From Gammaproteobacteria bacterium (GTDB lineage: Bacteria; Pseudomonadota; Gammaproteobacteria; CBDBNL01; JAAOII01), in assembly GCA_965209035.1 (NCBI GenBank), contig OZ242372.1, forward strand, positions 116,497 to 180,496: a stretch of 64,000 bases of DNA. The letters are read 5' to 3'. Positions 1 to 64,000 of the stretch are shown piece after piece (within the stretch, counting starts at the first letter, position 1; each line of letters begins with the position of its first letter). A model generated the notes under the pieces. It ran no database searches, was not told the DNA's origin, and saw only the letters and a list, made by a program, of their open reading frames with translations. A program made the position numbers and the translations under genes.

Positions 1-819
1 AAAATGCCACACATTTCGCACTTCATTGATCATATCCAGGTCCAGTTCCGATATCACAAGAGCGTCATTGTCACGCGGTCCGATATCCAAAATCTTCCCG
101 CGCGGATCCACATGATAACTGCTGCCGTAAAACTCGCCGATATTCCACGGGGATTCCTTGCCAACCCGATTAATGCATCCCATAAAGTAACCGTTTGCCA
201 CGGCATGCGCCGGCTGTTCCAGTTTCCACAGATACTCGGACAGCCCCGCCACTGTGGCGGAAGGATTATAAACAATCTCGGCACCGTTTAGCCCGAGAAT
301 GCGCGCACCCTCCGGGAAATGGCGATCGTAACAAATGTAAACCCCCACACGGCCATAACGCGTTTGAAATACCGGATAGGTCGGGTCGCCGGGCTTGAAG
401 AAATACTTCTCCCAAAAACCGCTGGTATGCGGGATATGCTTTTTACGATACTTCCCCAAATACTTTCCGTCCGCATCCACAACGGCCGCCGTATTGTAGT
501 AGATGCCGTCCCGCACTTTTTCATATACGGGAATCACCATGACCATTTCGTATTTCTTGGCGTAAGGAACCAGGGCTTCCACAGTCGGCCCCGGTACAGG
601 TTCCGCCGCCGCATACCAGCGCGGATCCTGTGAAGGGCAAAAATAGGGGCCGTTAAAAATTTCTTGCAGACACAGAATCTGCACGCCCTTTTTACCGGCA
701 TCCTCTATGAAAGGAATATGATGGTCGAAAGCCGCCTGTTGAATTTCGGCAACAGGCTTGCTTTCATCGTTAAGCGGATTGCGGCATTGAATTAAGCCGC
801 TGATAACTTTCCGAGACAT
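1..819 (-). CDS. Carbon-nitrogen hydrolase (nitrilase superfamily), beta-ureidopropionase / N-carbamoyl-amino-acid amidohydrolase-like; C-terminus lies outside the window
   Basis: Absent from the ORF track because it is open at the window edge. My translation of the minus strand from the ATG at 819-817 gives MSRKVISGLIQCRNPLNDESKPVAEIQQAAFDHHIPFIEDAGKKGVQILCLQEIFNGPYF...VGVYICYDRHFPEGARI...NPSATVAGLSEYLWKLEQPAHAVANGYF, with no stop down to position 1. It has the nitrilase-type Cys motif (CYD..FPE). It sits next to an NCS1 permease. Confidence 0.8.
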   Translation of the reverse strand, partial: MSRKVISGLIQCRNPLNDESKPVAEIQQAAFDHHIPFIEDAGKKGVQILCLQEIFNGPYFCPSQDPRWYAAAEPVPGPTVEALVPYAKKYEMVMVIPVYEKVRDGIYYNTAAVVDADGKYLGKYRKKHIPHTSGFWEKYFFKPGDPTYPVFQTRYGRVGVYICYDRHFPEGARILGLNGAEIVYNPSATVAGLSEYLWKLEQPAHAVANGYFMGCINRVGKESPWNIGEFYGSSYHVDPRGKILDIGPRDNDALVISELDLDMINEVRNVWHF

Positions 820-840
820 GCTATTCTCTTTGTCGACCAG

Positions 841-2310
841 TTAAGCGGTCGCTTCCTTGGGTCCGACCATCGGAGAAAGCATCACATACAGAACCAATCC
901 GATAAAAGCACCCGAAAACCAGCCGTACTGATACAACCAGAATATGGGACTCTCGCTGCCGGCATTGAAAGCAATCAGCGCCAAAGCCGCCGGCAACAGG
1001 AAAGAAATGATTCCCGCCCAGTTGTACTTGCCATAAGAACTGTCATCCTTGTAGAGTTCCGGGACATTTAATTTTTGTCTGCGGATAAGATAAAAGTCGG
1101 CAATCATCACGCCCGCAATCGGTCCGAGCAAACTGGAATAGGACAACAACCAATTGGAATAAAGCGACTCAAGACTCACCTCGGAAGTAACAAAACCGCT
1201 GCGCCGCAGAACTTCCCAGATCACCAACAAGGTGGCGACCAAGGCGGTCAGCAGCACGCCGCGCGACATGTTGATCACGCGTGGCATGATGTTTTGAAAG
1301 TCATTCGTAGGGGCAACCATATTTGCGGCGGCATTCGTGGAAATTGTCGCCAGAATAATGATCACCATGGCAATAACAACCCAAAAACCGCTGTCTATTT
1401 TGCCGATCAGGGTAACGGGATCCGATATGGTTTCGCCAAACAGGCTCAACGAAGCGGCTGTCATCACAACCCCAAGTGCGGAAAACAAAAACATCGTCAC
1501 CGGCAAGCCGATAATTTGTCCGGTGATTTGATCTTTCTGTGAAACGACATAACGCGAGAAATCCGGAATGTTTAACGCAAGAGTAGCCCAAAAGCCCACC
1601 ATAGCGGTTAAGCCGCCCAGAAAATAAGGAATGAAACTTGCATTCGGATCGCGATTTGCCGGCTGTGAAAACACCGCCGCCATATCCGCATTGATCCAAC
1701 CCCAGATCAACAACACGACTCCCACTACCAAAAGAAGAGGCGCCGCAATGGTTTCCAACATCTTAATGGACTCAAAGCCGCGAATTACCACATACACATT
1801 GAGAGCCATAAAGAGAAAGAACCCGATGAAAAAGCCAACTCCGCCAAGAGCCGACCAGCCGGGGATCAAGTTGTCAAAAAGGATGTCCACGGCAAGTCCG
1901 CCAAACAGACATTGGATACCGAACCAACCACACGCAATCAGACCGCGCAAAACTGCCGGAATATTGGAGCCGATCACGCCAAAAGATGAGCGCAACAGGA
2001 CGGGAAACGGTATGCCGTATTTTGTCCCGGGAACCGCGTTCAAAAGAAGCGGCACCAGAATAATAATGTTTGCCAGCAGAATCGTAACCAACGCTTCAGT
2101 TACCGACAAGCCAAAATAAGCGACCAAAACGCCGCCGAGAGTATAAGTGGGGACACAAATGGACATGCCAACCCAAAGGGCGGAAACATGCCATTTGTTC
2201 CAGGTTCTTTCGGCGCGCTTGGAGGGCGCGAGATTATTGTTGAACGCCTTTTGATCGGAGATCTTTTGCAGATCGCCAACCGACAGTTCGTAGATTTCAG
2301 AATTAGACAT
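841..2310 (-). CDS. NCS1-family nucleobase/hydantoin/allantoin:cation symporter
   Basis: 489-aa polytopic membrane protein. The N-terminal ...LAPSKRAERTWNKWHVSALWVGMSICVPTYTLGG... is typical of NCS1 permeases. It is adjacent to a carbamoyl-amidohydrolase-like gene. Confidence 0.8.
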   Translation of the reverse strand: MSNSEIYELSVGDLQKISDQKAFNNNLAPSKRAERTWNKWHVSALWVGMSICVPTYTLGGVLVAYFGLSVTEALVTILLANIIILVPLLLNAVPGTKYGIPFPVLLRSSFGVIGSNIPAVLRGLIACGWFGIQCLFGGLAVDILFDNLIPGWSALGGVGFFIGFFLFMALNVYVVIRGFESIKMLETIAAPLLLVVGVVLLIWGWINADMAAVFSQPANRDPNASFIPYFLGGLTAMVGFWATLALNIPDFSRYVVSQKDQITGQIIGLPVTMFLFSALGVVMTAASLSLFGETISDPVTLIGKIDSGFWVVIAMVIIILATISTNAAANMVAPTNDFQNIMPRVINMSRGVLLTALVATLLVIWEVLRRSGFVTSEVSLESLYSNWLLSYSSLLGPIAGVMIADFYLIRRQKLNVPELYKDDSSYGKYNWAGIISFLLPAALALIAFNAGSESPIFWLYQYGWFSGAFIGLVLYVMLSPMVGPKEATA

Positions 2311-2551
2311 AATTAATATTTAGTTTGTTTTAATTAAGTTATAAATTTTATATTTCTCATTATAAAGAGAAAATATCTTTAATGACATTTTGCAACTCTT
2401 TAAGAGAATAATTTAAAAAACACAGATCCGCGGAATTTTTCCAATAAATGTATGTATATCTATGTCCGCCAAAGTGCTTGAACTGTTTGGCGTGTGATTG
2501 CCTGTCTGTCGTTTTCTTTTATCGCGCGACAGAACGCGCAAATCGGGAAAA

Positions 2552-3511
2552 TTAGGAAAAACGGGAAAAACGAACCGAAAAATCCGTCGCAATCACATCC
2601 TTGGTCAGCCGCCCCAAAGAGATCCTGTCGGGTTGCAGTTGCATTACATCCGTTAGTTCGCTCTCGTTCTTGATACCGGAAACCTCCAAACACACATTGC
2701 GGTTAGTCAGATTTCTTAATGCTATGGCATCTTGCAGATCCTTGGCGGAAAAGTTATCCAAAAGGATCACATCCCGGCCGTCTCCTCCCTCCGCAGGATA
2801 GGTCCCCAAGTAGCGGAGACCGGCCCGCACTTCCGCCAAGTTCTCCGTTTCCAAAATCAGTTCCCGCCCCGGGGACGCAAGACGGGCGCGGCGAATTAAG
2901 GATTCCACATCGCTTTGCACTGATTGCGCTGCCAGAATATGATTTTCTTTAATGAGAATCGCATCATACAGCCCCATCCGGTGATTGTCGCAGCCGCCGA
3001 TGCGCACCGCGTACTTTTGCGCGTCTCTCAGTCCCGGCACGGTCTTGCGCGTATCTAAAATCTTGCCCCGATAACCACAAGATTTTGCCAGGTTGGCGTA
3101 ATAGGCGGCGCGCGTCGCCGTGCCGGAAAGAGTCTGCAATAAATTCAAAGCGGTCCGTTCTCCCGCCAAAAGAAGTTTTGCCCGACCGGATAGCCGGCAG
3201 ACATCGCCCGGGGTGAGATGCTCGCCTTCTTTTTTCAACCAGTGCATCATGATCCGGTTGCCCTGCTTCTTTAAAGGACCCGGATACTCGGCAAGTTGCC
3301 GAAAACATTCCGCAAACCAAGAACAACCGCACAAAACCGCCTTTTCATTGAGACGCACCCTCGCTTCAACGATGCTGTCTTCCCCGAGCAACGATGCGGT
3401 GATGTCGGCTTTCAAACTCTTCCGGTTAAGGTCTTCCGCCAAAGCGGTTGCAACGAGCGAACGCATTGCGGTCGCTGACGGGGGTCGGTTATTTTTGTTA
3501 TGCAAGTTCAT
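2552..3511 (-). CDS. nadC: Nicotinate-nucleotide pyrophosphorylase (carboxylating) / quinolinate phosphoribosyltransferase
   Basis: 319 aa with motifs ILDTRKTVPGLR, KYAVRIGGCDNHRMGLYDAILIKENH and ILLDNF. Confidence 0.9.
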   Translation of the reverse strand: MNLHNKNNRPPSATAMRSLVATALAEDLNRKSLKADITASLLGEDSIVEARVRLNEKAVLCGCSWFAECFRQLAEYPGPLKKQGNRIMMHWLKKEGEHLTPGDVCRLSGRAKLLLAGERTALNLLQTLSGTATRAAYYANLAKSCGYRGKILDTRKTVPGLRDAQKYAVRIGGCDNHRMGLYDAILIKENHILAAQSVQSDVESLIRRARLASPGRELILETENLAEVRAGLRYLGTYPAEGGDGRDVILLDNFSAKDLQDAIALRNLTNRNVCLEVSGIKNESELTDVMQLQPDRISLGRLTKDVIATDFSVRFSRFS

Positions 3512-3642
3512 ACCAAGATTTTAAGCAAAGCCGTTTCTCTTACCGCATTTTCCGGTATGATTGTCGCCGAACCGACAATGCTTTGGTGATTTTTGGTGAT
3601 TAATGTGCCAACACAAAAAGCAAAACATACTAAAATAATTCT

Positions 3643-5043
3643 ATGACGATTATGAACAAAAGCATTCCCCGGGAGATCTTTCGCGCATACGACATCCGAG
3701 GCATTCTCGGCAGCCAGTTAACCCCGGCGTTGTTTGAAAAGATTGGTATGGGCTTCGGCACGATGATGCGCGATGAAAAACAAGACGCCCTGGCAGTCGG
3801 TTATGACGGCAGATTATCAAGCCCCGACCTGGCGGCGGGCCTCATCAAAGGCCTAAGACACACAGGGCGGAAGGTCATCCGTGTTGGTATGGTGCCTACC
3901 CCTTGTTTGTATCATGCGGTGCATAAACTGAAATTGGGCGGCGGCATTATGATCACAGGCAGCCATAACCCGCCCGAATACAACGGTTGCAAAATGATGA
4001 TGAGCGGCCGAACCCTTGCCATGGACGACATCCAAAGACTATACGGATACTGTGCGGATGCCGGTCTTCCAAATAGTAACAGCAGCGGCACCCAGGAAGA
4101 ACCGGACTTCCCGCCGCAATACGCGCGGGATCTAATAGACCACCGGCCATTAAGTCGCTCTTGCAGGCTGGTGGTGGACAGTGGCAACGGGGTCACCGGG
4201 GCATTTGCGCCGGCAATTTATCGCGCCCTCGGCGCGGAAGTGGACGAACTGTATTGCGAAGTGGACGGCAATTTTCCAAACCATCATCCGGATCCGGGCA
4301 AACCGGAAAATCTGCGTGATCTCCAAAAGGAGGTCGCGCGCAAAAAAGCCGACCTTGGTTTTGCGTTTGACGGCGACGGAGATCGACTCGGTCTGGTAAC
4401 CGGCGCCGGCACCATTATTTACCCGGATCGGATGATGATGCTCTTTGCCCGGGATCTGCTGCAACGCAAGCCGGGCGCCAAAATCGTGTTTGATGTGAAA
4501 TGCACCTCGCGGCTGCCCGAGTTCATCAAAGCGCACGGCGGCGAGCCGATTATGTGGAAAACAGGCCATTCGCTAATTAAACGCAAAATGAAAGAAACCG
4601 GCGCCCTCTTGGGCGGTGAAATGAGCGGGCATCTGTTTTTTGCCGAAGATTGGACGGGAGCGGACGATGCCCTGCTGGCGGGTGTTCGTCTGCTGCGCAT
4701 AATAGAAAAATCCGGTAAGAATATTGAAGACCTCTGCGCCGAACTGCCGGACAGCATCAGCACCCCGGAAATTAACTTGACCGTGGGCGAAAAAGAAAAG
4801 TCCGATATTATGGACAAACTCATAACGCAAGGAACCTTTGAAACCGACAAGATCATTACGATAGACGGACTGCGCGCCGAATACGCCGACGGTTGGGGGC
4901 TTGTGCGGGCTTCCAACACCAGTCCCATCTTGGTGCTGCGCTTTGAAGCCGAAACCCGCAATGCGCTGCAACGGATTGCGGCAATCTTTCGGCGGGAGCT
5001 CAAAAAATGTTCCGTGCGGACAGAGACGGATTTTGGGGCATAG
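3643..5043 (+). CDS. Phosphomannomutase/phosphoglucomutase (alpha-D-phosphohexomutase family)
   Basis: 466 aa with the active-site loop TGSHNPPEYNG, metal loop FDGDGDRLG and sugar loop GGEMSGH. Confidence 0.9.
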   Translation: MTIMNKSIPREIFRAYDIRGILGSQLTPALFEKIGMGFGTMMRDEKQDALAVGYDGRLSSPDLAAGLIKGLRHTGRKVIRVGMVPTPCLYHAVHKLKLGGGIMITGSHNPPEYNGCKMMMSGRTLAMDDIQRLYGYCADAGLPNSNSSGTQEEPDFPPQYARDLIDHRPLSRSCRLVVDSGNGVTGAFAPAIYRALGAEVDELYCEVDGNFPNHHPDPGKPENLRDLQKEVARKKADLGFAFDGDGDRLGLVTGAGTIIYPDRMMMLFARDLLQRKPGAKIVFDVKCTSRLPEFIKAHGGEPIMWKTGHSLIKRKMKETGALLGGEMSGHLFFAEDWTGADDALLAGVRLLRIIEKSGKNIEDLCAELPDSISTPEINLTVGEKEKSDIMDKLITQGTFETDKIITIDGLRAEYADGWGLVRASNTSPILVLRFEAETRNALQRIAAIFRRELKKCSVRTETDFGA

Positions 5044-5049
5044 GATAGA

Positions 5050-6024
5050 TTGCGGATTGCGGGCTCCCCGATAGTTTTTTTACGGACTGCGTCCTCTAAT
5101 CTGTTGCCGGAACACAAAAATCCCGTCCCGCCTTCACTGTCACAGGATCTGAAGAAGTTTTTTCCTTATGTGACATCGGACGGAGCCACAAAATTGGGAG
5201 GCAAGCATCCGGTGATTAAGTTCGGCGGCAGTTTGCTGGCGGAGAGCAACATTCGCCAAAACATCATTCACCAACTGGTCGTTCTGCAACAACTGGGCGT
5301 GCGGGTCACTCTGGTGCATGGCGGCGGCGCGGCTATCGGCGATGCCCTAAAACAACGGGGTATTGAGACGCATTTTGTGCGCGGACTGCGCGTAACACCC
5401 AAAGATGCCCTGAGCGTGATGACGGAAACGCTGGACAAACTCAACGCCGAGTTGGTTGCTCTCACCAATGCAGCCGGCGGGCATGCGGTGGGATGCCGGG
5501 CAATACTTTCGCCGCTCAGAGCCGTCCCATTGGATCCGGCAATCTGGGGGCATGTTGGCAAGGTGACCCGTGTCCGCACGGACAAACTGAAAGAATTTCC
5601 CGCAAACCGCATTCTGTTTCTGTCGTGCCTTGCAAAAGAGATCCGAGATGACGGGGATGACATTCAAGATGACATTAAAGGTGACATTAAACAAGAAGAA
5701 TCTCTCTGTAATGTCAATGCGGATGCGGCGGCAGCGGCGGTCGCCGTCGCGGTTGCTTCGGGCTCTTTGATTTACCTGACGGATCAAACCGGCATATTGG
5801 ATCGCTCGGGGAATCTTTTGAGCGAGTTATCCGCAGGCCGGATCCGAGAGTTGCGAGAAAGCGGCGTCATCACAACCGGAATGCTGCCCAAAAGCGATGC
5901 AATGCTGGCTGCCCTGAACGGCGGTGTGCATCATGTGCGTGTTGTCGGCGGCAGGTTACAAAATTGTATCCTTAATAGTCTCTGCACAGACGCCACCATC
6001 GGGACACGGCTAATTGCCGATTGA
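5050..6024 (+). CDS. argB: Acetylglutamate kinase
   Basis: VIKFGGSLL...VTLVHGGG...VRGLRVT...NVNADAAAAAVA motifs. The 5050 start is a TTG and the true start is uncertain. There is a charged low-complexity insert at 5641-5700. Confidence 0.85.
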   Translation: MRIAGSPIVFLRTASSNLLPEHKNPVPPSLSQDLKKFFPYVTSDGATKLGGKHPVIKFGGSLLAESNIRQNIIHQLVVLQQLGVRVTLVHGGGAAIGDALKQRGIETHFVRGLRVTPKDALSVMTETLDKLNAELVALTNAAGGHAVGCRAILSPLRAVPLDPAIWGHVGKVTRVRTDKLKEFPANRILFLSCLAKEIRDDGDDIQDDIKGDIKQEESLCNVNADAAAAAVAVAVASGSLIYLTDQTGILDRSGNLLSELSAGRIRELRESGVITTGMLPKSDAMLAALNGGVHHVRVVGGRLQNCILNSLCTDATIGTRLIAD

Positions 6025-6204
6025 TCTGTGCGCCGGATCTATGGAACTATGCGATGGATCTATTGATCCATTAACGCCGGGTGTTATGTTGTGGTGTGGT
6101 GTTTGTAAGGTTCTAGGTCTTAGCCCGGTTTAATCCAACTTCTTGGACGAAACGGAGCCTATTCGTCCGTTCGTCTGCCTGCCCGCCTGTGCCCCGCCCG
6201 CCGG

Positions 6205-6912
6205 CTATTTTGGCAAGGCCTCTCCCGCCGGGGAAAAACGGCTCAGATAATCTTGCACCAACGCCGGCGGTTCCTCCCCGACCGGCACAAAGAGCAAAGA
6301 TGCCGAGTTAATACAATATCTCAAACCGGTCGGCGGCGGTCCGTCTTCAAAGACATGGCCAAGGTGCGAGCCGCTGGAACTGTCCGTTATCTCTATGCGG
6401 GTGAGCAGCAGTTTTTTATCCAAAAAATAATCCACGGCTTCTTCGTCAATCGGTTGCCAAAAACTGGGCCAGCCGGTCCGCGAATCATACTTATGTTCGG
6501 AACTAAAAAGAGGTTGGCCGGTGGCACGGGAATAGTAAACGCCCTTCCGCTTCTCTTTGTTGAGGGCACCCGTGAAGGCGTACTCGGTTCCTTCCTCGCG
6601 CAAAATCTTATATTCAAAAGCCGAAAGACGCGCGCGCCATTCCCGAGTGCTCAGACGAATCGGGTACACCTTGTTGGGATCCGCCGCTCGGATGCGAACA
6701 CTGCCGGCGTCATCCGCGGGCGCGGGTTCGGTGTCATCGCTTTGGCGGGCGGAAGCATCGGACAACTCCGTTGCAGGCTCGGCCGCATACGGCGTCCCTT
6801 GTCCCGAGTCGGCCGACAGGGTCCGCAACATAACGATTGACCCGACAAAAAAGAACAATAGCACAACCGATAAGATGCCGATTCTTCCGGGACTTGCAAG
6901 TTTTGTTTTCAT
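6205..6912 (-). CDS. msrB: Peptide-methionine (R)-S-oxide reductase MsrB with an N-terminal signal/TM segment
   Basis: SelR domain: GWPSFWQPI...GSHLGHVFEDGP...RYCINSASL. The N-terminus has a hydrophobic segment, IGILSVVLLFFFVGSIVML. Confidence 0.85.
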   Translation of the reverse strand: MKTKLASPGRIGILSVVLLFFFVGSIVMLRTLSADSGQGTPYAAEPATELSDASARQSDDTEPAPADDAGSVRIRAADPNKVYPIRLSTREWRARLSAFEYKILREEGTEYAFTGALNKEKRKGVYYSRATGQPLFSSEHKYDSRTGWPSFWQPIDEEAVDYFLDKKLLLTRIEITDSSSGSHLGHVFEDGPPPTGLRYCINSASLLFVPVGEEPPALVQDYLSRFSPAGEALPK

Positions 6913-7214
6913 ATTAAAAATGAGTGAGTGAATAAATGAATAAACGCATAAATGATGATATTAAGGGAATTATATACTTTGTTGACCCATAAAAAAGTAA
7001 GTGTCATTATTATTACATTAAATGAGAGTTGAGAAGTAAAATATGAGCATAAATACTGGTAAATACAAGGAAAAAGAGGGTTATTTTCTGTTCGCGACCT
7101 TCAGAATGGAAGTTTTGGCAGATCCCCAGGCTGTTTGCAATGGATCTTGAGGCAAATGGCAAATTTTTTGAAGTGCATAGGTTGTCAAGTGTATCATTCC
7201 CGATATTAATTAAA

Positions 7215-7318
7215 TGTATAGTCCCACCCATTTTCGGACTTTTGGTGTTTTTGCAAGAACCGGAAAGACGAGAGTTATTGTGGGAAAAACAAACTAAAAC
7301 CTGCGACCCAATCCATTC
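7215..7318 (-). mobile_element. Diverged solo copy of the IS481-like terminal module (transposase 3'-end fragment)
   Basis: TGTATAGTCCCACCCATTTTCGGACTTTTGGTGTTTTTGCAAGAACCGG... aligns with the reverse complement of the end of the full element (26320-26451). The track ORF 7013-7375(-) merely reads through it (..EWIGSQV..SCKNTKSPKMGGTIH vs EWLAWYN..FLQKQKKSRNGWDHT). Confidence 0.6.
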
Positions 7319-7371
7319 GGAAGAAAAGAGGGCACTGAAAATAGCCGGAATACCTATTCTGTTGAGATGTT

Positions 7372-8328
7372 TCACTCCCGGGCGGGTTTGTTTTTTGACG
7401 GATCGTATTTGTCTATTTCTTTAATAATCCAATTGTTTTCTTTAAAAAATTTGTTGCGGGAATACAGACGCGCCAAAAAACGCAGTGTTGATAACGAACC
7501 CACTTCTTCTATCATTGATGAATGGTCGTCTGTCGCGACAATATTTTCTTCAACAAAAGAAAAAATTTCTTGTTGAATCTTATAAAGATCCCCCGTATGT
7601 TTTTTGAATAAGTTCAGTGCATGTAATTTCTTACCCCATTCTTTCCAATGGTCGTCAACATATTTTTTAATGCCACTTTCTTCCAGCATTTCCCAGCCAA
7701 GTTCGGTCATATCAAGAGGAGAAAACTCTGTGGCAGCCAGTACTTTTATGGCATCACCCTTCTTGCCCAAAAGCATCAACTGCAAAGTTTTGCAAACAGA
7801 CCTGAAACCTTTTTTTGTTACTTCCTCAAACTCTTTTTGTTCTGTTCTGACTCTCGCAATATCCTCTTTGAGTTCCGTTCTGACTCTCGCAATATCCTCT
7901 TTTTGTCCTATTCTGACTTCAGTAATTTCTTCTTTGACTTCCTCTATATTAACTTCTATTTTGTGATTTGTTTTTCCCACTGCCTGGTATAACGAAACTA
8001 TGGCATATTCGCCGATCAGACCAAGAATGAACACAAAAAAAGCCAACAGAAAAAGAATAAACCAACTGCCCTCCGGTATCAATTTGTATGTAAGGGCGGA
8101 ATCGTAAAGGGTAAGAGAAGAGAATACTGTAAATACAATCAATCCGATTGCACACAAGATGTATGTCATAACGCTTATTTTTGCTTCCGACTGACCAATG
8201 TTATATTGCTTGGCCGGTTTTTCCTCGACTGTGTTGTAGTCTATATCCTCTTTTGTCATTTTTCTTAAATTCATAAAATAACCTATAAAATTATAACATC
8301 TTTTGCTGTATTTTTTACGCATCAGCAA
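7372..8328 (-). CDS. Hypothetical membrane protein (2-TM hairpin, heptad/coiled-coil repeats, conserved C-terminal domain); diverged fifth member of the family arrayed at 41419-45427
   Basis: Full-length similarity to the array proteins: GLIVFTVFSSLTLYDSALTY..WFILFLL..LGLIGEYAIVSLY vs GLIVFSVLSTMTVYDTAITY..WFVILLI..IGFIGEYAFISIY, and C-terminal SPLDMTELGWEMLEESGIKKYVDDHWKEW...FFKENNWIIKEIDKYDP vs SPLNMTDIGEAILESSGLMEYVDEHREEW...FFKENHWDINDIDKYEP. Internal repeat KEDIARVRTE x2. The start codon is uncertain. Confidence 0.7.
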   Translation of the reverse strand: MLMRKKYSKRCYNFIGYFMNLRKMTKEDIDYNTVEEKPAKQYNIGQSEAKISVMTYILCAIGLIVFTVFSSLTLYDSALTYKLIPEGSWFILFLLAFFVFILGLIGEYAIVSLYQAVGKTNHKIEVNIEEVKEEITEVRIGQKEDIARVRTELKEDIARVRTEQKEFEEVTKKGFRSVCKTLQLMLLGKKGDAIKVLAATEFSPLDMTELGWEMLEESGIKKYVDDHWKEWGKKLHALNLFKKHTGDLYKIQQEIFSFVEENIVATDDHSSMIEEVGSLSTLRFLARLYSRNKFFKENNWIIKEIDKYDPSKNKPARE

Positions 8329-8472
8329 GAAAGTTATTTGATGTCATTGAAATTAGGTTTCAAATTCCAATGTGATTATCTGCGGTGAGAAAGCATTCTT
8401 AACTATTTTCTTAAAACAATTCCATATTTTTGGTCCGCTATGTTGGTGTTGGTTGCGATACCGGCTTGTCGG

Positions 8473-9081
8473 TCAAAATTCAAACGAAACTTGAAACAAG
8501 GTTCCCAGGTATCGCATACGAAAACTATGAATATAACCGGCCTTGGCGCCCAGCATCCACACAACAGACCCGGTTTCCCACAGATAACCGGCGCCAAGTG
8601 CCGCTCTGTAATCTGTTGTTGACCTTGCCGGTAAGGAGCCGACAAACTCGTTGGCGGAGCTCACCTGCCGGCGAGCATTCAACTCCAGCCGCACAATACC
8701 CACTTCGGTGATGACGAGCGGCTTGAAATATCGCGCCCAACGGAGACGCCGGGCAAATCGGTACACACTGCCGATTTCTTCGGCACTCCCCACTTCGTCT
8801 TTAATGTGATAATCGTATTCGGCAAAGGTAAGATCCAGCCAATGGAAATTATCGCGCCCTTGACGGAACAAGGAGGAGTAACCGTAACCCAAAGAAGAAA
8901 ACCCTTTTGCTTCTTTCTGTTCCAGAATAACGGAAACTCCGTATGCCAGAACCCGGTTGGGCAAAAATAAGAATAAGAACAAGCAAAAAAGACAACCGGC
9001 AAACAGGCGATGTCGCGACAGAGCAAGGCGGATAGCAGCCTGCGGATTGTCTTTTTCGGTTCCCGTCTGCGGCAGGCTCAT
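8473..9081 (-). CDS. Small outer-membrane beta-barrel-like protein, translationally coupled to the virB10-like gene
   Basis: Hydrophobic signal-like segment (FAGCLFCLFLFLFLPNRVLA). The sequence shows alternating amphipathic strands and an aromatic C-terminus (..LFQVSFEF). Its ATG overlaps the upstream stop in an ATGA (9079-9083). Confidence 0.5.
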   Translation of the reverse strand: MSLPQTGTEKDNPQAAIRLALSRHRLFAGCLFCLFLFLFLPNRVLAYGVSVILEQKEAKGFSSLGYGYSSLFRQGRDNFHWLDLTFAEYDYHIKDEVGSAEEIGSVYRFARRLRWARYFKPLVITEVGIVRLELNARRQVSSANEFVGSLPARSTTDYRAALGAGYLWETGSVVWMLGAKAGYIHSFRMRYLGTLFQVSFEF

Positions 9082-10205
9082 CAGAAAGAGCGACCAAAAC
9101 GCACCAAGGCATCACCGGGCGAAACTTCCACGGAAAAGTTTGGCGCACGCGGCAAGGTTCTTTGGTTTGCCTGCAAAACATCCTGTGCCACACCGCCGGC
9201 AAGGGCTGCACCGGGGTTCCCCGGTGTCTGTCTGCTTAATTCCTCTTTTGTTGTCTCCAATACCCCGGATTTAACGGAAAGATCGGCAATTCTGTCGGAG
9301 TGGGTGATGATTGCCCCGGCAAGCCCGGCCGCCTTATTGGTTCCATGGACGGTGCCGATAATCGCATACTCTTCTCCGCCGGGCAACACCATGAGAGACA
9401 AATCCATATCCAGGCGTTGGGTGACCGGGTTAATCCGGTGGCGCGCAAAGAAGATTGTCCCTGTCGGAAGTTTCCTGTGTGTTCCAAAAAGATCCGCGGC
9501 GAGTTCCAATTCAATATCGGCCGTTTCGCTTGAAGAAACCTTCCGGGGTAAGAATACGCGCACCCAGGTCCCCGCCCGAATTCCAAACTTTTTGCGAGAA
9601 CCGAAAGGGTTAAGTTCTACAGAATGCTTGAGTTCCGAGTTACCGGCATCGGTATTATTCTTTGGGCGCGAGCGCGGTGCCGGCCGTTCTTGCGCTTGTT
9701 TTTGTCCTTTTCCCGGCCGCTGTTGCGGACCTTTGGAAAGCCGGTTCTTTGCCGGTGCTGTTCCGGTCTTAACCTCAGCGGCGCGCCCCGTCGTCGCAGA
9801 TGCCGGTGCCGGCCGGGCATCCTCTTTGACAACAAAATGATGTCCGAATTGTTTGGTATTCTTGCCTGTCTCCGTCAGACAGACTACCAGCTGTTCTTGT
9901 GCGTTGTAAGTTCCCTTAATCACGGTGTTACCCAGCAAGCAGCCGGGTTGCCGTTGCCCCGAAGCAAGCATCGCCGGGAAAATTTGATTGCGAATGAGGA
10001 TGCCCGGATACACATTTTTACCGTCGGAATATAATTGGCCGCGTTGATCCAACAGCGTATCACTCTGCAAGCGCGTTTTGCGTTCTCTTTGGTTCCGGAT
10101 CACTTCCTCGGTCCGACTGCGCAGTTCCTCTTTGGTCATAGCCGCAGACTGGGTTGCGACAGTGGTGCCCAACAACAAACTAATAAAACAAACGCTGAAT
10201 CTCAT
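9081..10205 (-). CDS. virB10: T4SS VirB10/TrbI-like protein
   Basis: Pro/Lys-rich middle region. The C-terminal region IRAGTWVRVFL...KLPTGTIFFARHRINPVTQRLDMDLSLMVLPGGEE...AAGLAGAIITHSD...FSVEVSPGDALVRF fits the VirB10/TrbI barrel pattern. It occupies the operon position after a VirB9-like gene. Confidence 0.65.
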   Translation of the reverse strand: MRFSVCFISLLLGTTVATQSAAMTKEELRSRTEEVIRNQRERKTRLQSDTLLDQRGQLYSDGKNVYPGILIRNQIFPAMLASGQRQPGCLLGNTVIKGTYNAQEQLVVCLTETGKNTKQFGHHFVVKEDARPAPASATTGRAAEVKTGTAPAKNRLSKGPQQRPGKGQKQAQERPAPRSRPKNNTDAGNSELKHSVELNPFGSRKKFGIRAGTWVRVFLPRKVSSSETADIELELAADLFGTHRKLPTGTIFFARHRINPVTQRLDMDLSLMVLPGGEEYAIIGTVHGTNKAAGLAGAIITHSDRIADLSVKSGVLETTKEELSRQTPGNPGAALAGGVAQDVLQANQRTLPRAPNFSVEVSPGDALVRFGRSF

Positions 10206-11061
10206 TGTTGTCGGCTGTCATGGTAATTTGCAGTCGGAATTTTTCTTTTATCAAAATATCGTTCTTGGTTAGGTAAATACATTCGTCTAACTTTTTCCCC
10301 GCATCAAAGCAAAACAGACGACCTTCGACGGCGATTTCGGAACCGCTTTGATTCTGTGCCCGGACATTCAACGCGGCAAGAGAAAACTTTTTGCCGTAGT
10401 GTTCCACCCAAAAATGCAATCCATAGGCACTGTGCGGATAGTAAAGAAAGTGATCCAAGTACACATCCGCCGTCTTAAATCCGCTGTCGCCGCCGCGGAA
10501 CATCTGCTTGATGTTTCTTTTACGCACACCGCGCAGCATCAATAACGCCAGATCTTCCCGATTGGTTAATGTATTCGCGGTCAGTAACCGCCTTTCGTAG
10601 TCTTCCCGCAACTGTGCCCGGATGGTTTCCACCCGATGGTTGATCAGAAAGTTTCGTTTTTCTTCGCTCAGCTCCAAGTAAACATCGCTAATGTGATCCG
10701 GGATCCGATTGCTGACAATCAAGTTGATTGCCAAGTTGTAGCCGGCAATGCTCATATACAACTTGCCGACACGCTCGTTTTTGCCGGTTGAAGTGATTAA
10801 GAAAACATTTTGTCCGATGAGATTGCCAACATCCCGGGTTACCGCAAAGTTCCCGGTATTGACCAGTTTGTAATTCAAAGGAGGTTTGAGTTCGGGGTCG
10901 TCCAACAAGAACGGAAACAATAGCCTGGTGCCGAGGTTTGGAACCACCTTAAGCGTGAACTGAGTGCGCTCTTGCAATGGGATCTTGAGTACTTCGCCGC
11001 TAAACGCATGCGCCGCATCGGACAAGAAGAGGACGCCGATTAAAGAAATTGCACGGAACAT
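10180..11061 (-). CDS. virB9: T4SS VirB9/TrbG-like protein
   Basis: 293 aa with a signal peptide (MFRAISLIGVLFLSDAAHA). The size and the position between the VirB8-like and VirB10-like genes fit VirB9. The call is mostly positional. Confidence 0.5.
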   Translation of the reverse strand: MFRAISLIGVLFLSDAAHAFSGEVLKIPLQERTQFTLKVVPNLGTRLLFPFLLDDPELKPPLNYKLVNTGNFAVTRDVGNLIGQNVFLITSTGKNERVGKLYMSIAGYNLAINLIVSNRIPDHISDVYLELSEEKRNFLINHRVETIRAQLREDYERRLLTANTLTNREDLALLMLRGVRKRNIKQMFRGGDSGFKTADVYLDHFLYYPHSAYGLHFWVEHYGKKFSLAALNVRAQNQSGSEIAVEGRLFCFDAGKKLDECIYLTKNDILIKEKFRLQITMTADNNEIQRLFY

Positions 11062-11720
11062 ACTTCAATGCCCAAATAATTGCGCTCGGAAATGGGAACC
11101 TGACGCATCGCCAATTCCAAGCGAAATATGCCGGAATTGTTTTGAATGTCCGCGGTAACATCGGTTTGATCGCTAATCAAAACCTTCCCCAGAAGTGAAA
11201 CTTGAATATCATCCGTATTCAAATATTTCAAAATATTAAATTCGGTGAAAATAACGCGAGAAATCTGGACTCTTTGAATGATCTCGGCAAGTCTGCCGCC
11301 TTCAATCCACTCTTTCTGGGTCTTGAGACGCAATGCGGGACACATGGCCGCCAAAGCAATTTCGGCATCCGAATACACGGTCGCCGAATTTTGGCTCAGA
11401 TAATGCGCGACAAAACGCTTGCTGACAGATTCCAATTGTGCTTCGGTAATGGGGGGCTGGCGTTGGTACTCAATGTGTCCTATAAATCTGCCGTCCTTGT
11501 CCGCCAATAGCACCGGCACAGGTCTCAAGATGAGCGCGGCAAAGATAACGCTGCCGCCGGATAAAATCACGAATAACAGAACAAACAAGCACAAGTTTTG
11601 CAACCGAATGGCGCGCCATATGTCGCCGCCGGCGGTTCGCCCGGGCCTATCCGCAGCATGATTTAACCGCCGCAAGCCAAAACCGCGCATTAACAGATGT
11701 GTTTTTATTAAACCTTTCAA
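11040..11720 (-). CDS. virB8: T4SS VirB8/TrbF-like protein
   Basis: 226 aa with a single N-terminal TM (LCLFVLLFVILSGGSVIFAALIL) followed by a ~150-aa periplasmic domain. The call rests on size, topology and operon position. Confidence 0.5.
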   Translation of the reverse strand: MKGLIKTHLLMRGFGLRRLNHAADRPGRTAGGDIWRAIRLQNLCLFVLLFVILSGGSVIFAALILRPVPVLLADKDGRFIGHIEYQRQPPITEAQLESVSKRFVAHYLSQNSATVYSDAEIALAAMCPALRLKTQKEWIEGGRLAEIIQRVQISRVIFTEFNILKYLNTDDIQVSLLGKVLISDQTDVTADIQNNSGIFRLELAMRQVPISERNYLGIEVCSVQFL

Positions 11721-11726
11721 TGTTAT

Positions 11727-13169
11727 TTACTTCGGTATTTTTTCCTCTCGGGCAACACGGGCAGCGGTACGGACATTGCCCGGCAGTTCACTGCGATCTA
11801 ACTTCCCTTCGTGTGTAATAACTGTTGTTAACATCGGCGGTTTACGGGGCCGCCCACCGGTGGCGGAGCCACCCTTTTCCGATTTCTCTTGCCCGGTTTT
11901 TGGCTTTTTATTCGCCGGCTTGCTACCCGCCGATTTGCTACCCGCCGATTTGCCGCCCGCCGACTTGCCGCCTCGCGACTTGCTGCCCGCCGACTTGGAA
12001 GAGGACCGCGGCAATTCTCTTTTTTTTGATGCCCCCGCTTCGCCGGGTAGCCGGCCGGACGGCAGCGGCACGGAAGGAGATGCGACACGCACACCCCCGG
12101 TCGCGGCAGTTGTCATCATCCGGGTCATCGCAGCCGCCGGCAATGCCAAAGCGGTTGCCATGCCTGCAATATTTCCCGGCGACATCAGGTATGTCTTTAC
12201 GATCCATATGCTCGCCAACAAAGATAACCCGATCAGAATATTAACTGTGGTGATCATCACATAAAAAACGGAAACGGCAAAGGCGGGTAACCTTTCATCG
12301 GTTCCTATTGCGAATCTGAGGGCACTGATACCCAAATCGCCGATTGCCGCAACCATCACTCCTTCGGTCATTGCCCACAGAAAAATAAAAGTGGTGATCA
12401 TAAACCAATTCTTTGGAAGACTGCTATTCTTAAGAATTAAGAGTGGCAACAGAAACATTCCCAAAACATAATTAAGGACATACAAGAGGTTACGCGCATA
12501 GTTCAACAGACCATGCAAAACCATCACACCCCATTTGGAAGTCCAGGCAAGAACATATTGCGTGTATAAAGACACGGTCCTGTCCGCCAAACGCCAAATG
12601 ATGTTGGTGCCGGATTTTTTGCTTTCAAATTCTTCGGTGACACTTTCCACCTGCCGCATCACACCCTCAAAAGTATAGCCGTTTGGCAAGACAGCATAAA
12701 TGACACCGTTGGAAAACAAAGTAACCTGATGTAACAGAAACCGGTATAACGCCAGCAGCAGAACCACCAAGCCGGTCACATAAAAAATGTTCAAAACAGC
12801 CCGGGCATCCGAGGACGGTGACTGTATTTCTTGAAACAGCCTGGAACCGGCACAAATAATGATCATCGGTCCCAGTAAGGGACCCAAGAGAATGTCCGCC
12901 TTTTGCATCAGATGCTCAAAGACTGTCGTATTGTCTCTTAACCCAAGATAAAAGCGCAGCAACATCTGTCCGAGCGATAATTTGTCAAACGACTCGACGA
13001 ATGTTTCCAATTTTTCATCCGGCAGGTTGTTTGCTATGTCTGCCGGCACGCCGATATCCGTGATACCCTCGGCATGTGCGGCATGCGCAGCGAGGGCCAA
13101 AAAAGAAAGAAGCAGACCGGGAATGCATAACCTCCCGTAACGAAAAAGAACAGATACCTCCGCAAGCAT
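11727..13169 (-). CDS. virB6: T4SS VirB6/TrbL-like polytopic membrane protein with a basic C-terminal (S/G)KSAG repeat tail
   Basis: 480 aa with a signal-like N-terminus and at least 5 hydrophobic segments. It lies after a VirB5/TrbJ-like gene. The C-terminal SKSAGSKSRGGKSAGGKSAGSKSAGSK is encoded by a 5 x 15-bp repeat (11919-11995). Confidence 0.55.
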   Translation of the reverse strand: MLAEVSVLFRYGRLCIPGLLLSFLALAAHAAHAEGITDIGVPADIANNLPDEKLETFVESFDKLSLGQMLLRFYLGLRDNTTVFEHLMQKADILLGPLLGPMIIICAGSRLFQEIQSPSSDARAVLNIFYVTGLVVLLLALYRFLLHQVTLFSNGVIYAVLPNGYTFEGVMRQVESVTEEFESKKSGTNIIWRLADRTVSLYTQYVLAWTSKWGVMVLHGLLNYARNLLYVLNYVLGMFLLPLLILKNSSLPKNWFMITTFIFLWAMTEGVMVAAIGDLGISALRFAIGTDERLPAFAVSVFYVMITTVNILIGLSLLASIWIVKTYLMSPGNIAGMATALALPAAAMTRMMTTAATGGVRVASPSVPLPSGRLPGEAGASKKRELPRSSSKSAGSKSRGGKSAGGKSAGSKSAGSKPANKKPKTGQEKSEKGGSATGGRPRKPPMLTTVITHEGKLDRSELPGNVRTAARVAREEKIPK

Positions 13170-13202
13170 TTTTTGCTGTGTGATTGCTTCTTTAATAACG
13201 CA

Positions 13203-13844
13203 TCATTGCTCGTCGTTAAAAACCGAATACATGCCCAGCACTTGTTGGCGATGGCTCAACGCGCGCAATCGGTAACGGGTTTCATCCCGCACAGTATGCG
13301 CGTTCATGTCCGCCATGGTTCTGTATATTCCGGCAAGAAGTTGCCCTTCCGCGCTGGCGTCTTGTTTGTATGCCATTTCTTTTTCGGTTGCGCCCGCCGT
13401 CCCAACCAGCCACTCGGTTTCGGCAATCATATCGAGCGTGTCGGCAATACCCAGAAGAACTTCCCGCGTGTTGCCTTGCGTCGCCTTGTTGGCAAGATCG
13501 CGTATCGCTTTGGCGTCGCGATAGATCGCGCCCAGTTTCAGCGGATCCGACCCGACCGACCGTGCGGTTTCCTCCAGTTTGTCGGCGGAACTCACTAGTT
13601 TCCGAATCTCACCGGCATATACATTGCTTTTGCGAAAAAATGCCCGTTCTTGAGTCTCCGCCAACCTTTGTTGCAAGTTAATGTAGTCTTCCGTTCGCTC
13701 AATCAATGTTGTCATCTGCGTGATAATCTCGGTTAGTTTGGCGATTTCTATGGAATCCGCCGCACCGAAGGCGTCGGCACGCACCTGGGCGGATAACAGC
13801 CCGGTTATCAAGAACAATAAAATATAACGGCGTGCTTGGTTCAT
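13203..13844 (-). CDS. T4SS VirB5/TrbJ-like secreted helical protein
   Basis: 213 aa with a signal peptide (LLFLITGLLSAQVRA) and helical, coiled-coil-like composition. It lies between the VirB4-like and VirB6-like genes. Confidence 0.4.
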   Translation of the reverse strand: MNQARRYILLFLITGLLSAQVRADAFGAADSIEIAKLTEIITQMTTLIERTEDYINLQQRLAETQERAFFRKSNVYAGEIRKLVSSADKLEETARSVGSDPLKLGAIYRDAKAIRDLANKATQGNTREVLLGIADTLDMIAETEWLVGTAGATEKEMAYKQDASAEGQLLAGIYRTMADMNAHTVRDETRYRLRALSHRQQVLGMYSVFNDEQ

Positions 13845-13857
13845 CTTTTAAAGATAA

Positions 13858-16206
13858 TCAAAGATAATGCCGTAAAAGTTCCCGATAGGCATCTTGCATA
13901 TCCGGATATTTTTTCATCAGGGTTTCTTTTAATTCCAAGGATTCGGCACGCGTATCCCCGATGGCTAAAAATTCCGGCGGGTAAGTCAAAAAGACATCGT
14001 GCCATTTGCCACCAAACCCCACCATGGCCGGGCGGTGATCCGGATAGGTTTGACGATAACCGCGCCAGGTCTTATAGGCCTGTTCGTTGAGATCCGAAAA
14101 ATGCTCCTTAATGCGGGAATGTCGCCCTTCCGTGTAAAGAAGATTGGTGATGTACATTTGATTGACAAGGGCCGGATCCAAGCGCGCGATGTCGTCAATC
14201 TCTTGGGTGATCAAACTGATGTAGCCACTTTCCTTGCGTCCCATCCGCGCTATCTGAACGCACAGGGTGCGGATGGTTTCTTTGTCGGCGCGAATAAACT
14301 CGTGTAACTCGTCTATGACGATAAAAGTGGGGGTGCGCCGAAAAAGTGCTTTTTGACCGTAACGCAAACTTAAAAAAGTCAGGTAGGTGATGAGGAGTTG
14401 CGGCTCGTCCTTCAGTTTTTTAAAGTCCGCGCCAAACAACGGCACATTGAGGCTCATATTATCTTCTTCCTTAAAGCGTTCGCCTATGATCGTATCCAAA
14501 AAACTGCCGACATTCAAAATCAAATTGTCGCGCGCGTATTTTTGTTTTTCGTTTAGGCTTTTTTCCTCCAATTCCCCGAGTCCCATATGAAAATGCGCCA
14601 AAGTCGGCGCCTTATGCACCGAGTGTTTCTTTACAAACTGTTCGTTATAGATATTCCGAATCGCCATTTCGCATACCGCCACCTCATGCACGCTCATTTC
14701 CGGTTTGCCGTCTGTGAGAATGCGGACCAGAGAGCGCACCGTCGGCGACACCAATGCCGAAGACATCTTTGCGCCGACATCGGCACACAACGGAAACGGG
14801 TTAATGACGCTCGTATCCGGATCTATGGCAACATAGTCGCCGCCCAACATCTTAAAAAGAAACTCATAGGTATTGCCGATTTCAATCGTATAAAAGTCAT
14901 AGCCGAGACCGAACAATTGCAGTATTCTGGCACAATTCATCACTCCCTTGCCGCTGCCGGTTTTGGCGATGGTCAGCGAATGATAAAATTCGCCGCCGCT
15001 TTTATTGGTGTAATCAAAACCGACAAATGTGAAGTTGGTGCTGACAAATGCTTCCTGATGTCCGGTTCCCTGTCCGAAACACACCGCGGGCAGGAGGCTC
15101 ATGATCATTTCGGTATGATCTTGACGCATGAACTTGCCGGCATACATATTGGTCGGTAACGAATAAATGATGGCATGCTCCGTCAAATACTCGGACTCCA
15201 AGACAGCCCCAAGCACCGCAAGTTGCTCGGACAAAGATGCCGCTTGTTCTTCTATTTCTTCCTCTGATCCGTAAAGTTTGCAGTAAAACGCATTGGTAAA
15301 GATTTGCAAGCCGTTTTCCACCACATAACGCCGCCAGGCGGAGATGTCTTCCAAACGCTTCTCGGCTTCCACATCCGCCTGCGCGATCTGTCGTTCTTGA
15401 CGAATTTCCTCGCCGCCGCTTTTACGCAGAAAATGCGCATGATCACAACGCCTCAGATAAAACGCAATATCCAACTCCACAGGCAAACACGCCACCAGAT
15501 CGGTTAAGAGACGCACATTGGGTTCGGGATAAAAATACATCAAAAAAGGTTTAATCATCACCGAGTTCATACGGTAAAGCCCCCCTCTTTTTTCCCCGGT
15601 CGGTGTCAGAATGTCTCGTAACATATAACCCGATTCCGGTAATTTTTTACAGGGGTGGTAATGCGAAGATTCGTATAAGAAGCGTATTCCTTCTTCGGTA
15701 CTCAGAAATCGCAGATCGCGAAAACCGCGCAATCCTTTTTGGCAATATTCTTCAAGTTTTGTGCAATTTTGTATTGCCTCTTCCAAAATCCGTTCGGGAC
15801 CATCGGCAACGAACAAATTTAACAGATTGCGGGCAAGTGTCCCAGGTCTGTGCCACTGAATCACAACAAATATCCGATTAAGGTAAAAATAGTCGGCAAG
15901 ATGTTTCATATAGGTCTTCCTTAAAGAACTCAAAACAACGGATTCTCTTTTCAGTGGCTGATTGCCAAACATTGCCGCATTCCGTTTGTCCCGTCTGCGT
16001 CTGATATGAAACTCCAACGAAACTTCAAAGGGGGCGGTATCAATGAGAGCGCGCAAGCCATTCAAGTAAGTGCCGGCCGTCTCTTCGGATGCCATGTAGA
16101 TATCGTAGCCTTCTATTTCGGCGATTACGCTTAGGGTCCCGTCCGTGTGAAGAAAGTAACGCTCGCCCAGGGGGCGCCAACCTTTCAGTGCATGTTCAAG
16201 TCGCAA
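13858..16206 (-). CDS. virB4: T4SS ATPase VirB4/TrbE
   Basis: 782 aa with Walker A (AKTGSGKGV) and Walker B (TFIVIDELHEF). The size and the position after VirB2/VirB3-like genes fit VirB4. Confidence 0.8.
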   Translation of the reverse strand: MRLEHALKGWRPLGERYFLHTDGTLSVIAEIEGYDIYMASEETAGTYLNGLRALIDTAPFEVSLEFHIRRRRDKRNAAMFGNQPLKRESVVLSSLRKTYMKHLADYFYLNRIFVVIQWHRPGTLARNLLNLFVADGPERILEEAIQNCTKLEEYCQKGLRGFRDLRFLSTEEGIRFLYESSHYHPCKKLPESGYMLRDILTPTGEKRGGLYRMNSVMIKPFLMYFYPEPNVRLLTDLVACLPVELDIAFYLRRCDHAHFLRKSGGEEIRQERQIAQADVEAEKRLEDISAWRRYVVENGLQIFTNAFYCKLYGSEEEIEEQAASLSEQLAVLGAVLESEYLTEHAIIYSLPTNMYAGKFMRQDHTEMIMSLLPAVCFGQGTGHQEAFVSTNFTFVGFDYTNKSGGEFYHSLTIAKTGSGKGVMNCARILQLFGLGYDFYTIEIGNTYEFLFKMLGGDYVAIDPDTSVINPFPLCADVGAKMSSALVSPTVRSLVRILTDGKPEMSVHEVAVCEMAIRNIYNEQFVKKHSVHKAPTLAHFHMGLGELEEKSLNEKQKYARDNLILNVGSFLDTIIGERFKEEDNMSLNVPLFGADFKKLKDEPQLLITYLTFLSLRYGQKALFRRTPTFIVIDELHEFIRADKETIRTLCVQIARMGRKESGYISLITQEIDDIARLDPALVNQMYITNLLYTEGRHSRIKEHFSDLNEQAYKTWRGYRQTYPDHRPAMVGFGGKWHDVFLTYPPEFLAIGDTRAESLELKETLMKKYPDMQDAYRELLRHYL

Positions 16207-16216
16207 TAGGGCCTCT

Positions 16217-16486
16217 TCATTCGTATATCCGTCCGGCTCGTCGCAGGATCCTAGCCCTATTGATTGCCGGCAAGATCACCGCTCGTTGTCCGATCTTCAT
16301 TATTTGATATATTTTTGTCACAATCAAGATCAAACTAAAAACGATGAACGGACGCAAAATATTCACATCCTTCACCGGCAATAATAAGACGACAACCAAA
16401 AGAAACGCGGTCGCTGCGAGGGTCACTGCCGGCAATGGGATACCAAAAAGATATCTTGGTAATAGCCTCCCGTTATATGCCGCCAT
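16217..16486 (-). CDS. virB3: T4SS VirB3/TrbD-like protein
   Basis: I prefer the internal ATG at 16486 (MAAYNGRLLPRYLFGIPLPAVTLAATAFLLVVVLLL...), which gives 89 aa starting 12 nt after the upstream stop. The 144-aa track ORF would overlap the pilin-like gene by about 150 bp. Confidence 0.55.
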   Translation of the reverse strand: MAAYNGRLLPRYLFGIPLPAVTLAATAFLLVVVLLLPVKDVNILRPFIVFSLILIVTKIYQIMKIGQRAVILPAINRARILRRAGRIYE

Positions 16487-16497
16487 TTGTCGCCCTT

Positions 16498-16818
16498 TTA
16501 GCCGACAAAGCCGGCAAACAATGCCGGTAATGTCGTTATCATCAGTAGTACCAATGCCGCTGCGCCCAACTTGAACGCTCGGCCTTTTATGTCCTCGGCA
16601 TCCTTCCCGACCATCAAATCCTTGGCAAATAAAACGGCAAAAAGTGCCCATATCCCCCAGAGAAAAGAAGTCAAGAAGTTAAGTGCTCCGCTCATAAAAC
16701 GCCCAAGCGTTTGAGTCGCGTCGCCTCCGCTTTGTAAGTATTCCGGTAAGGTACCTACCGCGAGAACGATTGTCTCGTAGGGCATCACACCGATAATACC
16801 AATAAGAATAATAAACAT
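16498..16818 (-). CDS. virB2: T4SS VirB2/TrbC-like pilin
   Basis: 106 aa with a hydrophobic leader and two further hydrophobic segments (FLTSFLWGIWALFAVLFA, LGAAALVLLMITTLPALFAGFV). It is the first gene of the operon. Confidence 0.5.
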   Translation of the reverse strand: MFIILIGIIGVMPYETIVLAVGTLPEYLQSGGDATQTLGRFMSGALNFLTSFLWGIWALFAVLFAKDLMVGKDAEDIKGRAFKLGAAALVLLMITTLPALFAGFVG

Positions 16819-17011
16819 AGCCTTTATTTCCGCTTACTCCTAAAGTTATCACAAAAGTAATCTTCCGTAGAAAACTACTTTGGTGTTATTATAGAAATAA
16901 AAACCAAAAATAACACAAAAAAATCGGTTTTTTTTCGTTTTTTAAAAATTCCCGGAAATGAGGCACCGGCGGAAGGACAAGATAAAGACTGCATAAGCGG
17001 CACCCACCCAC

Positions 17012-17710
17012 TTATAACAGGCCCTCTTCACTGAACGACAAGGTTTTGCTGCCGCCAATGATGAAGTGATCCAACAACCGTATATCCACCAATTCACAAG
17101 CATCTTTTACCCGCCTTGTGATGCGTTTGTCCGCCTCGCTTGGTTCCGTGAAGCCGGAAGGATGATTATGGGCGATGACAATGGCAGCCGCATTAACCTT
17201 AAGGGCATAACGAATAATCTCGCGCGGATAGACACGCGCGGAATCAATAGTCCCTTGGAACATCTCACGGAACTCCAATATGCGATGCTTGTTATCCATG
17301 AAAATGCAAGCAAAAACCTCATTGCCTCTGCTGCCAAGGACATGCGACAAGTATTCGCGCATGCGTTTAACGGAGGTAATGGGGTCGGTTTCGCGGCGTA
17401 AAATGTCTTCCAAGTAGCGGCGCGCCAATTCTATGATGGCGCGAAACTGCACATACTTGGCTTCGCCCAGCCCTTTTTCTTGACAAAACTCTTTCTTGCT
17501 GCTTTCCAACAACCATTTGAGTCCGCGCTTGTCTATGAGTTCTTCCGCCAATGCCATCACGCCCTTGCCGGTATAGCCGACACGCAGAAAGATTGCGAGA
17601 AGTTCTTTGTCGCTCAGATGACGGGCACCATACCGCAAGAGTTTTTCTCGCGGTCTGTCTTCGCCGGGGCGCCAATGGTTATTCTGAGGTGCTCTGCCGT
17701 CGGTGGACAT
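17012..17710 (-). CDS. radC: RadC-family JAB/MPN-domain protein
   Basis: RPREKLLRYGARHLSDKELLAIFLRVG...; JAMM motif IAHNHPSGFTEPSEAD. Confidence 0.9.
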   Translation of the reverse strand: MSTDGRAPQNNHWRPGEDRPREKLLRYGARHLSDKELLAIFLRVGYTGKGVMALAEELIDKRGLKWLLESSKKEFCQEKGLGEAKYVQFRAIIELARRYLEDILRRETDPITSVKRMREYLSHVLGSRGNEVFACIFMDNKHRILEFREMFQGTIDSARVYPREIIRYALKVNAAAIVIAHNHPSGFTEPSEADKRITRRVKDACELVDIRLLDHFIIGGSKTLSFSEEGLL

Positions 17711-19037
17711 CCGGACGTGCCTGCTCTATGAGTTTTCCGGCATAGTCTGGGACGTCGTTTTTTAGCCTCTCGCCGCCTATCATTCTGCCTCTTTTAATTT
17801 TTCTTTCCATAGTGGATGGTATTTTGTTGAAAGCATTTTATTTTTTTAATGAAACTCCTTGTCAATTGTTTTAGTTTTTGTAACCGCCGTAACCGTATAG
17901 CACGCATCCGCATGCACCGCAATCCGCGGGTGATGCGTAATACAAATAACTTGCGTGTTGCCGCCCAAGAGCGCAAGAGTTTTTCTCGCGGTTGCCTTCG
18001 CCGGGGCGCCAATGGTTATTCTGAGGTGCTCTGCCGTCAGTGGACATCCGGACGTGCCTGCTCTATGAGTTTGCCGGCATAGTCCGGGACGTCGTTTTTT
18101 AGCCTCTCGCCGCCTATCATTCTGCCTCTTTTAATTTTTCTTTCCATAGTTGATGGTATTTTGTTGAAAGTATTTTAATGGAACTCCTTGTCAATTGTTT
18201 TAGTTTTTGTAACCGCCGTAACCGTATAGCACGCATCCGCATGCACCGCAATCCGCGGGTGATGCGTAATACAAATAACTTGCGTGTTGCCGCCCAAGAG
18301 CGCAAGAGTTTTTCTCGCGGTTGCCTTCGCCGGGGCGCCAAGGGTTATTTTGAGATACTCCTCTGCCGTCAGTGGACATCCGGACGTGCCTGCTCTGTGA
18401 GTTTGCCGGCATAGTCCGGCACGTCGTTTTTTAGCCTCTCGCCGCCTATCATTCTGCCTCTTTTAATTTTTCTTTCCATAGTTGATGGTATTTTGTTGAA
18501 AGCATTTTAATGGAACTCCTTGTCAATTGTTTTAGTTTTTGTAACCGCCGTAACCGTATAGCGCGCATCCGCAGGTGCCATAATCCGCGGGTGATGCGTA
18601 ATACAAATGACTTGCGTGTTGCCGCCCAAGAGCGCAAGAGTTTTTCTCGCGGTTGCCTTCGCCGGGGCGCCAAGGGTTATTTTGAGATACTCCTCTGCCG
18701 TCAGTGGACATCCGGACGTGCCTGCTCTATGAGTTTGCCGGCATAGTCCGGCACGTCGTTTTTTAGCCTCTCGCCGCCTATCATTCTGCCTCTTTTAATT
18801 TTTCTTTCCATAGTTGATGGTATTTTGTTGAAAGCATTTTAATGGAACTCCTTGTCAATTGTTTTAGTTTTTGTAACCGCCGTAACCGTATAGCGCGCAT
18901 CCGCAGGTGCCATAATCCGCGGGTGATGCGTAATACAAATAACTTGCGTGTTGCCGCCCAAGAGCGCAAGAGTTTTTCTCGCGGTTGCCTTCGCCGGGGC
19001 GCCAAGGGTTATTTTGAGATACTCCTCTGCCGTCAGT
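17705..19037. repeat. Tandem array of 4 units (337, 332, 332, 332 bp), each made of a radC 5' fragment plus a degenerate recN 3' end
   Basis: The anchor GGACATCCGGACGTGCC recurs at 17705, 18042, 18374, 18706 and 19038. The units carry frameshifted recN C-terminal coding sequence and the ATGTCCACTGA recN-stop/radC-start overlap. Confidence 0.9.
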
Positions 19038-20697
19038 GGACATCCGGACGTGCCTGCTCTATGAGTTTGCCGGCATAGTCAAGCACGTCGTTTTTTAGCC
19101 TCTCGCCGCCTATCATTCTGCCAATTTCAGTTTTTCTTTCCATAGTTGAAAGTATTTTAATGGAACTCGTTGTTAAATTTTCTTTTTTGGTTTTTGTAAC
19201 CGCATAGTGCGCATCCGCATGCACCGCAATCTGCGGATGATGCGTAATACAAATGACTTGCGTGTTGCCGCCCAAGAGTGCCAGCATCTTGCCAACAACC
19301 GATGCCACACCGCTGCTGATTCCGCTGTCCACCTCGTCAAACACCAGGCACGGAATGGCGGAGTTGCGCGCCGCCACCAGGTTCACCGCCAATGCAATGC
19401 GGGACAATTCGCCGCCGGAAGCAATGCGTCGCATCGGCAACAGCAGGGATTCCGGCCCTGTGGCAAGCATAAATTCTATCACGCCGTCCCCGTTTTCGGT
19501 CAGTCTTTCCAGCCGTGAGAATTGAGTGGCAAACTTACATTCCATGTCCAGTTCGCGCAGTTTGGCTGCCACTTCTTGGTCAAAGCGGGCCGCCGCCAAT
19601 CTGCGTTTCTCGGTCAGGCTGTGCGCCAGTTCGCGGCATTTCTCCTCCGTTTCTTTTTCCATACGCGTCAAGTTGCCTATCTTTTCTTCATTGCTGTCCA
19701 GTTCTTCCAATTCTTTCTGTTTGCTTAATTTAAGAGATTCCAAGTTACCCGGCTCCGTCCGATGTTTGCGCGCCAACCGGTGAATTGCACTCATCTTGGC
19801 GTCCAGGCCCGCAAAATCAAGTGTCTCGCTGTTGGCTTTGTCCGCGTAAGATTGTAATTCCGCACGCAAGTTTTCCAACAGTTTGCGGCCACTTTCCGGT
19901 TGGCTCGCCAGTTCACTTAAAAATTTGTCGTTTGCCTGTTGCAATTTACTTTGTAATTCGTTAAGTTGTTGGGTTAAACCGGAACTGTCTTGGTTGTCCA
20001 GTATTTGCATACAGTCTTCCAGGGACTGGTTGAGAATCTCGCTATTATTGCTCAAGCGATGCTGTTCTTCCAGTTCCGTATAGTCCTTTTGCGACAAAGC
20101 GATTTCTTCCAACTCCGCCAGTTCGTGTCTGAGGAGGCTGAGCATGCGCTCGTCCGTTTGGCCTGTTTGCCGTCTTGTCGTGAGTTCGCGCCGCAATTCC
20201 AGCAGTTTTTCATACACGGCGCGGTATGCCGCAGATTCTTTGCCGGTTCCGCCGAAATCGTCAATGAACCGGATGTGCGTGTGCCGTTGCATCAGAAGTT
20301 GGTGGGCATGCTGTCCTTGCAAACTAATCAGTAAGCTTGCCACTTCTTTCATATCTTGCAAGGTAGCGGGCACTCCGTTAATAAAAGACTTTGAACCGCT
20401 GCCGCTTAAACTTCTGCGCAAAATGCATTCGTTATCCTGAAACAGGTCGCGTTTTTCCAGCCAAGCGCGAACTTGAGGTAACTTTTCCGTTTCAAAAATG
20501 GCGCTAATTTCGGCGCGAACTTTTTGGTTGCGGATCAGAGAGGGGCTGCCGCGTTCGCCGAGTGTCAAACCAAGTGCGTTCAAAATGATAGACTTGCCGG
20601 CACCCGTTTCGCCCGTAATCACATTCATTGCGGGATGAAACTCCAGTTCCAGTTTGTCAACCAGAACAAAATTACCGACCGAGAGTTGGGTTAGCAT
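19033..20697 (-). CDS. recN: DNA repair protein RecN
   Basis: 554 aa. N-terminal MLTQLSVGNFVLVDKLELEF...ITGETGAGKS, a long coiled-coil middle region, and C-terminal SGGELSRIALA...LVFDEVDSGI. Confidence 0.92.
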   Translation of the reverse strand: MLTQLSVGNFVLVDKLELEFHPAMNVITGETGAGKSIILNALGLTLGERGSPSLIRNQKVRAEISAIFETEKLPQVRAWLEKRDLFQDNECILRRSLSGSGSKSFINGVPATLQDMKEVASLLISLQGQHAHQLLMQRHTHIRFIDDFGGTGKESAAYRAVYEKLLELRRELTTRRQTGQTDERMLSLLRHELAELEEIALSQKDYTELEEQHRLSNNSEILNQSLEDCMQILDNQDSSGLTQQLNELQSKLQQANDKFLSELASQPESGRKLLENLRAELQSYADKANSETLDFAGLDAKMSAIHRLARKHRTEPGNLESLKLSKQKELEELDSNEEKIGNLTRMEKETEEKCRELAHSLTEKRRLAAARFDQEVAAKLRELDMECKFATQFSRLERLTENGDGVIEFMLATGPESLLLPMRRIASGGELSRIALAVNLVAARNSAIPCLVFDEVDSGISSGVASVVGKMLALLGGNTQVICITHHPQIAVHADAHYAVTKTKKENLTTSSIKILSTMERKTEIGRMIGGERLKNDVLDYAGKLIEQARPDVH

Positions 20698-21796
20698 TTT
20701 TGTGTTTCAGATACTCGTCTTTACTAAGGTTTCTGTGCTCCGCTTTGTTGATCTGCCCGAGTCGTTTGAACCAATCGGAGCAATTTTCTTCCGCCAAACT
20801 TGCCATCATCGCAATATGATTGGGAGTGTCGTTTAAGCAAGGAATGTAATCATAGTGTTGGCCGCCGGCTTTTATAAAGACTTCCCGATTTTCCCGGTCT
20901 ATTTCTTCAATCGTTTCCAAACAATCCGAGGAGAAGCCCGGACAAATCACCCGCAGATCTTTGATCCCTTTGGCCGGCAAGGCGGCAAGAGTTTCATCCG
21001 TGTAAGGTTGCAACCAGGGTTGTTTGCCAAAACGGGACTGAAAAGTAACCCTATAATCGCTTTCTCGCAGTTTGAGTTCTGCGGCAACCAGACGGGCGGT
21101 TTTGTGGCAGTGGCAATGATAAGGATCTCCCTGCCCGAGCGAAGCCAGAGGGATACCGTGAAACGAAAACAACAGAAGAGAGTTCTTATCTTTTGGACGG
21201 CGAGATGCCCGCACGGAATCCGCCAGAACCTTAATGAATTCCGGGTGGTCGTGATAAGAATGGATGAATCTTGTATCGGGTATCCATCGCCATCGCCGCA
21301 GTTCCTCTGTCACAGACTCAAACACAGAACCCACCGTGGCGGAAGCATATTGCGGGTAAAGAGGAAAGATCAGCAAGCGGGTAACGCCTTCTTCTTTCAA
21401 TTTAAGTAACGCCTGCGAAATAGCCGGCTTGCCGTAACTCATCCCAAGACCGACGGTGACAAACGGATAATCTTTGATGAGGGTTTGATGCAGTTTATTT
21501 TGCTGGGAGTAACTGAATAACAACAAAGGAGCGCCCTCCTTGCGCCATATTTTGCGATAGTTTGCCGCCGCAACATGCGAACGGCGCGGCAAGATAATTA
21601 AGTTTAAGAGTAGCCATTTCGGCAGTTTGGACATCTCTATGACCCGTCTGTCGCCGAGAAACTGTCGCAAGTAGCGTTTGAGTGCCCCGGGTGCCGGGCT
21701 GTCCGGGCTACCCAAAGCAACCAACAAGATACCCAGTTTTTCGGGCTGTCCGTGACGATAGTGATCCGTACGAACAAGACCTCCGGTCTCACTCAC
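20672..21796 (-). CDS. hemH: Ferrochelatase
   Basis: GILLVALGSPDSP...LRQFLGDRRVI...PLYPQYASATVGS...SFHGIP motifs. I prefer the GTG at 21796, one nt after the folK stop. The track ORF extends to 21865 and would overlap folK by 68 nt. Confidence 0.85.
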   Translation of the reverse strand: MSETGGLVRTDHYRHGQPEKLGILLVALGSPDSPAPGALKRYLRQFLGDRRVIEMSKLPKWLLLNLIILPRRSHVAAANYRKIWRKEGAPLLLFSYSQQNKLHQTLIKDYPFVTVGLGMSYGKPAISQALLKLKEEGVTRLLIFPLYPQYASATVGSVFESVTEELRRWRWIPDTRFIHSYHDHPEFIKVLADSVRASRRPKDKNSLLLFSFHGIPLASLGQGDPYHCHCHKTARLVAAELKLRESDYRVTFQSRFGKQPWLQPYTDETLAALPAKGIKDLRVICPGFSSDCLETIEEIDRENREVFIKAGGQHYDYIPCLNDTPNHIAMMASLAEENCSDWFKRLGQINKAEHRNLSKDEYLKHKNANPTLGR

Positions 21797-21797
21797 C

Positions 21798-22289
21798 TTA
21801 TTCCTCTTTTTCCTCCGTTTCGGAAAAGATGAAAAGATTCCGCAGTTCGGGCAGCAACTCAACAATCATGTATTTCAAGAAGGGGCGCATATAAACATCC
21901 TTATCCACCACAGCACCGTTCCATATCAATATATCCATATCTATGCAACGCGGCGCGTCCGAGGAGTTCGGCTCTCTGCCCAGTTGTCGTTCAATGTCTT
22001 TGAGTTGCGTGCGTAATTCCGGCCAAGAACAGGATGTTTCCAGCAGGCAAGCACAATTTACAAAGTCCGGCTGCGAATCGGGAACATCCATCGCCGGCGT
22101 TGTGTGGGATTTTGACCATTTGACAATCGAGTAGTTTGCTTCAAGCAGTTCCTTAACCTTGCCAATATGATGCTCCGGTCGGATGTTGGAGCCAATACCG
22201 ACCAGGACCCGATTGGGCCTCTTTTCTTTTGTTGTTTTAGTTTCTTTATTTGTTTGTTCCATTTTTTCAGTTTTTATTTTTCCAGACAT
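21798..22289 (-). CDS. folK: 2-amino-4-hydroxy-6-hydroxymethyldihydropteridine diphosphokinase
   Basis: VLVGIGSNI...TPAMD...QPDFVNCACLLETS...LKDIERQLGR...RCIDMDILIW. Confidence 0.85.
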   Translation of the reverse strand: MSGKIKTEKMEQTNKETKTTKEKRPNRVLVGIGSNIRPEHHIGKVKELLEANYSIVKWSKSHTTPAMDVPDSQPDFVNCACLLETSCSWPELRTQLKDIERQLGREPNSSDAPRCIDMDILIWNGAVVDKDVYMRPFLKYMIVELLPELRNLFIFSETEEKEE

Positions 22290-22660
22290 AATTCTATCGC
22301 CACCGTATCACTAAAACGCAAGGCACCGGGTTTCTCGGCACGCACCCTAACCCGCATCGCCTTGTCTTCACCGAGAACAATATCCGCAATTCCCATTGCC
22401 ATTTTTTCCAACAACCCAAAACGCCCTTGTTCCACATGCGCGATGATCCTCTTGTTAAGAATTTTGTAATTCAATGTATCTTCAATCCGATCGGTTTCGC
22501 AAGCACGCAAAGTTTCCGCGGCGCAGTCGATCCGGACAGTGATGTTCACATCCTGTTTGTTTTTCTGTTCCCAGTCATAAATGCCCACATAGGTGCGGAG
22601 ACGCAGATTCTTGATCTCAATTTGCATTGTTGGCGTTGTTGGCACCGTTTGCTTTTTCAT
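22274..22660 (-). CDS. folB: Dihydroneopterin aldolase
   Basis: IEIKNLRLRTYVGIYDWEQKNKQDVNITVRID...YKILNKRII; located upstream of folK. Confidence 0.8.
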   Translation of the reverse strand: MKKQTVPTTPTMQIEIKNLRLRTYVGIYDWEQKNKQDVNITVRIDCAAETLRACETDRIEDTLNYKILNKRIIAHVEQGRFGLLEKMAMGIADIVLGEDKAMRVRVRAEKPGALRFSDTVAIELCLEK

Positions 22661-22713
22661 ATCCTCTTATTAATGTAATGTAAATGTACTGTTTTACAAT
22701 CCGTTTATTCTCA

Positions 22714-22903
22714 TTATAAGAACTTTATTCTATCCCTTTGCAAAATTGTATGATCCCACCCAGTTCCGGACTTTTGTTGTTTTTGCAAGAACCGGATTGG
22801 GCCGGATTGGGATAGTTGTTTGAGAGCATAATGAGGACGTTCGCGATGATACCAAGCCAACCATTCGATGAGTTTGGCGTTGTGTCAATGCCGACGTGCA
22901 AAT
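22714..22903. repeat. Left copy of the 190-bp direct target duplication flanking the IS1634-like element
   Basis: By eye it is identical to 24890-25079. It contains the IS481-like end module at 22747-22882. Confidence 0.9.
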
Positions 22904-24889
22904 CTTGACTTCGGAAAGAAATTATTATATTTTTAAAAAACCTTGTATTTTCAAGGTTTTTTTAGGATCTTTAATAGTGTATAATTAAAAGCATAATATG
23001 TATATTCGCGAATTCACTCGAAAAAACGGGCAGGTTCTGTCCGTGGTTTTTTCTTTTTATCGGTCCAAGCACAAGCAGCCGAACAATATGACTCTGTATA
23101 CCAGCCAACCGGTGGAAGCCGACAGTGCGGAATATGCGGTGGTGCGGGCCGAGATGGAGCAACGCTGCCGCCGCTTGGAGAAGGAATTAAGACAAAGCAC
23201 CTCACTGAATGCGTTTTTAACAAAACATCAAAAGGTGGTGGGCTGTGGTCGTGGCCATGCTATCCGGCGCAACGACCGGGTGGATGACGATGGACCGGGG
23301 GCACTTTCGGCCTTAAGAACTTTAGGTGCGCGCAGTTACGGTCTGCCCTATGTCATGGAGAAATTATTTGCGTCCATGGGCTTGGATACGTTGGTGGCAC
23401 CGCGGCGCCAACGGCTGAATGCCTGTTTGCGGGTGCTCAGTTGGGGGCGGCTGACGGCCGAGCGGATTAGTAAACGGCAATTGTCGCAGCTGTTGGAAGA
23501 AGAATATGGGATCCACTGGTCTGAGGACAGCATGTACAAAGCGATGGATCATTTGGATGATGCCGAGATTGAGCGCATTCAGATGCGGGTGGCACGTTCC
23601 AATTTGGCATTACTTAACCAAAAGACGGTGCAGCTGTTGCTGTATGACACGACGACCTTTTATTTTGAATCGGTGCAGGCGGATGACTTCCGCTGCAGAG
23701 GTTGGTCCAAAGACGGCAAAGCCCATCGGACGCAGGTGGTCTTTGGGATGTGGATGACGCCTTGTGGCTTGCCGTTGGGCTACAAACTATTTACCGGTAA
23801 GACCGCGGATGTGTCGACCTTGTTGCCGGCTTTGGACGAGATGCAGCGGCGGCTGGGGGCCCAAAAGACGGTGGTGATTGCTGACAACGGCCTCCTCAGT
23901 GAAGACAACTTGGCGGCGATTACGGCGGCCGGGCATGCGTTTGTCATGGCCTGTTCGCCACGCAAGTTACCCAAAGAGATCCGCACGGCGGTCTACAACT
24001 ATGATTTTGAAGGCGGGGCCCGCATCTTTGAGATCGGCTTGCTACCACCCGCGCGCACCCAACTTGCCGACAACGACCGCCCTCTGGTGGCACGCAATTA
24101 TTATGCCAACTTCTCCTCCAAGCGCGCCCGCCGCGATCTCCATCAGCTGCATCTGGCCTTGAAGCGGGCCAAAAACAGTACCGGCCGCAACCACCAAGCT
24201 CTGCGGGGGATTGCCTGTCCCGATATCCGTAAGTTCTTATCCAACAACGGCATCACCACACTGAACCCCACAGCCATCAACCGGGCGATGCAAGAAATCG
24301 GTCTCTATGGCGTGCAGGCCTCGCCCAATATTGACTACCAAACCGCCTACACTTACTACAAACAACTGTATGCCATTGAACACGGCTTCCGGGATCTTAA
24401 AAGTGATCTGCAAATCCGCCCGACCTTCCATTGGAAACCCGAGCGCATCCGCGCCCATTTCGCCCTCTGCTATCTGGCGTTTGCCGCCATCCGCCGCTTG
24501 CGGTATGTCCTCCGCCAACAAAAGCCCGCACCCACCACCGTGTGGACCACCGAAATGCTGCCGTTCACCGATCTAGATGCCCGACCGCAGCCGCCGCAAA
24601 AAAACAAGACCGAGGAAATCGTCACCACCAAGAAGATCCTCAAAGAACTGCGCAACTTCAAAGCAACTATCCAACGCAATCCCGTTGGCAACTATTACAG
24701 CAGCCCACACCAACTCACCCCGGGACAGCAACGCATTTTACAAGCCGTTCAACTAAAACCCAAACAACCTGCTCTGTTGGATCACAAACACTAAGCGCAA
24801 GAAGCAAAGTCGCAAGGGCTCATAGTGTATAAAAACGGCCCGCAAACCCTTATAAAAACAGGGTTTTTTAAGAAGTTTCCGAAGTCAAG
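22904..24889 (+). mobile_element. IS1634-family (IS4-related) insertion sequence, 1986 bp
   Basis: 14-bp perfect terminal inverted repeats: CTTGACTTCGGAAA at 22904-22917 and TTTCCGAAGTCAAG at 24876-24889. Single 598-aa DDE transposase ORF. Subterminal hairpins with T-runs lie at about 22936-22965 and 24853-24870. The element is flanked by a 190-bp direct repeat. Confidence 0.85.
22998..24794 (+). CDS. IS1634-family DDE transposase
   Basis: 598 aa. The N-terminal MYIREFTRKNGQ... is typical of this family. DDE candidates are LLLYDTTTFYFE, VVIADNGLLS and YAIEHGFRDLK (E-x6-K). Confidence 0.8.
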   Translation: MYIREFTRKNGQVLSVVFSFYRSKHKQPNNMTLYTSQPVEADSAEYAVVRAEMEQRCRRLEKELRQSTSLNAFLTKHQKVVGCGRGHAIRRNDRVDDDGPGALSALRTLGARSYGLPYVMEKLFASMGLDTLVAPRRQRLNACLRVLSWGRLTAERISKRQLSQLLEEEYGIHWSEDSMYKAMDHLDDAEIERIQMRVARSNLALLNQKTVQLLLYDTTTFYFESVQADDFRCRGWSKDGKAHRTQVVFGMWMTPCGLPLGYKLFTGKTADVSTLLPALDEMQRRLGAQKTVVIADNGLLSEDNLAAITAAGHAFVMACSPRKLPKEIRTAVYNYDFEGGARIFEIGLLPPARTQLADNDRPLVARNYYANFSSKRARRDLHQLHLALKRAKNSTGRNHQALRGIACPDIRKFLSNNGITTLNPTAINRAMQEIGLYGVQASPNIDYQTAYTYYKQLYAIEHGFRDLKSDLQIRPTFHWKPERIRAHFALCYLAFAAIRRLRYVLRQQKPAPTTVWTTEMLPFTDLDARPQPPQKNKTEEIVTTKKILKELRNFKATIQRNPVGNYYSSPHQLTPGQQRILQAVQLKPKQPALLDHKH

Positions 24890-25079
24890 TTATAAGAACT
24901 TTATTCTATCCCTTTGCAAAATTGTATGATCCCACCCAGTTCCGGACTTTTGTTGTTTTTGCAAGAACCGGATTGGGCCGGATTGGGATAGTTGTTTGAG
25001 AGCATAATGAGGACGTTCGCGATGATACCAAGCCAACCATTCGATGAGTTTGGCGTTGTGTCAATGCCGACGTGCAAAT
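24890..25079. repeat. Right copy of the 190-bp direct target duplication
   Basis: By eye it is identical to 22714-22903. Confidence 0.9.
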
Positions 25080-26453
25080 AAATGCGCCTATTCAGATGCT
25101 TACCCGATCAATAAGATCTATTTTAGGATTTATATTGACAGGATGATTGCATGATCTCATAAAGGTTCTGGACTCTGAGTTTGGTATTGTGCGTCCTCAG
25201 ATCAAGCAGCCGGATGTTCTGTCGGACGGGTCGAAAATAGATCCGGCAACGGGTCTCCGGTATGTGGAGCTAGATGAATGAAACGGGCAAGAAAGATGGA
25301 TAGCTGTTTTGCTCTCACCGCCGCAGACAGCGGAGGCTTGTTGTTGATAAAACTGTCTAGGTGTATCCGCTGGCAAGACGGTACGGTGTGCGAGAGCGGC
25401 TGCACCGCGGAGGTGATTTGAAATGAGAGGAACACGTTTACACTACATTGGTTATCGCGTGCGCGGTTTCAATAAAATGGTGGTTTTAGCAAACAAATAT
25501 TCAAACATGTCTAAAACCACCAAAATCAAACTGGACACCTTAGCGTTCGCGCGCAAACATGGTGTCGCGGCCGCGTTGGATCATGCCAGGATCAGTCGTG
25601 CTACATTCTACGAGTGGCAGCGGCGTTTCCGTGAAGGCGGGGTCGATGAACTGGCGAACAACTATGGGTATCAGCCCAAGCGGTCCAACACCTGGCCACC
25701 GGCACTGATTACCAAGATCCGATCTTGGCGACAAGAGCGTCCGAACATCGGTGCCGGTAAACTGGTCTGCTTGTTACCCGAATGGTGTCAGCAGCGCGGG
25801 CTGCCGCTGCCCAGCCAATCAACGCTCTCTCGCATCATTGCCGATGACCCGGATAAGATGCGGTGCAAACCATCGCGGTCCGTGCCGAAACGCCTGCGGC
25901 AAGGTGCTCCGCGCGAGCGCAAGGACATCCGCTTTGTTGCGGGCCGGAGAGGTGAATGTGTTGCCTTTGATACGCTCGTCCGCATCGTCGATGGCCGGCG
26001 CTTTTATTGGCATGTCGGCATTGATCTATTTTCCCGCTTCTCACTGGTCAGTGTCGACACCTCGGCTGCTTCGGCCAGTTCCGCCCAGCTCTTTACCGCC
26101 ATGCAAAACATACTCGGCACTCGGATCGAAAAAGTCCTCACCGATAATGGCAGTGAGTTCGCCAAAGACTTTCACCGGGTCGTGACCGCAAACGGCAGCA
26201 CCCACTGGTATACCTATCCAAGGAAACCGCAAATGAATGCACACTGCGAACGGTTTAATCGCACTCTCTGGGAAGAGTTCGGTTGTCATATGCGGCATCT
26301 CTTGGTTAAGGATATGCCAGCATTCAACGCCAAACTCATCGAGTGGTTGGCTTGGTATAATCTGGAACGTCCCCATTATGCTCTCAAACAACTCTCGCCA
26401 ATCCAGTTTTTGCAAAAACAAAAAAAGTCCAGAAATGGGTGGGATCATACAAT
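24921..26453 (+). mobile_element. IS481-family element with ~135-bp imperfect terminal inverted copies
   Basis: The left end ATTGTATGATCCCACCCAGTTCCGG... (24921-25058) is the reverse complement, with scattered mismatches and a 12-bp duplication, of the right end ...CCAGAAATGGGTGGGATCATACAAT (about 26320-26453). The right end contains the 3' end of the transposase gene. Confidence 0.6.
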
Positions 26454-26487
26454 GATTAACAAAAGATTCTCAATTCCCGTAAGATAG
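25423..26487 (+). CDS. IS481-family transposase (HTH plus rve integrase core)
   Basis: ISRATFYEWQRRFREGGVDEL (HTH); DTLVRIVDGRRFYWHVGIDLFSR...LTDNGSEF...PRKPQMNAHCERFNRTLWEEF (DDE/rve). More likely starts are the ATGs at 25477 or 25507 (MSKTTKIKLD...). The last ~11 codons read past the element end. Confidence 0.8.
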   Translation: MRGTRLHYIGYRVRGFNKMVVLANKYSNMSKTTKIKLDTLAFARKHGVAAALDHARISRATFYEWQRRFREGGVDELANNYGYQPKRSNTWPPALITKIRSWRQERPNIGAGKLVCLLPEWCQQRGLPLPSQSTLSRIIADDPDKMRCKPSRSVPKRLRQGAPRERKDIRFVAGRRGECVAFDTLVRIVDGRRFYWHVGIDLFSRFSLVSVDTSAASASSAQLFTAMQNILGTRIEKVLTDNGSEFAKDFHRVVTANGSTHWYTYPRKPQMNAHCERFNRTLWEEFGCHMRHLLVKDMPAFNAKLIEWLAWYNLERPHYALKQLSPIQFLQKQKKSRNGWDHTMINKRFSIPVR

Positions 26488-26510
26488 AATTCCTTGATAA
26501 CTTTTTTGAT

Positions 26511-27314
26511 ATGATTATGACTCTGTTACTCTTTATTCCGGTGGGGATCTGTATGGGATTAACCGCCGGCTTGTTTGGAATAGGCGGCGGGATGTTCGCC
26601 GTTCCTTTTATGGTCATTATCTTTGAGAATTCCGGCTACTCGGGAACGCCTATTCCTCAGATGGCGGTTGTTACCGCCATGGCAATTACCTCTTGCACCA
26701 CTTTAATTTCCGCGCAAACCCATCGCAAATTACATTGGGAAGTCATGCTGCGCAACATCAAGAAAATTGTCGCCGGCTTGATGTTGGGCAGTTTCCTCGG
26801 CACCTTAACTCTGGTTAACATATCGGGCGAACTTGTCAAGATCTTTGTCAGCCTTCTCCTGCTCTGGGTAGGGACTTCGTTTCTGTCGTCTCACGCAAAC
26901 GACAGAACTGTGTTCCTGCGGCATATCCCGTTGCCGTTTGGCGGCGTCATCATCGGCACTCTCTCCGCTCTCTTCGGTATAGCCGGCGGATTACTCACCA
27001 TCCCGCTGCTCAAAGGGCACGGCCTAAACATTAAACAGGCGGTTGCCGTGGCTTCCGGCACCGGTTTTATTGTATCCTTTACCGCGGTCCTGGCGTCGGC
27101 GGCGATTTCCGCATGGGACAACCAACCGCCTCTTCAGTATGTGCACCCGCTTGCGTTTTTTACTTTGGCGATTGCCGGCGGCATATTCTCTCACATTTCT
27201 TCGCGTTACCAAAACAAAATAGATCACGACCGGTTAAAGAGATACTTTGCAATTTTTGTCCTGTGCCTATCCGCCTATTTAATGACCGACACCGCGATTG
27301 ACCTGTTTGTATGA
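26511..27314 (+). CDS. TauE/SafE (TSUP) family anion exporter
   Basis: 267-aa polytopic protein with GLFGIGGGMFAVPFM and a second FGIAGGLLTIPLL repeat. Confidence 0.75.
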   Translation: MIMTLLLFIPVGICMGLTAGLFGIGGGMFAVPFMVIIFENSGYSGTPIPQMAVVTAMAITSCTTLISAQTHRKLHWEVMLRNIKKIVAGLMLGSFLGTLTLVNISGELVKIFVSLLLLWVGTSFLSSHANDRTVFLRHIPLPFGGVIIGTLSALFGIAGGLLTIPLLKGHGLNIKQAVAVASGTGFIVSFTAVLASAAISAWDNQPPLQYVHPLAFFTLAIAGGIFSHISSRYQNKIDHDRLKRYFAIFVLCLSAYLMTDTAIDLFV

Positions 27315-28231
27315 TCGCACTTGAGGCGGGAGATGCGCTGGCACAGATCTCGCCAAAATTGGGTGGCTCCATATTAAGTTACCAAACAAAAAAGGGGGAT
27401 GCGGTTTGCGATTGGTTGCGCTCTAATCCCGATGCCCGCCATCCGACGGAGGCGGCCTGTTTTGTGATGGCACCCTATTGCAGCAGAATCTGTGACGGGA
27501 AATTTTCCTATGCGGGAAAGAGCTATCGGGTGCGTCTTTCAAGCCGCCTGCCAAAAACAGATACCGACTTGGATGCAATACACCGGGTGCATGCGTTGCA
27601 CGGATCCGCATGGATTAATGCATGGGATCTGACCGCACGTGAAAAGAATTCTTGTTCTTTGGTTTATGAAGAAAAGCCGAACCCCGAGATACCGTTTGTT
27701 TTTAGGATATCTCAAAATATTCTGTTAACCGAAGAATACCTGTCCGTGGAACTTACTTTGACCAATTTGGGGGATGACAACATGCCGTTTGGTCTCGGGC
27801 TGCATCCCTACTTCCCCATTGTCGGTGATACAAAAATTCGGGCACGCGTTCATAAGATGTGGCGGACAAAAAACTATATGCCCGCCGCATTGGTTAAAAA
27901 TGCCTATTGTCATCAATTGGAATTGGAAAGCGGCCTGTCTCCCGCTCGTACGCGATTGGATCATACTTTTACCGGCTGGGACGGAACTGCAATGATTTCA
28001 AACCAAAACGGAATTCTCATCATGGAAACGGAGACAGACCTGCCGGAACAACTCTGCATTTTCTCCCCCAATCGCGAGTTCTTTTGTGCGGAACCGGTAT
28101 CCAATCCGGCAAACGGCCTTAACCTGTTACACAGAAAAGACACCGAAAACGGGATTCGTATTCTGGAACCGCGGGCAACAAGGCGAATGAAGGTTCGTTT
28201 CAAACCGCAATCGTCCGCTCAAAAAGATTGA
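27311..28231 (+). CDS. Aldose 1-epimerase family protein
   Basis: 306 aa. HGSAW..W, FGLGLHPYF and FCAEPVS motifs are typical of galactose-mutarotase-like proteins. Confidence 0.65.
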   Translation: MIALEAGDALAQISPKLGGSILSYQTKKGDAVCDWLRSNPDARHPTEAACFVMAPYCSRICDGKFSYAGKSYRVRLSSRLPKTDTDLDAIHRVHALHGSAWINAWDLTAREKNSCSLVYEEKPNPEIPFVFRISQNILLTEEYLSVELTLTNLGDDNMPFGLGLHPYFPIVGDTKIRARVHKMWRTKNYMPAALVKNAYCHQLELESGLSPARTRLDHTFTGWDGTAMISNQNGILIMETETDLPEQLCIFSPNREFFCAEPVSNPANGLNLLHRKDTENGIRILEPRATRRMKVRFKPQSSAQKD

Positions 28232-28287
28232 CCCGCACCGAAATTCCCATATAATGTTATTTAACTTATGGTTTTGAAACATATCAC

Positions 28288-29337
28288 ATGAGCGGCGGGA
28301 ATGCCGCCATAGCGGCGGCGACAGATGTGTTGGAATTTTCTTTGGCACCTGCGGATTGTAACAGGCTGTTATCTCTGTGCGGCGAATGCAACAATAATCT
28401 TGTGTACATGGAAAAGCATCTGGGTGTCAGAATACAGCACCGGGGGCATACTTTCCGAATATTGGGAGACAAGACCCCCGCAAAAAAGACCGCGCAACTT
28501 CTGCAAAATCTTTACGGGCTTACGAAAAGTAAATCTTACTTGGAACCGGAAGACATTCATCTCAATTTGCAAAAAAGTTCACTCCAAGATTTTGAGAACG
28601 ACGGAGCATCCCGGCATTCCAAGCGTATGGAAGATCCGGATAATGCGCGGCGATTCGGTATTAGAACACCCGGCGTAACCATAGAACCCCGAAGCGACAA
28701 TCAAATCGGGTACATTTCCAATCTGCGTAAAAATGCCGTTCAGTTTGCAACGGGACCGGCCGGCACCGGAAAGACTTTTCTGGCGGTGGCATGCGCCTTG
28801 GAAAGTTTACAGAAAGGCGACATAACACATATTTGTCTGGTGCGCCCCGCGGTGGGAGCCGGCGAAACACTCGGTTACTTACCGGGAACGTTGGTTGAAA
28901 AGATTGATCCCTATTTGCGTCCTTTATACGATGCACTGCAAGAAATGCTCGGCACCGAAAAATTAAACAGCTATATGGAAAAAAATGTGATAGAGGTTGG
29001 AGCATTGGCATATATGCGTGGTCGCACCCTGAATCATTGCTTTGCCATCCTGGACGAAGGGCAAAATTGTTCGCCCGAACAAATAAAGATGTTTTTGACC
29101 CGACTGGGGTTTAACTCCAAAGCGGTCATCACCGGCGATTTGACGCAGATCGATCTGCAGCCGCCCGGTTCTTCCGGTTTGGCACCCGCAATCCGTCTTT
29201 TGGAAGGACTGCAAGACATTGGTGTCGCTCGGCTGGATTGCAAGGACATCTTCCGGCACCCGGTTGTGAGTAGAATTATTGAGGCCTATGATGCGGCGGG
29301 CAAAAGAAAATCCGAAAATGAATCCGATCAAAATTAA
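28288..29337 (+). CDS. ybeZ: PhoH-like ATPase (YbeZ)
   Basis: Walker A GPAGTGKTFLAVA; GYLPGT..EKIDPYLRPLYDAL; ILDEGQN; located upstream of ybeY-corC-lnt. Confidence 0.9.
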   Translation: MSGGNAAIAAATDVLEFSLAPADCNRLLSLCGECNNNLVYMEKHLGVRIQHRGHTFRILGDKTPAKKTAQLLQNLYGLTKSKSYLEPEDIHLNLQKSSLQDFENDGASRHSKRMEDPDNARRFGIRTPGVTIEPRSDNQIGYISNLRKNAVQFATGPAGTGKTFLAVACALESLQKGDITHICLVRPAVGAGETLGYLPGTLVEKIDPYLRPLYDALQEMLGTEKLNSYMEKNVIEVGALAYMRGRTLNHCFAILDEGQNCSPEQIKMFLTRLGFNSKAVITGDLTQIDLQPPGSSGLAPAIRLLEGLQDIGVARLDCKDIFRHPVVSRIIEAYDAAGKRKSENESDQN

Positions 29338-29797
29338 AGTTTCTCTGGAGAAATTCGGAGAAAAATTTAATCGCCCTCACAAAAGCGAATTTATGAAGTG
29401 GACCCAAGCCTGCCTGGAATATGTTCGCGACCGGGATCTGCCGCAAAGTCAAAACATTAAGGGTCGCGAAATACTGAACTTGAATGTGAGACTGGTTACG
29501 GAAGAGGAAATGCGTCAATTAAGTGCCAAGTATCGTCATAAGAGCGACCTTGCCACTGTCCTCAGTTTTCCTTGCGAAGACAGCATTGCGCTCAGGTTAC
29601 CCGATTTGGGTGATATTGTGATGTGCGGTAAAGCAATCGCCCTGGAAGCCGGGGCCTATCGGACGGATGTGAATCTCCATTGGGCTCATCTTTTTATCCA
29701 TTCCGTTCTGCATATTCTCGGATTTGAACACAGCGATGCAATGCGGGCGGCGGAAAACGATATCATGTGCTCATGCGATCTGCCTCCCGTTCACTAA
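29318..29797 (+). CDS. ybeY: Endoribonuclease YbeY (rRNA maturation)
   Basis: VLSFP...HLFIHSVLHILGFEH zinc motif. I prefer the ATG at 29318; the track ORF starts at a TTG at 29279. Confidence 0.85.
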   Translation: MNPIKIKVSLEKFGEKFNRPHKSEFMKWTQACLEYVRDRDLPQSQNIKGREILNLNVRLVTEEEMRQLSAKYRHKSDLATVLSFPCEDSIALRLPDLGDIVMCGKAIALEAGAYRTDVNLHWAHLFIHSVLHILGFEHSDAMRAAENDIMCSCDLPPVH

Positions 29798-29818
29798 CAT
29801 CATTCTTTTACCCCGTCC

Positions 29819-30676
29819 TTGAATTTAATGAAATTCTTAAATTTTCGCTCTCTTTTTGTTCTGCTTGTTTTCAAACTGGCAAGTTTGATAAAAGACAGCG
29901 ACAAAATAGCGATTCTTATCCGACACATCATTCGTCTCGGCCTCCTTGAGAAAACTCAAGCGGGGATTATTGAAGGAACCCTCAAAATATCGGAAATGCA
30001 GGTTCGGGAAATTATGATTCCGCGGGCAAAAATGACGGTGGTGCCGCAGAAAGCATCGCTCAAAAAAATATTGCCGGAATTGATTAAATCCGCACATTCT
30101 CGTTTTCCGGTGGTCAACAAAGAAGATAAAGTAGTCGGGATGCTTTTGGCAAAAGACCTTTTGCCCCTATTGCAAGAAAAAGAAATCTCCTTTACGCCGA
30201 ATAAAATAATGCGGCCGGCGATTTTTATTCCCGAGAGCAAGCGTCTTAATGTCCTCTTGGAAGAGTTTCGTTCCCAACGCAGCCACATGGCCATTGTCTT
30301 GGACGAACATGAACTAACCGCGGGCCTTGTCACCATTGAAGATGTTTTGGAAGAAATTGTGGGGCAGATAGAAGACGAACACGATCGATATAATTTTTCC
30401 GGAACACCTATCACGCAAATTCCTTTTAACCAAAACAGTTACAAAGTAAAGGCCGACACTCCCCTTTCGGATTTTAATGCCTATTTTGCCACCTCACTGA
30501 AACATCATTCTCTGGAAACAATCGGCGGGTTGGTTCTGGATGAATTAAAGAAAGCGCCAAAACGCGAAGACAGCGTATCTGTCGGCAACATGACATGCAC
30601 CATAGCCAAGATGAATGAGCGCCGGATTGAAGAACTGATCGTAAAAAAAAATAAGACGCCGCAAAAGAAAAAATGA
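29819..30676 (+). CDS. corC: CBS-domain HlyC/CorC-family transporter-associated protein
   Basis: VREIMIPR..., a CBS pair, and HMAIVLDEHELTAGLVTIEDVLEEIVGQIEDEHD plus the CorC_HlyC C-terminal domain. Confidence 0.85.
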   Translation: MNLMKFLNFRSLFVLLVFKLASLIKDSDKIAILIRHIIRLGLLEKTQAGIIEGTLKISEMQVREIMIPRAKMTVVPQKASLKKILPELIKSAHSRFPVVNKEDKVVGMLLAKDLLPLLQEKEISFTPNKIMRPAIFIPESKRLNVLLEEFRSQRSHMAIVLDEHELTAGLVTIEDVLEEIVGQIEDEHDRYNFSGTPITQIPFNQNSYKVKADTPLSDFNAYFATSLKHHSLETIGGLVLDELKKAPKREDSVSVGNMTCTIAKMNERRIEELIVKKNKTPQKKK

Positions 30677-32220
30677 TCTTCCTGCGTCTGATCTGCGCGC
30701 TGATAGCGGGCATTCTTTTTGTGCCGGGTTATGCCCCGTTTAACCTCTGGTTTCTGTCGTTTTTAAGCGTTCTTCTTTTTTTGTTTCTTCTTAATAAACA
30801 AAACACTCTTAACGGCTTTCTCATCGGCTGGATCTTCGGGCTTGGCATGATGGGGACCGGTGTTTCCTGGATATACCACAGTATGCGCATTTACGGAGAG
30901 TTTAGTTTGGAGTTGGCGGGAGCCATCACCTGGCTCTTCTGCATTGTGATGGCGTTTTTTTACGCTCTGGTTGGGGGTGTCTTTTGTTTCTTGACACACC
31001 AACAACGCAGTATATTTAGAAAGTTTAGGATCCCCAACCTTACAAAAATTCTGTTATTTTCGTCCTTGTGGACTCTGTCGGAATTATTGCGCTCACATAT
31101 TTCGGTCGGTTTTCCGTGGCTGTTGTTCGGTGATGCTTTCATAAACACCTATCTTGCCCACTTGGCACCTGTGGGAGGCGTTTTCTTTGTCAGTTTCCTC
31201 GGGGTATTCACAGTCGCCACGCTGTTTTATTTGTTGTGTTTGATTCCCGTGCTCTATGTCCGGCGGAACCGACGGCGTTGCTTGTTTATTCTGTTTCTTT
31301 TGGTGATTCCTTGGGCTACGGGCATCGGATTACAAAATTACGAATGGACCAAAACAAGCGGGAGAAATATTCCGGTTGTCCTAGTACAAGCAAACATCCC
31401 CCAGGATGCAAAATGGCAAAAAAATAAAAGAACAAAAATCGCCGAACAATACCAACGAATGAGCCTTGGGCATACGGATAAAAGTCTTCTTGTATGGCCC
31501 GAGGCGGCCGTTCCCTACATTTATCCCGAAGGTGCGGACTATTACGACAAATTGGATCCTATTTTGCGAAACACAAATACCGCGTTAGTTTTTGGTTCCC
31601 TGCACCGCGCGCAAAACGGAGACATCTACAACGGTTTGTTCACGGCGGGTGCGGGCAGTTCCGGCATCACCCCTGTGTACTACAAGCATCTTTTGGTTCC
31701 CATGGGAGAGTATATCCCGCTGGAGTCTTTTCTAAAACGATGGATCCCGTTCCTTGACATGGGAACATACCGGGTCACATCGGGCAGTGCCGACCAGGGA
31801 GCATTTATGCTGGGAGATTGGAAAATTGCCCCGTCCATTTGCTATGAGATCACAAATCCGCAAATCATCGCCCGTAATGCCGCAGACAGTAACTTCTTGC
31901 TGACAGTGTCCAATGACAGTTGGTTTGCCGACTCGCTTGGTCCGCATCAACATATGCATATTGCGCGCATGCGCGCGCTGGAAAATCAACGATACTTGAT
32001 TCGCTCCACAAATAACGGTATCACCGCGATTACGGATCATCGCGGCAAGTTCGTCGCCAAGATCCCGCAATTTCAAGAGAATATCCTGACGGCAGACATC
32101 GTTCCCCGTTCGGGAACCACTCCGTATCAAACCGTCGGCAATCTTCCTGTGGTGTCTCTGTCTCTGATTTTATTTTTGTTCGGTATTTATACTCACCGAA
32201 GAGCGCTGAAAAAGATTTGA
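30673..32220 (+). CDS. lnt: Apolipoprotein N-acyltransferase
   Basis: 515 aa with N-terminal polytopic segments plus a C-N hydrolase domain (LLVWPEAAVP...KHLLVPMGEYIP...ICYE...SNDSWF). Confidence 0.9.
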   Translation: MIFLRLICALIAGILFVPGYAPFNLWFLSFLSVLLFLFLLNKQNTLNGFLIGWIFGLGMMGTGVSWIYHSMRIYGEFSLELAGAITWLFCIVMAFFYALVGGVFCFLTHQQRSIFRKFRIPNLTKILLFSSLWTLSELLRSHISVGFPWLLFGDAFINTYLAHLAPVGGVFFVSFLGVFTVATLFYLLCLIPVLYVRRNRRRCLFILFLLVIPWATGIGLQNYEWTKTSGRNIPVVLVQANIPQDAKWQKNKRTKIAEQYQRMSLGHTDKSLLVWPEAAVPYIYPEGADYYDKLDPILRNTNTALVFGSLHRAQNGDIYNGLFTAGAGSSGITPVYYKHLLVPMGEYIPLESFLKRWIPFLDMGTYRVTSGSADQGAFMLGDWKIAPSICYEITNPQIIARNAADSNFLLTVSNDSWFADSLGPHQHMHIARMRALENQRYLIRSTNNGITAITDHRGKFVAKIPQFQENILTADIVPRSGTTPYQTVGNLPVVSLSLILFLFGIYTHRRALKKI

Positions 32221-33780
32221 GTGAAGTTCTCTCCGCTTAGGTCCGGCTTCACCGTCTCTTCTTGGACCATGGTATCGCGCATTTTGGGTATGCTGCGCGA
32301 TATCGTATTTGGCACGGTATTCGGCGGCAGCGGCACCTTGGATGCTTTTTTGGTGGCATTTAAAATCCCCAATTTTTTTCGCCGGGTAACAGCCGAAGGT
32401 GCCATGACACAGGTTCTGTTACCGCTCATGATAGAAACCCGGGAAAAAGAAACCGAACGCCAACACAAAAGATTTCTGCAAAATGTTCTTTTTCTGCTGG
32501 TCATCACGACGGGAACCGCAACAATCTTGACCATGATTTTTCCAAAAACAGTCAGTCTAATTTTTGCCGCCGGCCTGATTAGATATCCCGATCTGTTCGC
32601 TCTGACGGCCTCCATGCTCCGCATCACTTTTCCCTACCTGTTTTTTATTACGCTGACCGCATACTATATGGCGTTGCAACACAGCCAAAACAAGTTTCGG
32701 TTGGGAGCACAAACCCCGATCATACTCAATGTCATCCTGATCAGTGCGGCTCTTTGGGCAACATCCTTGGTGCAACCGCCGATTATGGCACTCGCCTGGG
32801 GTGTGTTTATCGCCGGCTTTATGCAATTTTTGCTTCTCGTATTTGGGACCGTGCGTTTAAATTTACCGGTTCTGCCAAAACTTTCTTTGTCCGAGTTCCA
32901 ATCGGGAACCTACACGAGCCGGTTTTACAGGGCACTCCTCCCGGCCGCACTGAGCGGCTCTTTGGTCCAAGTTAATCTTCTTGCGGATACTTTTATTGCC
33001 TCCTTTTTGATCAGCGGCAGTATTTCTTGGTTGTACTTTGCCGAGCGTTTAATTCAACTTCCAATAGGGGTCCTCGGCATCAGCCTCGCCACTGTCCTGA
33101 TGCCGGGACTTTCCCGATTTTATCAACGCAAAGAAACATACCGTGCCCGGTCGGTCCTAATTTGGGGGGTGCGTTTAAGTTTGTTGTTGACCTTGCCGGC
33201 GGCGGCCGGTCTCATCCTTTTTGCAAAACCCATTCTTGCCACTTTGTTTTATCACGGCTCTTTTACTTTGGAACATTTGGAGCAGACCGCCGATGCATTG
33301 CGCGCCTATGCGATAGGTGTTCCCGCTTTTGTCTTAACCAAAGCGCTAACCGCCTCTTTTTTTGCGCGCCAAGATTACCGCACCCCGCTTAAGATCGCGG
33401 CCGCCGCCGCGGTAACCGGTGTTCTGTTGAGTGTTTGTTTGGTGTTCTTTCTAAAACATGTCGGACTGGCATTGGCAACATCCGCCAGCGGTCTGCTCAG
33501 CGTATCGTGGTTGTTGCTGATTCTCATACGCGACCGTCACCTGATTCCGAACCGGAAGTTTCTTGTTTTTTGCGGGCAGGTCATCTTCGCGTTGAGTGTC
33601 TTGATCGCAAGCATAGTATGCTTGCTAACATGGTTTGTCCCGGAGGTCTGGACCGGGTCGGATCCCTGGACCCGTGTTTGGCAACTTCTTTTCTGTATTA
33701 CGGTTTCCGTGCTAATGTACTTTGGTGTTCTTTTTGTCACGGGATTAAATTGGCGCAGTTTAAATCCTCGTTTTGAATGA
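32221..33780 (+). CDS. murJ: Lipid II flippase MurJ
   Basis: SRILGMLRDIVFGTVFGGSGTLDAFLVAFKIPNFFRRVTAEGAM; 519 aa, polytopic. Confidence 0.9.
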   Translation: MKFSPLRSGFTVSSWTMVSRILGMLRDIVFGTVFGGSGTLDAFLVAFKIPNFFRRVTAEGAMTQVLLPLMIETREKETERQHKRFLQNVLFLLVITTGTATILTMIFPKTVSLIFAAGLIRYPDLFALTASMLRITFPYLFFITLTAYYMALQHSQNKFRLGAQTPIILNVILISAALWATSLVQPPIMALAWGVFIAGFMQFLLLVFGTVRLNLPVLPKLSLSEFQSGTYTSRFYRALLPAALSGSLVQVNLLADTFIASFLISGSISWLYFAERLIQLPIGVLGISLATVLMPGLSRFYQRKETYRARSVLIWGVRLSLLLTLPAAAGLILFAKPILATLFYHGSFTLEHLEQTADALRAYAIGVPAFVLTKALTASFFARQDYRTPLKIAAAAAVTGVLLSVCLVFFLKHVGLALATSASGLLSVSWLLLILIRDRHLIPNRKFLVFCGQVIFALSVLIASIVCLLTWFVPEVWTGSDPWTRVWQLLFCITVSVLMYFGVLFVTGLNWRSLNPRFE

Positions 33781-34715
33781 ACCTTTTGCGCTATAAACCC
33801 GGACGGCAGCCAGATCGGCAACTCGGCAAACCGAGTGTTGTCGCCATAGGAAACTTTGACGGAGTGCATCCCGGGCACAGAGAACTCATCCGTCAGAGCT
33901 TGGAAATTGCCCGGACAAGCGGCTTGGAACATCTTATTTGTACTTTTGAACCTTCGCCAAATCAATGGTTTGAACGCGCCGATACTCGCCTAAACAACCT
34001 GCGCACCAAGGTATTTTTGCTGAAGTCTCTTGGTGTTCGCAAACTGATTCTTGTTCATTTTCGTCGTCCGTTTTGTGATTTAAGTGCCGAAGATTTTATT
34101 CGGGAATTTCTGCTAAGAGATATGCACATGCGCCATTTGATCACCGGCGAAGATTTTAAGTTTGGCAAGGATCGCAGCGGTGACCGGTACAAACTGCTGG
34201 AAGCGGCCAAAGAATACGACTTTGGTTATCGGACGGTAAAAGACTTTCCCAATGAACGGGAGCGCATCAGCAGCACTCAAATTCGCAATCTGCTCGCGGC
34301 GGGACAGATCACCGAGGCAAATCAACTGCTTGGCTTCCCCTATTCCTTTTGTGCGCGCGTAATAACCGGCAGCGGCATTGGAAAAAAAATGTTGGGGACG
34401 GCAACAGCCAATCTAAATCTTAAACAGTTTATCCCGCCTTTGCGCGGCGTTTTTGCATGTATGGCAACTCTTGCCAACGGTGAAAGGAAAAAAGCCGTGG
34501 TAAATTGCGGTGTCAAACCCACACTCAACCGGAAGCACCGACTGAGTTTGGAAGCACACTTGCCGGATTATGAAGGCAACCTTTACGGTCAAGTCATCCG
34601 CTTGGAGTTTTTGGCTCGCTTGCGCTCGGAGCAAAAGTTTGCCGATCTTGCAGCTCTCAAACGGCAGATTCACAAAGACAAAATACTTGCCTTGGAAACG
34701 CTTAATCGGCTTTAA
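33777..34715 (+). CDS. ribF: Bifunctional riboflavin kinase / FMN adenylyltransferase
   Basis: VVAIGNFDGVHPGH...; the C-terminal kinase part is GIGKKMLGTATANL...LEAHLPDYEGNLYG. Confidence 0.9.
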   Translation: MNLLRYKPGRQPDRQLGKPSVVAIGNFDGVHPGHRELIRQSLEIARTSGLEHLICTFEPSPNQWFERADTRLNNLRTKVFLLKSLGVRKLILVHFRRPFCDLSAEDFIREFLLRDMHMRHLITGEDFKFGKDRSGDRYKLLEAAKEYDFGYRTVKDFPNERERISSTQIRNLLAAGQITEANQLLGFPYSFCARVITGSGIGKKMLGTATANLNLKQFIPPLRGVFACMATLANGERKKAVVNCGVKPTLNRKHRLSLEAHLPDYEGNLYGQVIRLEFLARLRSEQKFADLAALKRQIHKDKILALETLNRL

Positions 34716-34721
34716 TACTCT

Positions 34722-35747
34722 TTAATGAGCCGGGGGAGACCCGGACAAAAGCGGCTTGGAATTTTCAAAACTGTTTGAAAGCACGGATGTTAATCCGAGC
34801 AAAGAAGAACGGACTTCGCTGTCCGCAAACTGCCGCAAATGCCTTTCGGCATTTTTCAAATAGCCTTGCATTTGTTCGCGCATATATGCAATCACCGGGC
34901 GGCTGCATATCAAATTGATCAGTAAGTTGCGCTGACTTAGGCTCATCTCGCTCCCCTCCTTCAAAATATTCCGGATGTCCTTCTTTTGGTTGTCATTGGC
35001 AATCTCATAAGCCCTGATCAACGGCAAGGTAACCTTTCCCTGTGCCAGATCTTGTAAGGCCTCACCGCCGTCATTGCTGTCTGCTATGTAATCGTGCATG
35101 TCGTCTCGCAGTTGAAATGCCATGCCGAATTGGTCGCCGAAAGATTTTGCATGCTCGCGCTCATTTGCCTTGCCTGCAAGAATCACCGCGATTTCACAAC
35201 AGGTGCCAAAAATAACCGCCGTCTTGTCATAAATTGTTTGATAGTAACCTTCTTTATCCAAAAGGCCCCTGTCACCCGCCGAGACGATGAGGTCTCGCAA
35301 TTCGCCCGCACTCAAACGCGCCACCGCCGCGGCCAAAACAGAAGTTGCCTCCTCGGTCTCCAAAGAGCCGATGAGTTCAAAAGCGCGGGCATACAAAAAA
35401 TCTCCCGCCAAAAGAGCCTCCTTAACACCCCACTTTTTGTGAGCGCTCATACTGCCGCGCCTTAAAGATGCTTCGTCAATAATGTCATCGTGAATTAAAG
35501 ACGCGGCATGCACATACTCCATCGCCAGGGCCGCATTAATGCTATTTTGTTTTTTATACCCGACCAACCGGCAAAAACTTAAAAGCAACATAGGGCGAAT
35601 GTACTTGCCGCCGCCGCGCAAAATATAGGTGATATGCTCTTCCAGTCCGGGCGGGCAATCCGCCCGCATTAGTCGTCGCTTAAATTCTTGCATATCCTGC
35701 CGGACTTCCCGGGTTTGGAAAACCCGCATATCGTGGCTTCCGGTCAC
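34722..35747 (-). CDS. ispB: Polyprenyl (octaprenyl)-diphosphate synthase
   Basis: The two Asp-rich motifs LIHDDIIDEASLRRG and FQLRDDMHDY. Confidence 0.85.
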   Translation of the reverse strand: MTGSHDMRVFQTREVRQDMQEFKRRLMRADCPPGLEEHITYILRGGGKYIRPMLLLSFCRLVGYKKQNSINAALAMEYVHAASLIHDDIIDEASLRRGSMSAHKKWGVKEALLAGDFLYARAFELIGSLETEEATSVLAAAVARLSAGELRDLIVSAGDRGLLDKEGYYQTIYDKTAVIFGTCCEIAVILAGKANEREHAKSFGDQFGMAFQLRDDMHDYIADSNDGGEALQDLAQGKVTLPLIRAYEIANDNQKKDIRNILKEGSEMSLSQRNLLINLICSRPVIAYMREQMQGYLKNAERHLRQFADSEVRSSLLGLTSVLSNSFENSKPLLSGSPPAH

Positions 35748-36532
35748 AACATATCACTCATAGAATAAAGTCCCGGCTTGTCGTTCTTGCTCAACCATAC
35801 CGCCGCTCTGAGCGCACCGCGTGCGAACAGAACACGCGAACTTGCCTTATGACAAATCTCCAATGTTTCACCTTCGCCTATAAAACGAACAGTGTGTTCA
35901 CCGGCGAGATCACCGCCGCGGACTACCTGAAATCCAATCGTCCCTTTTTCTCTTTCGCCGGCTTTTCTCCTGTCATAAACGGCGATGTTTTTCAAGTCTT
36001 CTCCCCGAGCCGATGCCAGAATCTTTCCAAGTGCCAAGGCGGTCCCGGATGGCGCGTCTTTTTTATGCTTATGATGTGCTTCGCTGACCTCAATATCGTA
36101 GTCTTCGCCAAGTTGCTCCGCAGCCAGTTTGACCAAACCGGAAGTAATATGGATACCGAGACTCATATTGGCCGCCAAAAAAACAGGTATTGATTGGGCG
36201 GATTTTTCTATCCGGCGCACTTGCTGCGACGAATGTCCGGTCGTCCCGATCACCAAACCCTTTCCACAAGAAATACAACTTTTCAAGCACGCCGGTGTTG
36301 CCTCGGGTTGCGAAAAATCTATCAAGATATCACATCCTGTGGCATCAATCCGGTCAGAACATATCAAAGGACCGTCTAAGCCGACCAATGGTCCTATGTC
36401 TTTGTCTGTCATAGAACTCCCCGGCTCAACCATTGCCCTGTACGGTTGCATACCGGGTGTGGCGTTTAACAGTTGCAACAGAGTTTTCCCCATTCTTCCG
36501 TCCGCTCCGCAAATCCCTATTTTTAGCATCAA
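35744..36532 (-). CDS. dapB: 4-hydroxy-tetrahydrodipicolinate reductase
   Basis: MLKIGICGADGRMG...; EAHHKHKKDAPSGTA. Confidence 0.9.
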   Translation of the reverse strand: MMLKIGICGADGRMGKTLLQLLNATPGMQPYRAMVEPGSSMTDKDIGPLVGLDGPLICSDRIDATGCDILIDFSQPEATPACLKSCISCGKGLVIGTTGHSSQQVRRIEKSAQSIPVFLAANMSLGIHITSGLVKLAAEQLGEDYDIEVSEAHHKHKKDAPSGTALALGKILASARGEDLKNIAVYDRRKAGEREKGTIGFQVVRGGDLAGEHTVRFIGEGETLEICHKASSRVLFARGALRAAVWLSKNDKPGLYSMSDML

Positions 36533-36648
36533 TAATAATGTATAATAAAACCTTAATACTAATTATTATAAAACCTGTGGGACAATAGAAGGCAAAAGAA
36601 TGCCAACAAGAACCGGAATATTTAAAATGCAAAGATGAATGATAAAAA

Positions 36649-37839
36649 GTGAAAATAAGTGAGGCATTCGGAAGTGAGCAATCAACGAGAAAACGAAAAA
36701 AAATTTGTTTGTTTTCTATAATGTACTTACAGATGAATTTGTTTAATGCAAAAATAAAAAAATACGGTACTCGCCTGCTGGTCGGATTTCTGTTGGTCGC
36801 GGCGACGGAGAGCGTTATCGCAAATCCGCGCGTGACCGCTGTTTTTCCTTTGGGGGATCAATCCTCTGTTCGCGAAGGTAGCCCCGTTGGCATATCCGTT
36901 GTTTTTTCCGAACCGGTATACGGATTCACCTCTCAAGACATTGTTACAAATGGCGGAATTCTTGCAATAGAAGGAAGCAATGCTTACTACAAGGTTTTAA
37001 TCGTGCCAAACACCTGGCCCATCATACTGGATATTCTCACGGACTCCGTTTTTAATTTTCGCGGTCAGGGAAACGATCCTTTCCCGCAGCCTGTCGTCGT
37101 GAGTCAATCCGGCCAAGTATTGGCTTTCACCGGCAGTGCGGTAACAACCAAGAAACAACCGCCGAGCCAGCCGGAACCTCAACAAACACGCCGCGAAGTT
37201 TACACCGGCAGCACCGAATTTGTGATGGACCTGGGCGCATACGGCCAAGGCCCCGCTTTCTTTCACTTAAATGATCAAACAGACGATGCCAAATCCCGCT
37301 CAACGGCGGAAATTACTCTCGGGCTTGAGGTTCGGCGCGGCTACAAAGGATGGCGACCCGGACTGGGCTACAAGCTTATGGCCGGCTACCAACAAACCCT
37401 TTATACGGATACTAGCACATACACCGCTGTCCCGTTGCTGGGGAGCCTTAATTTTTACTTTAACAACTATGTCAGTCTGGGGGTTGGTATGACCGCGCAT
37501 GTTGCGGGACAATATACTCACAAAGGTATTTTGGAACTCGACCCGCCGCTGCCGCCGGGAGAAGGTCGTGCGTTTACACCGGGACGCACTTTTAATGTGG
37601 CACCGGGTGCCAACGGCCTGGATGCGAATCTGCCCGGCGTATTTGTCGATCTGACTTTGCTTTACAAGCATGTCGGTTTGGTTTTACGTTATCTGAACTT
37701 ATCTTTGCACTCGTTTGAAAACCCATTGGCTAGGGAAGATTTTGAGGGGAACCTTCGTAACGCTCCATCACCATCATACGGATATTCAACCAATAACGGA
37801 ATAGACACTTTTGGAGTGTTCATTCAATTCAGGGGGTAA
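36649..37839 (+). CDS. Secreted protein with an N-terminal Ig-like region and a C-terminal beta-barrel-like half (hypothetical)
   Basis: Signal-like LLVGFLLVAATESVIA. An SbsA/Big-like segment (VTAVFPLGD..VSVVFSEPVYGFTSQDIV). The C-terminal half is Gly/Tyr-rich with alternating strands and ends ..GVFIQFRG. The start is probably an internal ATG (MYLQMNLF...). Confidence 0.5.
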   Translation: MKISEAFGSEQSTRKRKKICLFSIMYLQMNLFNAKIKKYGTRLLVGFLLVAATESVIANPRVTAVFPLGDQSSVREGSPVGISVVFSEPVYGFTSQDIVTNGGILAIEGSNAYYKVLIVPNTWPIILDILTDSVFNFRGQGNDPFPQPVVVSQSGQVLAFTGSAVTTKKQPPSQPEPQQTRREVYTGSTEFVMDLGAYGQGPAFFHLNDQTDDAKSRSTAEITLGLEVRRGYKGWRPGLGYKLMAGYQQTLYTDTSTYTAVPLLGSLNFYFNNYVSLGVGMTAHVAGQYTHKGILELDPPLPPGEGRAFTPGRTFNVAPGANGLDANLPGVFVDLTLLYKHVGLVLRYLNLSLHSFENPLAREDFEGNLRNAPSPSYGYSTNNGIDTFGVFIQFRG

Positions 37840-38742
37840 ATGCGGCACTTCTTGGATCTGCCGGATCTGCCGGCAACCGTTCATCACCAACTCTTAAAAG
37901 AAGGAATAGAACTCAAGCAACAATTAAAAGAAACCGGTAGCAGCCCGCAGATTTTAAGAGACAAGGTTCTGACTCTTTTGTTTCAAAAGCCGTCAACAAG
38001 AACGCGCGTTTCTTTTGAAACCGGTATTCGACAAATGGGCGGGCATGCTCTGTTTATCAGCGCAGCCGACAGCCAGTTGTCACGCGACGAACAGCCATCT
38101 CACACAGCGCGCGTTCTCTCTTCAATGACCCAAGGACTCATTCTGCGCACAAAAGAGCATGCTATGCTAACGGACATGGCACGCAATGCCAAGGTTCCGG
38201 TGATCAATGCCTTGTCTTCCCGGTCTCATCCGTGCCAACTGCTTGCCGATATGATGACCTTTTATGAAAGACGCGGAGCCCTATCCGGTAAGAAAGTAGT
38301 CTGGTGCGGCGACGGCAACAATGTATGCCATTCGTATATTGAAGCGGCCAATATTTTTAATTTTCAATTACATCTGTGCGTTCCGCAACAATACATGCCC
38401 GCCGGTGACTATTCAAAAGATTACGGCCCGAATGTGACTGTCTGTGAAGATCCTCAAATTGCTTTACGGGATGCGGATCTCATCTCTACCGATGTTTGGA
38501 TCTCCATGGGAGATGCGAATGCGGAGGATAAAAAGAAAGTTCTCTCGCCTTACAAAATCACTTCCAAATCCTTGGATTTGGCAAAAGACGAGGTTCTGTT
38601 TATGCACTGCTTGCCCGCACGCGAAGGCGAAGAGATTGAACCGGGTCTTTTGGATGATCCGCGCTCGGCGGTATGGGAGCAAGCCGAAAACAGACTGCAC
38701 AGCCAAAAAGCCCTTCTCTCTCATCTGTTTGGTGTGAAATAA
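37840..38742 (+). CDS. argF: Ornithine carbamoyltransferase
   Basis: FQKPSTRTRVSFE, HPCQ, DVWISMG and HCLPA motifs; 300 aa. Confidence 0.88.
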   Translation: MRHFLDLPDLPATVHHQLLKEGIELKQQLKETGSSPQILRDKVLTLLFQKPSTRTRVSFETGIRQMGGHALFISAADSQLSRDEQPSHTARVLSSMTQGLILRTKEHAMLTDMARNAKVPVINALSSRSHPCQLLADMMTFYERRGALSGKKVVWCGDGNNVCHSYIEAANIFNFQLHLCVPQQYMPAGDYSKDYGPNVTVCEDPQIALRDADLISTDVWISMGDANAEDKKKVLSPYKITSKSLDLAKDEVLFMHCLPAREGEEIEPGLLDDPRSAVWEQAENRLHSQKALLSHLFGVK

Positions 38743-38828
38743 CCGGCGGCTTGTCCGCACTTGTCTTCGGACAATCACAATCCCACCATCTAACTAATAC
38801 CCCAACACCCCGGCGGGTTAAACTCCGT

Positions 38829-39635
38829 TCAGTCTTTTTTGGTGTTTCTTTTCGTCGGATTGGGTGACAGTTCGCCAACTCTCTTTTTAAATTTCTGATT
38901 AAATTTCTTAGTAAAATTTTTGGAGTTCCCGGAACTCGTAATGCCAGCCACGAGAATACCCGCCTCATACAACGCATACAAAGGAAGTGCCAACATCAGT
39001 TGCGAGAAGATGTCCGGCGGGGTCAATAGCATCCCGAAGACAAAGCACAGGACAACAACATACCTGCGATAACCGCGCAAAGTCTGCAACGATACCAGAC
39101 CAACCCGCACCGCCAAGAAAACGACAATCGGCAACTCAAATGCCAAACCAAACACCAAAATCATACGCAGGACAAAAGTCAGATAACGATTGATGTCCGT
39201 CATGATCAGAATACCTTCCGGACCCATTCTTTGGAAGAATGCCAATGCCAAAGGCAATACGCCGTAATAAACAAATAGTCCGCCCAAAAAGAATAAGAAG
39301 ACCGTCACCACAAAGAGCGGCAACACAAAAAAACGCTCGGCACGGTAAAGGCCGGGCATAACAAACATCCAAACCTGATACAAAAAGACGGGAGCGGAAA
39401 GACAGACCGACACCCAGAGTGCCAGCCGCAAGGGAGCAATAAACGGCGAAGCAACATCCACAGCCACCAGATGCCCGTCGGCAGGCAAACTCTGCAATAG
39501 TGGCACCGCCAACAAAGCATAGAGTTCTCGTGCATATATAACAGCAACAACAAATATTAAGACCCATACCAGAAGTGCGCGCAAGCATCTGGAGCGCAAC
39601 TCGGTAAGATGTTTTATGAGCGGAACGGTTGACAA
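38829..39635 (-). CDS. tatC: Sec-independent translocase TatC
   Basis: HLTELRSR..., six TM segments, LLTPPDIFSQ. Confidence 0.9.
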   Translation of the reverse strand: MSTVPLIKHLTELRSRCLRALLVWVLIFVVAVIYARELYALLAVPLLQSLPADGHLVAVDVASPFIAPLRLALWVSVCLSAPVFLYQVWMFVMPGLYRAERFFVLPLFVVTVFLFFLGGLFVYYGVLPLALAFFQRMGPEGILIMTDINRYLTFVLRMILVFGLAFELPIVVFLAVRVGLVSLQTLRGYRRYVVVLCFVFGMLLTPPDIFSQLMLALPLYALYEAGILVAGITSSGNSKNFTKKFNQKFKKRVGELSPNPTKRNTKKD

Positions 39636-39679
39636 GAGAGAACGGGTTTTTCGTAAGTGTTAGGCAATATTAGGCGGGG

Positions 39680-39946
39680 TTAGGCACCCGGCGTCTTCTT
39701 TTTGTTTGTCGCCACATTCTTTTTGCCGGTTTGCTTTGATTTTGGCTTTGTTTGGCCCGAATTGAGCATCTCATCCAGACGCACCTGGCGATCTATCTCA
39801 TCGGTTACCCGCGTGTAAAGAATACGGATTTTGCGTAAAATGAGACCGGTTTGGCGAATCAAAACAAATAATTGGCGCGGCCCCAACACCAACAAAGCAA
39901 CCGCCAGGATTACCAGGATCTCAAAAAATCCTGTCGTCCCCAACAC
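39680..39946 (-). CDS. tatB: Sec-independent translocase TatB
   Basis: MLGTTGFFEILVILAVALLVLGPRQL...; lies directly after tatA. Confidence 0.8.
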   Translation of the reverse strand: MLGTTGFFEILVILAVALLVLGPRQLFVLIRQTGLILRKIRILYTRVTDEIDRQVRLDEMLNSGQTKPKSKQTGKKNVATNKKKTPGA

Positions 39947-40207
39947 CTATTTTTTTGCGGAGGTTTTCTTAACCTTGGATTTAAAGGAGCCCGCGGAATG
40001 CGGAGATTTGTTCCGCTTGTTCTTTTTCCGTTGATGTCCCTCGCGCGGCTCCTCATGTTCATCCTCGCCCTCTCCTTCCATAGAATGACGAAACCCTTTA
40101 ATGGCCTTGCCCAGATCTCTGCCGAGTGCCGGTAATCTCCCGGCACCAAACAGAATGCCGATGACCAACAAAATGAGTACGATTTGCCAGATACTGATAC
40201 CGCCCAT
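39947..40207 (-). CDS. tatA: Sec-independent translocase TatA
   Basis: MGGISIWQIVLILLVIGILFGAGRLPALGRDLGKAIKGFR. Confidence 0.88.
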   Translation of the reverse strand: MGGISIWQIVLILLVIGILFGAGRLPALGRDLGKAIKGFRHSMEGEGEDEHEEPREGHQRKKNKRNKSPHSAGSFKSKVKKTSAKK

Positions 40208-40245
40208 AAATTAATTATAACCGATTTAAGGTATGTATATGTATT

Positions 40246-40833
40246 CTAATGAACATCGCGGCGGGCATGATTTTTATCTCTTTTCGTCCGTTGCCCGGAC
40301 GAGGTACGGCTTTCCAACTCACTTTCAATATCCGCATATTCCACACCGTGTGAGCCGCATATTGCCAAAATAAAAAGAAACAATGTGCCGTAGTTATCGG
40401 AAACTTTTTTATATTGCTTCAAACTTCCGTCATACTTGACGGACTGCGAAATCGCGTCTCCCAGGTTATGACCCAGAGCCCGATAAAAGAAACCCGAATC
40501 GTCCTTGTCCGTTTTTTTCAAGCGTTCAACACTTTGATTAACACTTTTACTGTCAAACATTAAAATGTGCTCAAGAGACAGGTTCATAAACACCGTCAAA
40601 ACTAACAGATGAAACAGCGCATCGGCCGCCTCGCAGATGACCTGCTCCTTGTTGCCCGAAGCAGCTGCAACCATAAACTCCGTGATTTCTTCTCCCAACT
40701 TATCCAGGATTTTGTTGAGACCCGCATCAAATAACCTTGCCGTATAAGAGTTTTTCGGCAGGGTCTGTTTGCGATTCTTAAGCAACCCTTCCAAATCGGT
40801 CAGTAACGCAAAGTTGTATTCTTTATCTTTCAT
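40246..40833 (-). CDS. hisE: Phosphoribosyl-ATP pyrophosphatase (HisE) with an extra C-terminal ~100 aa
   Basis: LEGLLKNRKQTLPKNSYTARLFDAGLNKILDKLGEEITEFMVAA...EAADALFHLLVL. The second half (..NLGDAISQSV..GTLFLFILAICGSHGVEYADIESEL) may be a degenerate second all-alpha NTP-PPase repeat; that reading is weak. Confidence 0.75.
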   Translation of the reverse strand: MKDKEYNFALLTDLEGLLKNRKQTLPKNSYTARLFDAGLNKILDKLGEEITEFMVAAASGNKEQVICEAADALFHLLVLTVFMNLSLEHILMFDSKSVNQSVERLKKTDKDDSGFFYRALGHNLGDAISQSVKYDGSLKQYKKVSDNYGTLFLFILAICGSHGVEYADIESELESRTSSGQRTKRDKNHARRDVH

Positions 40834-40844
40834 ATCCTTTCATA

Positions 40845-41219
40845 TCACACCCCCTGCCCGGCACATTTGCGAAAAAAGCATGTCGGTCTGCCGGTATGGC
40901 AAGCACCGCTTCCCCGCTGCTCCACCGACAACAACAAGGCATCGCCGTCGCAGTCCAGCCGCAATTCGCACAGTCTTTGAACAGCACCCGATGTCTCGCC
41001 CTTATACCAAAGAGTGCGGCGCGAACGCGACCAAAAAACCGTCCGCCTCTCTTCCAAACTTTTTTCAAGAGAATTGCGATTCATCCAGGCAAGCATCAGA
41101 ACCCGTTGTGTTTTATGGCACTGAACAATTGCCGGCACCAAACCCGCCGAGTCCCACACAACAGCATCAAGGAATTTTGTTTGAGACAAAGTCTCCGTTT
41201 CTTCATTACGATTTTCCAT
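40845..41219 (-). CDS. hisI: Phosphoribosyl-AMP cyclohydrolase
   Basis: LVPAIVQ...[11 protein letters not shown]...FWSRSR..LW.KGETSG..Q...[26 protein letters not shown]. Confidence 0.9.
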
Positions 41220-41262
41220 TTCAAAGTTATTATACAGTTTTTTTGCGGTTGCATAATCTCAT

Positions 41263-41386
41263 TGTATGGTCCCACCCATTTCCAGACTTTTGTTGTTTTT
41301 GCAAAAATTGGATCGGCGAGAGTTGTTTGAGAGCATAATAGAGGCGTTCGCGATGATACCAAGCCAACCACTCGATGAGTTTGGCG
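41263..41386 (-). mobile_element. Solo copy of the IS481-like terminal module
   Basis: TGTATGGTCCCACCCATTTCCAGACTTTTGTTGTTTTTGCAAAAATTGGATCGGCGAGAGTTGTTTGAGAGCATAAT...GATACCAAGCCAACCACTCGATGAGTTTGGCG aligns with 24923-25058 and with the reverse complement of 26320-26451. It ends 32 bp before the stop of the first array gene. Confidence 0.75.
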
Positions 41387-41418
41387 AAGACCGCTCAATG
41401 AGTCTAGCCCCTTAATTG

Positions 41419-42216
41419 TTACTTACGTTTGGGTTTGGGTTCGTATTTGTCTATATCATTAATATCCCAATGATTCTCCTTGAAAAACTGATTACGCAGA
41501 TACAGACCGGCCAACAGATGCACCGACTGCACAGTGCCCACCGCTTTGATTATTCCCTTCGTCTCTTCGGTTGCCGATATATTCCTTTCAACAAAAGCGT
41601 AGATCACTTCCGCAACTTGATAAAGATCGCCTTGCTCTTCTTGTTCCGAGTTAAGTTTTTTTAGATCCTTATTCCATTCTTCCCGATGCTCGTCCACATA
41701 TTCCATCAGCCCGCTACTTTCCAGTATCGCTTCACCGATGTCGGTCATATTGAGAGGAGATGCTTTTTGAGAATATAAAGCGCGTTCTTCTTCAACCGAA
41801 TCTCTCTTTGCCATGTTTCCCAAAACAGTAAGAATTTTTACGGTATCACGATGCATATCTTCTCTTAACTCTCTTTTATCTTCTCTTAACTCTCTTTTAA
41901 CTTCTTTTATTTCTGTTTTAACTTCCTTTATTTCTGTTTTGACTTCTTTGATTTCTGTTTGGACTTCTTGTTGACTCACTTCCAACCGCTTGATACCCTT
42001 ATATATTGAAATGAACGCATATTCGCCAATGAAACCAATCACAAGTGATAACAAAAATATCAAAAGTATCACAAACCAATTGTTTGCCGAAACTTGCCCG
42101 TATGTAATCGCCGTGTCGTAAACAGTCATCGTGGATAAAACGGAAAATACAATAAGCCCCAAGGCCGCCGTGAATTTCGCACGACCGCTTAATTTAAGAT
42201 CTGTGCGTTTATTCAT
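41419..42216 (-). CDS. 2-TM / heptad-repeat / C-terminal-domain protein, array copy 1
   Basis: The track ORF is 267 aa from the TTG at 42222. The ATG at 42216 has GGAGGAG 9 nt upstream. Heptads (EIKEVKT)x3 plus (RELREDK)x2. The tail is ..KPKRK. Confidence 0.75.
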   Translation of the reverse strand: MNKRTDLKLSGRAKFTAALGLIVFSVLSTMTVYDTAITYGQVSANNWFVILLIFLLSLVIGFIGEYAFISIYKGIKRLEVSQQEVQTEIKEVKTEIKEVKTEIKEVKRELREDKRELREDMHRDTVKILTVLGNMAKRDSVEEERALYSQKASPLNMTDIGEAILESSGLMEYVDEHREEWNKDLKKLNSEQEEQGDLYQVAEVIYAFVERNISATEETKGIIKAVGTVQSVHLLAGLYLRNQFFKENHWDINDIDKYEPKPKRK

Positions 42217-42414
42217 CGGCAATCACTCCTCCTCAAATTCATAAAATAGTGTCCTCTATCCTCCCGCATTTGTTATGATGTTCCCCTTTTTAATGAACTG
42301 CCTTGCCATAACAATATTTACCGCAAAATCTTTTAGAAATTTTATCATTATATAATTCCAAACTCAGCGTCCGGAACCTTTCTGAGATTATGCATCTTAT
42401 TTTCTTTTCTTTCT

Positions 42415-43263
42415 TTAATGTTGATTGCGTTTGGATTTGCGTTCAGGTTTGGGTTCGTATTTGTCTATATCATTAATATCCCAATGATTCTCCTTGAAAA
42501 ACTGATTACGCAGGTACAGACCGGCCAACAGATGCACCGACGGCACAGTGCCCACCGCTTTGATTATTCCCTTCGTCTCTTCGGTTGCCGATATATTCCT
42601 TTCAACAAAAGCGTAGATCACTTCCGCAACTTGATAAAGATCGCCTTGCTCTTCTTGTTCCGGGTTGAGTTTTTTTAGATCCTTATTCCATTCTTCCCGA
42701 TGCTCGTCCACATATTCCATCAGCCCGCTACTTTCCAGTATCGCTTCACCGATGTCGGTCATATTGAGAGGAGATGCTTTTTGAGAATATAAAGCGCGTT
42801 CTTCTTCAACCGAATCTCTCTTTGCCATGTTTCCCAAAACAGTAAGAATTTTTACGGTATCACGATGCATATCTTCTCTTAAATCTGTTTTAACTTCTTT
42901 TATCTCCCCTCTTAACTCTGTTTTAACTTCTTTTATTTCTGTTCTAACTTGTTTCATTTCTGTTTGGACTTCTTTTATTTTTGTTTGGACTTCTTTTATT
43001 TCTGCTTGGACTTCTTGTTGGCTCACTTCCAACCGCTTGATACCCTTATATATTGAAATGAACGCATATTCGCCAATTAAACCAATCACAAGTGATAACA
43101 AAAATATCAAAAGTATCACAAACCAATTGTTTGCCGAAACTTGCCCGTATGTAATCGCCGTGTCGTAAACAGTCATCGTGGATAAAACGGAAAATACAAT
43201 AAGCCCCAAGGCCGCCGTGAATTTCGCACGACCGCTTAATTTGAGATCTGTGCGTTTATTCAT
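42415..43263 (-). CDS. 2-TM / heptad-repeat / C-terminal-domain protein, array copy 2
   Basis: The track ORF is 284 aa, with the same RBS/ATG layout. Heptad block EIKEVQTKIKEVQTEMKQVRTEIKEVKTELRGEIKEVKTDLRED. Confidence 0.75.
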   Translation of the reverse strand: MNKRTDLKLSGRAKFTAALGLIVFSVLSTMTVYDTAITYGQVSANNWFVILLIFLLSLVIGLIGEYAFISIYKGIKRLEVSQQEVQAEIKEVQTKIKEVQTEMKQVRTEIKEVKTELRGEIKEVKTDLREDMHRDTVKILTVLGNMAKRDSVEEERALYSQKASPLNMTDIGEAILESSGLMEYVDEHREEWNKDLKKLNPEQEEQGDLYQVAEVIYAFVERNISATEETKGIIKAVGTVPSVHLLAGLYLRNQFFKENHWDINDIDKYEPKPERKSKRNQH

Positions 43264-43462
43264 CGGCAATCACTCCTCCTCAAATTCATAAAATAGTGTC
43301 CTCTATCCTCCCGCATTTGTTATGATGTTCCCCTTTTTAATAAACTGCCTTGCCATAACAATATTTGACCACAAAATCTTTTAGAAATTTTATCATTATA
43401 TCATTCCAAACTCAGCGTCCGGAACCTTTCTGAGATTATGCATCTTATTTTCTTTTCTTTCT

Positions 43463-44332
43463 TTAATGTTGATTGCGTTTGGATTTGCGTTCAGGTTTGG
43501 GTTCGTATTTGTCTATATCATTAATATCCCAATGATTCTCCTTGAAAAACTGATTACGCAGGTACAGACCGGCCAACAGATGCACCGACTGCACAGTGCC
43601 CACCGCTTTGATTATTTTCTGCGTCTCTTCGGTTGCCGATATATTCTTTTCAACAAAAGCGTAGATCGCTTCCGCTATTTGATAAAGATCGCCTTGCTCT
43701 TCTTGTTCCGGGTTGAGTTTGCTTAGTTCCCTATTCCATTCTTCCCGATGTTCGTCCACATATTCCATCAGCCCGCTACTTTCCAGTATCGCTTCACCGA
43801 TGTCGGTCATATTGAGAGGAGATGCTTTTTGAGAATATAAAGCGCGTTCTTCTTCAACCGAATCTCTCTTTGCCATGTTTCCCAAAACAGTAAGAATTTT
43901 TACGGTATCACGATGCATATCTTCTCTTAAATCTGTTTTAACTTCTTTTATCTCCCCTCTTAACTCTGTTTTAACTTCTTTTATTTCTGTTCTAACTTCT
44001 TTTATTTCTGTTCTAACTTGTTTCATTTCTGTTTGGACTTCTTTTATTTTTGTTTGGACTTCTTTGATTTCTGTTTGGACTTCTTGTTGGCTCACTTCCA
44101 ACCGCTTGATACCCTTATATATTGAAATGAACGCATATTCGCCAATGAAACCAATCACAAGTGATAACAAAAATATCAAAAGTATCACAAACCAATTGTT
44201 TGCCGAAACTTGCCCGTATGTAATCGCCGTGTCGTAAACAGTCATCGTGGATAAAACGGAAAATACAATAAGTCCCAAGGCCGCCGTGAATTTTGCACGA
44301 CCGCTTAATTTGAGATCTGTGCGTTTATTCAT
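43463..44332 (-). CDS. 2-TM / heptad-repeat / C-terminal-domain protein, array copy 3
   Basis: The track ORF is 291 aa, one heptad more than copy 2. It carries distinct substitutions in the C-terminal domain (NRELSKLN, YQIAEAIYAFVEK, TQKIIK). Confidence 0.75.
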   Translation of the reverse strand: MNKRTDLKLSGRAKFTAALGLIVFSVLSTMTVYDTAITYGQVSANNWFVILLIFLLSLVIGFIGEYAFISIYKGIKRLEVSQQEVQTEIKEVQTKIKEVQTEMKQVRTEIKEVRTEIKEVKTELRGEIKEVKTDLREDMHRDTVKILTVLGNMAKRDSVEEERALYSQKASPLNMTDIGEAILESSGLMEYVDEHREEWNRELSKLNPEQEEQGDLYQIAEAIYAFVEKNISATEETQKIIKAVGTVQSVHLLAGLYLRNQFFKENHWDINDIDKYEPKPERKSKRNQH

Positions 44333-44530
44333 CGGCAATCACTCCTCCTCAAATTCATAAAATAGTGTCCTCTATCCTCCCGCATTTGTTATGATGTTCC
44401 CCTTTTTAATAAACTGCATTGCCATAACAATATTTACCGCAAAATCTTTTAGAAATTTTATCATTATATAATTCCAAACTCAGCGTCCGGAACCTTTCTG
44501 AGATTATGCATCTTATTTTCTTTTCTTTCT

Positions 44531-45421
44531 TTAATGTTGATTGCGTTTGGATTTGCGTTCAGGTTTGGGTTCGTATTTGTCTATATCATTAATATCCCAA
44601 TGATTCTCCTTGAAAAACTGATTACGCAGGTACAGACCGGCCAACAGATGCACCGACTGCACAGTGCCCACCGCTTTGATTATTCCCTTCGTCTCTTCGG
44701 TTGCCGATATATTCCTTTCAACAAAAGCGTAGATCACTTCCGCAACTTGATAAAGATCGCCTTGCTCTTCTTGTTCCGAGTTAAGTTTTTTTAGATCCTT
44801 ATTCCATTCTTCCCGATGCTCGTCCACATATTCCATCAGCCCGCTACTTTCCAGTATCGCTTCACCGATGTCGGTCATGTTGAGAGGAGATGCTTTTTGA
44901 GAATATAAAGCGCGTTCTTCTTCAACCGAATCTCTCTTTGCCATGTTTCCCAAAACAGTAAGAATTTTTACGGTATCACGATGCATATCTTCTCTTAAAT
45001 CTGTTTTAACTTCTTTTATCTCCCCTCTTAACTCTGTTTTAACTTCTTTTATTTCTGTTCTAACTTCTTTTATTTCTGTTCTAACTTGTTTCATTTCTGT
45101 TTGGACTTCTTTTATTTTTGTTTGGACTTCTTTGATTTCTGTTTGGACTTCTTTGATTTCTGTTTGGACTTCTTGTTGGCTCACTTCCAACCGCTTGATA
45201 CCCTTATATATTGAAATGAACGCATATTCGCCAATGAAACCAATCACAAGTGATAACAAAAATATCAAAAGTATCACAAACCAATTGTTTGCCGAAACTT
45301 GCCCGTATGTAATCGCCGTGTCGTAAACAGTCATCGTGGATAAAACGGAAAATACAATAAGTCCCAAGGCCGCCGTGAATTTTGCACGACCGCTTAATTT
45401 GAGATCTGTGCGTTTATTCAT
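44531..45421 (-). CDS. 2-TM / heptad-repeat / C-terminal-domain protein, array copy 4
   Basis: The track ORF is 298 aa, one heptad more than copy 3. Its 5' flank differs from the other three spacers. Confidence 0.75.
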   Translation of the reverse strand: MNKRTDLKLSGRAKFTAALGLIVFSVLSTMTVYDTAITYGQVSANNWFVILLIFLLSLVIGFIGEYAFISIYKGIKRLEVSQQEVQTEIKEVQTEIKEVQTKIKEVQTEMKQVRTEIKEVRTEIKEVKTELRGEIKEVKTDLREDMHRDTVKILTVLGNMAKRDSVEEERALYSQKASPLNMTDIGEAILESSGLMEYVDEHREEWNKDLKKLNSEQEEQGDLYQVAEVIYAFVERNISATEETKGIIKAVGTVQSVHLLAGLYLRNQFFKENHWDINDIDKYEPKPERKSKRNQH

Positions 45422-45886
45422 CGGCAATCACTCCTTCTCAAATTAATGTTTCTCTTTTTAATAAACTGCATTGCCATAATGATATCTTACCACAAAATCT
45501 TTTAGAAATTTTATCATTATATAATTTCAAACTCAGCGTCCGGAACCTTTCTGAGATCATGCACATCATGTATCGTCTCGCCCGGTTTTGGACTGTTGTA
45601 TGTGTTCTTTCCGTCAATGATCCGGTCGCACATGGTCGCACATGGCCGCACATGGCCGCACATGGCCGCCGTGCGTAACCCGGTCGTTTGCGATTAACAC
45701 GGATGAGCCGGCTGCCGCGTCTGCGATGGGGATCTTGAAGTCGGACGGATATTTCGGTTTTAGAAAAATTGGAAAAAAACAGCGGATAATGACATCAAAG
45801 CGGTCCCCGTTGCCTAAAATAAATGCAAATATGATTAATTTTTATTCGCACAACACTCAATTCAAAATTTAATTCAAACAAACGAT

Positions 45887-46225
45887 ATGACCAGAAGATG
45901 TGAAGTCACCGGTATGTTGCCTATGGCGGGGAACAATGTGTCTCATGCCAACAACAAGACCAAGCGGCGTTTCTTGCCTAACCTGCACAAACGCAGATTT
46001 TGGCACCCGGGACGCAATCAATTTATACGCTTACGGGTTTCCGCGCGGGGTATCCGCATGATCGACAAGTATGGCTTGGAGGAAGTATTATCCGCGCTTG
46101 AGTCCGGCCGCAAGTTCAAGAAACCGAAAAACCCGGTGCCCGAAACGGGCGCAAACCAGGCGTCCGAATCCGGCACAAACCCGCCGACAGCCGAATCCTC
46201 ATCGGAGGAATCAGTAAAAGAATAA
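45887..46225 (+). CDS. rpmB: 50S ribosomal protein L28 with an acidic, Ser-rich C-terminal extension
   Basis: [39 protein letters not shown]...; 112 aa. Confidence 0.9.
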
Positions 46226-46249
46226 TTAAAAAGCAATAAAAAAAGAATT

Positions 46250-46414
46250 ATGCGCGACAAAATCAAACTTGTATCCACAGCCAAGACCGGACATTTTTAT
46301 GTGACAGCCGTCAACAAAAAAAATGCCACGGGGAACAGAGAAAAACTGAGCCTCAAAAAATACGACCCTGTGGTGCGAAAACATGTAGTTTACAAAGAAG
46401 AGAAAATTAAATAG
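46250..46414 (+). CDS. rpmG: 50S ribosomal protein L33
   Basis: Not in the track because it is under 60 aa. My translation is [54 protein letters not shown] (54 aa). It starts 24 nt after rpmB. Confidence 0.85.
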
Positions 46415-46444
46415 TCGGACATTCTTTGTCAACACAGATGATAA

Positions 46445-46484
46445 AAATAACGGCACACTTTTTTGTTGTCCGTTATTTTTTTTT
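46445..46484 (+). terminator. Rho-independent terminator after rpmB-rpmG
   Basis: The arms AAATAACGG and CCGTTATTT flank a 16-nt loop and are followed by a T9 run. Confidence 0.55.
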
Positions 46485-46508
46485 ACTTCGTTTCCAAACT
46501 CTTTTTTT

Positions 46509-46553
46509 CGCGGTTTTTTCCGCGTTTTTCCCCGCGGTTTTCCCCGCGTTTTT
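46509..46553 (+). promoter_or_regulatory. Possible leader/attenuator-like element upstream of carA
   Basis: CGCGG-T6-CCGCG-T5-CCCCGCGG-T4-CCCCGCG-T5. There are four mutually complementary GC pentamers separated by U-tracts, about 110 nt upstream of the carA ATG. Confidence 0.25.
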
Positions 46554-46664
46554 GAATGTATCCAAGGTACCCCTAACCCGCCCGCCCTTTCCTTTATCCG
46601 CAACAAACCCGGGGCATAAAAGGTGTTGCGTTCGCCGGCACAGTCCTAGAAATAAAGGAAATAA

Positions 46665-47825
46665 ATGAAACAAAGACCGCCTGTCAAAAGTATGTCACCC
46701 AAAAGAGCGGTTCTCGGTTTGGCCGACGGCATGTCCCTGTTTGGCTATTCTTACGGAAAAACAAAACGCACCGCCGGCGAATTGGTATTCAATACTTCCA
46801 TAACCGGCTACCAAGAGATCATTACAGATCCTTCGTATATGGGGCAAATGATACTCTTCACTTATCCGCACATCGGCAATACCGGTACAAACGATGAGGA
46901 TAACGAATCTCTAAAAATTCATGCCGCCGGCGTCGTGATAAGAGATATTAGCCCGCTCGCTTCCAATTGGCGCGCCAAGGACACCTTAGATAGATTTCTT
47001 AAGAAAGGAAATTGCCCCGCCATTTACGGGCTGGATACGCGGATGCTAACCCGTCACCTGCGAGATCATGGTTGTCAAAATGCGGCGATTGTTCCTTTTG
47101 ATCAAAAAACAGACGAGAGAGTCGCGGCAAGCCTGGCCGTCGCGAACGCGCGCAAGCATCCGGCCATAGAATCCAAAAACCTGGCGGAACTTGCCGCAGG
47201 CGGCGGCAAGGCGTTCATTCAAAAAAGATCTTCCGCCAAAGGCAAACGGGGACCGATTGTCCTGACATACGATTGCGGCATCAAGCACAACATTATTCGT
47301 AACCTGGAAAAACGTAATTGCCGGGTTGTTTTGGCAACCCCGGACGAATCGGCATCCGCACTCCTACAAAAACACAAACCAAACGGAATTCTAATCTCCA
47401 ACGGACCCGGTGACCCGGCCGCATGCCAAAAAATCATAAACGATATTCAGTTTTTTCTGCAACAGCGTATCCCGCTGTTTGGTATTTGTCTGGGACATCA
47501 ATTGCTCGGGTTGGCAGCCGGCATGCACACTGTCAAGTTAAAGTTCGGACATCATGGGGCAAATCATCCGGTGCTGGATCATACCGACGGGATGATTCTT
47601 ATTAGCAGTCAAAATCACAACTTTGCACTCGGCGAAACGGATCTCCCCAAGAACATACGCATCAGCCATCGCTCGCTGTTTGACAATACCATTCAAGGAA
47701 TTGAGTTAACCGATTGCCCGGCATTTGCCTTTCAAGGGCATCCGGAAGCATCACCGGGACCGCACGAAGGCGAATATTTGTTTGACAAGTTCCTGCAAAT
47801 GATCCAAAAACATGCCCGCGCGTAA
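46665..47825 (+). CDS. carA: Carbamoyl-phosphate synthase small (glutaminase) subunit
   Basis: [19 protein letters not shown]...; GICLGHQLL...GHHGANHPV...[14 protein letters not shown]. Confidence 0.93.
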
Positions 47826-50800
47826 GGATCTGAAGAAAATTTTGTTAATCGGCTCGGGGCCGATTATCATTGGTCAGGCCTGTGAGTTTGACTATTCGGG
47901 CGTTCAAGCGTGTCGTGCCCTGCGCGAGGAAGGATGTGAAGTCATTCTTGTTAACTCAAATCCCGCCACGATCATGACAGACCCGCAAGTGGCGGACAAA
48001 ACTTACCTTGAACCATTGGTGCCGGCAACACTGCAAAAAATCATTAAACGGGAAAAGCCGGATGCCGTCTTACCCACCATGGGCGGCCAAACGGCACTCA
48101 ATCTCACCATGCAACTGGAAGAGTTTCTCAAAAAGCAACGGGTGGAAATCATCGGCGCTTCCATGAAAACGATCAATAAAGCCGAGAACCGCGAAGAATT
48201 TACCAAAGCCATGCATCACATCGGCCTCAAAACACCCAAAGCATTAATTGCCAAAAACATTCAAGAAGCATTGGAAGCCTGCGAGGAACTGGGTTTTCCG
48301 ATCATCATCCGCCCCTCCTTCACACTGGGCGGCAGCGGCGGCGGAATTGCTTACAACAGAGAAGAATTTCTGCAAATCTGCCACAGCGGTTTTCAACTCT
48401 CGCCGGTGCATAGCATTCAACTGGACAAATCTCTCATCGGCTGGAAAGAATATGAACTGGAAGTTGTCCGCGATCGCAAGGATAACTGCATTATCGTCTG
48501 CTCCATTGAAAACCTGGACCCGATGGGAATTCATACGGGCGACTCTGTCACGGTGGCGCCGGTTCAAACTCTGACCGACAAAGAATACCAAAAAATGCGA
48601 ACATCGGCTATCCGTGTCCTGCGCGAAGTCGGTGTGGAAACCGGCGGTGCAAATGTGCAGTTTGCCGTTTGCCCGACAACCGGCGAGCAGTTAGTTGTGG
48701 AAATGAACCCGCGCGTATCCCGCTCCTCGGCATTGGCATCCAAAGCCACCGGGTTTCCCATAGCGCGCGTGGCGGCAAAACTTGCCATCGGCTATACTCT
48801 GGACGAACTTTGCAATGAAATTACCGGCAATGCCATACCCTCTTCGTTTGAGCCCACCATAGACTATGTGGTAACCAAAATCCCGCGCTTTGATTTCAGG
48901 AAGTTTGAACTTGCCGACAGCAGGCTCACCACGCAAATGAAATCGGTCGGCGAAGTCATGGCAATTGGCCGCAACTTTAATGAATCCCTGCAAAAAGCAC
49001 TGGCGGGATTGGAAAACGGTTTTTCCGGTCTTAACCCAATTTGCCCCGCGGAAAATCCTAACGAAATTAGCGAAATTAGCAAAATTTTGGAACGCGAACT
49101 CAAGTCCCCCCGCCCGGAACGTCTCTTTTATATTGCCGATGCCCTTCGGTATCATTGGACCTGCGAAAAAATTCATCGCCTAACCGGCATAGACCCTTGG
49201 TTTATCGCGCACCTGCAAAAACTTGTCCGAATGGAAAACGATTTGGCAAACAAAAAAATCGGGAATCTCGATATGGAGGAACTGCGCTCTTACAAACGCG
49301 AAGGTTTCACAGACATACGACTAGCGGAACTCCTGGGCGGCGACGAACACCGGATGCGCGCCGCCCGGCACAAGTTTGGACTGCATCCCGTTTACAAACG
49401 GGTCGATTCCTGTGCGGCCGAGTTTCCCGCGGCGAGTGCTTATCTGTATTCAACCTATGATACCGAGTGTGAAGCAACCCCATCCGACAAACAAAAGATT
49501 GTGGTACTTGGCAGCGGTCCGAACCGCATCGGACAAGGAATAGAGTTTGATTATTGTTGTGTTCATGTCACCCAAGAAATTCGGAATATGGGTTTTGAAG
49601 CGATTATGATTAATTGCAATCCCGAAACAGTTTCCACAGACTACGACATTTCGGATAAGTTGTATTTTGAACCGCTGACTTTGGAACACACATTGGAAGT
49701 CATTCGGCGGGAAAATCCCTGCGGCACTCTGGTGCAATACGGAGGGCAAACACCGCTGAAACTGGCAATGCCCTTAACAAAAGAAGGGGTTAGTCTGCTC
49801 GGCACTTCGGCACAGGTCATTGACAAGGCGGAAGATCGGGAAGAGTTCCGGCACATCATTGAGCAACTGAAACTCAAGCAAGCAAAAAACGCCACCTTCA
49901 CGAGTGCCGAGAAGGCCGGCAAGTATGCGGATAAAACGGGTTACCCGTTAATTGTTCGTCCCTCTTATGTTCTCGGCGGGCAAGCAATGCGGGTGGTGTT
50001 TAACAACAAAGAACTTGCGGAATACTTTACCGAAGCCGTGCGCGTATCCGGTAAAAACCCCGTTCTGCTGGACACTTTTTTGGACAGAGCCACGGAGGTG
50101 GATGTGGATGCCGTCAGTGACGGGAAAGATACTTTTATTGGCGGGATCATGCAGCATATTGAAGAGGCGGGAGTGCACTCGGGGGATTCTTCGGCATGCA
50201 TACCGCCGCATTCTCTGCTGCCGGGGCAGGTCCGAGAAATTGCCCGTCAAACCCGCTTACTCGCCAAAACGCTCGGGGTCTGCGGGCTTCTCAACATTCA
50301 GTTTGCAATTCAAGACAAAAACATTTATGTTTTGGAAATCAATCCGCGCGCATCCCGCACCACGCCGTTTATTTCAAAAGTGATCGGGCTTTCATTGCCG
50401 AGACTGGCTGTCAAGATTGCCCTGGGCGCAACCCTAAAAGATTTGCTGGGAGACCGCCTCAACGCGATATCGCCTCCTCATTCTTACTATGCGGTCAAAG
50501 AATCCGTCTTTCCGTTCAATAAGTTTCCCGGCACGGATCCCATTTTGGGGCCGGAAATGAAATCCACCGGCGAGGTCATGGGCATTGGCACCACCTTTGC
50601 CGAGGCCTATTACAAGGCATCGCTTGCCGCCGGCATGAACATAGAATCGCTGCACAAACACAAAAGCCCCAAAGTATTTATCAGTGTGCGCGACAAAGAC
50701 AAGACGGCGGCTGTCGCCCTGGCGCGTCGTCTTCTAAAACTCGGTTTTGAACTGATTGTCACCAGCGGGACGGGGCAAGTGATGCAACAGCACAAGGTTG

Positions 50801-51060
50801 CGCATCGCCTCATCAACAAAGTTTACGAAGGAAGTCCGCACATAGTGGACATGATCAAAAACAAGGAAATTCATTTCATTGTCAATACTTGCGAAGGAAG
50901 GCAGTCCGTTGCCGATTCGGCAAGTATCCGCACCCAAGCATTACAACACAACCTTTGCTATACAACGACCATCGGCGGCGGTGATTCTCTTGTCGCCGCC
51001 CTGGAACATCAAAAAACCGATACGCTGCTCTCTCTGCAAGAAATCCTCGCCAACTCCTAA
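47812..51060 (+). CDS. carB: Carbamoyl-phosphate synthase large subunit
   Basis: 1082 aa. [23 protein letters not shown]..., a duplicated ATP-grasp and a C-terminal MGS-like domain. Confidence 0.95.
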
Positions 51061-51338
51061 TCTGTCCCATCCCACCCGGTCTTGGACTCTGCGTGTTTGT
51101 CCGCACCGGGCCTCCGAACACCCGAACACCCGAACACCCGAATAAAAAACCGACACGCTGCCTGACACGCTGCCCTCTCTGCAAGAAATTCTTGCCAAAA
51201 ACTAATCTGTCTCATCCCACCCGGTCTTGAACTCTGCCTGTTTGTCCGCACCGGGCCTCCGAACACCCGAACACCCGAATAAAAAAACCGACACACTGCC
51301 CTCTCTGCAAGAAATCCTCGCCAAAAACTAATCTGTCC
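51011..51338 (+). repeat. About 2.4 tandem copies (133-137 bp) of a unit that starts inside the carB 3' end
   Basis: Each unit is AAAAAACCGA(T/C)ACGCTGC..CTCTCTGCAAGAAATCCTCGCCAA...CTAATCTGTCC, then a hairpin (CCCGGTCTTGGAC..GTCCGCACCGGG), then (GAACACCC)x2-3. New units start at 51144 and 51281. Confidence 0.85.
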
Positions 51339-51604
51339 TTAAAGAAAGAAAAAGAAAGAAAGATAAGAGTTTCGGTTTTTATGCTTTTATGCTTTTTGTG
51401 GTTTTAATGGCTTCTTATCACTGACTCCCGCTGCTTCCTTTAAAGCACCGGATTGATAAGAGATGGATCAAGGCTTGATGTTGTAGAAAAATTGCGGCTT
51501 ATTAAAGATGGACTCTTTGCCGCACACGCATCTCCGTTTCACAGAAGATTCACAGACACTTCGTCTTTATTTCACAGCCACTGCATCGCCGCCAAAATGA
51601 TCTG

Positions 51605-51627
51605 TTTGGCTCGCCGAAGCGGCCAAA
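51605..51627 (-). terminator. Stem-loop downstream of the lipoprotein gene
   Basis: On the minus strand it reads TTTGGCCGC-TTCG-GCGAGCCAAA (UUCG-type loop), about 55 nt after the stop. The T-run is weak. Confidence 0.35.
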
Positions 51628-51680
51628 CGAACTCTCGGTCTGCTTCTTGCTCTCGTTTCTACTTGCCCGCTGCTGACAGT

Positions 51681-53849
51681 CTACTGCCGTTGCTGCTGCT
51701 CTTCTACGCTGACAGGAAGACAGTTCAAAACGGGGTATTGGTTGGCATCGCCCAGATCCCAGAGACGCTCGAAGGAGCCGCCGGGGTCCGTCCTATTTTC
51801 TTGTATCTCGAGACTATCCGGATCACACCAGAAGTTGCCCCAATCGGCATAGATGCCGGTGAAAGTGGTCGGGTTTTGCAACTGTGCAGTTGCCAGAGGT
51901 GTGCCGTCGACCGTGAATCCGCTAATGCCCAATTGTCCGGTAGTCTGATTGTCCCAATAAGAGTCCGTGACCATTATGTTACTAGGGTTGCCAACAAGTC
52001 CACCGGTTACAGGCGCATCAGGACTAATATGACCGACAATGGGGCCGTTGGCCACATAAGAATAAGAGACTTTTGTCCGATGTCCTACACCAACCAAACC
52101 ACCAGTAGAGATTCCACCGGAAACACTGCCACCGACTATATAAACATGACGAAGTTCTGCATCCGTGGCACTACCCACAGCACCACCGACCGCACTATCG
52201 GACAAAAGAGTAACACCGGACACGGACACAGCATAAATATTATTATCTCTCCCAAGACCGACTAGACCACCAACCGTAATAAAACCTCTAATAGTAACAT
52301 CGGACACGGACACACCACGAATATTAACGCTTACTAATGATGAATCGACATCATCGCCATCACCAATCAGACCACCCACAGCACGCGCTGACGGACTCAT
52401 GATCATTCCCCCGGCGATTGTCAGATCTGCAAAGAGGCCAGCAAATGCCTTGCCTACCAGCAGCCCCACATCATTGGCACCGCCACGGACATTCACATCT
52501 CGGAGATGCAGATTTTGGATAGTGCCCTTTCCACTTAAGGCACCAAACAAGCCGACACCGTTGGCACTATTACTCGCAGCAATAAACAGATCCGCAATCG
52601 CATAACCCCGACCGTCAAACATTGCCGTATAAGAGGTGCAAACATCATTGGCAGTACAGGAGCCAATCGGCACCCAGCCGCTGCCCTCGCGATCCGTCCA
52701 AGTAGATTGCTTGTCGCTGTTCTCTTCATAAGATGCCTCTTGACTAAAGTTCAACGAGCGGGCCAGTTCATAACCCAAGCAGCCGCCGTCGGGACAGCCC
52801 GCAGAACCCACAGGAGTAATTCCCGGAAACACATTGTCATCCTCCCCATCGCCATCCAGATCATCGCGCAGTAGAGCTAATTGATCCAAAGTGCGAATCT
52901 CTATTAAGCCGTTATTGTCATCATCCATATCTTCCGTCAAAGGCGATGTCGTGCAACCCGGCACCAAACTATCCGGCTTGTCGTCATTATCTGTGTCGGT
53001 ACTCGCGCAGGCATCGGTCTCGAATGCATCCGTTGCATCCGGAACACCATCATTATCATCGTCCAAATCTGCCGTCAAGTCTGTATCACAGCCGGCAACC
53101 AAAGTATCCGGGATGCCATCTTCGTCCGTATCGGTGCCGGCACAGGCATCCGCTCGGAATGCATCCGTTGCATCCAAAACTCCGTCTCCGTCAATGTCTC
53201 CATCGGGGTTAATTCGCGCAGATCCGGTCCTCGCCGGGCCGGGCGGCGAAAAAGATGCCGAGCGGCTATTTTCATAGATCACCATAATCGTCAGTGTGTA
53301 GTTGGCATTGTCCGTCAGATCCTCAATCGTGACGATCACGCGCGCCTCTGCCGAGACATTGACATCCGCAGCCGTGAATACCTGCGCGTCGCCGTCGTTC
53401 GGATCTGCCGTATTTTCCCAGAAAACATTAAATCTGTTAATATCCGGTTGATTCGGATTCTTCCAAGCGACCACAATACTCGTATCCGTATTCCCCGCCA
53501 CAAACTCAACTGTGGAAACGGGTGCGGGGCCGCCACCACCTGAACCGCCGCCACCGCCGCCACCACCACCGCCACAGCCGACAAGAAGCAAAGCAAAGCC
53601 CAACATACCCGTCAGCAGAGCGGTGCCTAATGAACAAGACGAACGGGATGAACGAAATGACCGTTTCAGCCGCAAGGAAGCATTCGCTGCCGGAGTGGGC
53701 GGCCATGCAAGCCGACCGGCAACCCAGCCGCCAAACGACATCATAGTATTGAAAATATCATTAAAGCCCTGTGCGCATGCCGGGCGGGACAGTCGGACGG
53801 ATGTTTCTCTCACCGACCGAACTGATAAAAGGTTTAACTTATTGAGCAT
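51681..53849 (-). CDS. Large lipoprotein with a poly-Gly linker, FN3-like domain, thrombospondin-type-3-like Ca-binding repeats and GLUG-motif repeats
   Basis: Lipobox FALLLVGC followed by G10SG4. Asp-rich repeats are DGDGVLDATDAF..DTDEDGIPD..DDDNDGVPDATDAF..DTDNDDKPD. Repeated GGL(I/V)G modules (GLFGALSG, VGGLIGDG, VGGLVGLG, TGGLVGVG, TGGLVGN). The true start is probably internal to the 722-aa ORF. Confidence 0.75.
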   Translation of the reverse strand: MLNKLNLLSVRSVRETSVRLSRPACAQGFNDIFNTMMSFGGWVAGRLAWPPTPAANASLRLKRSFRSSRSSCSLGTALLTGMLGFALLLVGCGGGGGGGGGGSGGGGPAPVSTVEFVAGNTDTSIVVAWKNPNQPDINRFNVFWENTADPNDGDAQVFTAADVNVSAEARVIVTIEDLTDNANYTLTIMVIYENSRSASFSPPGPARTGSARINPDGDIDGDGVLDATDAFRADACAGTDTDEDGIPDTLVAGCDTDLTADLDDDNDGVPDATDAFETDACASTDTDNDDKPDSLVPGCTTSPLTEDMDDDNNGLIEIRTLDQLALLRDDLDGDGEDDNVFPGITPVGSAGCPDGGCLGYELARSLNFSQEASYEENSDKQSTWTDREGSGWVPIGSCTANDVCTSYTAMFDGRGYAIADLFIAASNSANGVGLFGALSGKGTIQNLHLRDVNVRGGANDVGLLVGKAFAGLFADLTIAGGMIMSPSARAVGGLIGDGDDVDSSLVSVNIRGVSVSDVTIRGFITVGGLVGLGRDNNIYAVSVSGVTLLSDSAVGGAVGSATDAELRHVYIVGGSVSGGISTGGLVGVGHRTKVSYSYVANGPIVGHISPDAPVTGGLVGNPSNIMVTDSYWDNQTTGQLGISGFTVDGTPLATAQLQNPTTFTGIYADWGNFWCDPDSLEIQENRTDPGGSFERLWDLGDANQYPVLNCLPVSVEEQQQRQ

Positions 53850-53953
53850 TTTTTAATATGGTTACGAATTAATTTTTATAAAAATTTTGTAGACTTTCAT
53901 TATAACTTAACTTTCAAAATAATCATCATGCAAATCATTATGCAATGTTGTAA

Positions 53954-54102
53954 CATCCCATCCGGTTTTGGACTCTGCGTGTTTGTCCGCACCGGGCCGC
54001 CGAACACCCGAACATCCGAATAAAAAAACCGACACGCTGCCCGACATTTTGCCCGACACACGGCCCTCTCTGCAAGAAATCCTCGCCAAAACTTAATCTG
54101 TC
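53954..54102 (+). repeat. Distal copy of the carB-3'-end repeat unit
   Basis: CATCCCATCCGGTTTTGGACTCTGCGTGTTTGTCCGCACCGGGCC..GAACACCCGAACATCCGAAT AAAAAAACCGACACGCTGCC...CTCTCTGCAAGAAATCCTCGCCAAAACTTAATCTGTCC. It has the same orientation as 51011-51338. Confidence 0.85.
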
Positions 54103-54225
54103 CTTAATATAAAGATTTTAGTTTTTGCGGCTTCTTATAATATCCTTATGGTTACTATTTTTGCTAACTTGCTTAAAAACTAAAACAATATAATTAATCT
54201 TAAATAATAAATCAATAATAATTCA

Positions 54226-54651
54226 ATGATGTTTAAAAAAATTACTTCTTGGGTGCTTTCTTTGTGGATCGCCTTTGTATTTGTTCAATCCTTATTCTTT
54301 AAATTCACCAATTCGCCGGATACGCAACACATTTTCGGCACCATTGGCGATTGGATGCAAACAAATTTTTTACAGCCCCTGGCAACCCCGTTTGCTCTTT
54401 ACGGCGGCTATACCATAGGAACTTTGGAATTGATCGCCTCGATCTTTCTGATTATTCTCCCGCGCTATCGCCCTTTGGGGGCTATGCTGGCATTGTGCCT
54501 AATGACAGGCGCGATCTTCTTTCATGTTTTTACTCCGTTGGGAATCAATGTGCAAGGAGACGGCGGCATTCTGTTTTACATGGCATGCTCCGTATGGGTA
54601 GCCGCATTCATCCTCTTGGCAGTTACCGGTCGCGCCCGTTGGGCGGTTTGA
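54226..54651 (+). CDS. DoxX-family small membrane protein
   Basis: 141 aa with four hydrophobic segments and a G.LELIASIFL-type motif. Confidence 0.5.
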   Translation: MMFKKITSWVLSLWIAFVFVQSLFFKFTNSPDTQHIFGTIGDWMQTNFLQPLATPFALYGGYTIGTLELIASIFLIILPRYRPLGAMLALCLMTGAIFFHVFTPLGINVQGDGGILFYMACSVWVAAFILLAVTGRARWAV

Positions 54652-54657
54652 CGGTTT

Positions 54658-55638
54658 TTGTTTTTTATTAAAGAAACAGCCCAACCAAGCCAGCCCCCCA
54701 TCAACCCACAGCCCGATACCAATCCCGATTCCGTCCCCGCACTCAGCGTCCGGGGACTGAGTAAGGTTTATGCCAACGGCGTTGTCGCCCTTAAAGATGT
54801 CAGTTTGGATGTCCGCCAAAAGGACTTCTTTGCTCTCCTGGGCGAAAACGGCGCCGGTAAAACAACCTTATTGGGAATTGTCTGCTCTCTGGTCAACAAG
54901 AGCCGGGGGGAAGTCAAAATATTTGGCGATGACCTGCTCACGCAAACCTCGCGCGCCAAAAGCCATATCGGCTTAGTGCCGCAAGAGTTTAACTTTAATA
55001 TTTTTCAGAAGGTCCGCAATATTGTTTATCAACAGGGCGGCTATTACGGCATGCCATTAAATGAGATCAAAGCGCGCGGCGAAAAGTATCTGCGCAAACT
55101 GGACCTGTGGGATAAGCGTGACGAGCAATCAAACACCCTGTCCGGCGGGATGAAGCGGCGGTTGATGATTGCACGCGCCCTGATTCACGAACCCCGACTG
55201 CTCATCTTGGACGAACCGACGGCGGGTGTGGATATTGAAATCCGCCACTCTATGTGGGATTTTCTGCAAGAACTTAACCGGAACGGTAAAACAATCATCC
55301 TGACAACACACTATCTGGAAGAAGCCGAGCAACTTTGTCGCAATGTTGCCATTATTCACGAAGGCCGCATTATCGCCAATAACAGCATGCAAGCACTTTT
55401 ACGCCAGTTGGGGGAACGAACCTACATCATAGAAACCAATAACACCCTGCCCGCCGAAATTCGCGGCGATTTTTACGAGGGGCGGCGATTGGATGACAAT
55501 ACCCTGGAAGTGCGTCTGGACAAACAATACGGACTTAACAAACTGTTTCGCGATCTGGATAACAAAAAATTGGACATTGCCAATGTGGATATCAAAGACA
55601 ACCGACTGGAGAGTGCCTTCTTGGAATTAACCAAATGA
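54658..55638 (+). CDS. ABC transporter ATP-binding protein (ABC-2 type exporter)
   Basis: Walker A GENGAGKTT, signature LSGGMKRR and Walker B LLILDEPTAGVD. The TTG start is uncertain. Confidence 0.88.
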   Translation: MFFIKETAQPSQPPINPQPDTNPDSVPALSVRGLSKVYANGVVALKDVSLDVRQKDFFALLGENGAGKTTLLGIVCSLVNKSRGEVKIFGDDLLTQTSRAKSHIGLVPQEFNFNIFQKVRNIVYQQGGYYGMPLNEIKARGEKYLRKLDLWDKRDEQSNTLSGGMKRRLMIARALIHEPRLLILDEPTAGVDIEIRHSMWDFLQELNRNGKTIILTTHYLEEAEQLCRNVAIIHEGRIIANNSMQALLRQLGERTYIIETNNTLPAEIRGDFYEGRRLDDNTLEVRLDKQYGLNKLFRDLDNKKLDIANVDIKDNRLESAFLELTK

Positions 55639-56408
55639 ACGCGCAACAACTTCTCGTCTCGTTTTATACCATTTTCTATAAAGAAACTTACAGATATTGC
55701 CGTCTTTGGCGTCAGACCCTGTTGCCACCCGCCATCACGATGACCCTTTACTACACAATTTTTGGCAATCTGATAGGGCCGCGCATCGGCGAAATGGGCG
55801 GGTTCTCTTATATGCAGTTCATCGTTCCCGGACTTGTCATGCTTTCAATCATTACCGGCGCTTACAGCAATGTTGTCTCGTCCTTTTACGGGGAAAAGTT
55901 TCAACGCAGTTTGCAAGAACTTCTTGTTTCGCCCACACCACCGGTCATTATTTTGTTGGGGTTCATCCTCAGCAGTGCCCTGCGCGGCATCCTGGTCGGG
56001 ATTGTTGTTTTGTTGTTGTCCCTGTTTTTTACCGAATTATCCATCCATAGTATCGGCACGATTATCTGGGTGGTGATATTAACTTCCGTTTTGTTTGCTT
56101 GCATGGGCATGATCAACGCCATTTACGCCCAAAGTTTTGATGATGTCACAGTCATCCCCAACTTCGTTCTCACCCCGCTTACTTATCTTGGCGGTATTTT
56201 TTATTCCATAGATCTGCTGCCGAGTTTTTGGCAAAAGGTTTCATTACTGAACCCGATTCTTTACATGGTCAACGCGTTTCGCTATGGTGTTCTGGGGGTC
56301 ACGGATATTCCTCTCCTGTACTCGTTTGGTATCATCTGCTTCTTTTCCATTGCCTTGTTCTCGGCATGTTGGTATATGCTCGCAAAAGGCATCGGGATTA
56401 GAACCTAA
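55635..56408 (+). CDS. ABC-2 family transporter permease
   Basis: 257 aa with six TM segments. It overlaps the ATPase stop by 4 nt. Confidence 0.8.
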   Translation: MNAQQLLVSFYTIFYKETYRYCRLWRQTLLPPAITMTLYYTIFGNLIGPRIGEMGGFSYMQFIVPGLVMLSIITGAYSNVVSSFYGEKFQRSLQELLVSPTPPVIILLGFILSSALRGILVGIVVLLLSLFFTELSIHSIGTIIWVVILTSVLFACMGMINAIYAQSFDDVTVIPNFVLTPLTYLGGIFYSIDLLPSFWQKVSLLNPILYMVNAFRYGVLGVTDIPLLYSFGIICFFSIALFSACWYMLAKGIGIRT

Positions 56409-56480
56409 ATTGCCGGTGTTTTTTATGTTCATCCCGGACACAAAACATAAAAATTACTCTGTTATGGTTACAGTGACTCG

Positions 56481-57215
56481 GTGGCGGTAAAAATAAAAAT
56501 TTGCGGACTCACGGAAGCCGAAAAAGCCCGTTATGCCGCGATGCTTGGCGCTTCCGCTATCGGGTTAATATTCCATTCCGCCAGTCCCCGTAATGTGACA
56601 CCGGCACAGGCGGCCGAGATTCGCAATGCACTGCCACCCTTCACTTCCGCGGTTGCTGTCCTGGTCAACCCGAGTGCCTCGTTTGTTGAAACCATCTTAA
56701 AAATTGTCCGACCGGATATTTTGCAGTTTCACGGCGACGAGTCCGAAAAGTTCTGCGCTTCCTTTGGCATGCCTTACATCAAAAGCATTCGCGCCCTGTC
56801 GCAAGATCGGATAAAGCAAGAGGCGCTCAGTTATCCGTCCGCGGCCGCGTTTTTATTGGATACGGCGAACTCGGGACCGGGCTCGGATCCAAACTCGGAT
56901 CCAAACTTGGATAGGCACGATTACGGCGGGAGCGGCAAAACTTTTGATTGGGCACAAATTCCGCGGGACCTGCCCAAACCGACGATCATCGCCGGCGGTC
57001 TAAACCCGGATAATGTGGGCGCACTTCTGCGAACTTATCGGCCCTATGCGGTAGATGTCAGCAGCGGTGTGGAAGCGGACAAGATCTCGGGAATGGGAAT
57101 GAACACTGGAATGGGGGAGGAAATGAATATGGGAATTAAAGACAAGCAAAAAATTGCCAACTTTATCGCGCAGGTCCGTAATGCCCGGCTCGGTACGACA
57201 ACAGCCCCGCGTTAA
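56481..57215 (+). CDS. trpF: N-(5'-phosphoribosyl)anthranilate isomerase with low-complexity inserts
   Basis: VKIKICGLT..., LQFHGDES, GGSGKTFDW, IAGGLNPDNV and AVDVSSGVE. GTG start. Confidence 0.85.
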   Translation: MAVKIKICGLTEAEKARYAAMLGASAIGLIFHSASPRNVTPAQAAEIRNALPPFTSAVAVLVNPSASFVETILKIVRPDILQFHGDESEKFCASFGMPYIKSIRALSQDRIKQEALSYPSAAAFLLDTANSGPGSDPNSDPNLDRHDYGGSGKTFDWAQIPRDLPKPTIIAGGLNPDNVGALLRTYRPYAVDVSSGVEADKISGMGMNTGMGEEMNMGIKDKQKIANFIAQVRNARLGTTTAPR

Positions 57216-57254
57216 TATTGCAACAACCGTCAGTTTGCCGTGATTGCTTTTTCT

Positions 57255-58046
57255 TTAATCCAAATATTCAATTCCCGCAGCCGCCAGCCATTCCTTGAAT
57301 TTGGCAACCTCTTCGCAGACCGTCCGTTCGTCATAAGAACGCCAAACCGCCTTAACAAAGTAATTGCCGTTGCTGTCTTGTTGGGGATAACTGCCAATTT
57401 CCGCTTCCGGGTTTTCTGCTTGCATTTCGGTCAGTTTGGACGCAATATGACTTTCACCTGCCAGCACGGTGACTGTGCGAGAATGCAACGGCTTGCCGGT
57501 GCTCAGTTCTTTCCCTATCTCATCTAACATCGCGGAAAAAATGACCGGCACACCCGCCAACACAAAGACATTGCCCAAACGAAAACCCGGGGCAGCCGAC
57601 ACCCGGTTGGGGATAAGAGTTGCGCCGCGCGGGATCATCGCCATTTTACTCGCACCTGCGGACGGACGCTTGCCGCGTGCGGCGGTCCTCGATTCCCTCG
57701 ATTCCATGACGCGCATCGCCTCCGCATTCCGTTCCGGTAAAACAGAAAAGGCTGCGGCAATGGCATCGGCTGTGATATCGTCGTGCGTAGGACCTATGCC
57801 GCCGCTTGTAAACACATAATCGTAGTTTTTTGATTGTTCGCGGACAGTTTTTATGATTAACTCTTTGTCATCGCGAATGATACATGCTTCCGCAAGTTCC
57901 AGCCCCCAACGCGTCGCCCGACTTCCCAATTCAAATATGTTAATATCCCGTGTGCTGCCCACCAGAAGTTCGTTACCGATTGCAATCATAGAAATCTTCG
58001 GGGGGTTGCCGATTTTGTGTGTGCGTTCTGCGTTCATAAAAAACAT
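57255..58046 (-). CDS. CinA-family / MoCF-biosynthesis (MoaB/MogA-like) domain protein
   Basis: ISMIAIGNELLVGSTRDIN...YDYVFTSGGIGPTHDDITADAIAAAF. Confidence 0.75.
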   Translation of the reverse strand: MFFMNAERTHKIGNPPKISMIAIGNELLVGSTRDINIFELGSRATRWGLELAEACIIRDDKELIIKTVREQSKNYDYVFTSGGIGPTHDDITADAIAAAFSVLPERNAEAMRVMESRESRTAARGKRPSAGASKMAMIPRGATLIPNRVSAAPGFRLGNVFVLAGVPVIFSAMLDEIGKELSTGKPLHSRTVTVLAGESHIASKLTEMQAENPEAEIGSYPQQDSNGNYFVKAVWRSYDERTVCEEVAKFKEWLAAAGIEYLD

Positions 58047-58124
58047 TATAGTGAGTTGTCGGCGATGTTTGTATCATTGATCTTTGACCGTCACCGTCCC
58101 GCATATTTAATTTCTCGTTGATCT

Positions 58125-59477
58125 TTGAACGGAACATTAAACGAAACTTTGAACAGAACATTGAACGGAACATTAAACGGAACATTGAACGGAACATTAA
58201 ACGAAACTTTGAACAGAACTTTGAACAGAACATTGAACGGAACATTAAACAGAACATTGAACGGAACATTAAACAGAACATTGAACAACCCGCCGAATAA
58301 CACACCGGCGCACAGGCGGGAACGGTCACAGTTAATTCTGGCTGTGGAGACATCCTGCGACGAGACCGCCCTGGCATTGCATGACGGCACTCGCCTCATC
58401 TCCCATTGTTTGTTTTCTCAAGCCGACATTCACTCTTTATATGACGGCGTGGTGCCGGAACTTGCGGCACGCAACCATCTGCAACGCCTCCTCCCGTTGC
58501 TAAAACTCTGCCTGCAAAAAGGAAACAAAACCAAAGCAGAGATTACTCACATAGCCTATACGATGGGACCCGGTTTGATCGGCGCCTTGATGACGGGAGC
58601 ATCGTTTGCCCGCTGTCTCGCGTACGGCTTGTCTGTTCCTGCCGTCGGCATTCATCATCTGGAAGGGCATATCCTTTCTCCTCTGCTGGCAAAAGACGCT
58701 CCGTCTTTTCCCTACTTAACGCTGCTAGTATCCGGCGGGCATACGCAGTTAATTCTGGCACAAGAAGCCGGCAAGTATGTTCTTTACGGCGAAAGTTTGG
58801 ACGATGCGGCCGGCGAAGTCTTTGACAAGGTGGCAAGTTTGCTTGGTCTGCCCTATCCCGGCGGGAAGCATTTGGAAGAACTCGCCCGAAAAGGGAACCC
58901 GAAGGCATACGGGTTGACTGTTCCCATGCGTCATCGCAGGGGTCATCAGCATCGTCAGGATTACAATTTTAGTTTCAGCGGTCTCAAAACCCAGGTACTT
59001 TATCTCGCACGGAAGATCTGCAAAGCATCCAATTCTCCCCATCCGCAAGAACAGGAGTCCGCGCCAAATGTAAAAAGACCCTTCTCACGCACTGTCGGAG
59101 CACTGACTCCCCGACAGAAGGCCGACCTGGCCGCAGGCTTTCAAATGACGATTGTTCAAAGTCTGTTGGAAAAAACTTTCTTATTGGCGGAAACACTCCG
59201 AATGAAAAATATTGTCATAGTCGGCGGCGTCAGTGCCAATTTGTATCTCAGAGAAACGGCGCGCAAGTTCTCGGGGGGGGAGAATTACCGTCTCTTTTTC
59301 CCGCCGCCGGAATACTGCACCGACAATGCGGCCATGATCGCTTTGGCTGCTTCTTATCGTATTGCGGCGGGTGCCCGGGACTCGCTTGTGATACGAGCAA
59401 AAGCGAGGCTTCCGCTTCCCGCCCCCGGCCCCATCCGCATGCCCGCGCAGGACCCGCACGGGGCCCGCACAAGATAA
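58125..59477 (+). CDS. tsaD: tRNA N6-adenosine threonylcarbamoyltransferase TsaD (start uncertain; the conserved core begins at about 58330)
   Basis: LILAVETSCDETALAL..., GIHHLEGH, LLVSGGHTQL, DDAAGEVFDKVA, YPGG and TDNAAMIA. The N-terminal ~65 aa of the ORF is the 12-bp repeat. Confidence 0.85.
   Translation: MNGTLNETLNRTLNGTLNGTLNGTLNETLNRTLNRTLNGTLNRTLNGTLNRTLNNPPNNTPAHRRERSQLILAVETSCDETALALHDGTRLISHCLFSQADIHSLYDGVVPELAARNHLQRLLPLLKLCLQKGNKTKAEITHIAYTMGPGLIGALMTGASFARCLAYGLSVPAVGIHHLEGHILSPLLAKDAPSFPYLTLLVSGGHTQLILAQEAGKYVLYGESLDDAAGEVFDKVASLLGLPYPGGKHLEELARKGNPKAYGLTVPMRHRRGHQHRQDYNFSFSGLKTQVLYLARKICKASNSPHPQEQESAPNVKRPFSRTVGALTPRQKADLAAGFQMTIVQSLLEKTFLLAETLRMKNIVIVGGVSANLYLRETARKFSGGENYRLFFPPPEYCTDNAAMIALAASYRIAAGARDSLVIRAKARLPLPAPGPIRMPAQDPHGARTR
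58126..58287. repeat. 13.5 copies of a 12-bp tandem repeat TT(G/A)AAC(G/A)(G/A)AAC(A/T)
   Basis: Read directly from the sequence. It lies between the divergent cinA-like gene and tsaD, and it is in frame with tsaD as (LN[GRE]T)n. Confidence 0.95.
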
Positions 59478-59483
59478 ACGCGT

Positions 59484-61052
59484 ATGAAAAAGTTTGATGT
59501 TCTCGTCATAGGCACGGGCGCGGCCGGAATGCAGTTGGCACTGCACCTTGCCCGACGCAACAGAACTGTCCTGATGCTCTGCAAGTCCTCTTTTAGAGAA
59601 AGTTCCACCTACTGGGCTCAAGGCGGCATTGCCGCGGCCTGGGCAGAAGAGACGCCCGAGCAGCATATCCGCGATACGATCAAAGCCGGGGCGGGGCTGT
59701 GTGATGATAAGGCGGTTCGTTTCATCCTAAGCAACGCCCGTTCGGCACTTAAAGAAATTGTGGAACTTGGCTTTCCTTTGTCTCTGCGTCCAAAAAGCGG
59801 CGAAGCACATCTCCACCGGGAAGGCGGTCATTCCCAAAGACGGATTTTACATGCCGCCGATCAAACCGGCAAAGCACTGGCGGATACCCTGTATCACCGA
59901 ATTTTGGAAGAACCGGGTATTCAAATATTGGAACATCACATGGCAATTAACTTGATACAGGATCACCGAGGCTGTAAAGGCGCCTATGTTTTTAATGCCA
60001 TCAAGAAAAGCGTATCGGTATTCAACGCCCGTTGCACTGTGCTTGCCTGCGGCGGTGCCAGCCGGGTATATCTGTACTCCACGAATCCGGACGGTGCCAC
60101 CGGAGACGGTATCGCCATGGCATACAGAGCCGGCTGTCGTATTGCCAATATGGAATTTAATCAGTTTCATCCGACTTGTCTGTATCACCCGCAGGCAAAA
60201 TCTTTTCTCATTAGCGAGGCACTGCGCGGCGAAGGCGCGCGTCTGCTGTTGCCGGACGGATCCGCCTTTATGGAAAAATACGATCAGCGCGGTGACCTGG
60301 CGCCGCGCGATATTACCGCACGCGCGATTGACGATCAAATGAAGCGAAACGGCTTGGATTGCGTCCTGCTGGACATCACGCATAAACCGGCAAAAGAGAT
60401 TATTAAAAATTTCCCGCACATCTACCAAAATTGCCTGACATACGGAATAGACATCACCAAAGAGCCTATCCCGGTTGTGCCGGCGGCGCACTATATATGC
60501 GGCGGCATTATCACAGATATGAAGGGGCAAACGGACATTCAAAATCTTTATGCAATCGGCGAAACCGCCTACACTGGTCTGCATGGGGCAAATCGTTTGG
60601 CAAGCAACTCACTGTTGGAATGCCTTGTGATGGCACGCAGCGCCGCCCAAAATATTGATCGGACTCTGGCGCAGATCCCCGTGCCGAGTCCTTCGCCGTC
60701 ATGGGATGAAAGCCGGGTTACAAACTCCGACGAGGAAGTTATCATAAATCATAATTGGGATGAACTCCGCAGATTCATGTGGAATTATGTCGGTATCGTC
60801 CGCACCGACAAAAGATTGGAACGCGCCCGCCACCGCATAGACCTTCTTCAATCGGAAATTAAAGAATACTACAACAATTACCGTGTCAGTCGCGATCTTT
60901 TGGAACTGCGTAACCTTGCTCTCTGCGCCAAACTCATCACGGACGCGGCCATCGGCCGCAAGGAGAGCCGGGGACTGCATTACACACCCGATTATCCCGA
61001 TTATCCCGCATCGCAAAAACAGGCAACAATCAGTATCTTGCAAAAAAATTAG
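59484..61052 (+). CDS. nadB: L-aspartate oxidase
   Basis: DVLVIGTGAAG..., WAQGGIAA, ATGDGIAMAYRAG, FHPT, RGEGA and GLHGANRLASNSLLE. Confidence 0.92.
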   Translation: MKKFDVLVIGTGAAGMQLALHLARRNRTVLMLCKSSFRESSTYWAQGGIAAAWAEETPEQHIRDTIKAGAGLCDDKAVRFILSNARSALKEIVELGFPLSLRPKSGEAHLHREGGHSQRRILHAADQTGKALADTLYHRILEEPGIQILEHHMAINLIQDHRGCKGAYVFNAIKKSVSVFNARCTVLACGGASRVYLYSTNPDGATGDGIAMAYRAGCRIANMEFNQFHPTCLYHPQAKSFLISEALRGEGARLLLPDGSAFMEKYDQRGDLAPRDITARAIDDQMKRNGLDCVLLDITHKPAKEIIKNFPHIYQNCLTYGIDITKEPIPVVPAAHYICGGIITDMKGQTDIQNLYAIGETAYTGLHGANRLASNSLLECLVMARSAAQNIDRTLAQIPVPSPSPSWDESRVTNSDEEVIINHNWDELRRFMWNYVGIVRTDKRLERARHRIDLLQSEIKEYYNNYRVSRDLLELRNLALCAKLITDAAIGRKESRGLHYTPDYPDYPASQKQATISILQKN

Positions 61053-61070
61053 CCATAAAATAAATTCCAC

Positions 61071-62495
61071 ATGCAAGACAAACACTCTCCGGCAGAGAAG
61101 CCCGCCAAGCATCCAAATCCAAATCCCAATCCCAACCCCAATCAAAGATTTTTAAGTTTGGCGTTTAGCCGCCGACTGGCGCCCCTGTTTTGGACGCAAT
61201 TCTGCGGTGCCTTCAATGACAATGTCTACAAAAGTGCTTTTGCCGTCATCCTGGTATACAAGTTATTGGAGGGGAAATCCGAGCTAAGCGGTATCCTGGT
61301 CAATCTCACCCAGGCTCTGTTCATACTGCCCTTTATTCTGTTTGCCGCCATTGCCGGAAGTTTGGGCGATGTCTATGACAAGACTGTCCTCATTCGTCAT
61401 ATTAAATTGACGGAAATTTTTATTGTTTGTCTGGCAGCCGCCGCTCTCTTTCTCGGCAATATCCCCGCACTGATGTTCGTTGTTTTTCTGTTGTCCGTCC
61501 AGTCCACTTTTTTTGGTCCCTTAAAATACGGCATCATTCCGCAGCATGTCCCGCCGTCTGCATTGGTGAACAGTAATGCCCTGGTCAGTGCCGGCACTTT
61601 TGTTGCCATCATTGCCGGGACCTTAATCGGCGCCTATGCCGCCACCCTGGAACAATATGAGGTACGGATTTCGACCCTTCTGCTTACATATGCGATTATC
61701 GGTTATGTGAGCAGTCAGTTCATCCCCAAGGCACCGCCGTATCCCGATGCAAATACACCGGACCTGCCTCCGCAGGCCAACAAGCCGGCAAACCGGCAAA
61801 CGCGTCTTTCATACGAGCCAGTTGGCGCAACCATTCGCCTGATGCGGACAATATACGGACGCCAACCGCAATATCGTCCGTATCTTTGGGGAGTTTCCTG
61901 GTTCTGGTTTGTCGGCTCGGTTCTTCTGACTCAAATCCCCATTCTTACGGAGCAACAACTTAAATTGGAAGACATCTCGGTGAGTTTTTTTATGGTGATG
62001 TTTGCGACAGGGATTGCCTGCGGTTCTCTGATCACCGGCATTGTGCTTAAGAACAAACCCACCTCCAAGTATGCCGGCATCGCGGCACTCTTTATGGCGA
62101 TCTTAAGTTTGGATCTGATCCTTGCCATGCGCCAATTCAACCCGGACGCGCTCCTGTCACTGAGTGCGGATGATTATGTTACGCTGGTCGCATTCCTAAC
62201 AAACTTCCATGGCATCAGACTATCGCTTGACTTTTTCTTGATCAGTTTGTTTGGCGGCTTCTATGTCATTCCGCTGTTTACCGTTTTGATTAGTCTCGCC
62301 AAGCCCGAAGAGCGTTCCCGAGTCATTGCCGCCAATAATATCTTCAATGCGTTATTTATGGTGGGTTCGGCCCTGGCGGTGATGGTGATCTACGCAGTCG
62401 GCGGCGGTCTCACCGAGATATTTCCGCTGATTACCGTCAGTGCCTTGTTGGTCTCTTTTCTTTGGTTCCGAAAATCTCGTTCGGTAGTTGCGTAG
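61071..62495 (+). CDS. MFS transporter, lysophospholipid transporter (LplT)-like
   Basis: FWTQFCGAFNDNVYKSAF...; about 12 TM segments. The N-terminal (PN)n tract is encoded by a short repeat at about 61105-61145. Confidence 0.7.
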   Translation: MQDKHSPAEKPAKHPNPNPNPNPNQRFLSLAFSRRLAPLFWTQFCGAFNDNVYKSAFAVILVYKLLEGKSELSGILVNLTQALFILPFILFAAIAGSLGDVYDKTVLIRHIKLTEIFIVCLAAAALFLGNIPALMFVVFLLSVQSTFFGPLKYGIIPQHVPPSALVNSNALVSAGTFVAIIAGTLIGAYAATLEQYEVRISTLLLTYAIIGYVSSQFIPKAPPYPDANTPDLPPQANKPANRQTRLSYEPVGATIRLMRTIYGRQPQYRPYLWGVSWFWFVGSVLLTQIPILTEQQLKLEDISVSFFMVMFATGIACGSLITGIVLKNKPTSKYAGIAALFMAILSLDLILAMRQFNPDALLSLSADDYVTLVAFLTNFHGIRLSLDFFLISLFGGFYVIPLFTVLISLAKPEERSRVIAANNIFNALFMVGSALAVMVIYAVGGGLTEIFPLITVSALLVSFLWFRKSRSVVA

Positions 62496-62545
62496 TTGCC
62501 TAGTTACCTTGTAGTTACTTTGTAGTTACTTTGTAGTTGTTTCTG
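62485..62545. repeat. Tandem ~10-11-bp repeat GTAGTT(G/A)C(T)TT
   Basis: GTAGTTGCGTAGTTGCCTAGTTACCTTGTAGTTACTTTGTAGTTACTTTGTAGTTGTTTC spans the stop codon of the MFS gene. Confidence 0.85.
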
Positions 62546-62603
62546 CCGAGAAAAAAAAGAAACTATAAAATCACCCAAAAGAACACATAAAAGATCCCGG
62601 CTG

Positions 62604-62745
62604 ATGTTCGGTTGAGGTTTGGTCGGGGTTTGGTCGGGGTTTCGTTGAGGTTTCGTTGATGTTTGGTCGGGGTTTGGTCGGGGTTTGGTCGGGGGTTGGT
62701 CGGGGTTTGGTTGGTGGCTGGTTGATGTTTGGTCGGGGTTTCATT
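62604..62745. repeat. Degenerate 12-bp minisatellite GGTTTGGTCGGG / GGTTTCGTTGA(G/T)
   Basis: Read directly from the sequence. It lies in the intergenic region between the convergent MFS gene and cobB, and is followed by a C11 homopolymer at 62773-62783. Confidence 0.9.
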
Positions 62746-62842
62746 TCTGTTCGGTTTGCGGTTTGCATTTGTCCCCCCCCCCCGCAGGCACTGAATTAAA
62801 AACAGCCGGGGATCACTCGGCGGTTGTTACGCTATTACTTTG

Positions 62843-63580
62843 CTACCGGTTGTCTTTCAACTGCTTTTTTAATTGGGGGAAATCCGTGACAAATTTTTGC
62901 ACTTCCTTGCCCGCTTCTCCTTCATATGCCAAATGAAAATAGTCACGCATTGCCGATGGCTCGGTATTAACTTCACAACACAGAGCGCCGGCCGCTCTTG
63001 CCTGTAACACAAAGCCGGCCGCCGGGAACACGCTGCCCGAAGTGCCGATTGCCAAAAAAATCTTGCCACCCCGCCCCCGCAGTGCCTGTTCAATGCGCTC
63101 CATCTGGTAAGGCATTTCTCCAAACCATACGATATCCGGTCGCAAACCGCCCGCACGACCGCAACCCGGGCAGTTATTTTTTGTATCCATATCTTGCTTG
63201 CAATCAAACTTTCCGGCACAAGAGTTACACTTCATCTTGTAAAGTTCGCCATGCATGTGGATGACGCGTTGACTGCCGCCGCGCTCGTGCAAATCGTCTA
63301 TATTCTGCGTAATGATCAGCATCTTATCGCCCAACTCTTTTTCCAACTCTCCCAATGCATGATGTGCGGGATTTGGCAAAACCTTACCCAGTTCGTTTCG
63401 GCGCGCATTATAAAATCGGTGCACCTTATCGGGGTCGGCGGCAAATGCCTCCGGGGTTGCCACTTCTTCTATGGGATGTTCTTCCCAAAGACCGTCCGCA
63501 GCGCGAAATGTTTTGATACCGGACTCGGCGGAAATTCCCGCACCCGTAAGAACAACCAAAAGAGGCTGCGAATCTTTCAC
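62843..63580 (-). CDS. cobB: NAD-dependent protein deacylase (Sir2 family)
   Basis: VLTGAGISAESGIKTFR, ITQNIDDLH, HG.L....C..C............CP.C (zinc ribbon) and IGTSG.V.PAA. Confidence 0.9.
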   Translation of the reverse strand: MKDSQPLLVVLTGAGISAESGIKTFRAADGLWEEHPIEEVATPEAFAADPDKVHRFYNARRNELGKVLPNPAHHALGELEKELGDKMLIITQNIDDLHERGGSQRVIHMHGELYKMKCNSCAGKFDCKQDMDTKNNCPGCGRAGGLRPDIVWFGEMPYQMERIEQALRGRGGKIFLAIGTSGSVFPAAGFVLQARAAGALCCEVNTEPSAMRDYFHLAYEGEAGKEVQKFVTDFPQLKKQLKDNR

Positions 63581-63589
63581 CCCTGGTCC

Positions 63590-64000
63590 CTAAAACAAAT
63601 GTTGAAACAACAAGCCCGTGGTTTCTGTCTTGGTGTCGTAGTTTGCGGCATAATCGGACTCTCCCGTGCTCCAATCCAACAGCAGTCGCCAACCGAGTAT
63701 GGGTGCCTTAGAGCGTTCCAAGCCGATGCGCAGCCTTGTGGAAAAACCCCAGTTGTTATAAGCATAGCCGCGCTGCTCGCCCCCCAAAACAAGTTTCAAG
63801 TCGCCCGACCCGTCTCCGAATCTGGCATCAAAACCCCAGTAACCAAAATCTTGTTTTAGGTTCTCTCCCGCCGAAGTTTCCAAATTCTCAAAACGCCCGT
63901 AAGAAAAATAATAACGCGCCGCCCGGCTGACATCCCCCAAAAACAGCCGCACAGAATCCCCGCCAAGCCAAGCAATATCATTATCTTCGGTTAAAAACTC
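63590..64000 (-). CDS. Outer-membrane beta-barrel-like protein, N-terminus outside the window
   Basis: The frame stays open to the window edge (EFLTEDNDIAWLGGDSVRLFLGD...). It is Gly/Tyr-rich with alternating strands and has a C-terminal ...GLLFQHLF. Confidence 0.5.
   Translation of the reverse strand, partial: EFLTEDNDIAWLGGDSVRLFLGDVSRAARYYFSYGRFENLETSAGENLKQDFGYWGFDARFGDGSGDLKLVLGGEQRGYAYNNWGFSTRLRIGLERSKAPILGWRLLLDWSTGESDYAANYDTKTETTGLLFQHLF

Follow-up and report, generated by a model that had tools for sequence, protein, structure and literature searches.

Within the 64-kb stretch of DNA analysed here (the window; W denotes its strain), which comes from an uncultured gammaproteobacterium, the DNA-repair genes recN and radC are separated by four additional copies of their own junction. 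This raises the question of how the end of one gene and the beginning of the next came to be repeated together, and whether any of the copies has been put to use. The explanation we consider quite likely is that the junction was duplicated in tandem and later reshaped as its copies crossed over unequally and exchanged sequence, that the copy next to radC was retained as a leader, and that the other units are neutral.

Anatomy of the recN-radC array

Both flanking genes are intact and lie, as the array does, on the minus strand. The recN ORF (19033..20697, 554 aa) matches Pfam SMC_N (1.4e-21; 77.4 bits against a curated cut-off of 40) and its product is 95% identical to P0001. The radC ORF (17012..17710, 232 aa) matches RadC (JAB; 2.8e-43; 147.1 bits against 22.1) and UPF0758_N (2.8e-24; 85.4 bits against 27.1), and its product is 99% identical to P0121. 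The operon context is a compact folB-folK-hemH-recN-radC. An exact-match look-up of the RadC protein returned no record, and the sole match in a RecN scan of genome contigs was an uninformative, 27%-identical Erysipelotrichaceae locus.

The whole array, including both genuine end copies, occupies 17634..19278 (minus strand) and was delimited by TRF (period 332, 5.0 copies, 94% matches) and self-BLAST; within the window the unit is found only there. This bears out an earlier note on this DNA, which had described a tandem amplification of the recN 3'/radC 5' junction with five copies of the overlap: all five were located, with ATGs at 17710, 18047, 18379, 18711 and 19043. The overlap motif reads ATGTCCACTGA at the last four of these and ATGTCCACCGA at the true radC start (17700-17710), where in both W and its closest relative, L002, the TGA of direct stop/start coupling has been lost (TGA>CGA).

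Numbered from the recN side to the radC side, the four inserted units (332, 332, 332 and 337 bp) are arranged head-to-tail, with spacings of 337/332/332/332 in the repeat search. Unit u1 (18712..19043) begins with the ATG lying across the true stop of recN and consists of a radC fragment (18965-19043) and a recN pseudo-tail (18701-18964); u2 (18380..18711) and u3 (18048..18379) follow, and u4 (17711..18047) adjoins radC, all on the minus strand. As the earlier note had it, each unit joins radC 5' sequence (76-79 nt) to a decayed recN 3' tail (264-272 nt), the sources being the first 77 nt of radC (17634-17710) and the last 246 nt of recN (19033-19278). When the genuine radC 5' end and recN tail are combined into one reference sequence, the units are 88-90% identical to it, with 28-33 gap columns. 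The upstream parts of all tails are broken by indels and stops; frameshifts and insertions of 9 and 14 nt are among the changes. The two units nearest recN are almost identical, as had been claimed (u1/u2 99.4%, 2 differences), followed by u1/u3 (97.6%), u3/u4 (97.3%) and u1/u4 (95.4%), a gradient that fits expansion by unequal crossing-over. The 5-bp insertion previously assigned to u4 is correct as a net figure, but it is not a single insertion, since it is made up of a gain of 8 nt (TAAAAAAA) and a loss of 3.

At the novel join, the recN tail passes into the radC fragment (CCCAAGAG/CGCAAGAG, 17964..17979 on the plus strand, repeated at 18293-18308, 18625-18640 and 18957-18972). The hexamer CAAGAG, which had been proposed as the crossover point, is indeed present at every join in W. 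However, it occurs there twice (CTCTTGCG/CTCTTGGG) and no classical single-copy microhomology is seen, so the crossover probably lay beside the microhomology and not inside it. The old W join may also have mutated since it was formed.

The four chimeric ORFs of about 59 aa that had been foreseen were found, at 59, 59, 59 (within a 70-aa ORF) and 58 aa. The one in u1 (18864..19043, minus strand) encodes RadC residues 1-17 and is then frameshifted; its equivalents are at 18532-18711, 18200-18379 and 17871-18047. Neither these nor the antisense ORFs of 74-78 aa were accepted as genes, being frameshifted fusions that are not conserved in L002.

Could the array be an artefact of assembly, in which the assembler multiplied one junction or a smaller number of copies? 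Contigs of the short-read kind do end at its edges and cannot span it: Logan contigs from three runs of the same sample break at 17688 and 19249. Yet the units are distinguished by fixed differences and indels, and in the three runs the unit-specific variants form separate contigs at single-copy depth. By k-mer depth, unit-specific pieces lie at about 1x the flank and the piece common to three units at about 3x (38 against 12-14.5 in one run and 60 against 13-26 in another, runs X2 and X3). These depths match the assembled copy numbers, so the array is not an invention of the assembler. The independent assembly of another sample, L002, moreover contains a homologous array that is built differently. 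We therefore regard an artefact as very improbable; the exact copy number of four is based on the assembly together with k-mer depth. A scar left by a mobile element, either as an att duplication linked to the conjugation-type island that follows radC or as a dispersed REP/MITE-like element, appears still less credible. The region downstream of radC does vary, carrying TraG-P-loop genes in W and L002 and restriction-modification genes in the more distant lineage L003/L004/L007, and IS elements lie nearby. Nevertheless, the units consist of radC 5' and recN 3' sequence only, they lie upstream of radC and not around the island, no adjacent integrase is present, and the window holds no further copy of the unit elsewhere. 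Since nothing foreign lies between the copies, we rejected a mobile-element or att origin.

Relatives and the history of the junction

The earlier note had suggested that relatives might reveal the unamplified, ancestral junction, and the comparison, in which four to five lineages of the clade were sampled, did so. In three outgroup lineages the two genes overlap with no spacer, by 11 nt in L009, 14 nt in L010/L011 and 20 nt in L013. The closest relative, L002, is collinear with W on both sides of the array at 94-96% identity and carries two units at the same place, with periods of 234 and 368 and joins that differ from those of W. Its breakpoints connect radC nt 14 with recN and radC nt ~165 with recN, and these joins fit single-copy microhomologies of 6-8 nt (CGGCAA and TTG(G)CGG).

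All six pseudo-tails of W and L002 carry an insertion of CGGCGGTTA and a change of ACTGAAATT to ATTAAAAGA, both absent from the two genuine tails. Since these derived changes are common to all W and L002 copies, the first duplication is older than the split between the two strains. The tail of u4 (p4), whose sequence at and below 17923 is the orthologue of L002 3701-3895, additionally shares GTCCCAGAC, GGAAAAC and TGA>CGA with the second pseudo-tail of L002 (p2), and a 3-nt insertion and two substitutions are common to the radC fragments of u1-u3 and the 165-nt fragment of L002. Judged by this distribution of characters, the copies are mosaics that have exchanged sequence with one another. Thus the proposal of one illegitimate event followed by amplification agrees with the duplicated junction and with the identity gradient, but not with the two other breakpoints of L002 or with the mosaic copies.

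The more distant lineage L003/L004/L007 has a recN-radC spacer of ~210 bp, the last ~140 nt of which correspond to a heavily decayed recN tail. In support of this, an in-register alignment of the last 140 nt to recN tails is significant (z 4-8, 0/500 shuffles), and these 140 nt are 50-60% identical to the tails of the clade compared with 38-45% to those of the outgroups. When the L003 spacer was compared with the recN tail of the same genome, strict local alignment gave no significant match, whereas register-anchored and global alignments did. The spacer copy is single in L003, L007 and L008 and tandemly doubled in L004. Scans of metagenome contigs with the 32-mer conserved in the tails and with the block conserved in L003-type spacers gave no matches, and a RecN-tail-derived N-terminal extension was not evident in the longer RadC homologues that we inspected (252-304 aa). 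As the relatives indicate, the duplication is old and is still being remodelled.

We propose the following history. Ancestrally, recN ended within the start of radC (ATGnnnnnTGA). A tandem duplication, illegitimate and independent of RecA, would then have arisen between a point in recN ~250 nt short of its stop and a point within the radC 5' end. Its first product, a full recN with a radC 5' fragment followed by a recN 3' tail copy with a full radC, would have spared both genes and preserved the native sequence ahead of radC. Once present, the repeat could have undergone unequal homologous recombination, gene conversion and additional rearrangements at microhomologies, leading to four units in W and to two, differently joined, in L002. 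Away from radC the copies would have decayed, and the proximal ~90-135 nt would carry the translation-initiation or leader region of radC, once embedded in the coding sequence of recN. These recombination mechanisms, like the leader role, are what we infer; the array's anatomy, its ancestral state, the common ancestry of the copies, the several breakpoints and the low divergence next to radC are shown by the sequences compared.

A similar duplication at carB had been taken as a sign of a recurrent process in this genome. The carB repeat exists, which lends slight support to that idea, but it is of a different kind, namely a local repeat of ~135 bp made of the gene end and intergenic DNA. A fourth copy of the carB repeat lies 2.7 kb away.

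The tract adjoining radC

The pseudo-tail segment next to radC (17711..17802, minus strand) is a candidate radC leader, with a Shine-Dalgarno-like motif (AAGAGG) and a RecN-tail ORF. This ORF (17679..17810, minus strand; 43 aa, MERKIKRGRMIGG..PDVHRRQSTSE*) reads across the radC ATG and ends 32 nt inside radC. The other units contain RecN-tail ORFs of 36 aa (18037-18147, 18369-18479 and 18701-18811), each with a stop that overlaps the next ATG.

Divergence in this tract is low. Between W and L002, it differs at 1 of 92 positions compared with 52 of 550 four-fold sites (p=0.0035; dS 0.12-0.26). Between L003 and L007, the homologous spacer tract differs at 24 of 128 positions (19%) compared with 161 of 307 four-fold sites (52%; p=4e-11), and the 5' part of the same spacer is neutral-like (39/81). 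The description of the RecN tails as decayed therefore applies to their upstream parts but not to the proximal ~92 nt. Since substitutions in the short ORF of L003/L007 fall 5/3/5 by codon position, with no periodicity, the peptide itself is not conserved. From these patterns of substitution, the ~90-135 nt that immediately precede radC seem to be kept by purifying selection, and the radC-proximal remnant has probably been retained as a putative radC leader. The three other units of W are most likely neutral, unstable by-products.

No sigma-70-like promoter was predicted on the sense strand of the W array or of the L003/L007 spacers; p1 of L002 alone has an 11/12 match to one. An Rfam search gave no match, and conserved RNA structure was not supported (covariation term +1.56). 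SOS regulation was considered and rejected, the CTGT-N8-ACAG box being absent throughout the window.

It could be argued that the whole array is neutral junk and that the low divergence beside radC reflects concerted evolution, through gene conversion involving the selected, genuine tail of recN as well as the units themselves, or else the recent import of a short segment by recombination. Such a reading accommodates the broken upstream part of every tail, the mosaic characters that point to exchange among copies, the lack of any detected promoter, Rfam family or conserved structure, and the match in position, in the W/L002 comparison, between the low-divergence tract (17802-17634) and the repeated segment. 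Concerted evolution may contribute partly to the low divergence between these two strains. Nevertheless, p4 of W and p2 of L002 keep at least six positions unlike the genuine tails and the other units, so they have not been overwritten, and yet they differ at only 1 of 92 positions. Because the diagnostic characters of the proximal copy are common to the orthologues only, recent conversion between paralogues does not explain the low divergence. In L003/L007, the tract is 50-55% identical to the genuine tail, which is too diverged for conversion, and yet its divergence is 19%, compared with 52% at four-fold sites. We thus find an entirely neutral array unlikely. A stronger claim, that the duplication itself was selected, is one we put forward tentatively and doubt on balance. 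By separating recN from radC, the duplication would have released the translation-initiation and regulatory region of radC from encoding the RecN C-terminus; the RecN-tail copy, with its Shine-Dalgarno-like motif and short ORF, would have been exapted as a putative leader and kept since before the divergence of W and L003, and copy number might tune or phase-vary radC expression. If so, the locus would represent a natural case of two genes de-overlapped by duplication of their junction. In the reading we prefer, only the proximal remnant is retained, as a candidate radC leader.

Comparison with known systems

Tandem duplication is the commonest structural mutation in bacteria and is usually seen as a transient laboratory event; laboratory duplications are usually lost fast without selection. 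In this locus, one small duplication can be traced over natural lineages, through an overlapping ancestor, a decayed but retained remnant, two remodelled versions and a four-fold amplification. It illustrates that duplication of a gene boundary harms neither gene and, if the putative leader is real, that upstream coding sequence can become the non-coding leader of a downstream gene. The array is also a trap for annotation and assembly, with its five radC-like starts, spurious short ORFs and short-read contig breaks, and a likely site of copy-number heterogeneity.

Among overlapping gene pairs, translational coupling is associated with ATGA or ATGnnnnnTGA overlaps, as in pairs of the trp operon. 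The outgroups and the inferred ancestor resemble these pairs in having the recN stop overlapping the radC start, and the stop of each unit's short RecN-tail ORF overlaps the next ATG, except in u4, where the true start is mutated. In contrast, the direct overlap of recN with radC is broken in W, with TGA changed to CGA at the true radC start. Upstream leader ORFs provide a further parallel, with a short ORF and a Shine-Dalgarno-like motif directly upstream of radC and overlapping its start, in a tract conserved above neutral sites in two lineages. Unlike in those systems, the peptide is not conserved, no attenuator or terminator structure was seen in this putative leader, and it is unusual for such a region to derive from sequence that encoded the C-terminus of the preceding gene.

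The repetition of a gene 3' end beside the intact gene recalls integration at att sites, but here no integrated element lies between the repeats, no integrase is present and the repeat also includes the 5' part of the following gene, a feature explained only by tandem duplication across the junction. Microhomology-mediated tandem duplication has been described as a general mechanism (preprint 10.64898/2026.02.28.708716), and duplication-amplification has been described in E. coli (PMC1428787). As in that process, the W units are head-to-tail, derive from adjacent single-copy sequence and have one novel join each, copy number differs between W and L002, neighbouring units are the most identical, and the L002 joins use microhomologies of 6-8 nt in the classical way. 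The W array departs from it in that its join keeps both copies of the hexamer instead of one, and in that it has persisted to ~10% divergence and is common to two diverged strains. The recN/radC array is thus a fresh example of an already known type of event, a tandem duplication of the ordinary kind.

Anatomy and reality of the recN-radC array

Every gene in this region lies on the minus strand, and folB, folK, hemH, recN and radC make up a compact operon whose gene ends overlap. Between recN (19033-20697, a 554-aa ORF matching Pfam SMC_N) and radC (17012-17710, a 232-aa ORF with the UPF0758_N and RadC JAB domains of Pfam), TRF called a tandem array at 17634-19278 (period 332, 5.0 copies, 94% matches), and a repeat search of the window gave spacings of 337, 332, 332 and 332 between repeat starts. 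The four inserted units, also on the minus strand, are u1 (18712-19043), u2 (18380-18711), u3 (18048-18379) and u4 (17711-18047). Each consists of the radC start with the first 76-79 nt of that gene, followed by a pseudo-tail of 264-272 nt that has homology to the final ~250 nt of recN. A tandem duplication with its endpoints in two adjacent genes A and B necessarily produces this order: full A, 5' part of B joined to 3' part of A, full B. The units are between 95.4% (u1/u4) and 99.4% (u1/u2) identical to each other and 88-90% identical to the genuine sequences, the latter with about 30 gap columns.

The earlier note had described this as a four-fold amplification of the recN-3'/radC-5' junction, an accurate account that needs three refinements. 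The overlap motif, which the note counted five times, reads ATGTCCACTGA at four sites and ATGTCCACCGA at the real radC start. The 5-bp insertion reported in u4 is a net figure, the actual changes being +8 and -3. Finally, a hexamer common to both genes is present at the joins as claimed (CCCAAGAG|CGCAAGAG, plus strand, at 17964-17979, 18293-18308, 18625-18640 and 18957-18972), but it is found twice at every join, so the crossover adjoined the microhomology and was not within it.

The array sequence was recovered as Logan contigs in three sequencing runs of the same sample (X1, X2 and X3), with the long flank contigs ending at 17688 and 19249. Pieces specific to a single copy had flank-like k-mer depth in X2 (13.7 for 19093-19267 and 17.6 for 17996-18058; flanks 12-14.5), and the piece common to u1-u3 (18976-19054) stood at roughly threefold this level (38.4 in X2; 60 in X3, where flanks were 13-26). 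These depths, the fixed-position differences that distinguish the copies, and a related array in an independent assembly from another sample (the closest relative, contig L002) make an assembly artefact very unlikely. X1 also yielded a second variant contig over 19455-19620, with 7 differences in 166 nt and roughly a third of the depth; therefore, a related strain co-occurs in the source sample.

History of the duplication

RecN and RadC searches placed the host in an uncultured gammaproteobacterial lineage in which a single close relative was identified (RecN 95%, RadC 99%), the few others being at 62% and about 50%. The unamplified ancestral junction that the earlier note had presumed was found in the outgroups L009 (RecN 51%), L010/L011 (49%) and L013 (43%), where recN and radC overlap by 11, 14 and 20 nt, respectively, and the spacer is absent. 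In another relative at ~50% (L012, 2501-4246), the recN product has 581 aa, and an unknown 869-aa ORF follows the gene in the place of radC; thus, the recN-radC adjacency is not universal across the wider group.

On either side of the array, L002 and the window align collinearly (95.7% identity across 3.3 kb upstream, 94.1% across 4.7 kb downstream), and the ~590-bp recN-radC interval of L002 contains two units whose breakpoints are unlike those of the window. In one (period 234), the microhomology CGGCAA links radC nt 14 to recN; in the other (period 368), radC nt ~165 is linked to recN at TGCATGCGG by way of TTG(G)CGG. The insertion CGGCGGTTA and the change of ACTGAAATT to ATTAAAAGA are common to the six pseudo-tails of the window and L002 and absent from both genuine recN tails. 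The radC-adjacent pseudo-tails, p4 in the window and p2 in L002, additionally have in common GTCCCAGAC, GGAAAAC and TGA>CGA, and a 3-nt insertion plus two substitutions link the radC fragments of u1-u3 with the 165-nt fragment of L002. These derived changes show that the first duplication took place before the two strains diverged. A 14-nt internal duplication is specific to the window and present in all four of its units. Later remodelling would have involved new microhomology joins, this duplication, unequal crossing-over and conversion, and the array copies are mosaics.

The 62% lineage (L003, L004, L007 and L008) carries a ~210-bp recN-radC spacer. It is single in L003, L007 and L008; in L004 (7684-8088) it is tandemly doubled (~203 bp, 96-98% identity), a repeat not called by TRF. 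Strict local alignment detected no homology between this spacer and the recN tail. With the 140 nt that precede the radC start anchored at the stop/start motif, 51-54 matches per 130 nt were obtained at offset 0, compared to about 33 at other offsets. Global alignment gave z of 4-8, a score reached by 0 of 500 dinucleotide shuffles, and identity to recN tails was 50-60% within the clade versus 38-45% for outgroups. These results show that the 62% lineage, too, has a much older, decayed recN-tail copy before radC, arising either from the same ancient event as that of the window or independently. The observation of the earlier note is confirmed and its interpretation partly supported: the broad mechanism it proposed is correct, the history goes back further and took several steps, and the decay is not universal. 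We are highly confident in this structural and evolutionary account of the array.

Probable constraint on the tract preceding radC

The 92 nt immediately upstream of radC (17711-17802) show a single difference between the window and L002, compared with 52 of 550 four-fold sites (Fisher test, p=0.0035; p=9e-6 versus the radC four-fold sites). Farther upstream, the other half of this tail shows ~25% differences plus indels. The diagnostic characters of the radC-adjacent copy occur elsewhere only in its L002 orthologue, so the similarity is not accounted for by recent conversion, whether the donor is the genuine tail or another unit. Between L003 and L007, 161 of 307 four-fold sites differ, compared to 24 of 128 in the final 135 spacer columns (p=4e-11); the 5' part of the spacer is neutral-like (39/81). 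Gene conversion was rejected in that lineage too, the paralogue being too diverged. The two independent comparisons indicate that ~90-135 nt before radC are probably under purifying selection.

At the array, synonymous divergence shows a stepwise increase (17012-22336 versus L002 1-4594): dS is 0.10-0.14 for folK, hemH and recN and 0.26 for radC, with dN/dS of 0.16-0.27 and 0.02, respectively. This suggests that recombination histories differ on the two sides of the array and that the upstream genes are under rather relaxed constraint.

The last 36 codons of RecN stay open in every unit (MERKIKRGRMIGG...PDVH and stop), the stop overlapping the next ATG, and the RecN-tail ORF adjoining radC is 43 codons long, terminating 32 nt into radC. 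All pseudo-tails carry AAGAGG just upstream of the internal Met, where four clustered substitutions have generated it. In L003-type spacers, AGAGG precedes a 27-codon ORF that matches in length and register and whose TGA overlaps the radC ATG. Evidence for any particular mode of action is negative on several counts. Since substitutions in the L003/L007 short ORF lack codon periodicity in the spacer alignment, the peptide itself is not conserved. Promoter prediction found none in the window units or the L003/L007 spacers, the sole promoter-like match (11/12) being in the first L002 pseudo-tail; the tract matched no Rfam family, and covariation support for an RNA structure was absent. We consider it an even call that the conserved tract is a translation-initiation or leader region of radC. 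Such a leader would formerly have been embedded in the recN coding sequence, and the junction duplication would keep it intact before radC and release it from coupling to RecN translation.

Neighbouring repeats and comparison with known systems

The carB end (carB, 47812-51060, plus strand, identified by Pfam) had been offered as a similar duplication. A ~135-bp unit, which includes the last ~50 nt of carB together with a GC-rich hairpin and a (CCGAACAC)n run, is present in 2.5 copies at 51008-51338, after the gene; 2.7 kb away, at 53905-54103, there is a fourth copy, beyond a 722-aa fn3-domain ORF (51681-53849, minus) that the copies flank. This is a local repeat that includes one gene end; it does not span a two-gene junction, and it bears out no more than the general point that local duplications are numerous in this genome. 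Four tandem paralogues of 267, 284, 291 and 298 aa occupy 41419-45427 (minus; period ~1.05 kb, 93-100% identical) in a stretch of low GC (39%), with 21-nt repeats encoding EIKEVxT heptads in numbers that differ per gene; no Pfam family scored above cut-off, with only weak coiled-coil-type matches. Shorter tandem repeats occur at 58125-58286 (12 nt x 13.5 copies, TTGAACGGAACA) and 62616-62741 (11 nt x 11.5 copies, GGTTTGGTCGG).

Just upstream of folB, exact 190-nt direct repeats (22714-22903 and 24890-25079) flank a 598-aa DDE_Tnp_1 transposase (22998-24794, plus), and a second, rve-type transposase is located at 25423-26487. The L002 contig stops at the corresponding point, inside folK. Downstream of radC the content is lineage-variable, with conjugation-type genes in the window and restriction-modification genes in L003, L004 and L007. 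A conjugation-type ATPase ORF (TraG-P-loop, 13858-16206, minus) is a single 782-aa frame in the window; its counterpart in L002 (5401-7753; 95% nucleotide identity, 4 gap columns) is called as two genes of 508 and 269 aa.

The three extra window units are lineage-specific and 95-99% identical to one another; they are most plausibly neutral by-products prone to recombination. The short chimeric ORFs within them were rejected as genes, being frameshifted fusions not conserved in L002. Illegitimate microhomology-associated joining followed by multi-copy expansion corresponds to microhomology-mediated tandem duplication (preprint 10.64898/2026.02.28.708716), and duplication-amplification has long been studied in E. 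coli (PMC1428787). Less ordinary is the combination of persistence through substantial divergence, at least three restructurings at one junction, and a radC-proximal part apparently under selection in two lineages. The window array is a fresh example of known tandem duplication-amplification, not a new kind of system.

Follow-up and report, generated by a model that had tools for sequence, protein, structure and literature searches.

Size-variable surface families, among them Mycoplasma Vlp/Vsa, the streptococcal M and alpha-C proteins and the stalks of trimeric autotransporters, alter their length through in-frame tandem repeats, and their paralogs recombine or undergo gene conversion. Such proteins are exported and anchored at the cell surface, evolve under diversifying selection and in many cases undergo on/off switching. 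Chlamydial Inc proteins present a bilobed hydrophobic hairpin followed by a coiled coil, with both termini on one side of the membrane, while Rz-type i-spanins join an N-terminal membrane anchor to a coiled coil. Length-setting or "ruler" proteins include Lpp, YscP, phage tape-measure proteins and the ZorA tail. Prophages carry, in their early or immunity regions, membrane proteins of exclusion or abortive infection (lambda SieB/Rex, P22 SieA).

We analyzed a window of 64,000 nucleotides from a little-sampled Gammaproteobacteria bacterium, in which four genes lie head to tail on the minus strand (41419-45421). The array shares in-frame repeats and recombining paralogs with the size-variable surface families, but differs from them in the absence of an export signal, a predicted cytoplasmic location, pN/pS below 1 and stable length classes. 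The succession of hairpin and coiled coil and the same-side termini are in common with the Inc proteins, with no sequence relationship. As in the ruler proteins, helical length changes by discrete repeats and might define a distance, again with no homology; a PADLOC match to ZorA (E 0.008) is coiled-coil noise. The i-spanins have the anchor and coiled coil in common with the array proteins, and PHROG spanin profiles match weakly, yet they lack the conserved globular C-terminal domain and the predicted orientations are opposite. That domain is shared by an unnamed membrane-protein family of phages and prophages (UXM65469.1 and hypothetical proteins of IMG/VR contigs and Bacteroidota MAGs). We read the locus as four functional paralogs in tandem, members of a lineage-restricted, horizontally acquired gene family with a putative role in genetic conflict, a reading that, taken whole, we give about an even chance of being right.

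The four copies and their heptad repeats

The four genes are 94-99% identical, with 21-bp units encoding EIKEV(K/Q/R)T heptads as the main difference; ORF and pairwise comparison confirm the near-identical genes and their positions as given in the earlier note. Copy 4 (44531-45421), the first in the direction of transcription, encodes 296 amino acids, with a stalk (RLE..DLRE) of 68 residues, a type B C-terminal domain and a long tail (..KPERKSKRNQH). Copy 3 (43463-44332; 289 residues) has a 61-residue stalk and a type A domain with the signature NRELSKLNPEQ / YQIAEAIYAFVEK / TQKIIK, which is common to gene L003_1 of a related contig and to the genes of a second locus in relatives. Copy 2 (42415-43263; 282 residues) combines a 54-residue stalk with a type B domain. 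Copy 1 (41419-42216; 265 residues), the last of the array, has a 43-residue stalk with RELREDK units and a short ..KPKRK tail; its distinct heptad set and tail had been described correctly, and the mosaic substitutions reported for copy 3 recur in both protein and nucleotide comparisons. The lengths of 267, 284, 291 and 298 residues proposed before were counted from a TTG two codons upstream. We prefer the ATG because GGAGGAG stands 9 nt before it, as had been noted, and only 3 nt before the TTG; hence the values given above.

Copies 2-4 are 94-97% identical to copy 1 at the protein level. At the DNA level the repeat periods are 1014, 1048 and 1068 bp with units 93-100% identical, and four units of ~1 kb at such identity cannot have arisen by chance. 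Since near-identical tandem units of this size are difficult to assemble, the expansion of a single gene into four copies by the assembler has to be weighed. We consider this artefact extremely improbable, because all four ORFs are intact, 1-6% of sites differ between copies in structured blocks and in-frame units, and in L003, an independent contig that stems from a different sample, this site is occupied by an array of three copies. The source sequence is moreover a single 2.18-Mb contig.

Tandem Repeats Finder locates the 21-bp arrays, all on the minus strand, at 45033-45174 in copy 4 (6.8 units, 90% matches, encoding the EIKEV(K/Q/R)T heptads), 43965-44085 in copy 3 (5.8 units), 42917-43016 in copy 2 (4.8 units) and 41859-41969 in copy 1 (5.3 units). 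The gene lengths of copies 2, 3 and 4 (849, 870 and 891 nt) rise in steps of exactly 21 nt, which together with these arrays bears out the earlier claim of differences by whole heptad units; the position of the added unit in copy 3 relative to copy 2 is not that in copy 4 relative to copy 3. To judge from how the copies differ, 21-bp units would be gained or lost in frame, with a change of stalk length. These lengths appear stable rather than hypervariable. Stalks of 54, 61 and 68 residues are common to the lineages of the window and of L003, 94-97.5% identical in register (97.5% for copy 2 against L003_1), and the length classes are thus older than the split of the two lineages. The notion of a locus of hypervariable length is weakened accordingly.

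Relatives, exchange among copies and upstream regions

Close relatives number 12 among 5.8 billion proteins, all from the source genome and one metagenome; none was found in JGI metagenomes or GTDB species genomes. GC3 is 0.38-0.39 in family genes and 0.51-0.60 in every other gene tested, so that the codon composition of the family looks foreign. The three copies of L003 occupy the same rpmB-hisI site as the four of the window, in line with the expected variation in copy number, and a second locus (hisB-tatD) in relatives holds two copies. A fifth, more distant paralog (7372-8259, minus strand; ~38-43% identical; GC3 0.385) lies in the window itself, at the 3' end of a TraC/VirB4-like cluster, with the same membrane hairpin and C-terminal domain and two 11-residue repeats (KEDIARVRTEL). 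A 3'-end fragment of an rve-type insertion sequence (IS) of ~128 bp (41259-41386, minus strand; 90.6% identical) directly follows copy 1 and recurs behind the last copy of L003; another fragment of this IS 3' end (7215-7279, minus strand) lies downstream of the distant paralog. An intact copy of the element is found at 25423-26487.

Flanks of the two arrays are ~93% (93.2%) identical. The N-terminal parts are 98.7-100% identical within the window and 93-94% identical to those of L003, i.e., the same as the flanks. Copies 3 and 4 have N-terminal parts that are 100% identical, whereas the C-terminal block of copy 3 carries the haplotype of L003_1 and the locus-2 genes and matches L003_1/L004/L005. 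This discordance between segments bears out the gene conversion and unequal crossing-over suggested earlier; mosaicism at the level of modules and homogenisation within a genome support both processes. Gene conversion, as the discordant identities between modules show, shuffles N-terminal, stalk and C-terminal modules and homogenises the copies of one genome; unequal crossing-over among ~1.05-kb units, as the comparison of the two arrays suggests, would change copy number and make chimeric end copies. Distinct stalk-length classes are retained across lineages despite the homogenisation. Values of pN/pS are mostly 0.05-0.6 (0.05 for copy 3 against L003_1), which shows purifying selection on the coding sequence.

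Each gene of the array is preceded by a conserved, putatively regulatory spacer of ~198 bp. The 192-193 bp first given for the spacers hold if measured from the TTG; from the ATG they are 198-199 bp. The minus-strand spacer upstream of copy 3 (44333-44530) comprises a purine tract, an extended -10-like motif that is conserved (TATAAT / TGATAAAAT), a leader of ~125 nt with the inverted repeat TTGTTATG-N29-CATAACAA, and GGAGGAG 9 nt before the ATG. The same elements recur on that strand upstream of copy 2 (43264-43462) and of copy 1 (42217-42414), where the inverted repeat reported before is present as TTGTTATG (42314-42307), 29 nt and CATAACAA (42277-42270). Upstream of copy 4 (45422-45563, minus strand) the promoter-like block is kept and the leader is shortened as described, with loss of one arm (the 3' arm) of the inverted repeat; the deletion is of 37 nt, not about 45. 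A TGATAnAAT promoter-like motif precedes every copy but one: the upstream region of L003_1 is different and has a TATAAT of its own. As each copy has its own promoter-like element and leader, the copies are probably transcribed separately.

Predicted membrane topology

In the predicted architecture a short, basic N-tail leads into a membrane hairpin of two helices, which is followed by a coiled-coil stalk and a C-terminal domain of ~115 residues that would be all-helical. The N-tail (net charge +4) is followed by two hydrophobic segments with hydropathy peaks of 1.6 (TM1) and 2.5, separated by a 13-residue loop that is uncharged or acidic (charge -1). An AF2 model gives a helix hairpin continuing into a single long helix up to residue ~160. 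The stalk would be a continuous alpha-helical coiled coil of heptads (EIKEVKT) and hendecads (EIKEVKTELRG), and the C-terminal domain is taken to end at DIDKYEP, ahead of a Lys/Arg-rich tail. Given the charged N-tail and the uncharged or acidic loop of the hairpin, stalk and C-terminal domain probably face the cytoplasm (N-in/C-in). With this topology the domain would sit roughly 9-13 nm beneath the inner membrane, each heptad adding about 1 nm. TM1 is only moderately hydrophobic; without its insertion the C-terminal domain would be periplasmic.

The earlier note had proposed a locus in which slippage and unequal recombination vary a coiled-coil stalk in length or antigenicity, which would make it a contingency locus with the stalk exposed at the cell surface. 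Differences by whole 21-bp units, a copy number that varies between relatives and mosaic copies would fit. However, we find no lipobox, outer-membrane anchor or secretion signal in the array proteins, and three homologs of the C-terminal domain (P0137, P0024, P0131) have neither a TM segment nor a signal peptide. Three stalk lengths are kept in two lineages ~7% diverged, and every copy has an intact promoter-like element, while repeat tracts of the on/off type are absent from the promoters and 5' coding regions of the array copies. Antigenic variation is unsupported because stalk and C-terminal domain are predicted to be cytoplasmic and pN/pS is below 1; we judge it very unlikely.

The C-terminal domain and its phage relatives

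The ~115-residue domain is the hallmark of a wider family, with the motifs SPLxLT, NPYDIQ, IRD and DIDKHDP and invariant S, P, G, Y, R and D. Of the 150 best matches of an exhaustive HMM search, about 30 cover only profile positions ~156-272. Pfam, NCBIfam and PADLOC hold no model of the domain, and its fold has no match in PDB or BFVD. The domain, first reported as unrecognised, is indeed unannotated, but it belongs to a phage-associated family: 24 viral contigs of IMG/VR and one Megaira phage encode relatives, next to genes of lysis or of the early region. The phage and prophage proteins have SPLxLTxxG, (N)PYD(I/V)Q, AFxxG, IY(I/L)R(D/N), DIDK(H/Y)(D/E)P and a basic tail in common and, like the array proteins, place a membrane anchor and coiled coil ahead of the domain. 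The window family differs in an additional N-terminal TM segment (a hairpin in place of a single anchor) and a far longer, repeat-built stalk. It is chromosomal, with at least eight copies per genome in tandem arrays, whereas the phage members are single-copy proteins of 145-250 residues.

In one viral contig (L027) an amidase endolysin and a lipoprotein/TM gene immediately precede the family gene; a second (L035) has the same ORF pattern, its proteins read by eye only. These positions, the marginal hydropathy of TM1 and a match of PHROG Rz-like spanin profiles to the TM and coiled coil (phrog_739, E 3.4e-8, residues 45-136) would suit a periplasmic stalk and C-terminal domain, with TM2 as a type II anchor and the proteins serving as envelope-spanning spacers or spanin-like tethers matched in length to the periplasm. 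We find this arrangement improbable. The spanin matches are limited to the generic TM/coiled-coil segment, and the window contains neither an o-spanin partner nor a lysis cassette. L027 already has a lipoprotein with a C-terminal TM ahead of the gene (by eye, L035 is alike), the strong conservation of TM1 and its loop extends to the 40%-identical paralog, and the TM-less homologs are without signal peptides.

A homolog in a phage of the endosymbiont Megaira, a genome of ~2.2 Mb rich in IS elements and duplications, the Lys/Arg-rich C-tail and the TraC/VirB4-like cluster beside the distant paralog raise the possibility of a host-associated organism that translocates Inc-like effectors, whose bilobed hydrophobic hairpin would insert into a host membrane with the coiled coil facing the host cytosol. 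This is distinctly unlikely: members of the wider family occur commonly in phages and free-living-type Bacteroidota contexts, the window shows no type III secretion system, and the TraC-like cluster resembles an F-type conjugative system more than one that translocates effectors.

Our best guess, of low confidence, is that the array proteins act in exclusion of, or defense against, phages and other mobile elements. The argument for mobile-element conflict is that the domain family is typical of phages and prophages, as single copies near lysis or early/immunity genes; as support for defense this proximity is circumstantial, and no PADLOC model covers the family. The expanded chromosomal family would act at the cytoplasmic face of the membrane, by superinfection exclusion or abortive-infection-type sensing, with specificity set by stalk length and a variable patch of the C-terminal domain. 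A housekeeping-like structural role agrees with stable length classes and purifying selection just as well as defense does. A cytoplasmic membrane tether or scaffold with no part in mobile-element conflict, one that keeps, for instance, a cellular structure at fixed distances from the membrane, would also account for the chromosomal position conserved in two lineages; we rate it as unlikely, since the phyletic distribution is extremely narrow, the codon composition foreign, the genes flanked by IS fragments and the wider family phage-borne.

By position, lambda SieB/Rex and P22 SieA offer a likeness, being small membrane proteins at similar places in phage genomes: relatives of the family stand beside exo/bet-type recombination genes and regulators, or after a lysis cassette. 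UXM65469.1 (Megaira phage MAnkyphage_25.80) lies between exo/Bet genes and a regulator/replication module, and in L011-L014 the gene adjoins a RecT/SbcC-like early region. Other family genes sit in ordinary chromosomal surroundings, in L007 between purB and comEC, which speaks against a general link to phages.

Organization and setting of the four-gene array

The four minus-strand paralogs lie where the earlier note had placed them, at 41419-42216 (copy 1), 42415-43263 (copy 2), 43463-44332 (copy 3) and 44531-45421 (copy 4). Read from their ATG codons, they encode proteins of 265, 282, 289 and 296 amino acids with coiled-coil stalks of 43, 54, 61 and 68 residues, respectively. The lengths of 267-298 amino acids given previously start at a TTG that lies two codons further upstream; with GGAGGAG ending 9 nt ahead of it, the ATG is the better choice. 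At the DNA level the units recur at periods of 1014, 1048 and 1068 bp with identities of 93-100%, and the proteins of the other three copies are 94-97% identical to copy 1. Every gene contains a 21-bp tandem array (4.8-6.8 units), and the stalk heptads have isoleucine and valine at the a and d positions. Copies 2, 3 and 4 do differ stepwise by exactly one 21-bp unit each, with the added unit placed differently in each comparison among them. The short KPKRK tail of copy 1, the mosaic substitutions of copy 3 and the inverted repeat TTGTTATG-N29-CATAACAA were likewise found as described. The leader of copy 4 is indeed shortened, by 37 nt rather than by about 45. An assembly artefact is an unlikely source of the four copies, because all four reading frames are intact, the differences between copies are structured, and an independent metagenome contig, L003, carries three copies in tandem at this site.

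The array is bounded by rpmB-rpmG/carAB (45887 onward) on one side and by hisI-hisE-tatABC (38829-41219) on the other, within a source contig of 2.18 Mb. For CarA of the window no relative exceeds 65% identity, and the matches that come next (about 55%) are to named gammaproteobacterial metagenome-assembled genomes; the host is therefore a poorly sampled gammaproteobacterium. The composition of the array is foreign: its GC content is about 0.39 versus about 0.49 for the window, and GC3 of its genes is 0.38-0.39 versus 0.51-0.60 in every other gene tested, including those of insertion sequences (IS) and conjugation-like genes. A 128-bp piece of the 3' end of an rve-type IS sits directly downstream of copy 1 (41259-41386), and the last copy of L003 is also followed by that fragment (L003 13061-13185). 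The intact copy of this IS, with its rve-type transposase gene, is at 25423-26487. With three further pieces at 22745-22882, 24921-25058 and 7215-7279, the 3'-end fragments number five, of about 65-138 bp, and two of the five are directly downstream of family genes. Those at 22745-22882 and 24921-25058 form direct repeats around a DDE_Tnp_1 transposase gene (22998-24794).

The window holds a second large tandem duplication besides the four-copy array. A 332-bp unit, in 5.0 copies with 94% matches, extends over 17634-19278 between radC (17012-17710) and recN (19033-20697); each unit contains a segment like the 5' end of radC, and small reading frames recur. Shorter repeats are found near the array: a 10-bp repeat, CGCACATGGC (45627-45669, 4.3 copies, 96% matches), in the region from which rpmB and copy 4 diverge; a 24-bp repeat (46129-46183, 2.3 copies) in the 3' part of rpmB, whose product, L28, has an unusual C-terminal extension; and a 12-bp repeat, TTTTTTCCGCGG (46502-46553, 4.3 copies), upstream of carA.

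Each spacer carries the motif TGATAAAAT. A TATAAT/TGATAnAAT block (an extended -10-like motif) precedes all copies, the first copies of the arrays at the second family locus (hisB-tatD) included, except the first gene of L003 (L003_1), whose upstream region differs and contains a TATAAT of its own. With such a conserved block before each gene, the copies may plausibly be transcribed separately. The intervals between copies yielded no intrinsic terminator, and a sigma-70 scan requiring a -35 element returned nothing specific in the spacers. The leader of about 125 nt downstream of the -10-like motif did not behave as a structured RNA: its single-sequence fold was not above shuffles (z -1.0), RNAalifold gave no convincing consensus, and Rfam gave no match even at E <= 1. 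The stem of the inverted repeat is 83% paired over 10 leaders, which is not above shuffled controls; a register shifted by 3 is equally good, and these leaders contain no double-sided changes in the inverted-repeat register. A purine tract of AAAGA/AAAAG units sits just after the stop codon, upstream of the promoter-like block of the next copy; its length is uniform in the window and variable between the L003 spacers (10849-10874 and 11940-11984).

Copy relationships, recombination and stalk length

Close relatives of the four copies are few. A word-indexed search of 5.8 billion proteins returned 12, which come without exception from the 2.18-Mb source contig or a single ENA metagenome, and scans of JGI metagenomes and of GTDB species genomes found none. 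Matches in Bacteriovorax metagenome-assembled genomes (GTDB scan) were rejected, as they involve only the coiled coil (query residues 83-158); so were P0013, which matches through its repeats only, and the Vibrio and Aliivibrio matches from a tblastn search of plasmids, confined to the coiled coil. Three members lie on the source contig outside the window: P0002 (286 amino acids), P0008 (290) and P0010 (263). The latter two resemble the genes of the hisB-tatD locus. In P0002 the stalk joins the start of that of copy 4 to the end of that of copy 1, with the copy 1 tail, and it reads like the product of an unequal crossover. In the metagenome, L003 has three copies in the rpmB/hisI interval, and L004 and L005 each have two in the hisB/tatD interval. 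A distant paralog at 7372-8259, about 40% identical, has the same hairpin and C-terminal domain and 11-residue repeats; the unit EIKEVKTELRG is dominant both there and at the hisB-tatD locus. This gene closes the 3' end of a minus-strand cluster (8473-16818), and a further fragment of the rve-type IS comes after it. The cluster contains a TraC/VirB4-like ATPase of 782 amino acids (13861-16206, minus strand; TIGR02746, E 2.6e-24) among genes without a Pfam or NCBIfam match, and probably represents a divergent module for conjugation or type IV secretion. Most likely, the family consists of horizontally acquired, phage-type membrane proteins that face the cytoplasm and whose genes now number eight or more in this lineage, with stalk lengths set in heptad steps and modules reshuffled by recombination.

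The N-terminal parts of the four copies are 98.7-100% identical within the window and 93-94% identical to those of L003, and the flanking genes of the two lineages are 93.2% identical; the copies have therefore been homogenised within the genome. In alignment columns 170-310, copy 3 carries the C-terminal haplotype of L003_1 and of the hisB-tatD genes (type A), and copies 1, 2 and 4 share another (type B). This discordance between N-terminal and C-terminal haplotypes is the signature of the gene conversion or recombination that had been suspected from the copy 3 mosaic. The arrays also differ in copy number (four versus three), and their stalks follow a circularly permuted order of lengths (68-61-54-43 in the window, 54-68-61 in L003). 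The last copy of both has the short KPKRK tail beside the IS fragment, yet the stalks of these two copies differ. Unequal crossing-over between units would yield such a pattern. The his genes are divided between the two family loci, with hisI-hisE-tatABC at the first (his stretch at window 40246-41219) and hisB beside tatD at the second (L004 3622-4221; L005 8107-8706), and an ancestral his-tat region may have been rearranged when family arrays recombined with each other. Whatever its function, the locus is a clear case of concerted evolution in a small bacterial genome, with module shuffling and copy-number change that point to unequal crossing-over.

Is this variation antigenic, as the earlier note proposed? 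Repeat numbers do differ between copies and between strains, as they do in size-variable surface arrays. The 54-, 61- and 68-residue classes are nonetheless shared between lineages. In register, stalks of equal length share 94-97.5% identity (copy 2 with L003_1, copy 3 with L003_3, copy 4 with L003_2), so these classes are older than the lineage split; stalks at the hisB-tatD locus span 44-74 residues. Values of pN/pS lie mostly between 0.05 and 0.6 (0.05 for copy 3 versus L003_1), which argues that the proteins are under constraint; only copies 2 and 3 reach 1.4, on 13 differences. Diversifying selection on the supposedly exposed part is thus not seen in pN/pS, and the shared length classes and the low pN/pS argue against a fast contingency locus. 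Neither in the promoter nor in the 5' coding region did we find a switch made of a homopolymer or short repeat, and every copy retains the promoter-like block and ribosome-binding site. The four proteins have neither a lipobox nor a beta-barrel domain. With no export or surface-anchoring signal, low pN/pS, stable length classes and a C-terminus predicted to be cytoplasmic, antigenic variation of the stalk is not supported; the observations and the recombination part of the earlier reading stand. A coiled-coil array of variable repeat length need not be an antigenic-variation locus, and this one corrects that tempting reading.

The C-terminal domain and its predicted topology

The N-terminal 15 residues carry a net charge of +4 and are followed, at residues of about 16-72, by two hydrophobic helices (hydropathy peaks 1.6 and 2.5) around a 13-residue loop of charge -1. 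An AF2 model of copy 4, mediocre at full length (pLDDT 64) and used for secondary structure only, shows this helical hairpin running on as a single helix that reaches about residue 160. The positive-inside rule places both termini, and the C-terminal domain, most likely in the cytoplasm. Domain relatives with neither a transmembrane segment nor a signal peptide (P0137, P0024 and P0131) agree with this placement; the only moderate hydrophobicity of the first segment counts against it.

A profile built from the close relatives alone (A3) was searched against 1.84 billion (1.84e9) representatives where it matched just two clusters over its full length. Of the best 150 matches, about 30 cover only the C-terminal domain (profile positions of about 156-272), with library-wide E values of about 1e-9 to 2e-5. 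These proteins are of 145-250 amino acids, with an N-terminal membrane anchor, a short coiled coil and then the domain; the anchor is mostly a single transmembrane segment, compared with the hairpin of the window family. The domain is recognized by the motifs SPLxLTxxG, (N)PYD(I/V)Q, AFxxG, IY(I/L)R(D/N) and DIDK(H/Y)(D/E)P and by a basic tail, and S9, P10, G17, Y55, R97 and D112 are invariant in 29 sequences including the window copies. The whole-domain profile match, the motif residues and the preceding anchor and coiled coil argue that the window copies belong to this wider family.

No Pfam, NCBIfam or PADLOC model for the domain emerged when the four copies and 24-33 wider-family members were scanned. 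PADLOC matches to LeoA, JetC and LmuB were dismissed as coiled-coil noise (E 1e-5 or weaker); outside the coiled coil there was none, and no model was common to 33 family members. PHROG matches are to spanin-like families, on the transmembrane and coiled-coil part, or to families of unknown function. The domain is modeled with seven helices (pLDDT 84, pTM 0.76). A sequence-profile search of the PDB gave nothing below E 0.3, and Foldseek searches of PDB and BFVD with the model gave no match below E 0.4; its top matches, Mcl-1/BAG-like bundles (TM about 0.3), were rejected as chance.

Genomic contexts and candidate functions

The wider family is phage-associated, with 24 IMG/VR viral contigs encoding relatives. 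In L027 the family gene comes after genes for an amidase endolysin and for a lipoprotein that has a transmembrane segment at its C-terminus, an arrangement that L035 repeats in its reading-frame pattern (by eye only); in L017 it is upstream of a head protease gene, and in L011-L014 it stands at a divergent junction beside RecT, an SbcC-like ATPase and an Apyc1-like gene. UXM65469.1 (178 amino acids), from the Megaira polyxenophila phage MAnkyphage_25.80, is a clear member, and its gene, the sole one on its strand there, sits between exonuclease/Bet genes and a regulator/replication module. Accessory genes expressed from the prophage are often found at such positions in temperate phages, next to lysis or early-region genes; as evidence this is circumstantial. 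A search of GenBank phages with P0184 gave no match. Elsewhere, a member occurs in a variable region near Fic and kinase genes (L009) and another in an ordinary chromosomal context (L007).

We favour, with low confidence, a role of the family in conflict with phages or other mobile elements. A periplasmic spacer is a rival. The PHROG spanin-like matches recall it and cover residues 45-136 only; an Rz-type i-spanin requires an o-spanin lipoprotein gene in a lysis cassette, whereas the window has neither lysis genes nor a lipoprotein partner. The proteins might instead be translocated effectors. Inc-like effectors share with the window family a bilobed hydrophobic domain (about 40-60 residues; here residues of about 16-72), but they need a dedicated translocation system and an intracellular lifestyle, and only the cluster with the F-type TraC-like ATPase is visible in the window. 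As for a cellular tether, the third rival, the housekeeping coiled-coil families (ATP synthase b, EzrA, DivIC and FtsL) gave no match above the curated Pfam or NCBIfam cut-off; the best match is ATP-synt_B (22.5 bits against a cut-off of 28), and all matches are below cut-off and fall in the coiled-coil region.

A more specific form of the conflict reading is offered as a long shot. The paralogs would be maintained, graded molecular spacers that hold a phage-derived sensor or binding domain at set depths under the inner membrane, and recombination would re-pair stalks with domain variants. This would make a new type of exclusion or defence system, combinatorial and coded by length, on a domain without known fold relatives. 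Depth would depend on the stalk class (43, 54, 61 or 68 residues), three of these classes being conserved in register between lineages. If the favoured role in conflict is right, the unannotated domain, which is widely found in phages infecting Bacteroidota and an endosymbiont and is covered by neither a solved structure nor a model in Pfam, NCBIfam or PADLOC, is a candidate exclusion or defence module. The array would then also offer a natural coiled-coil length series, in 1-nm steps, for asking whether distance from the membrane matters.

A Fic-domain gene lies within one or two genes of the wider-family gene in L009 and L010, as seen from Pfam matches, and in L015 and L016, where the Fic motif was read by eye in the translation.
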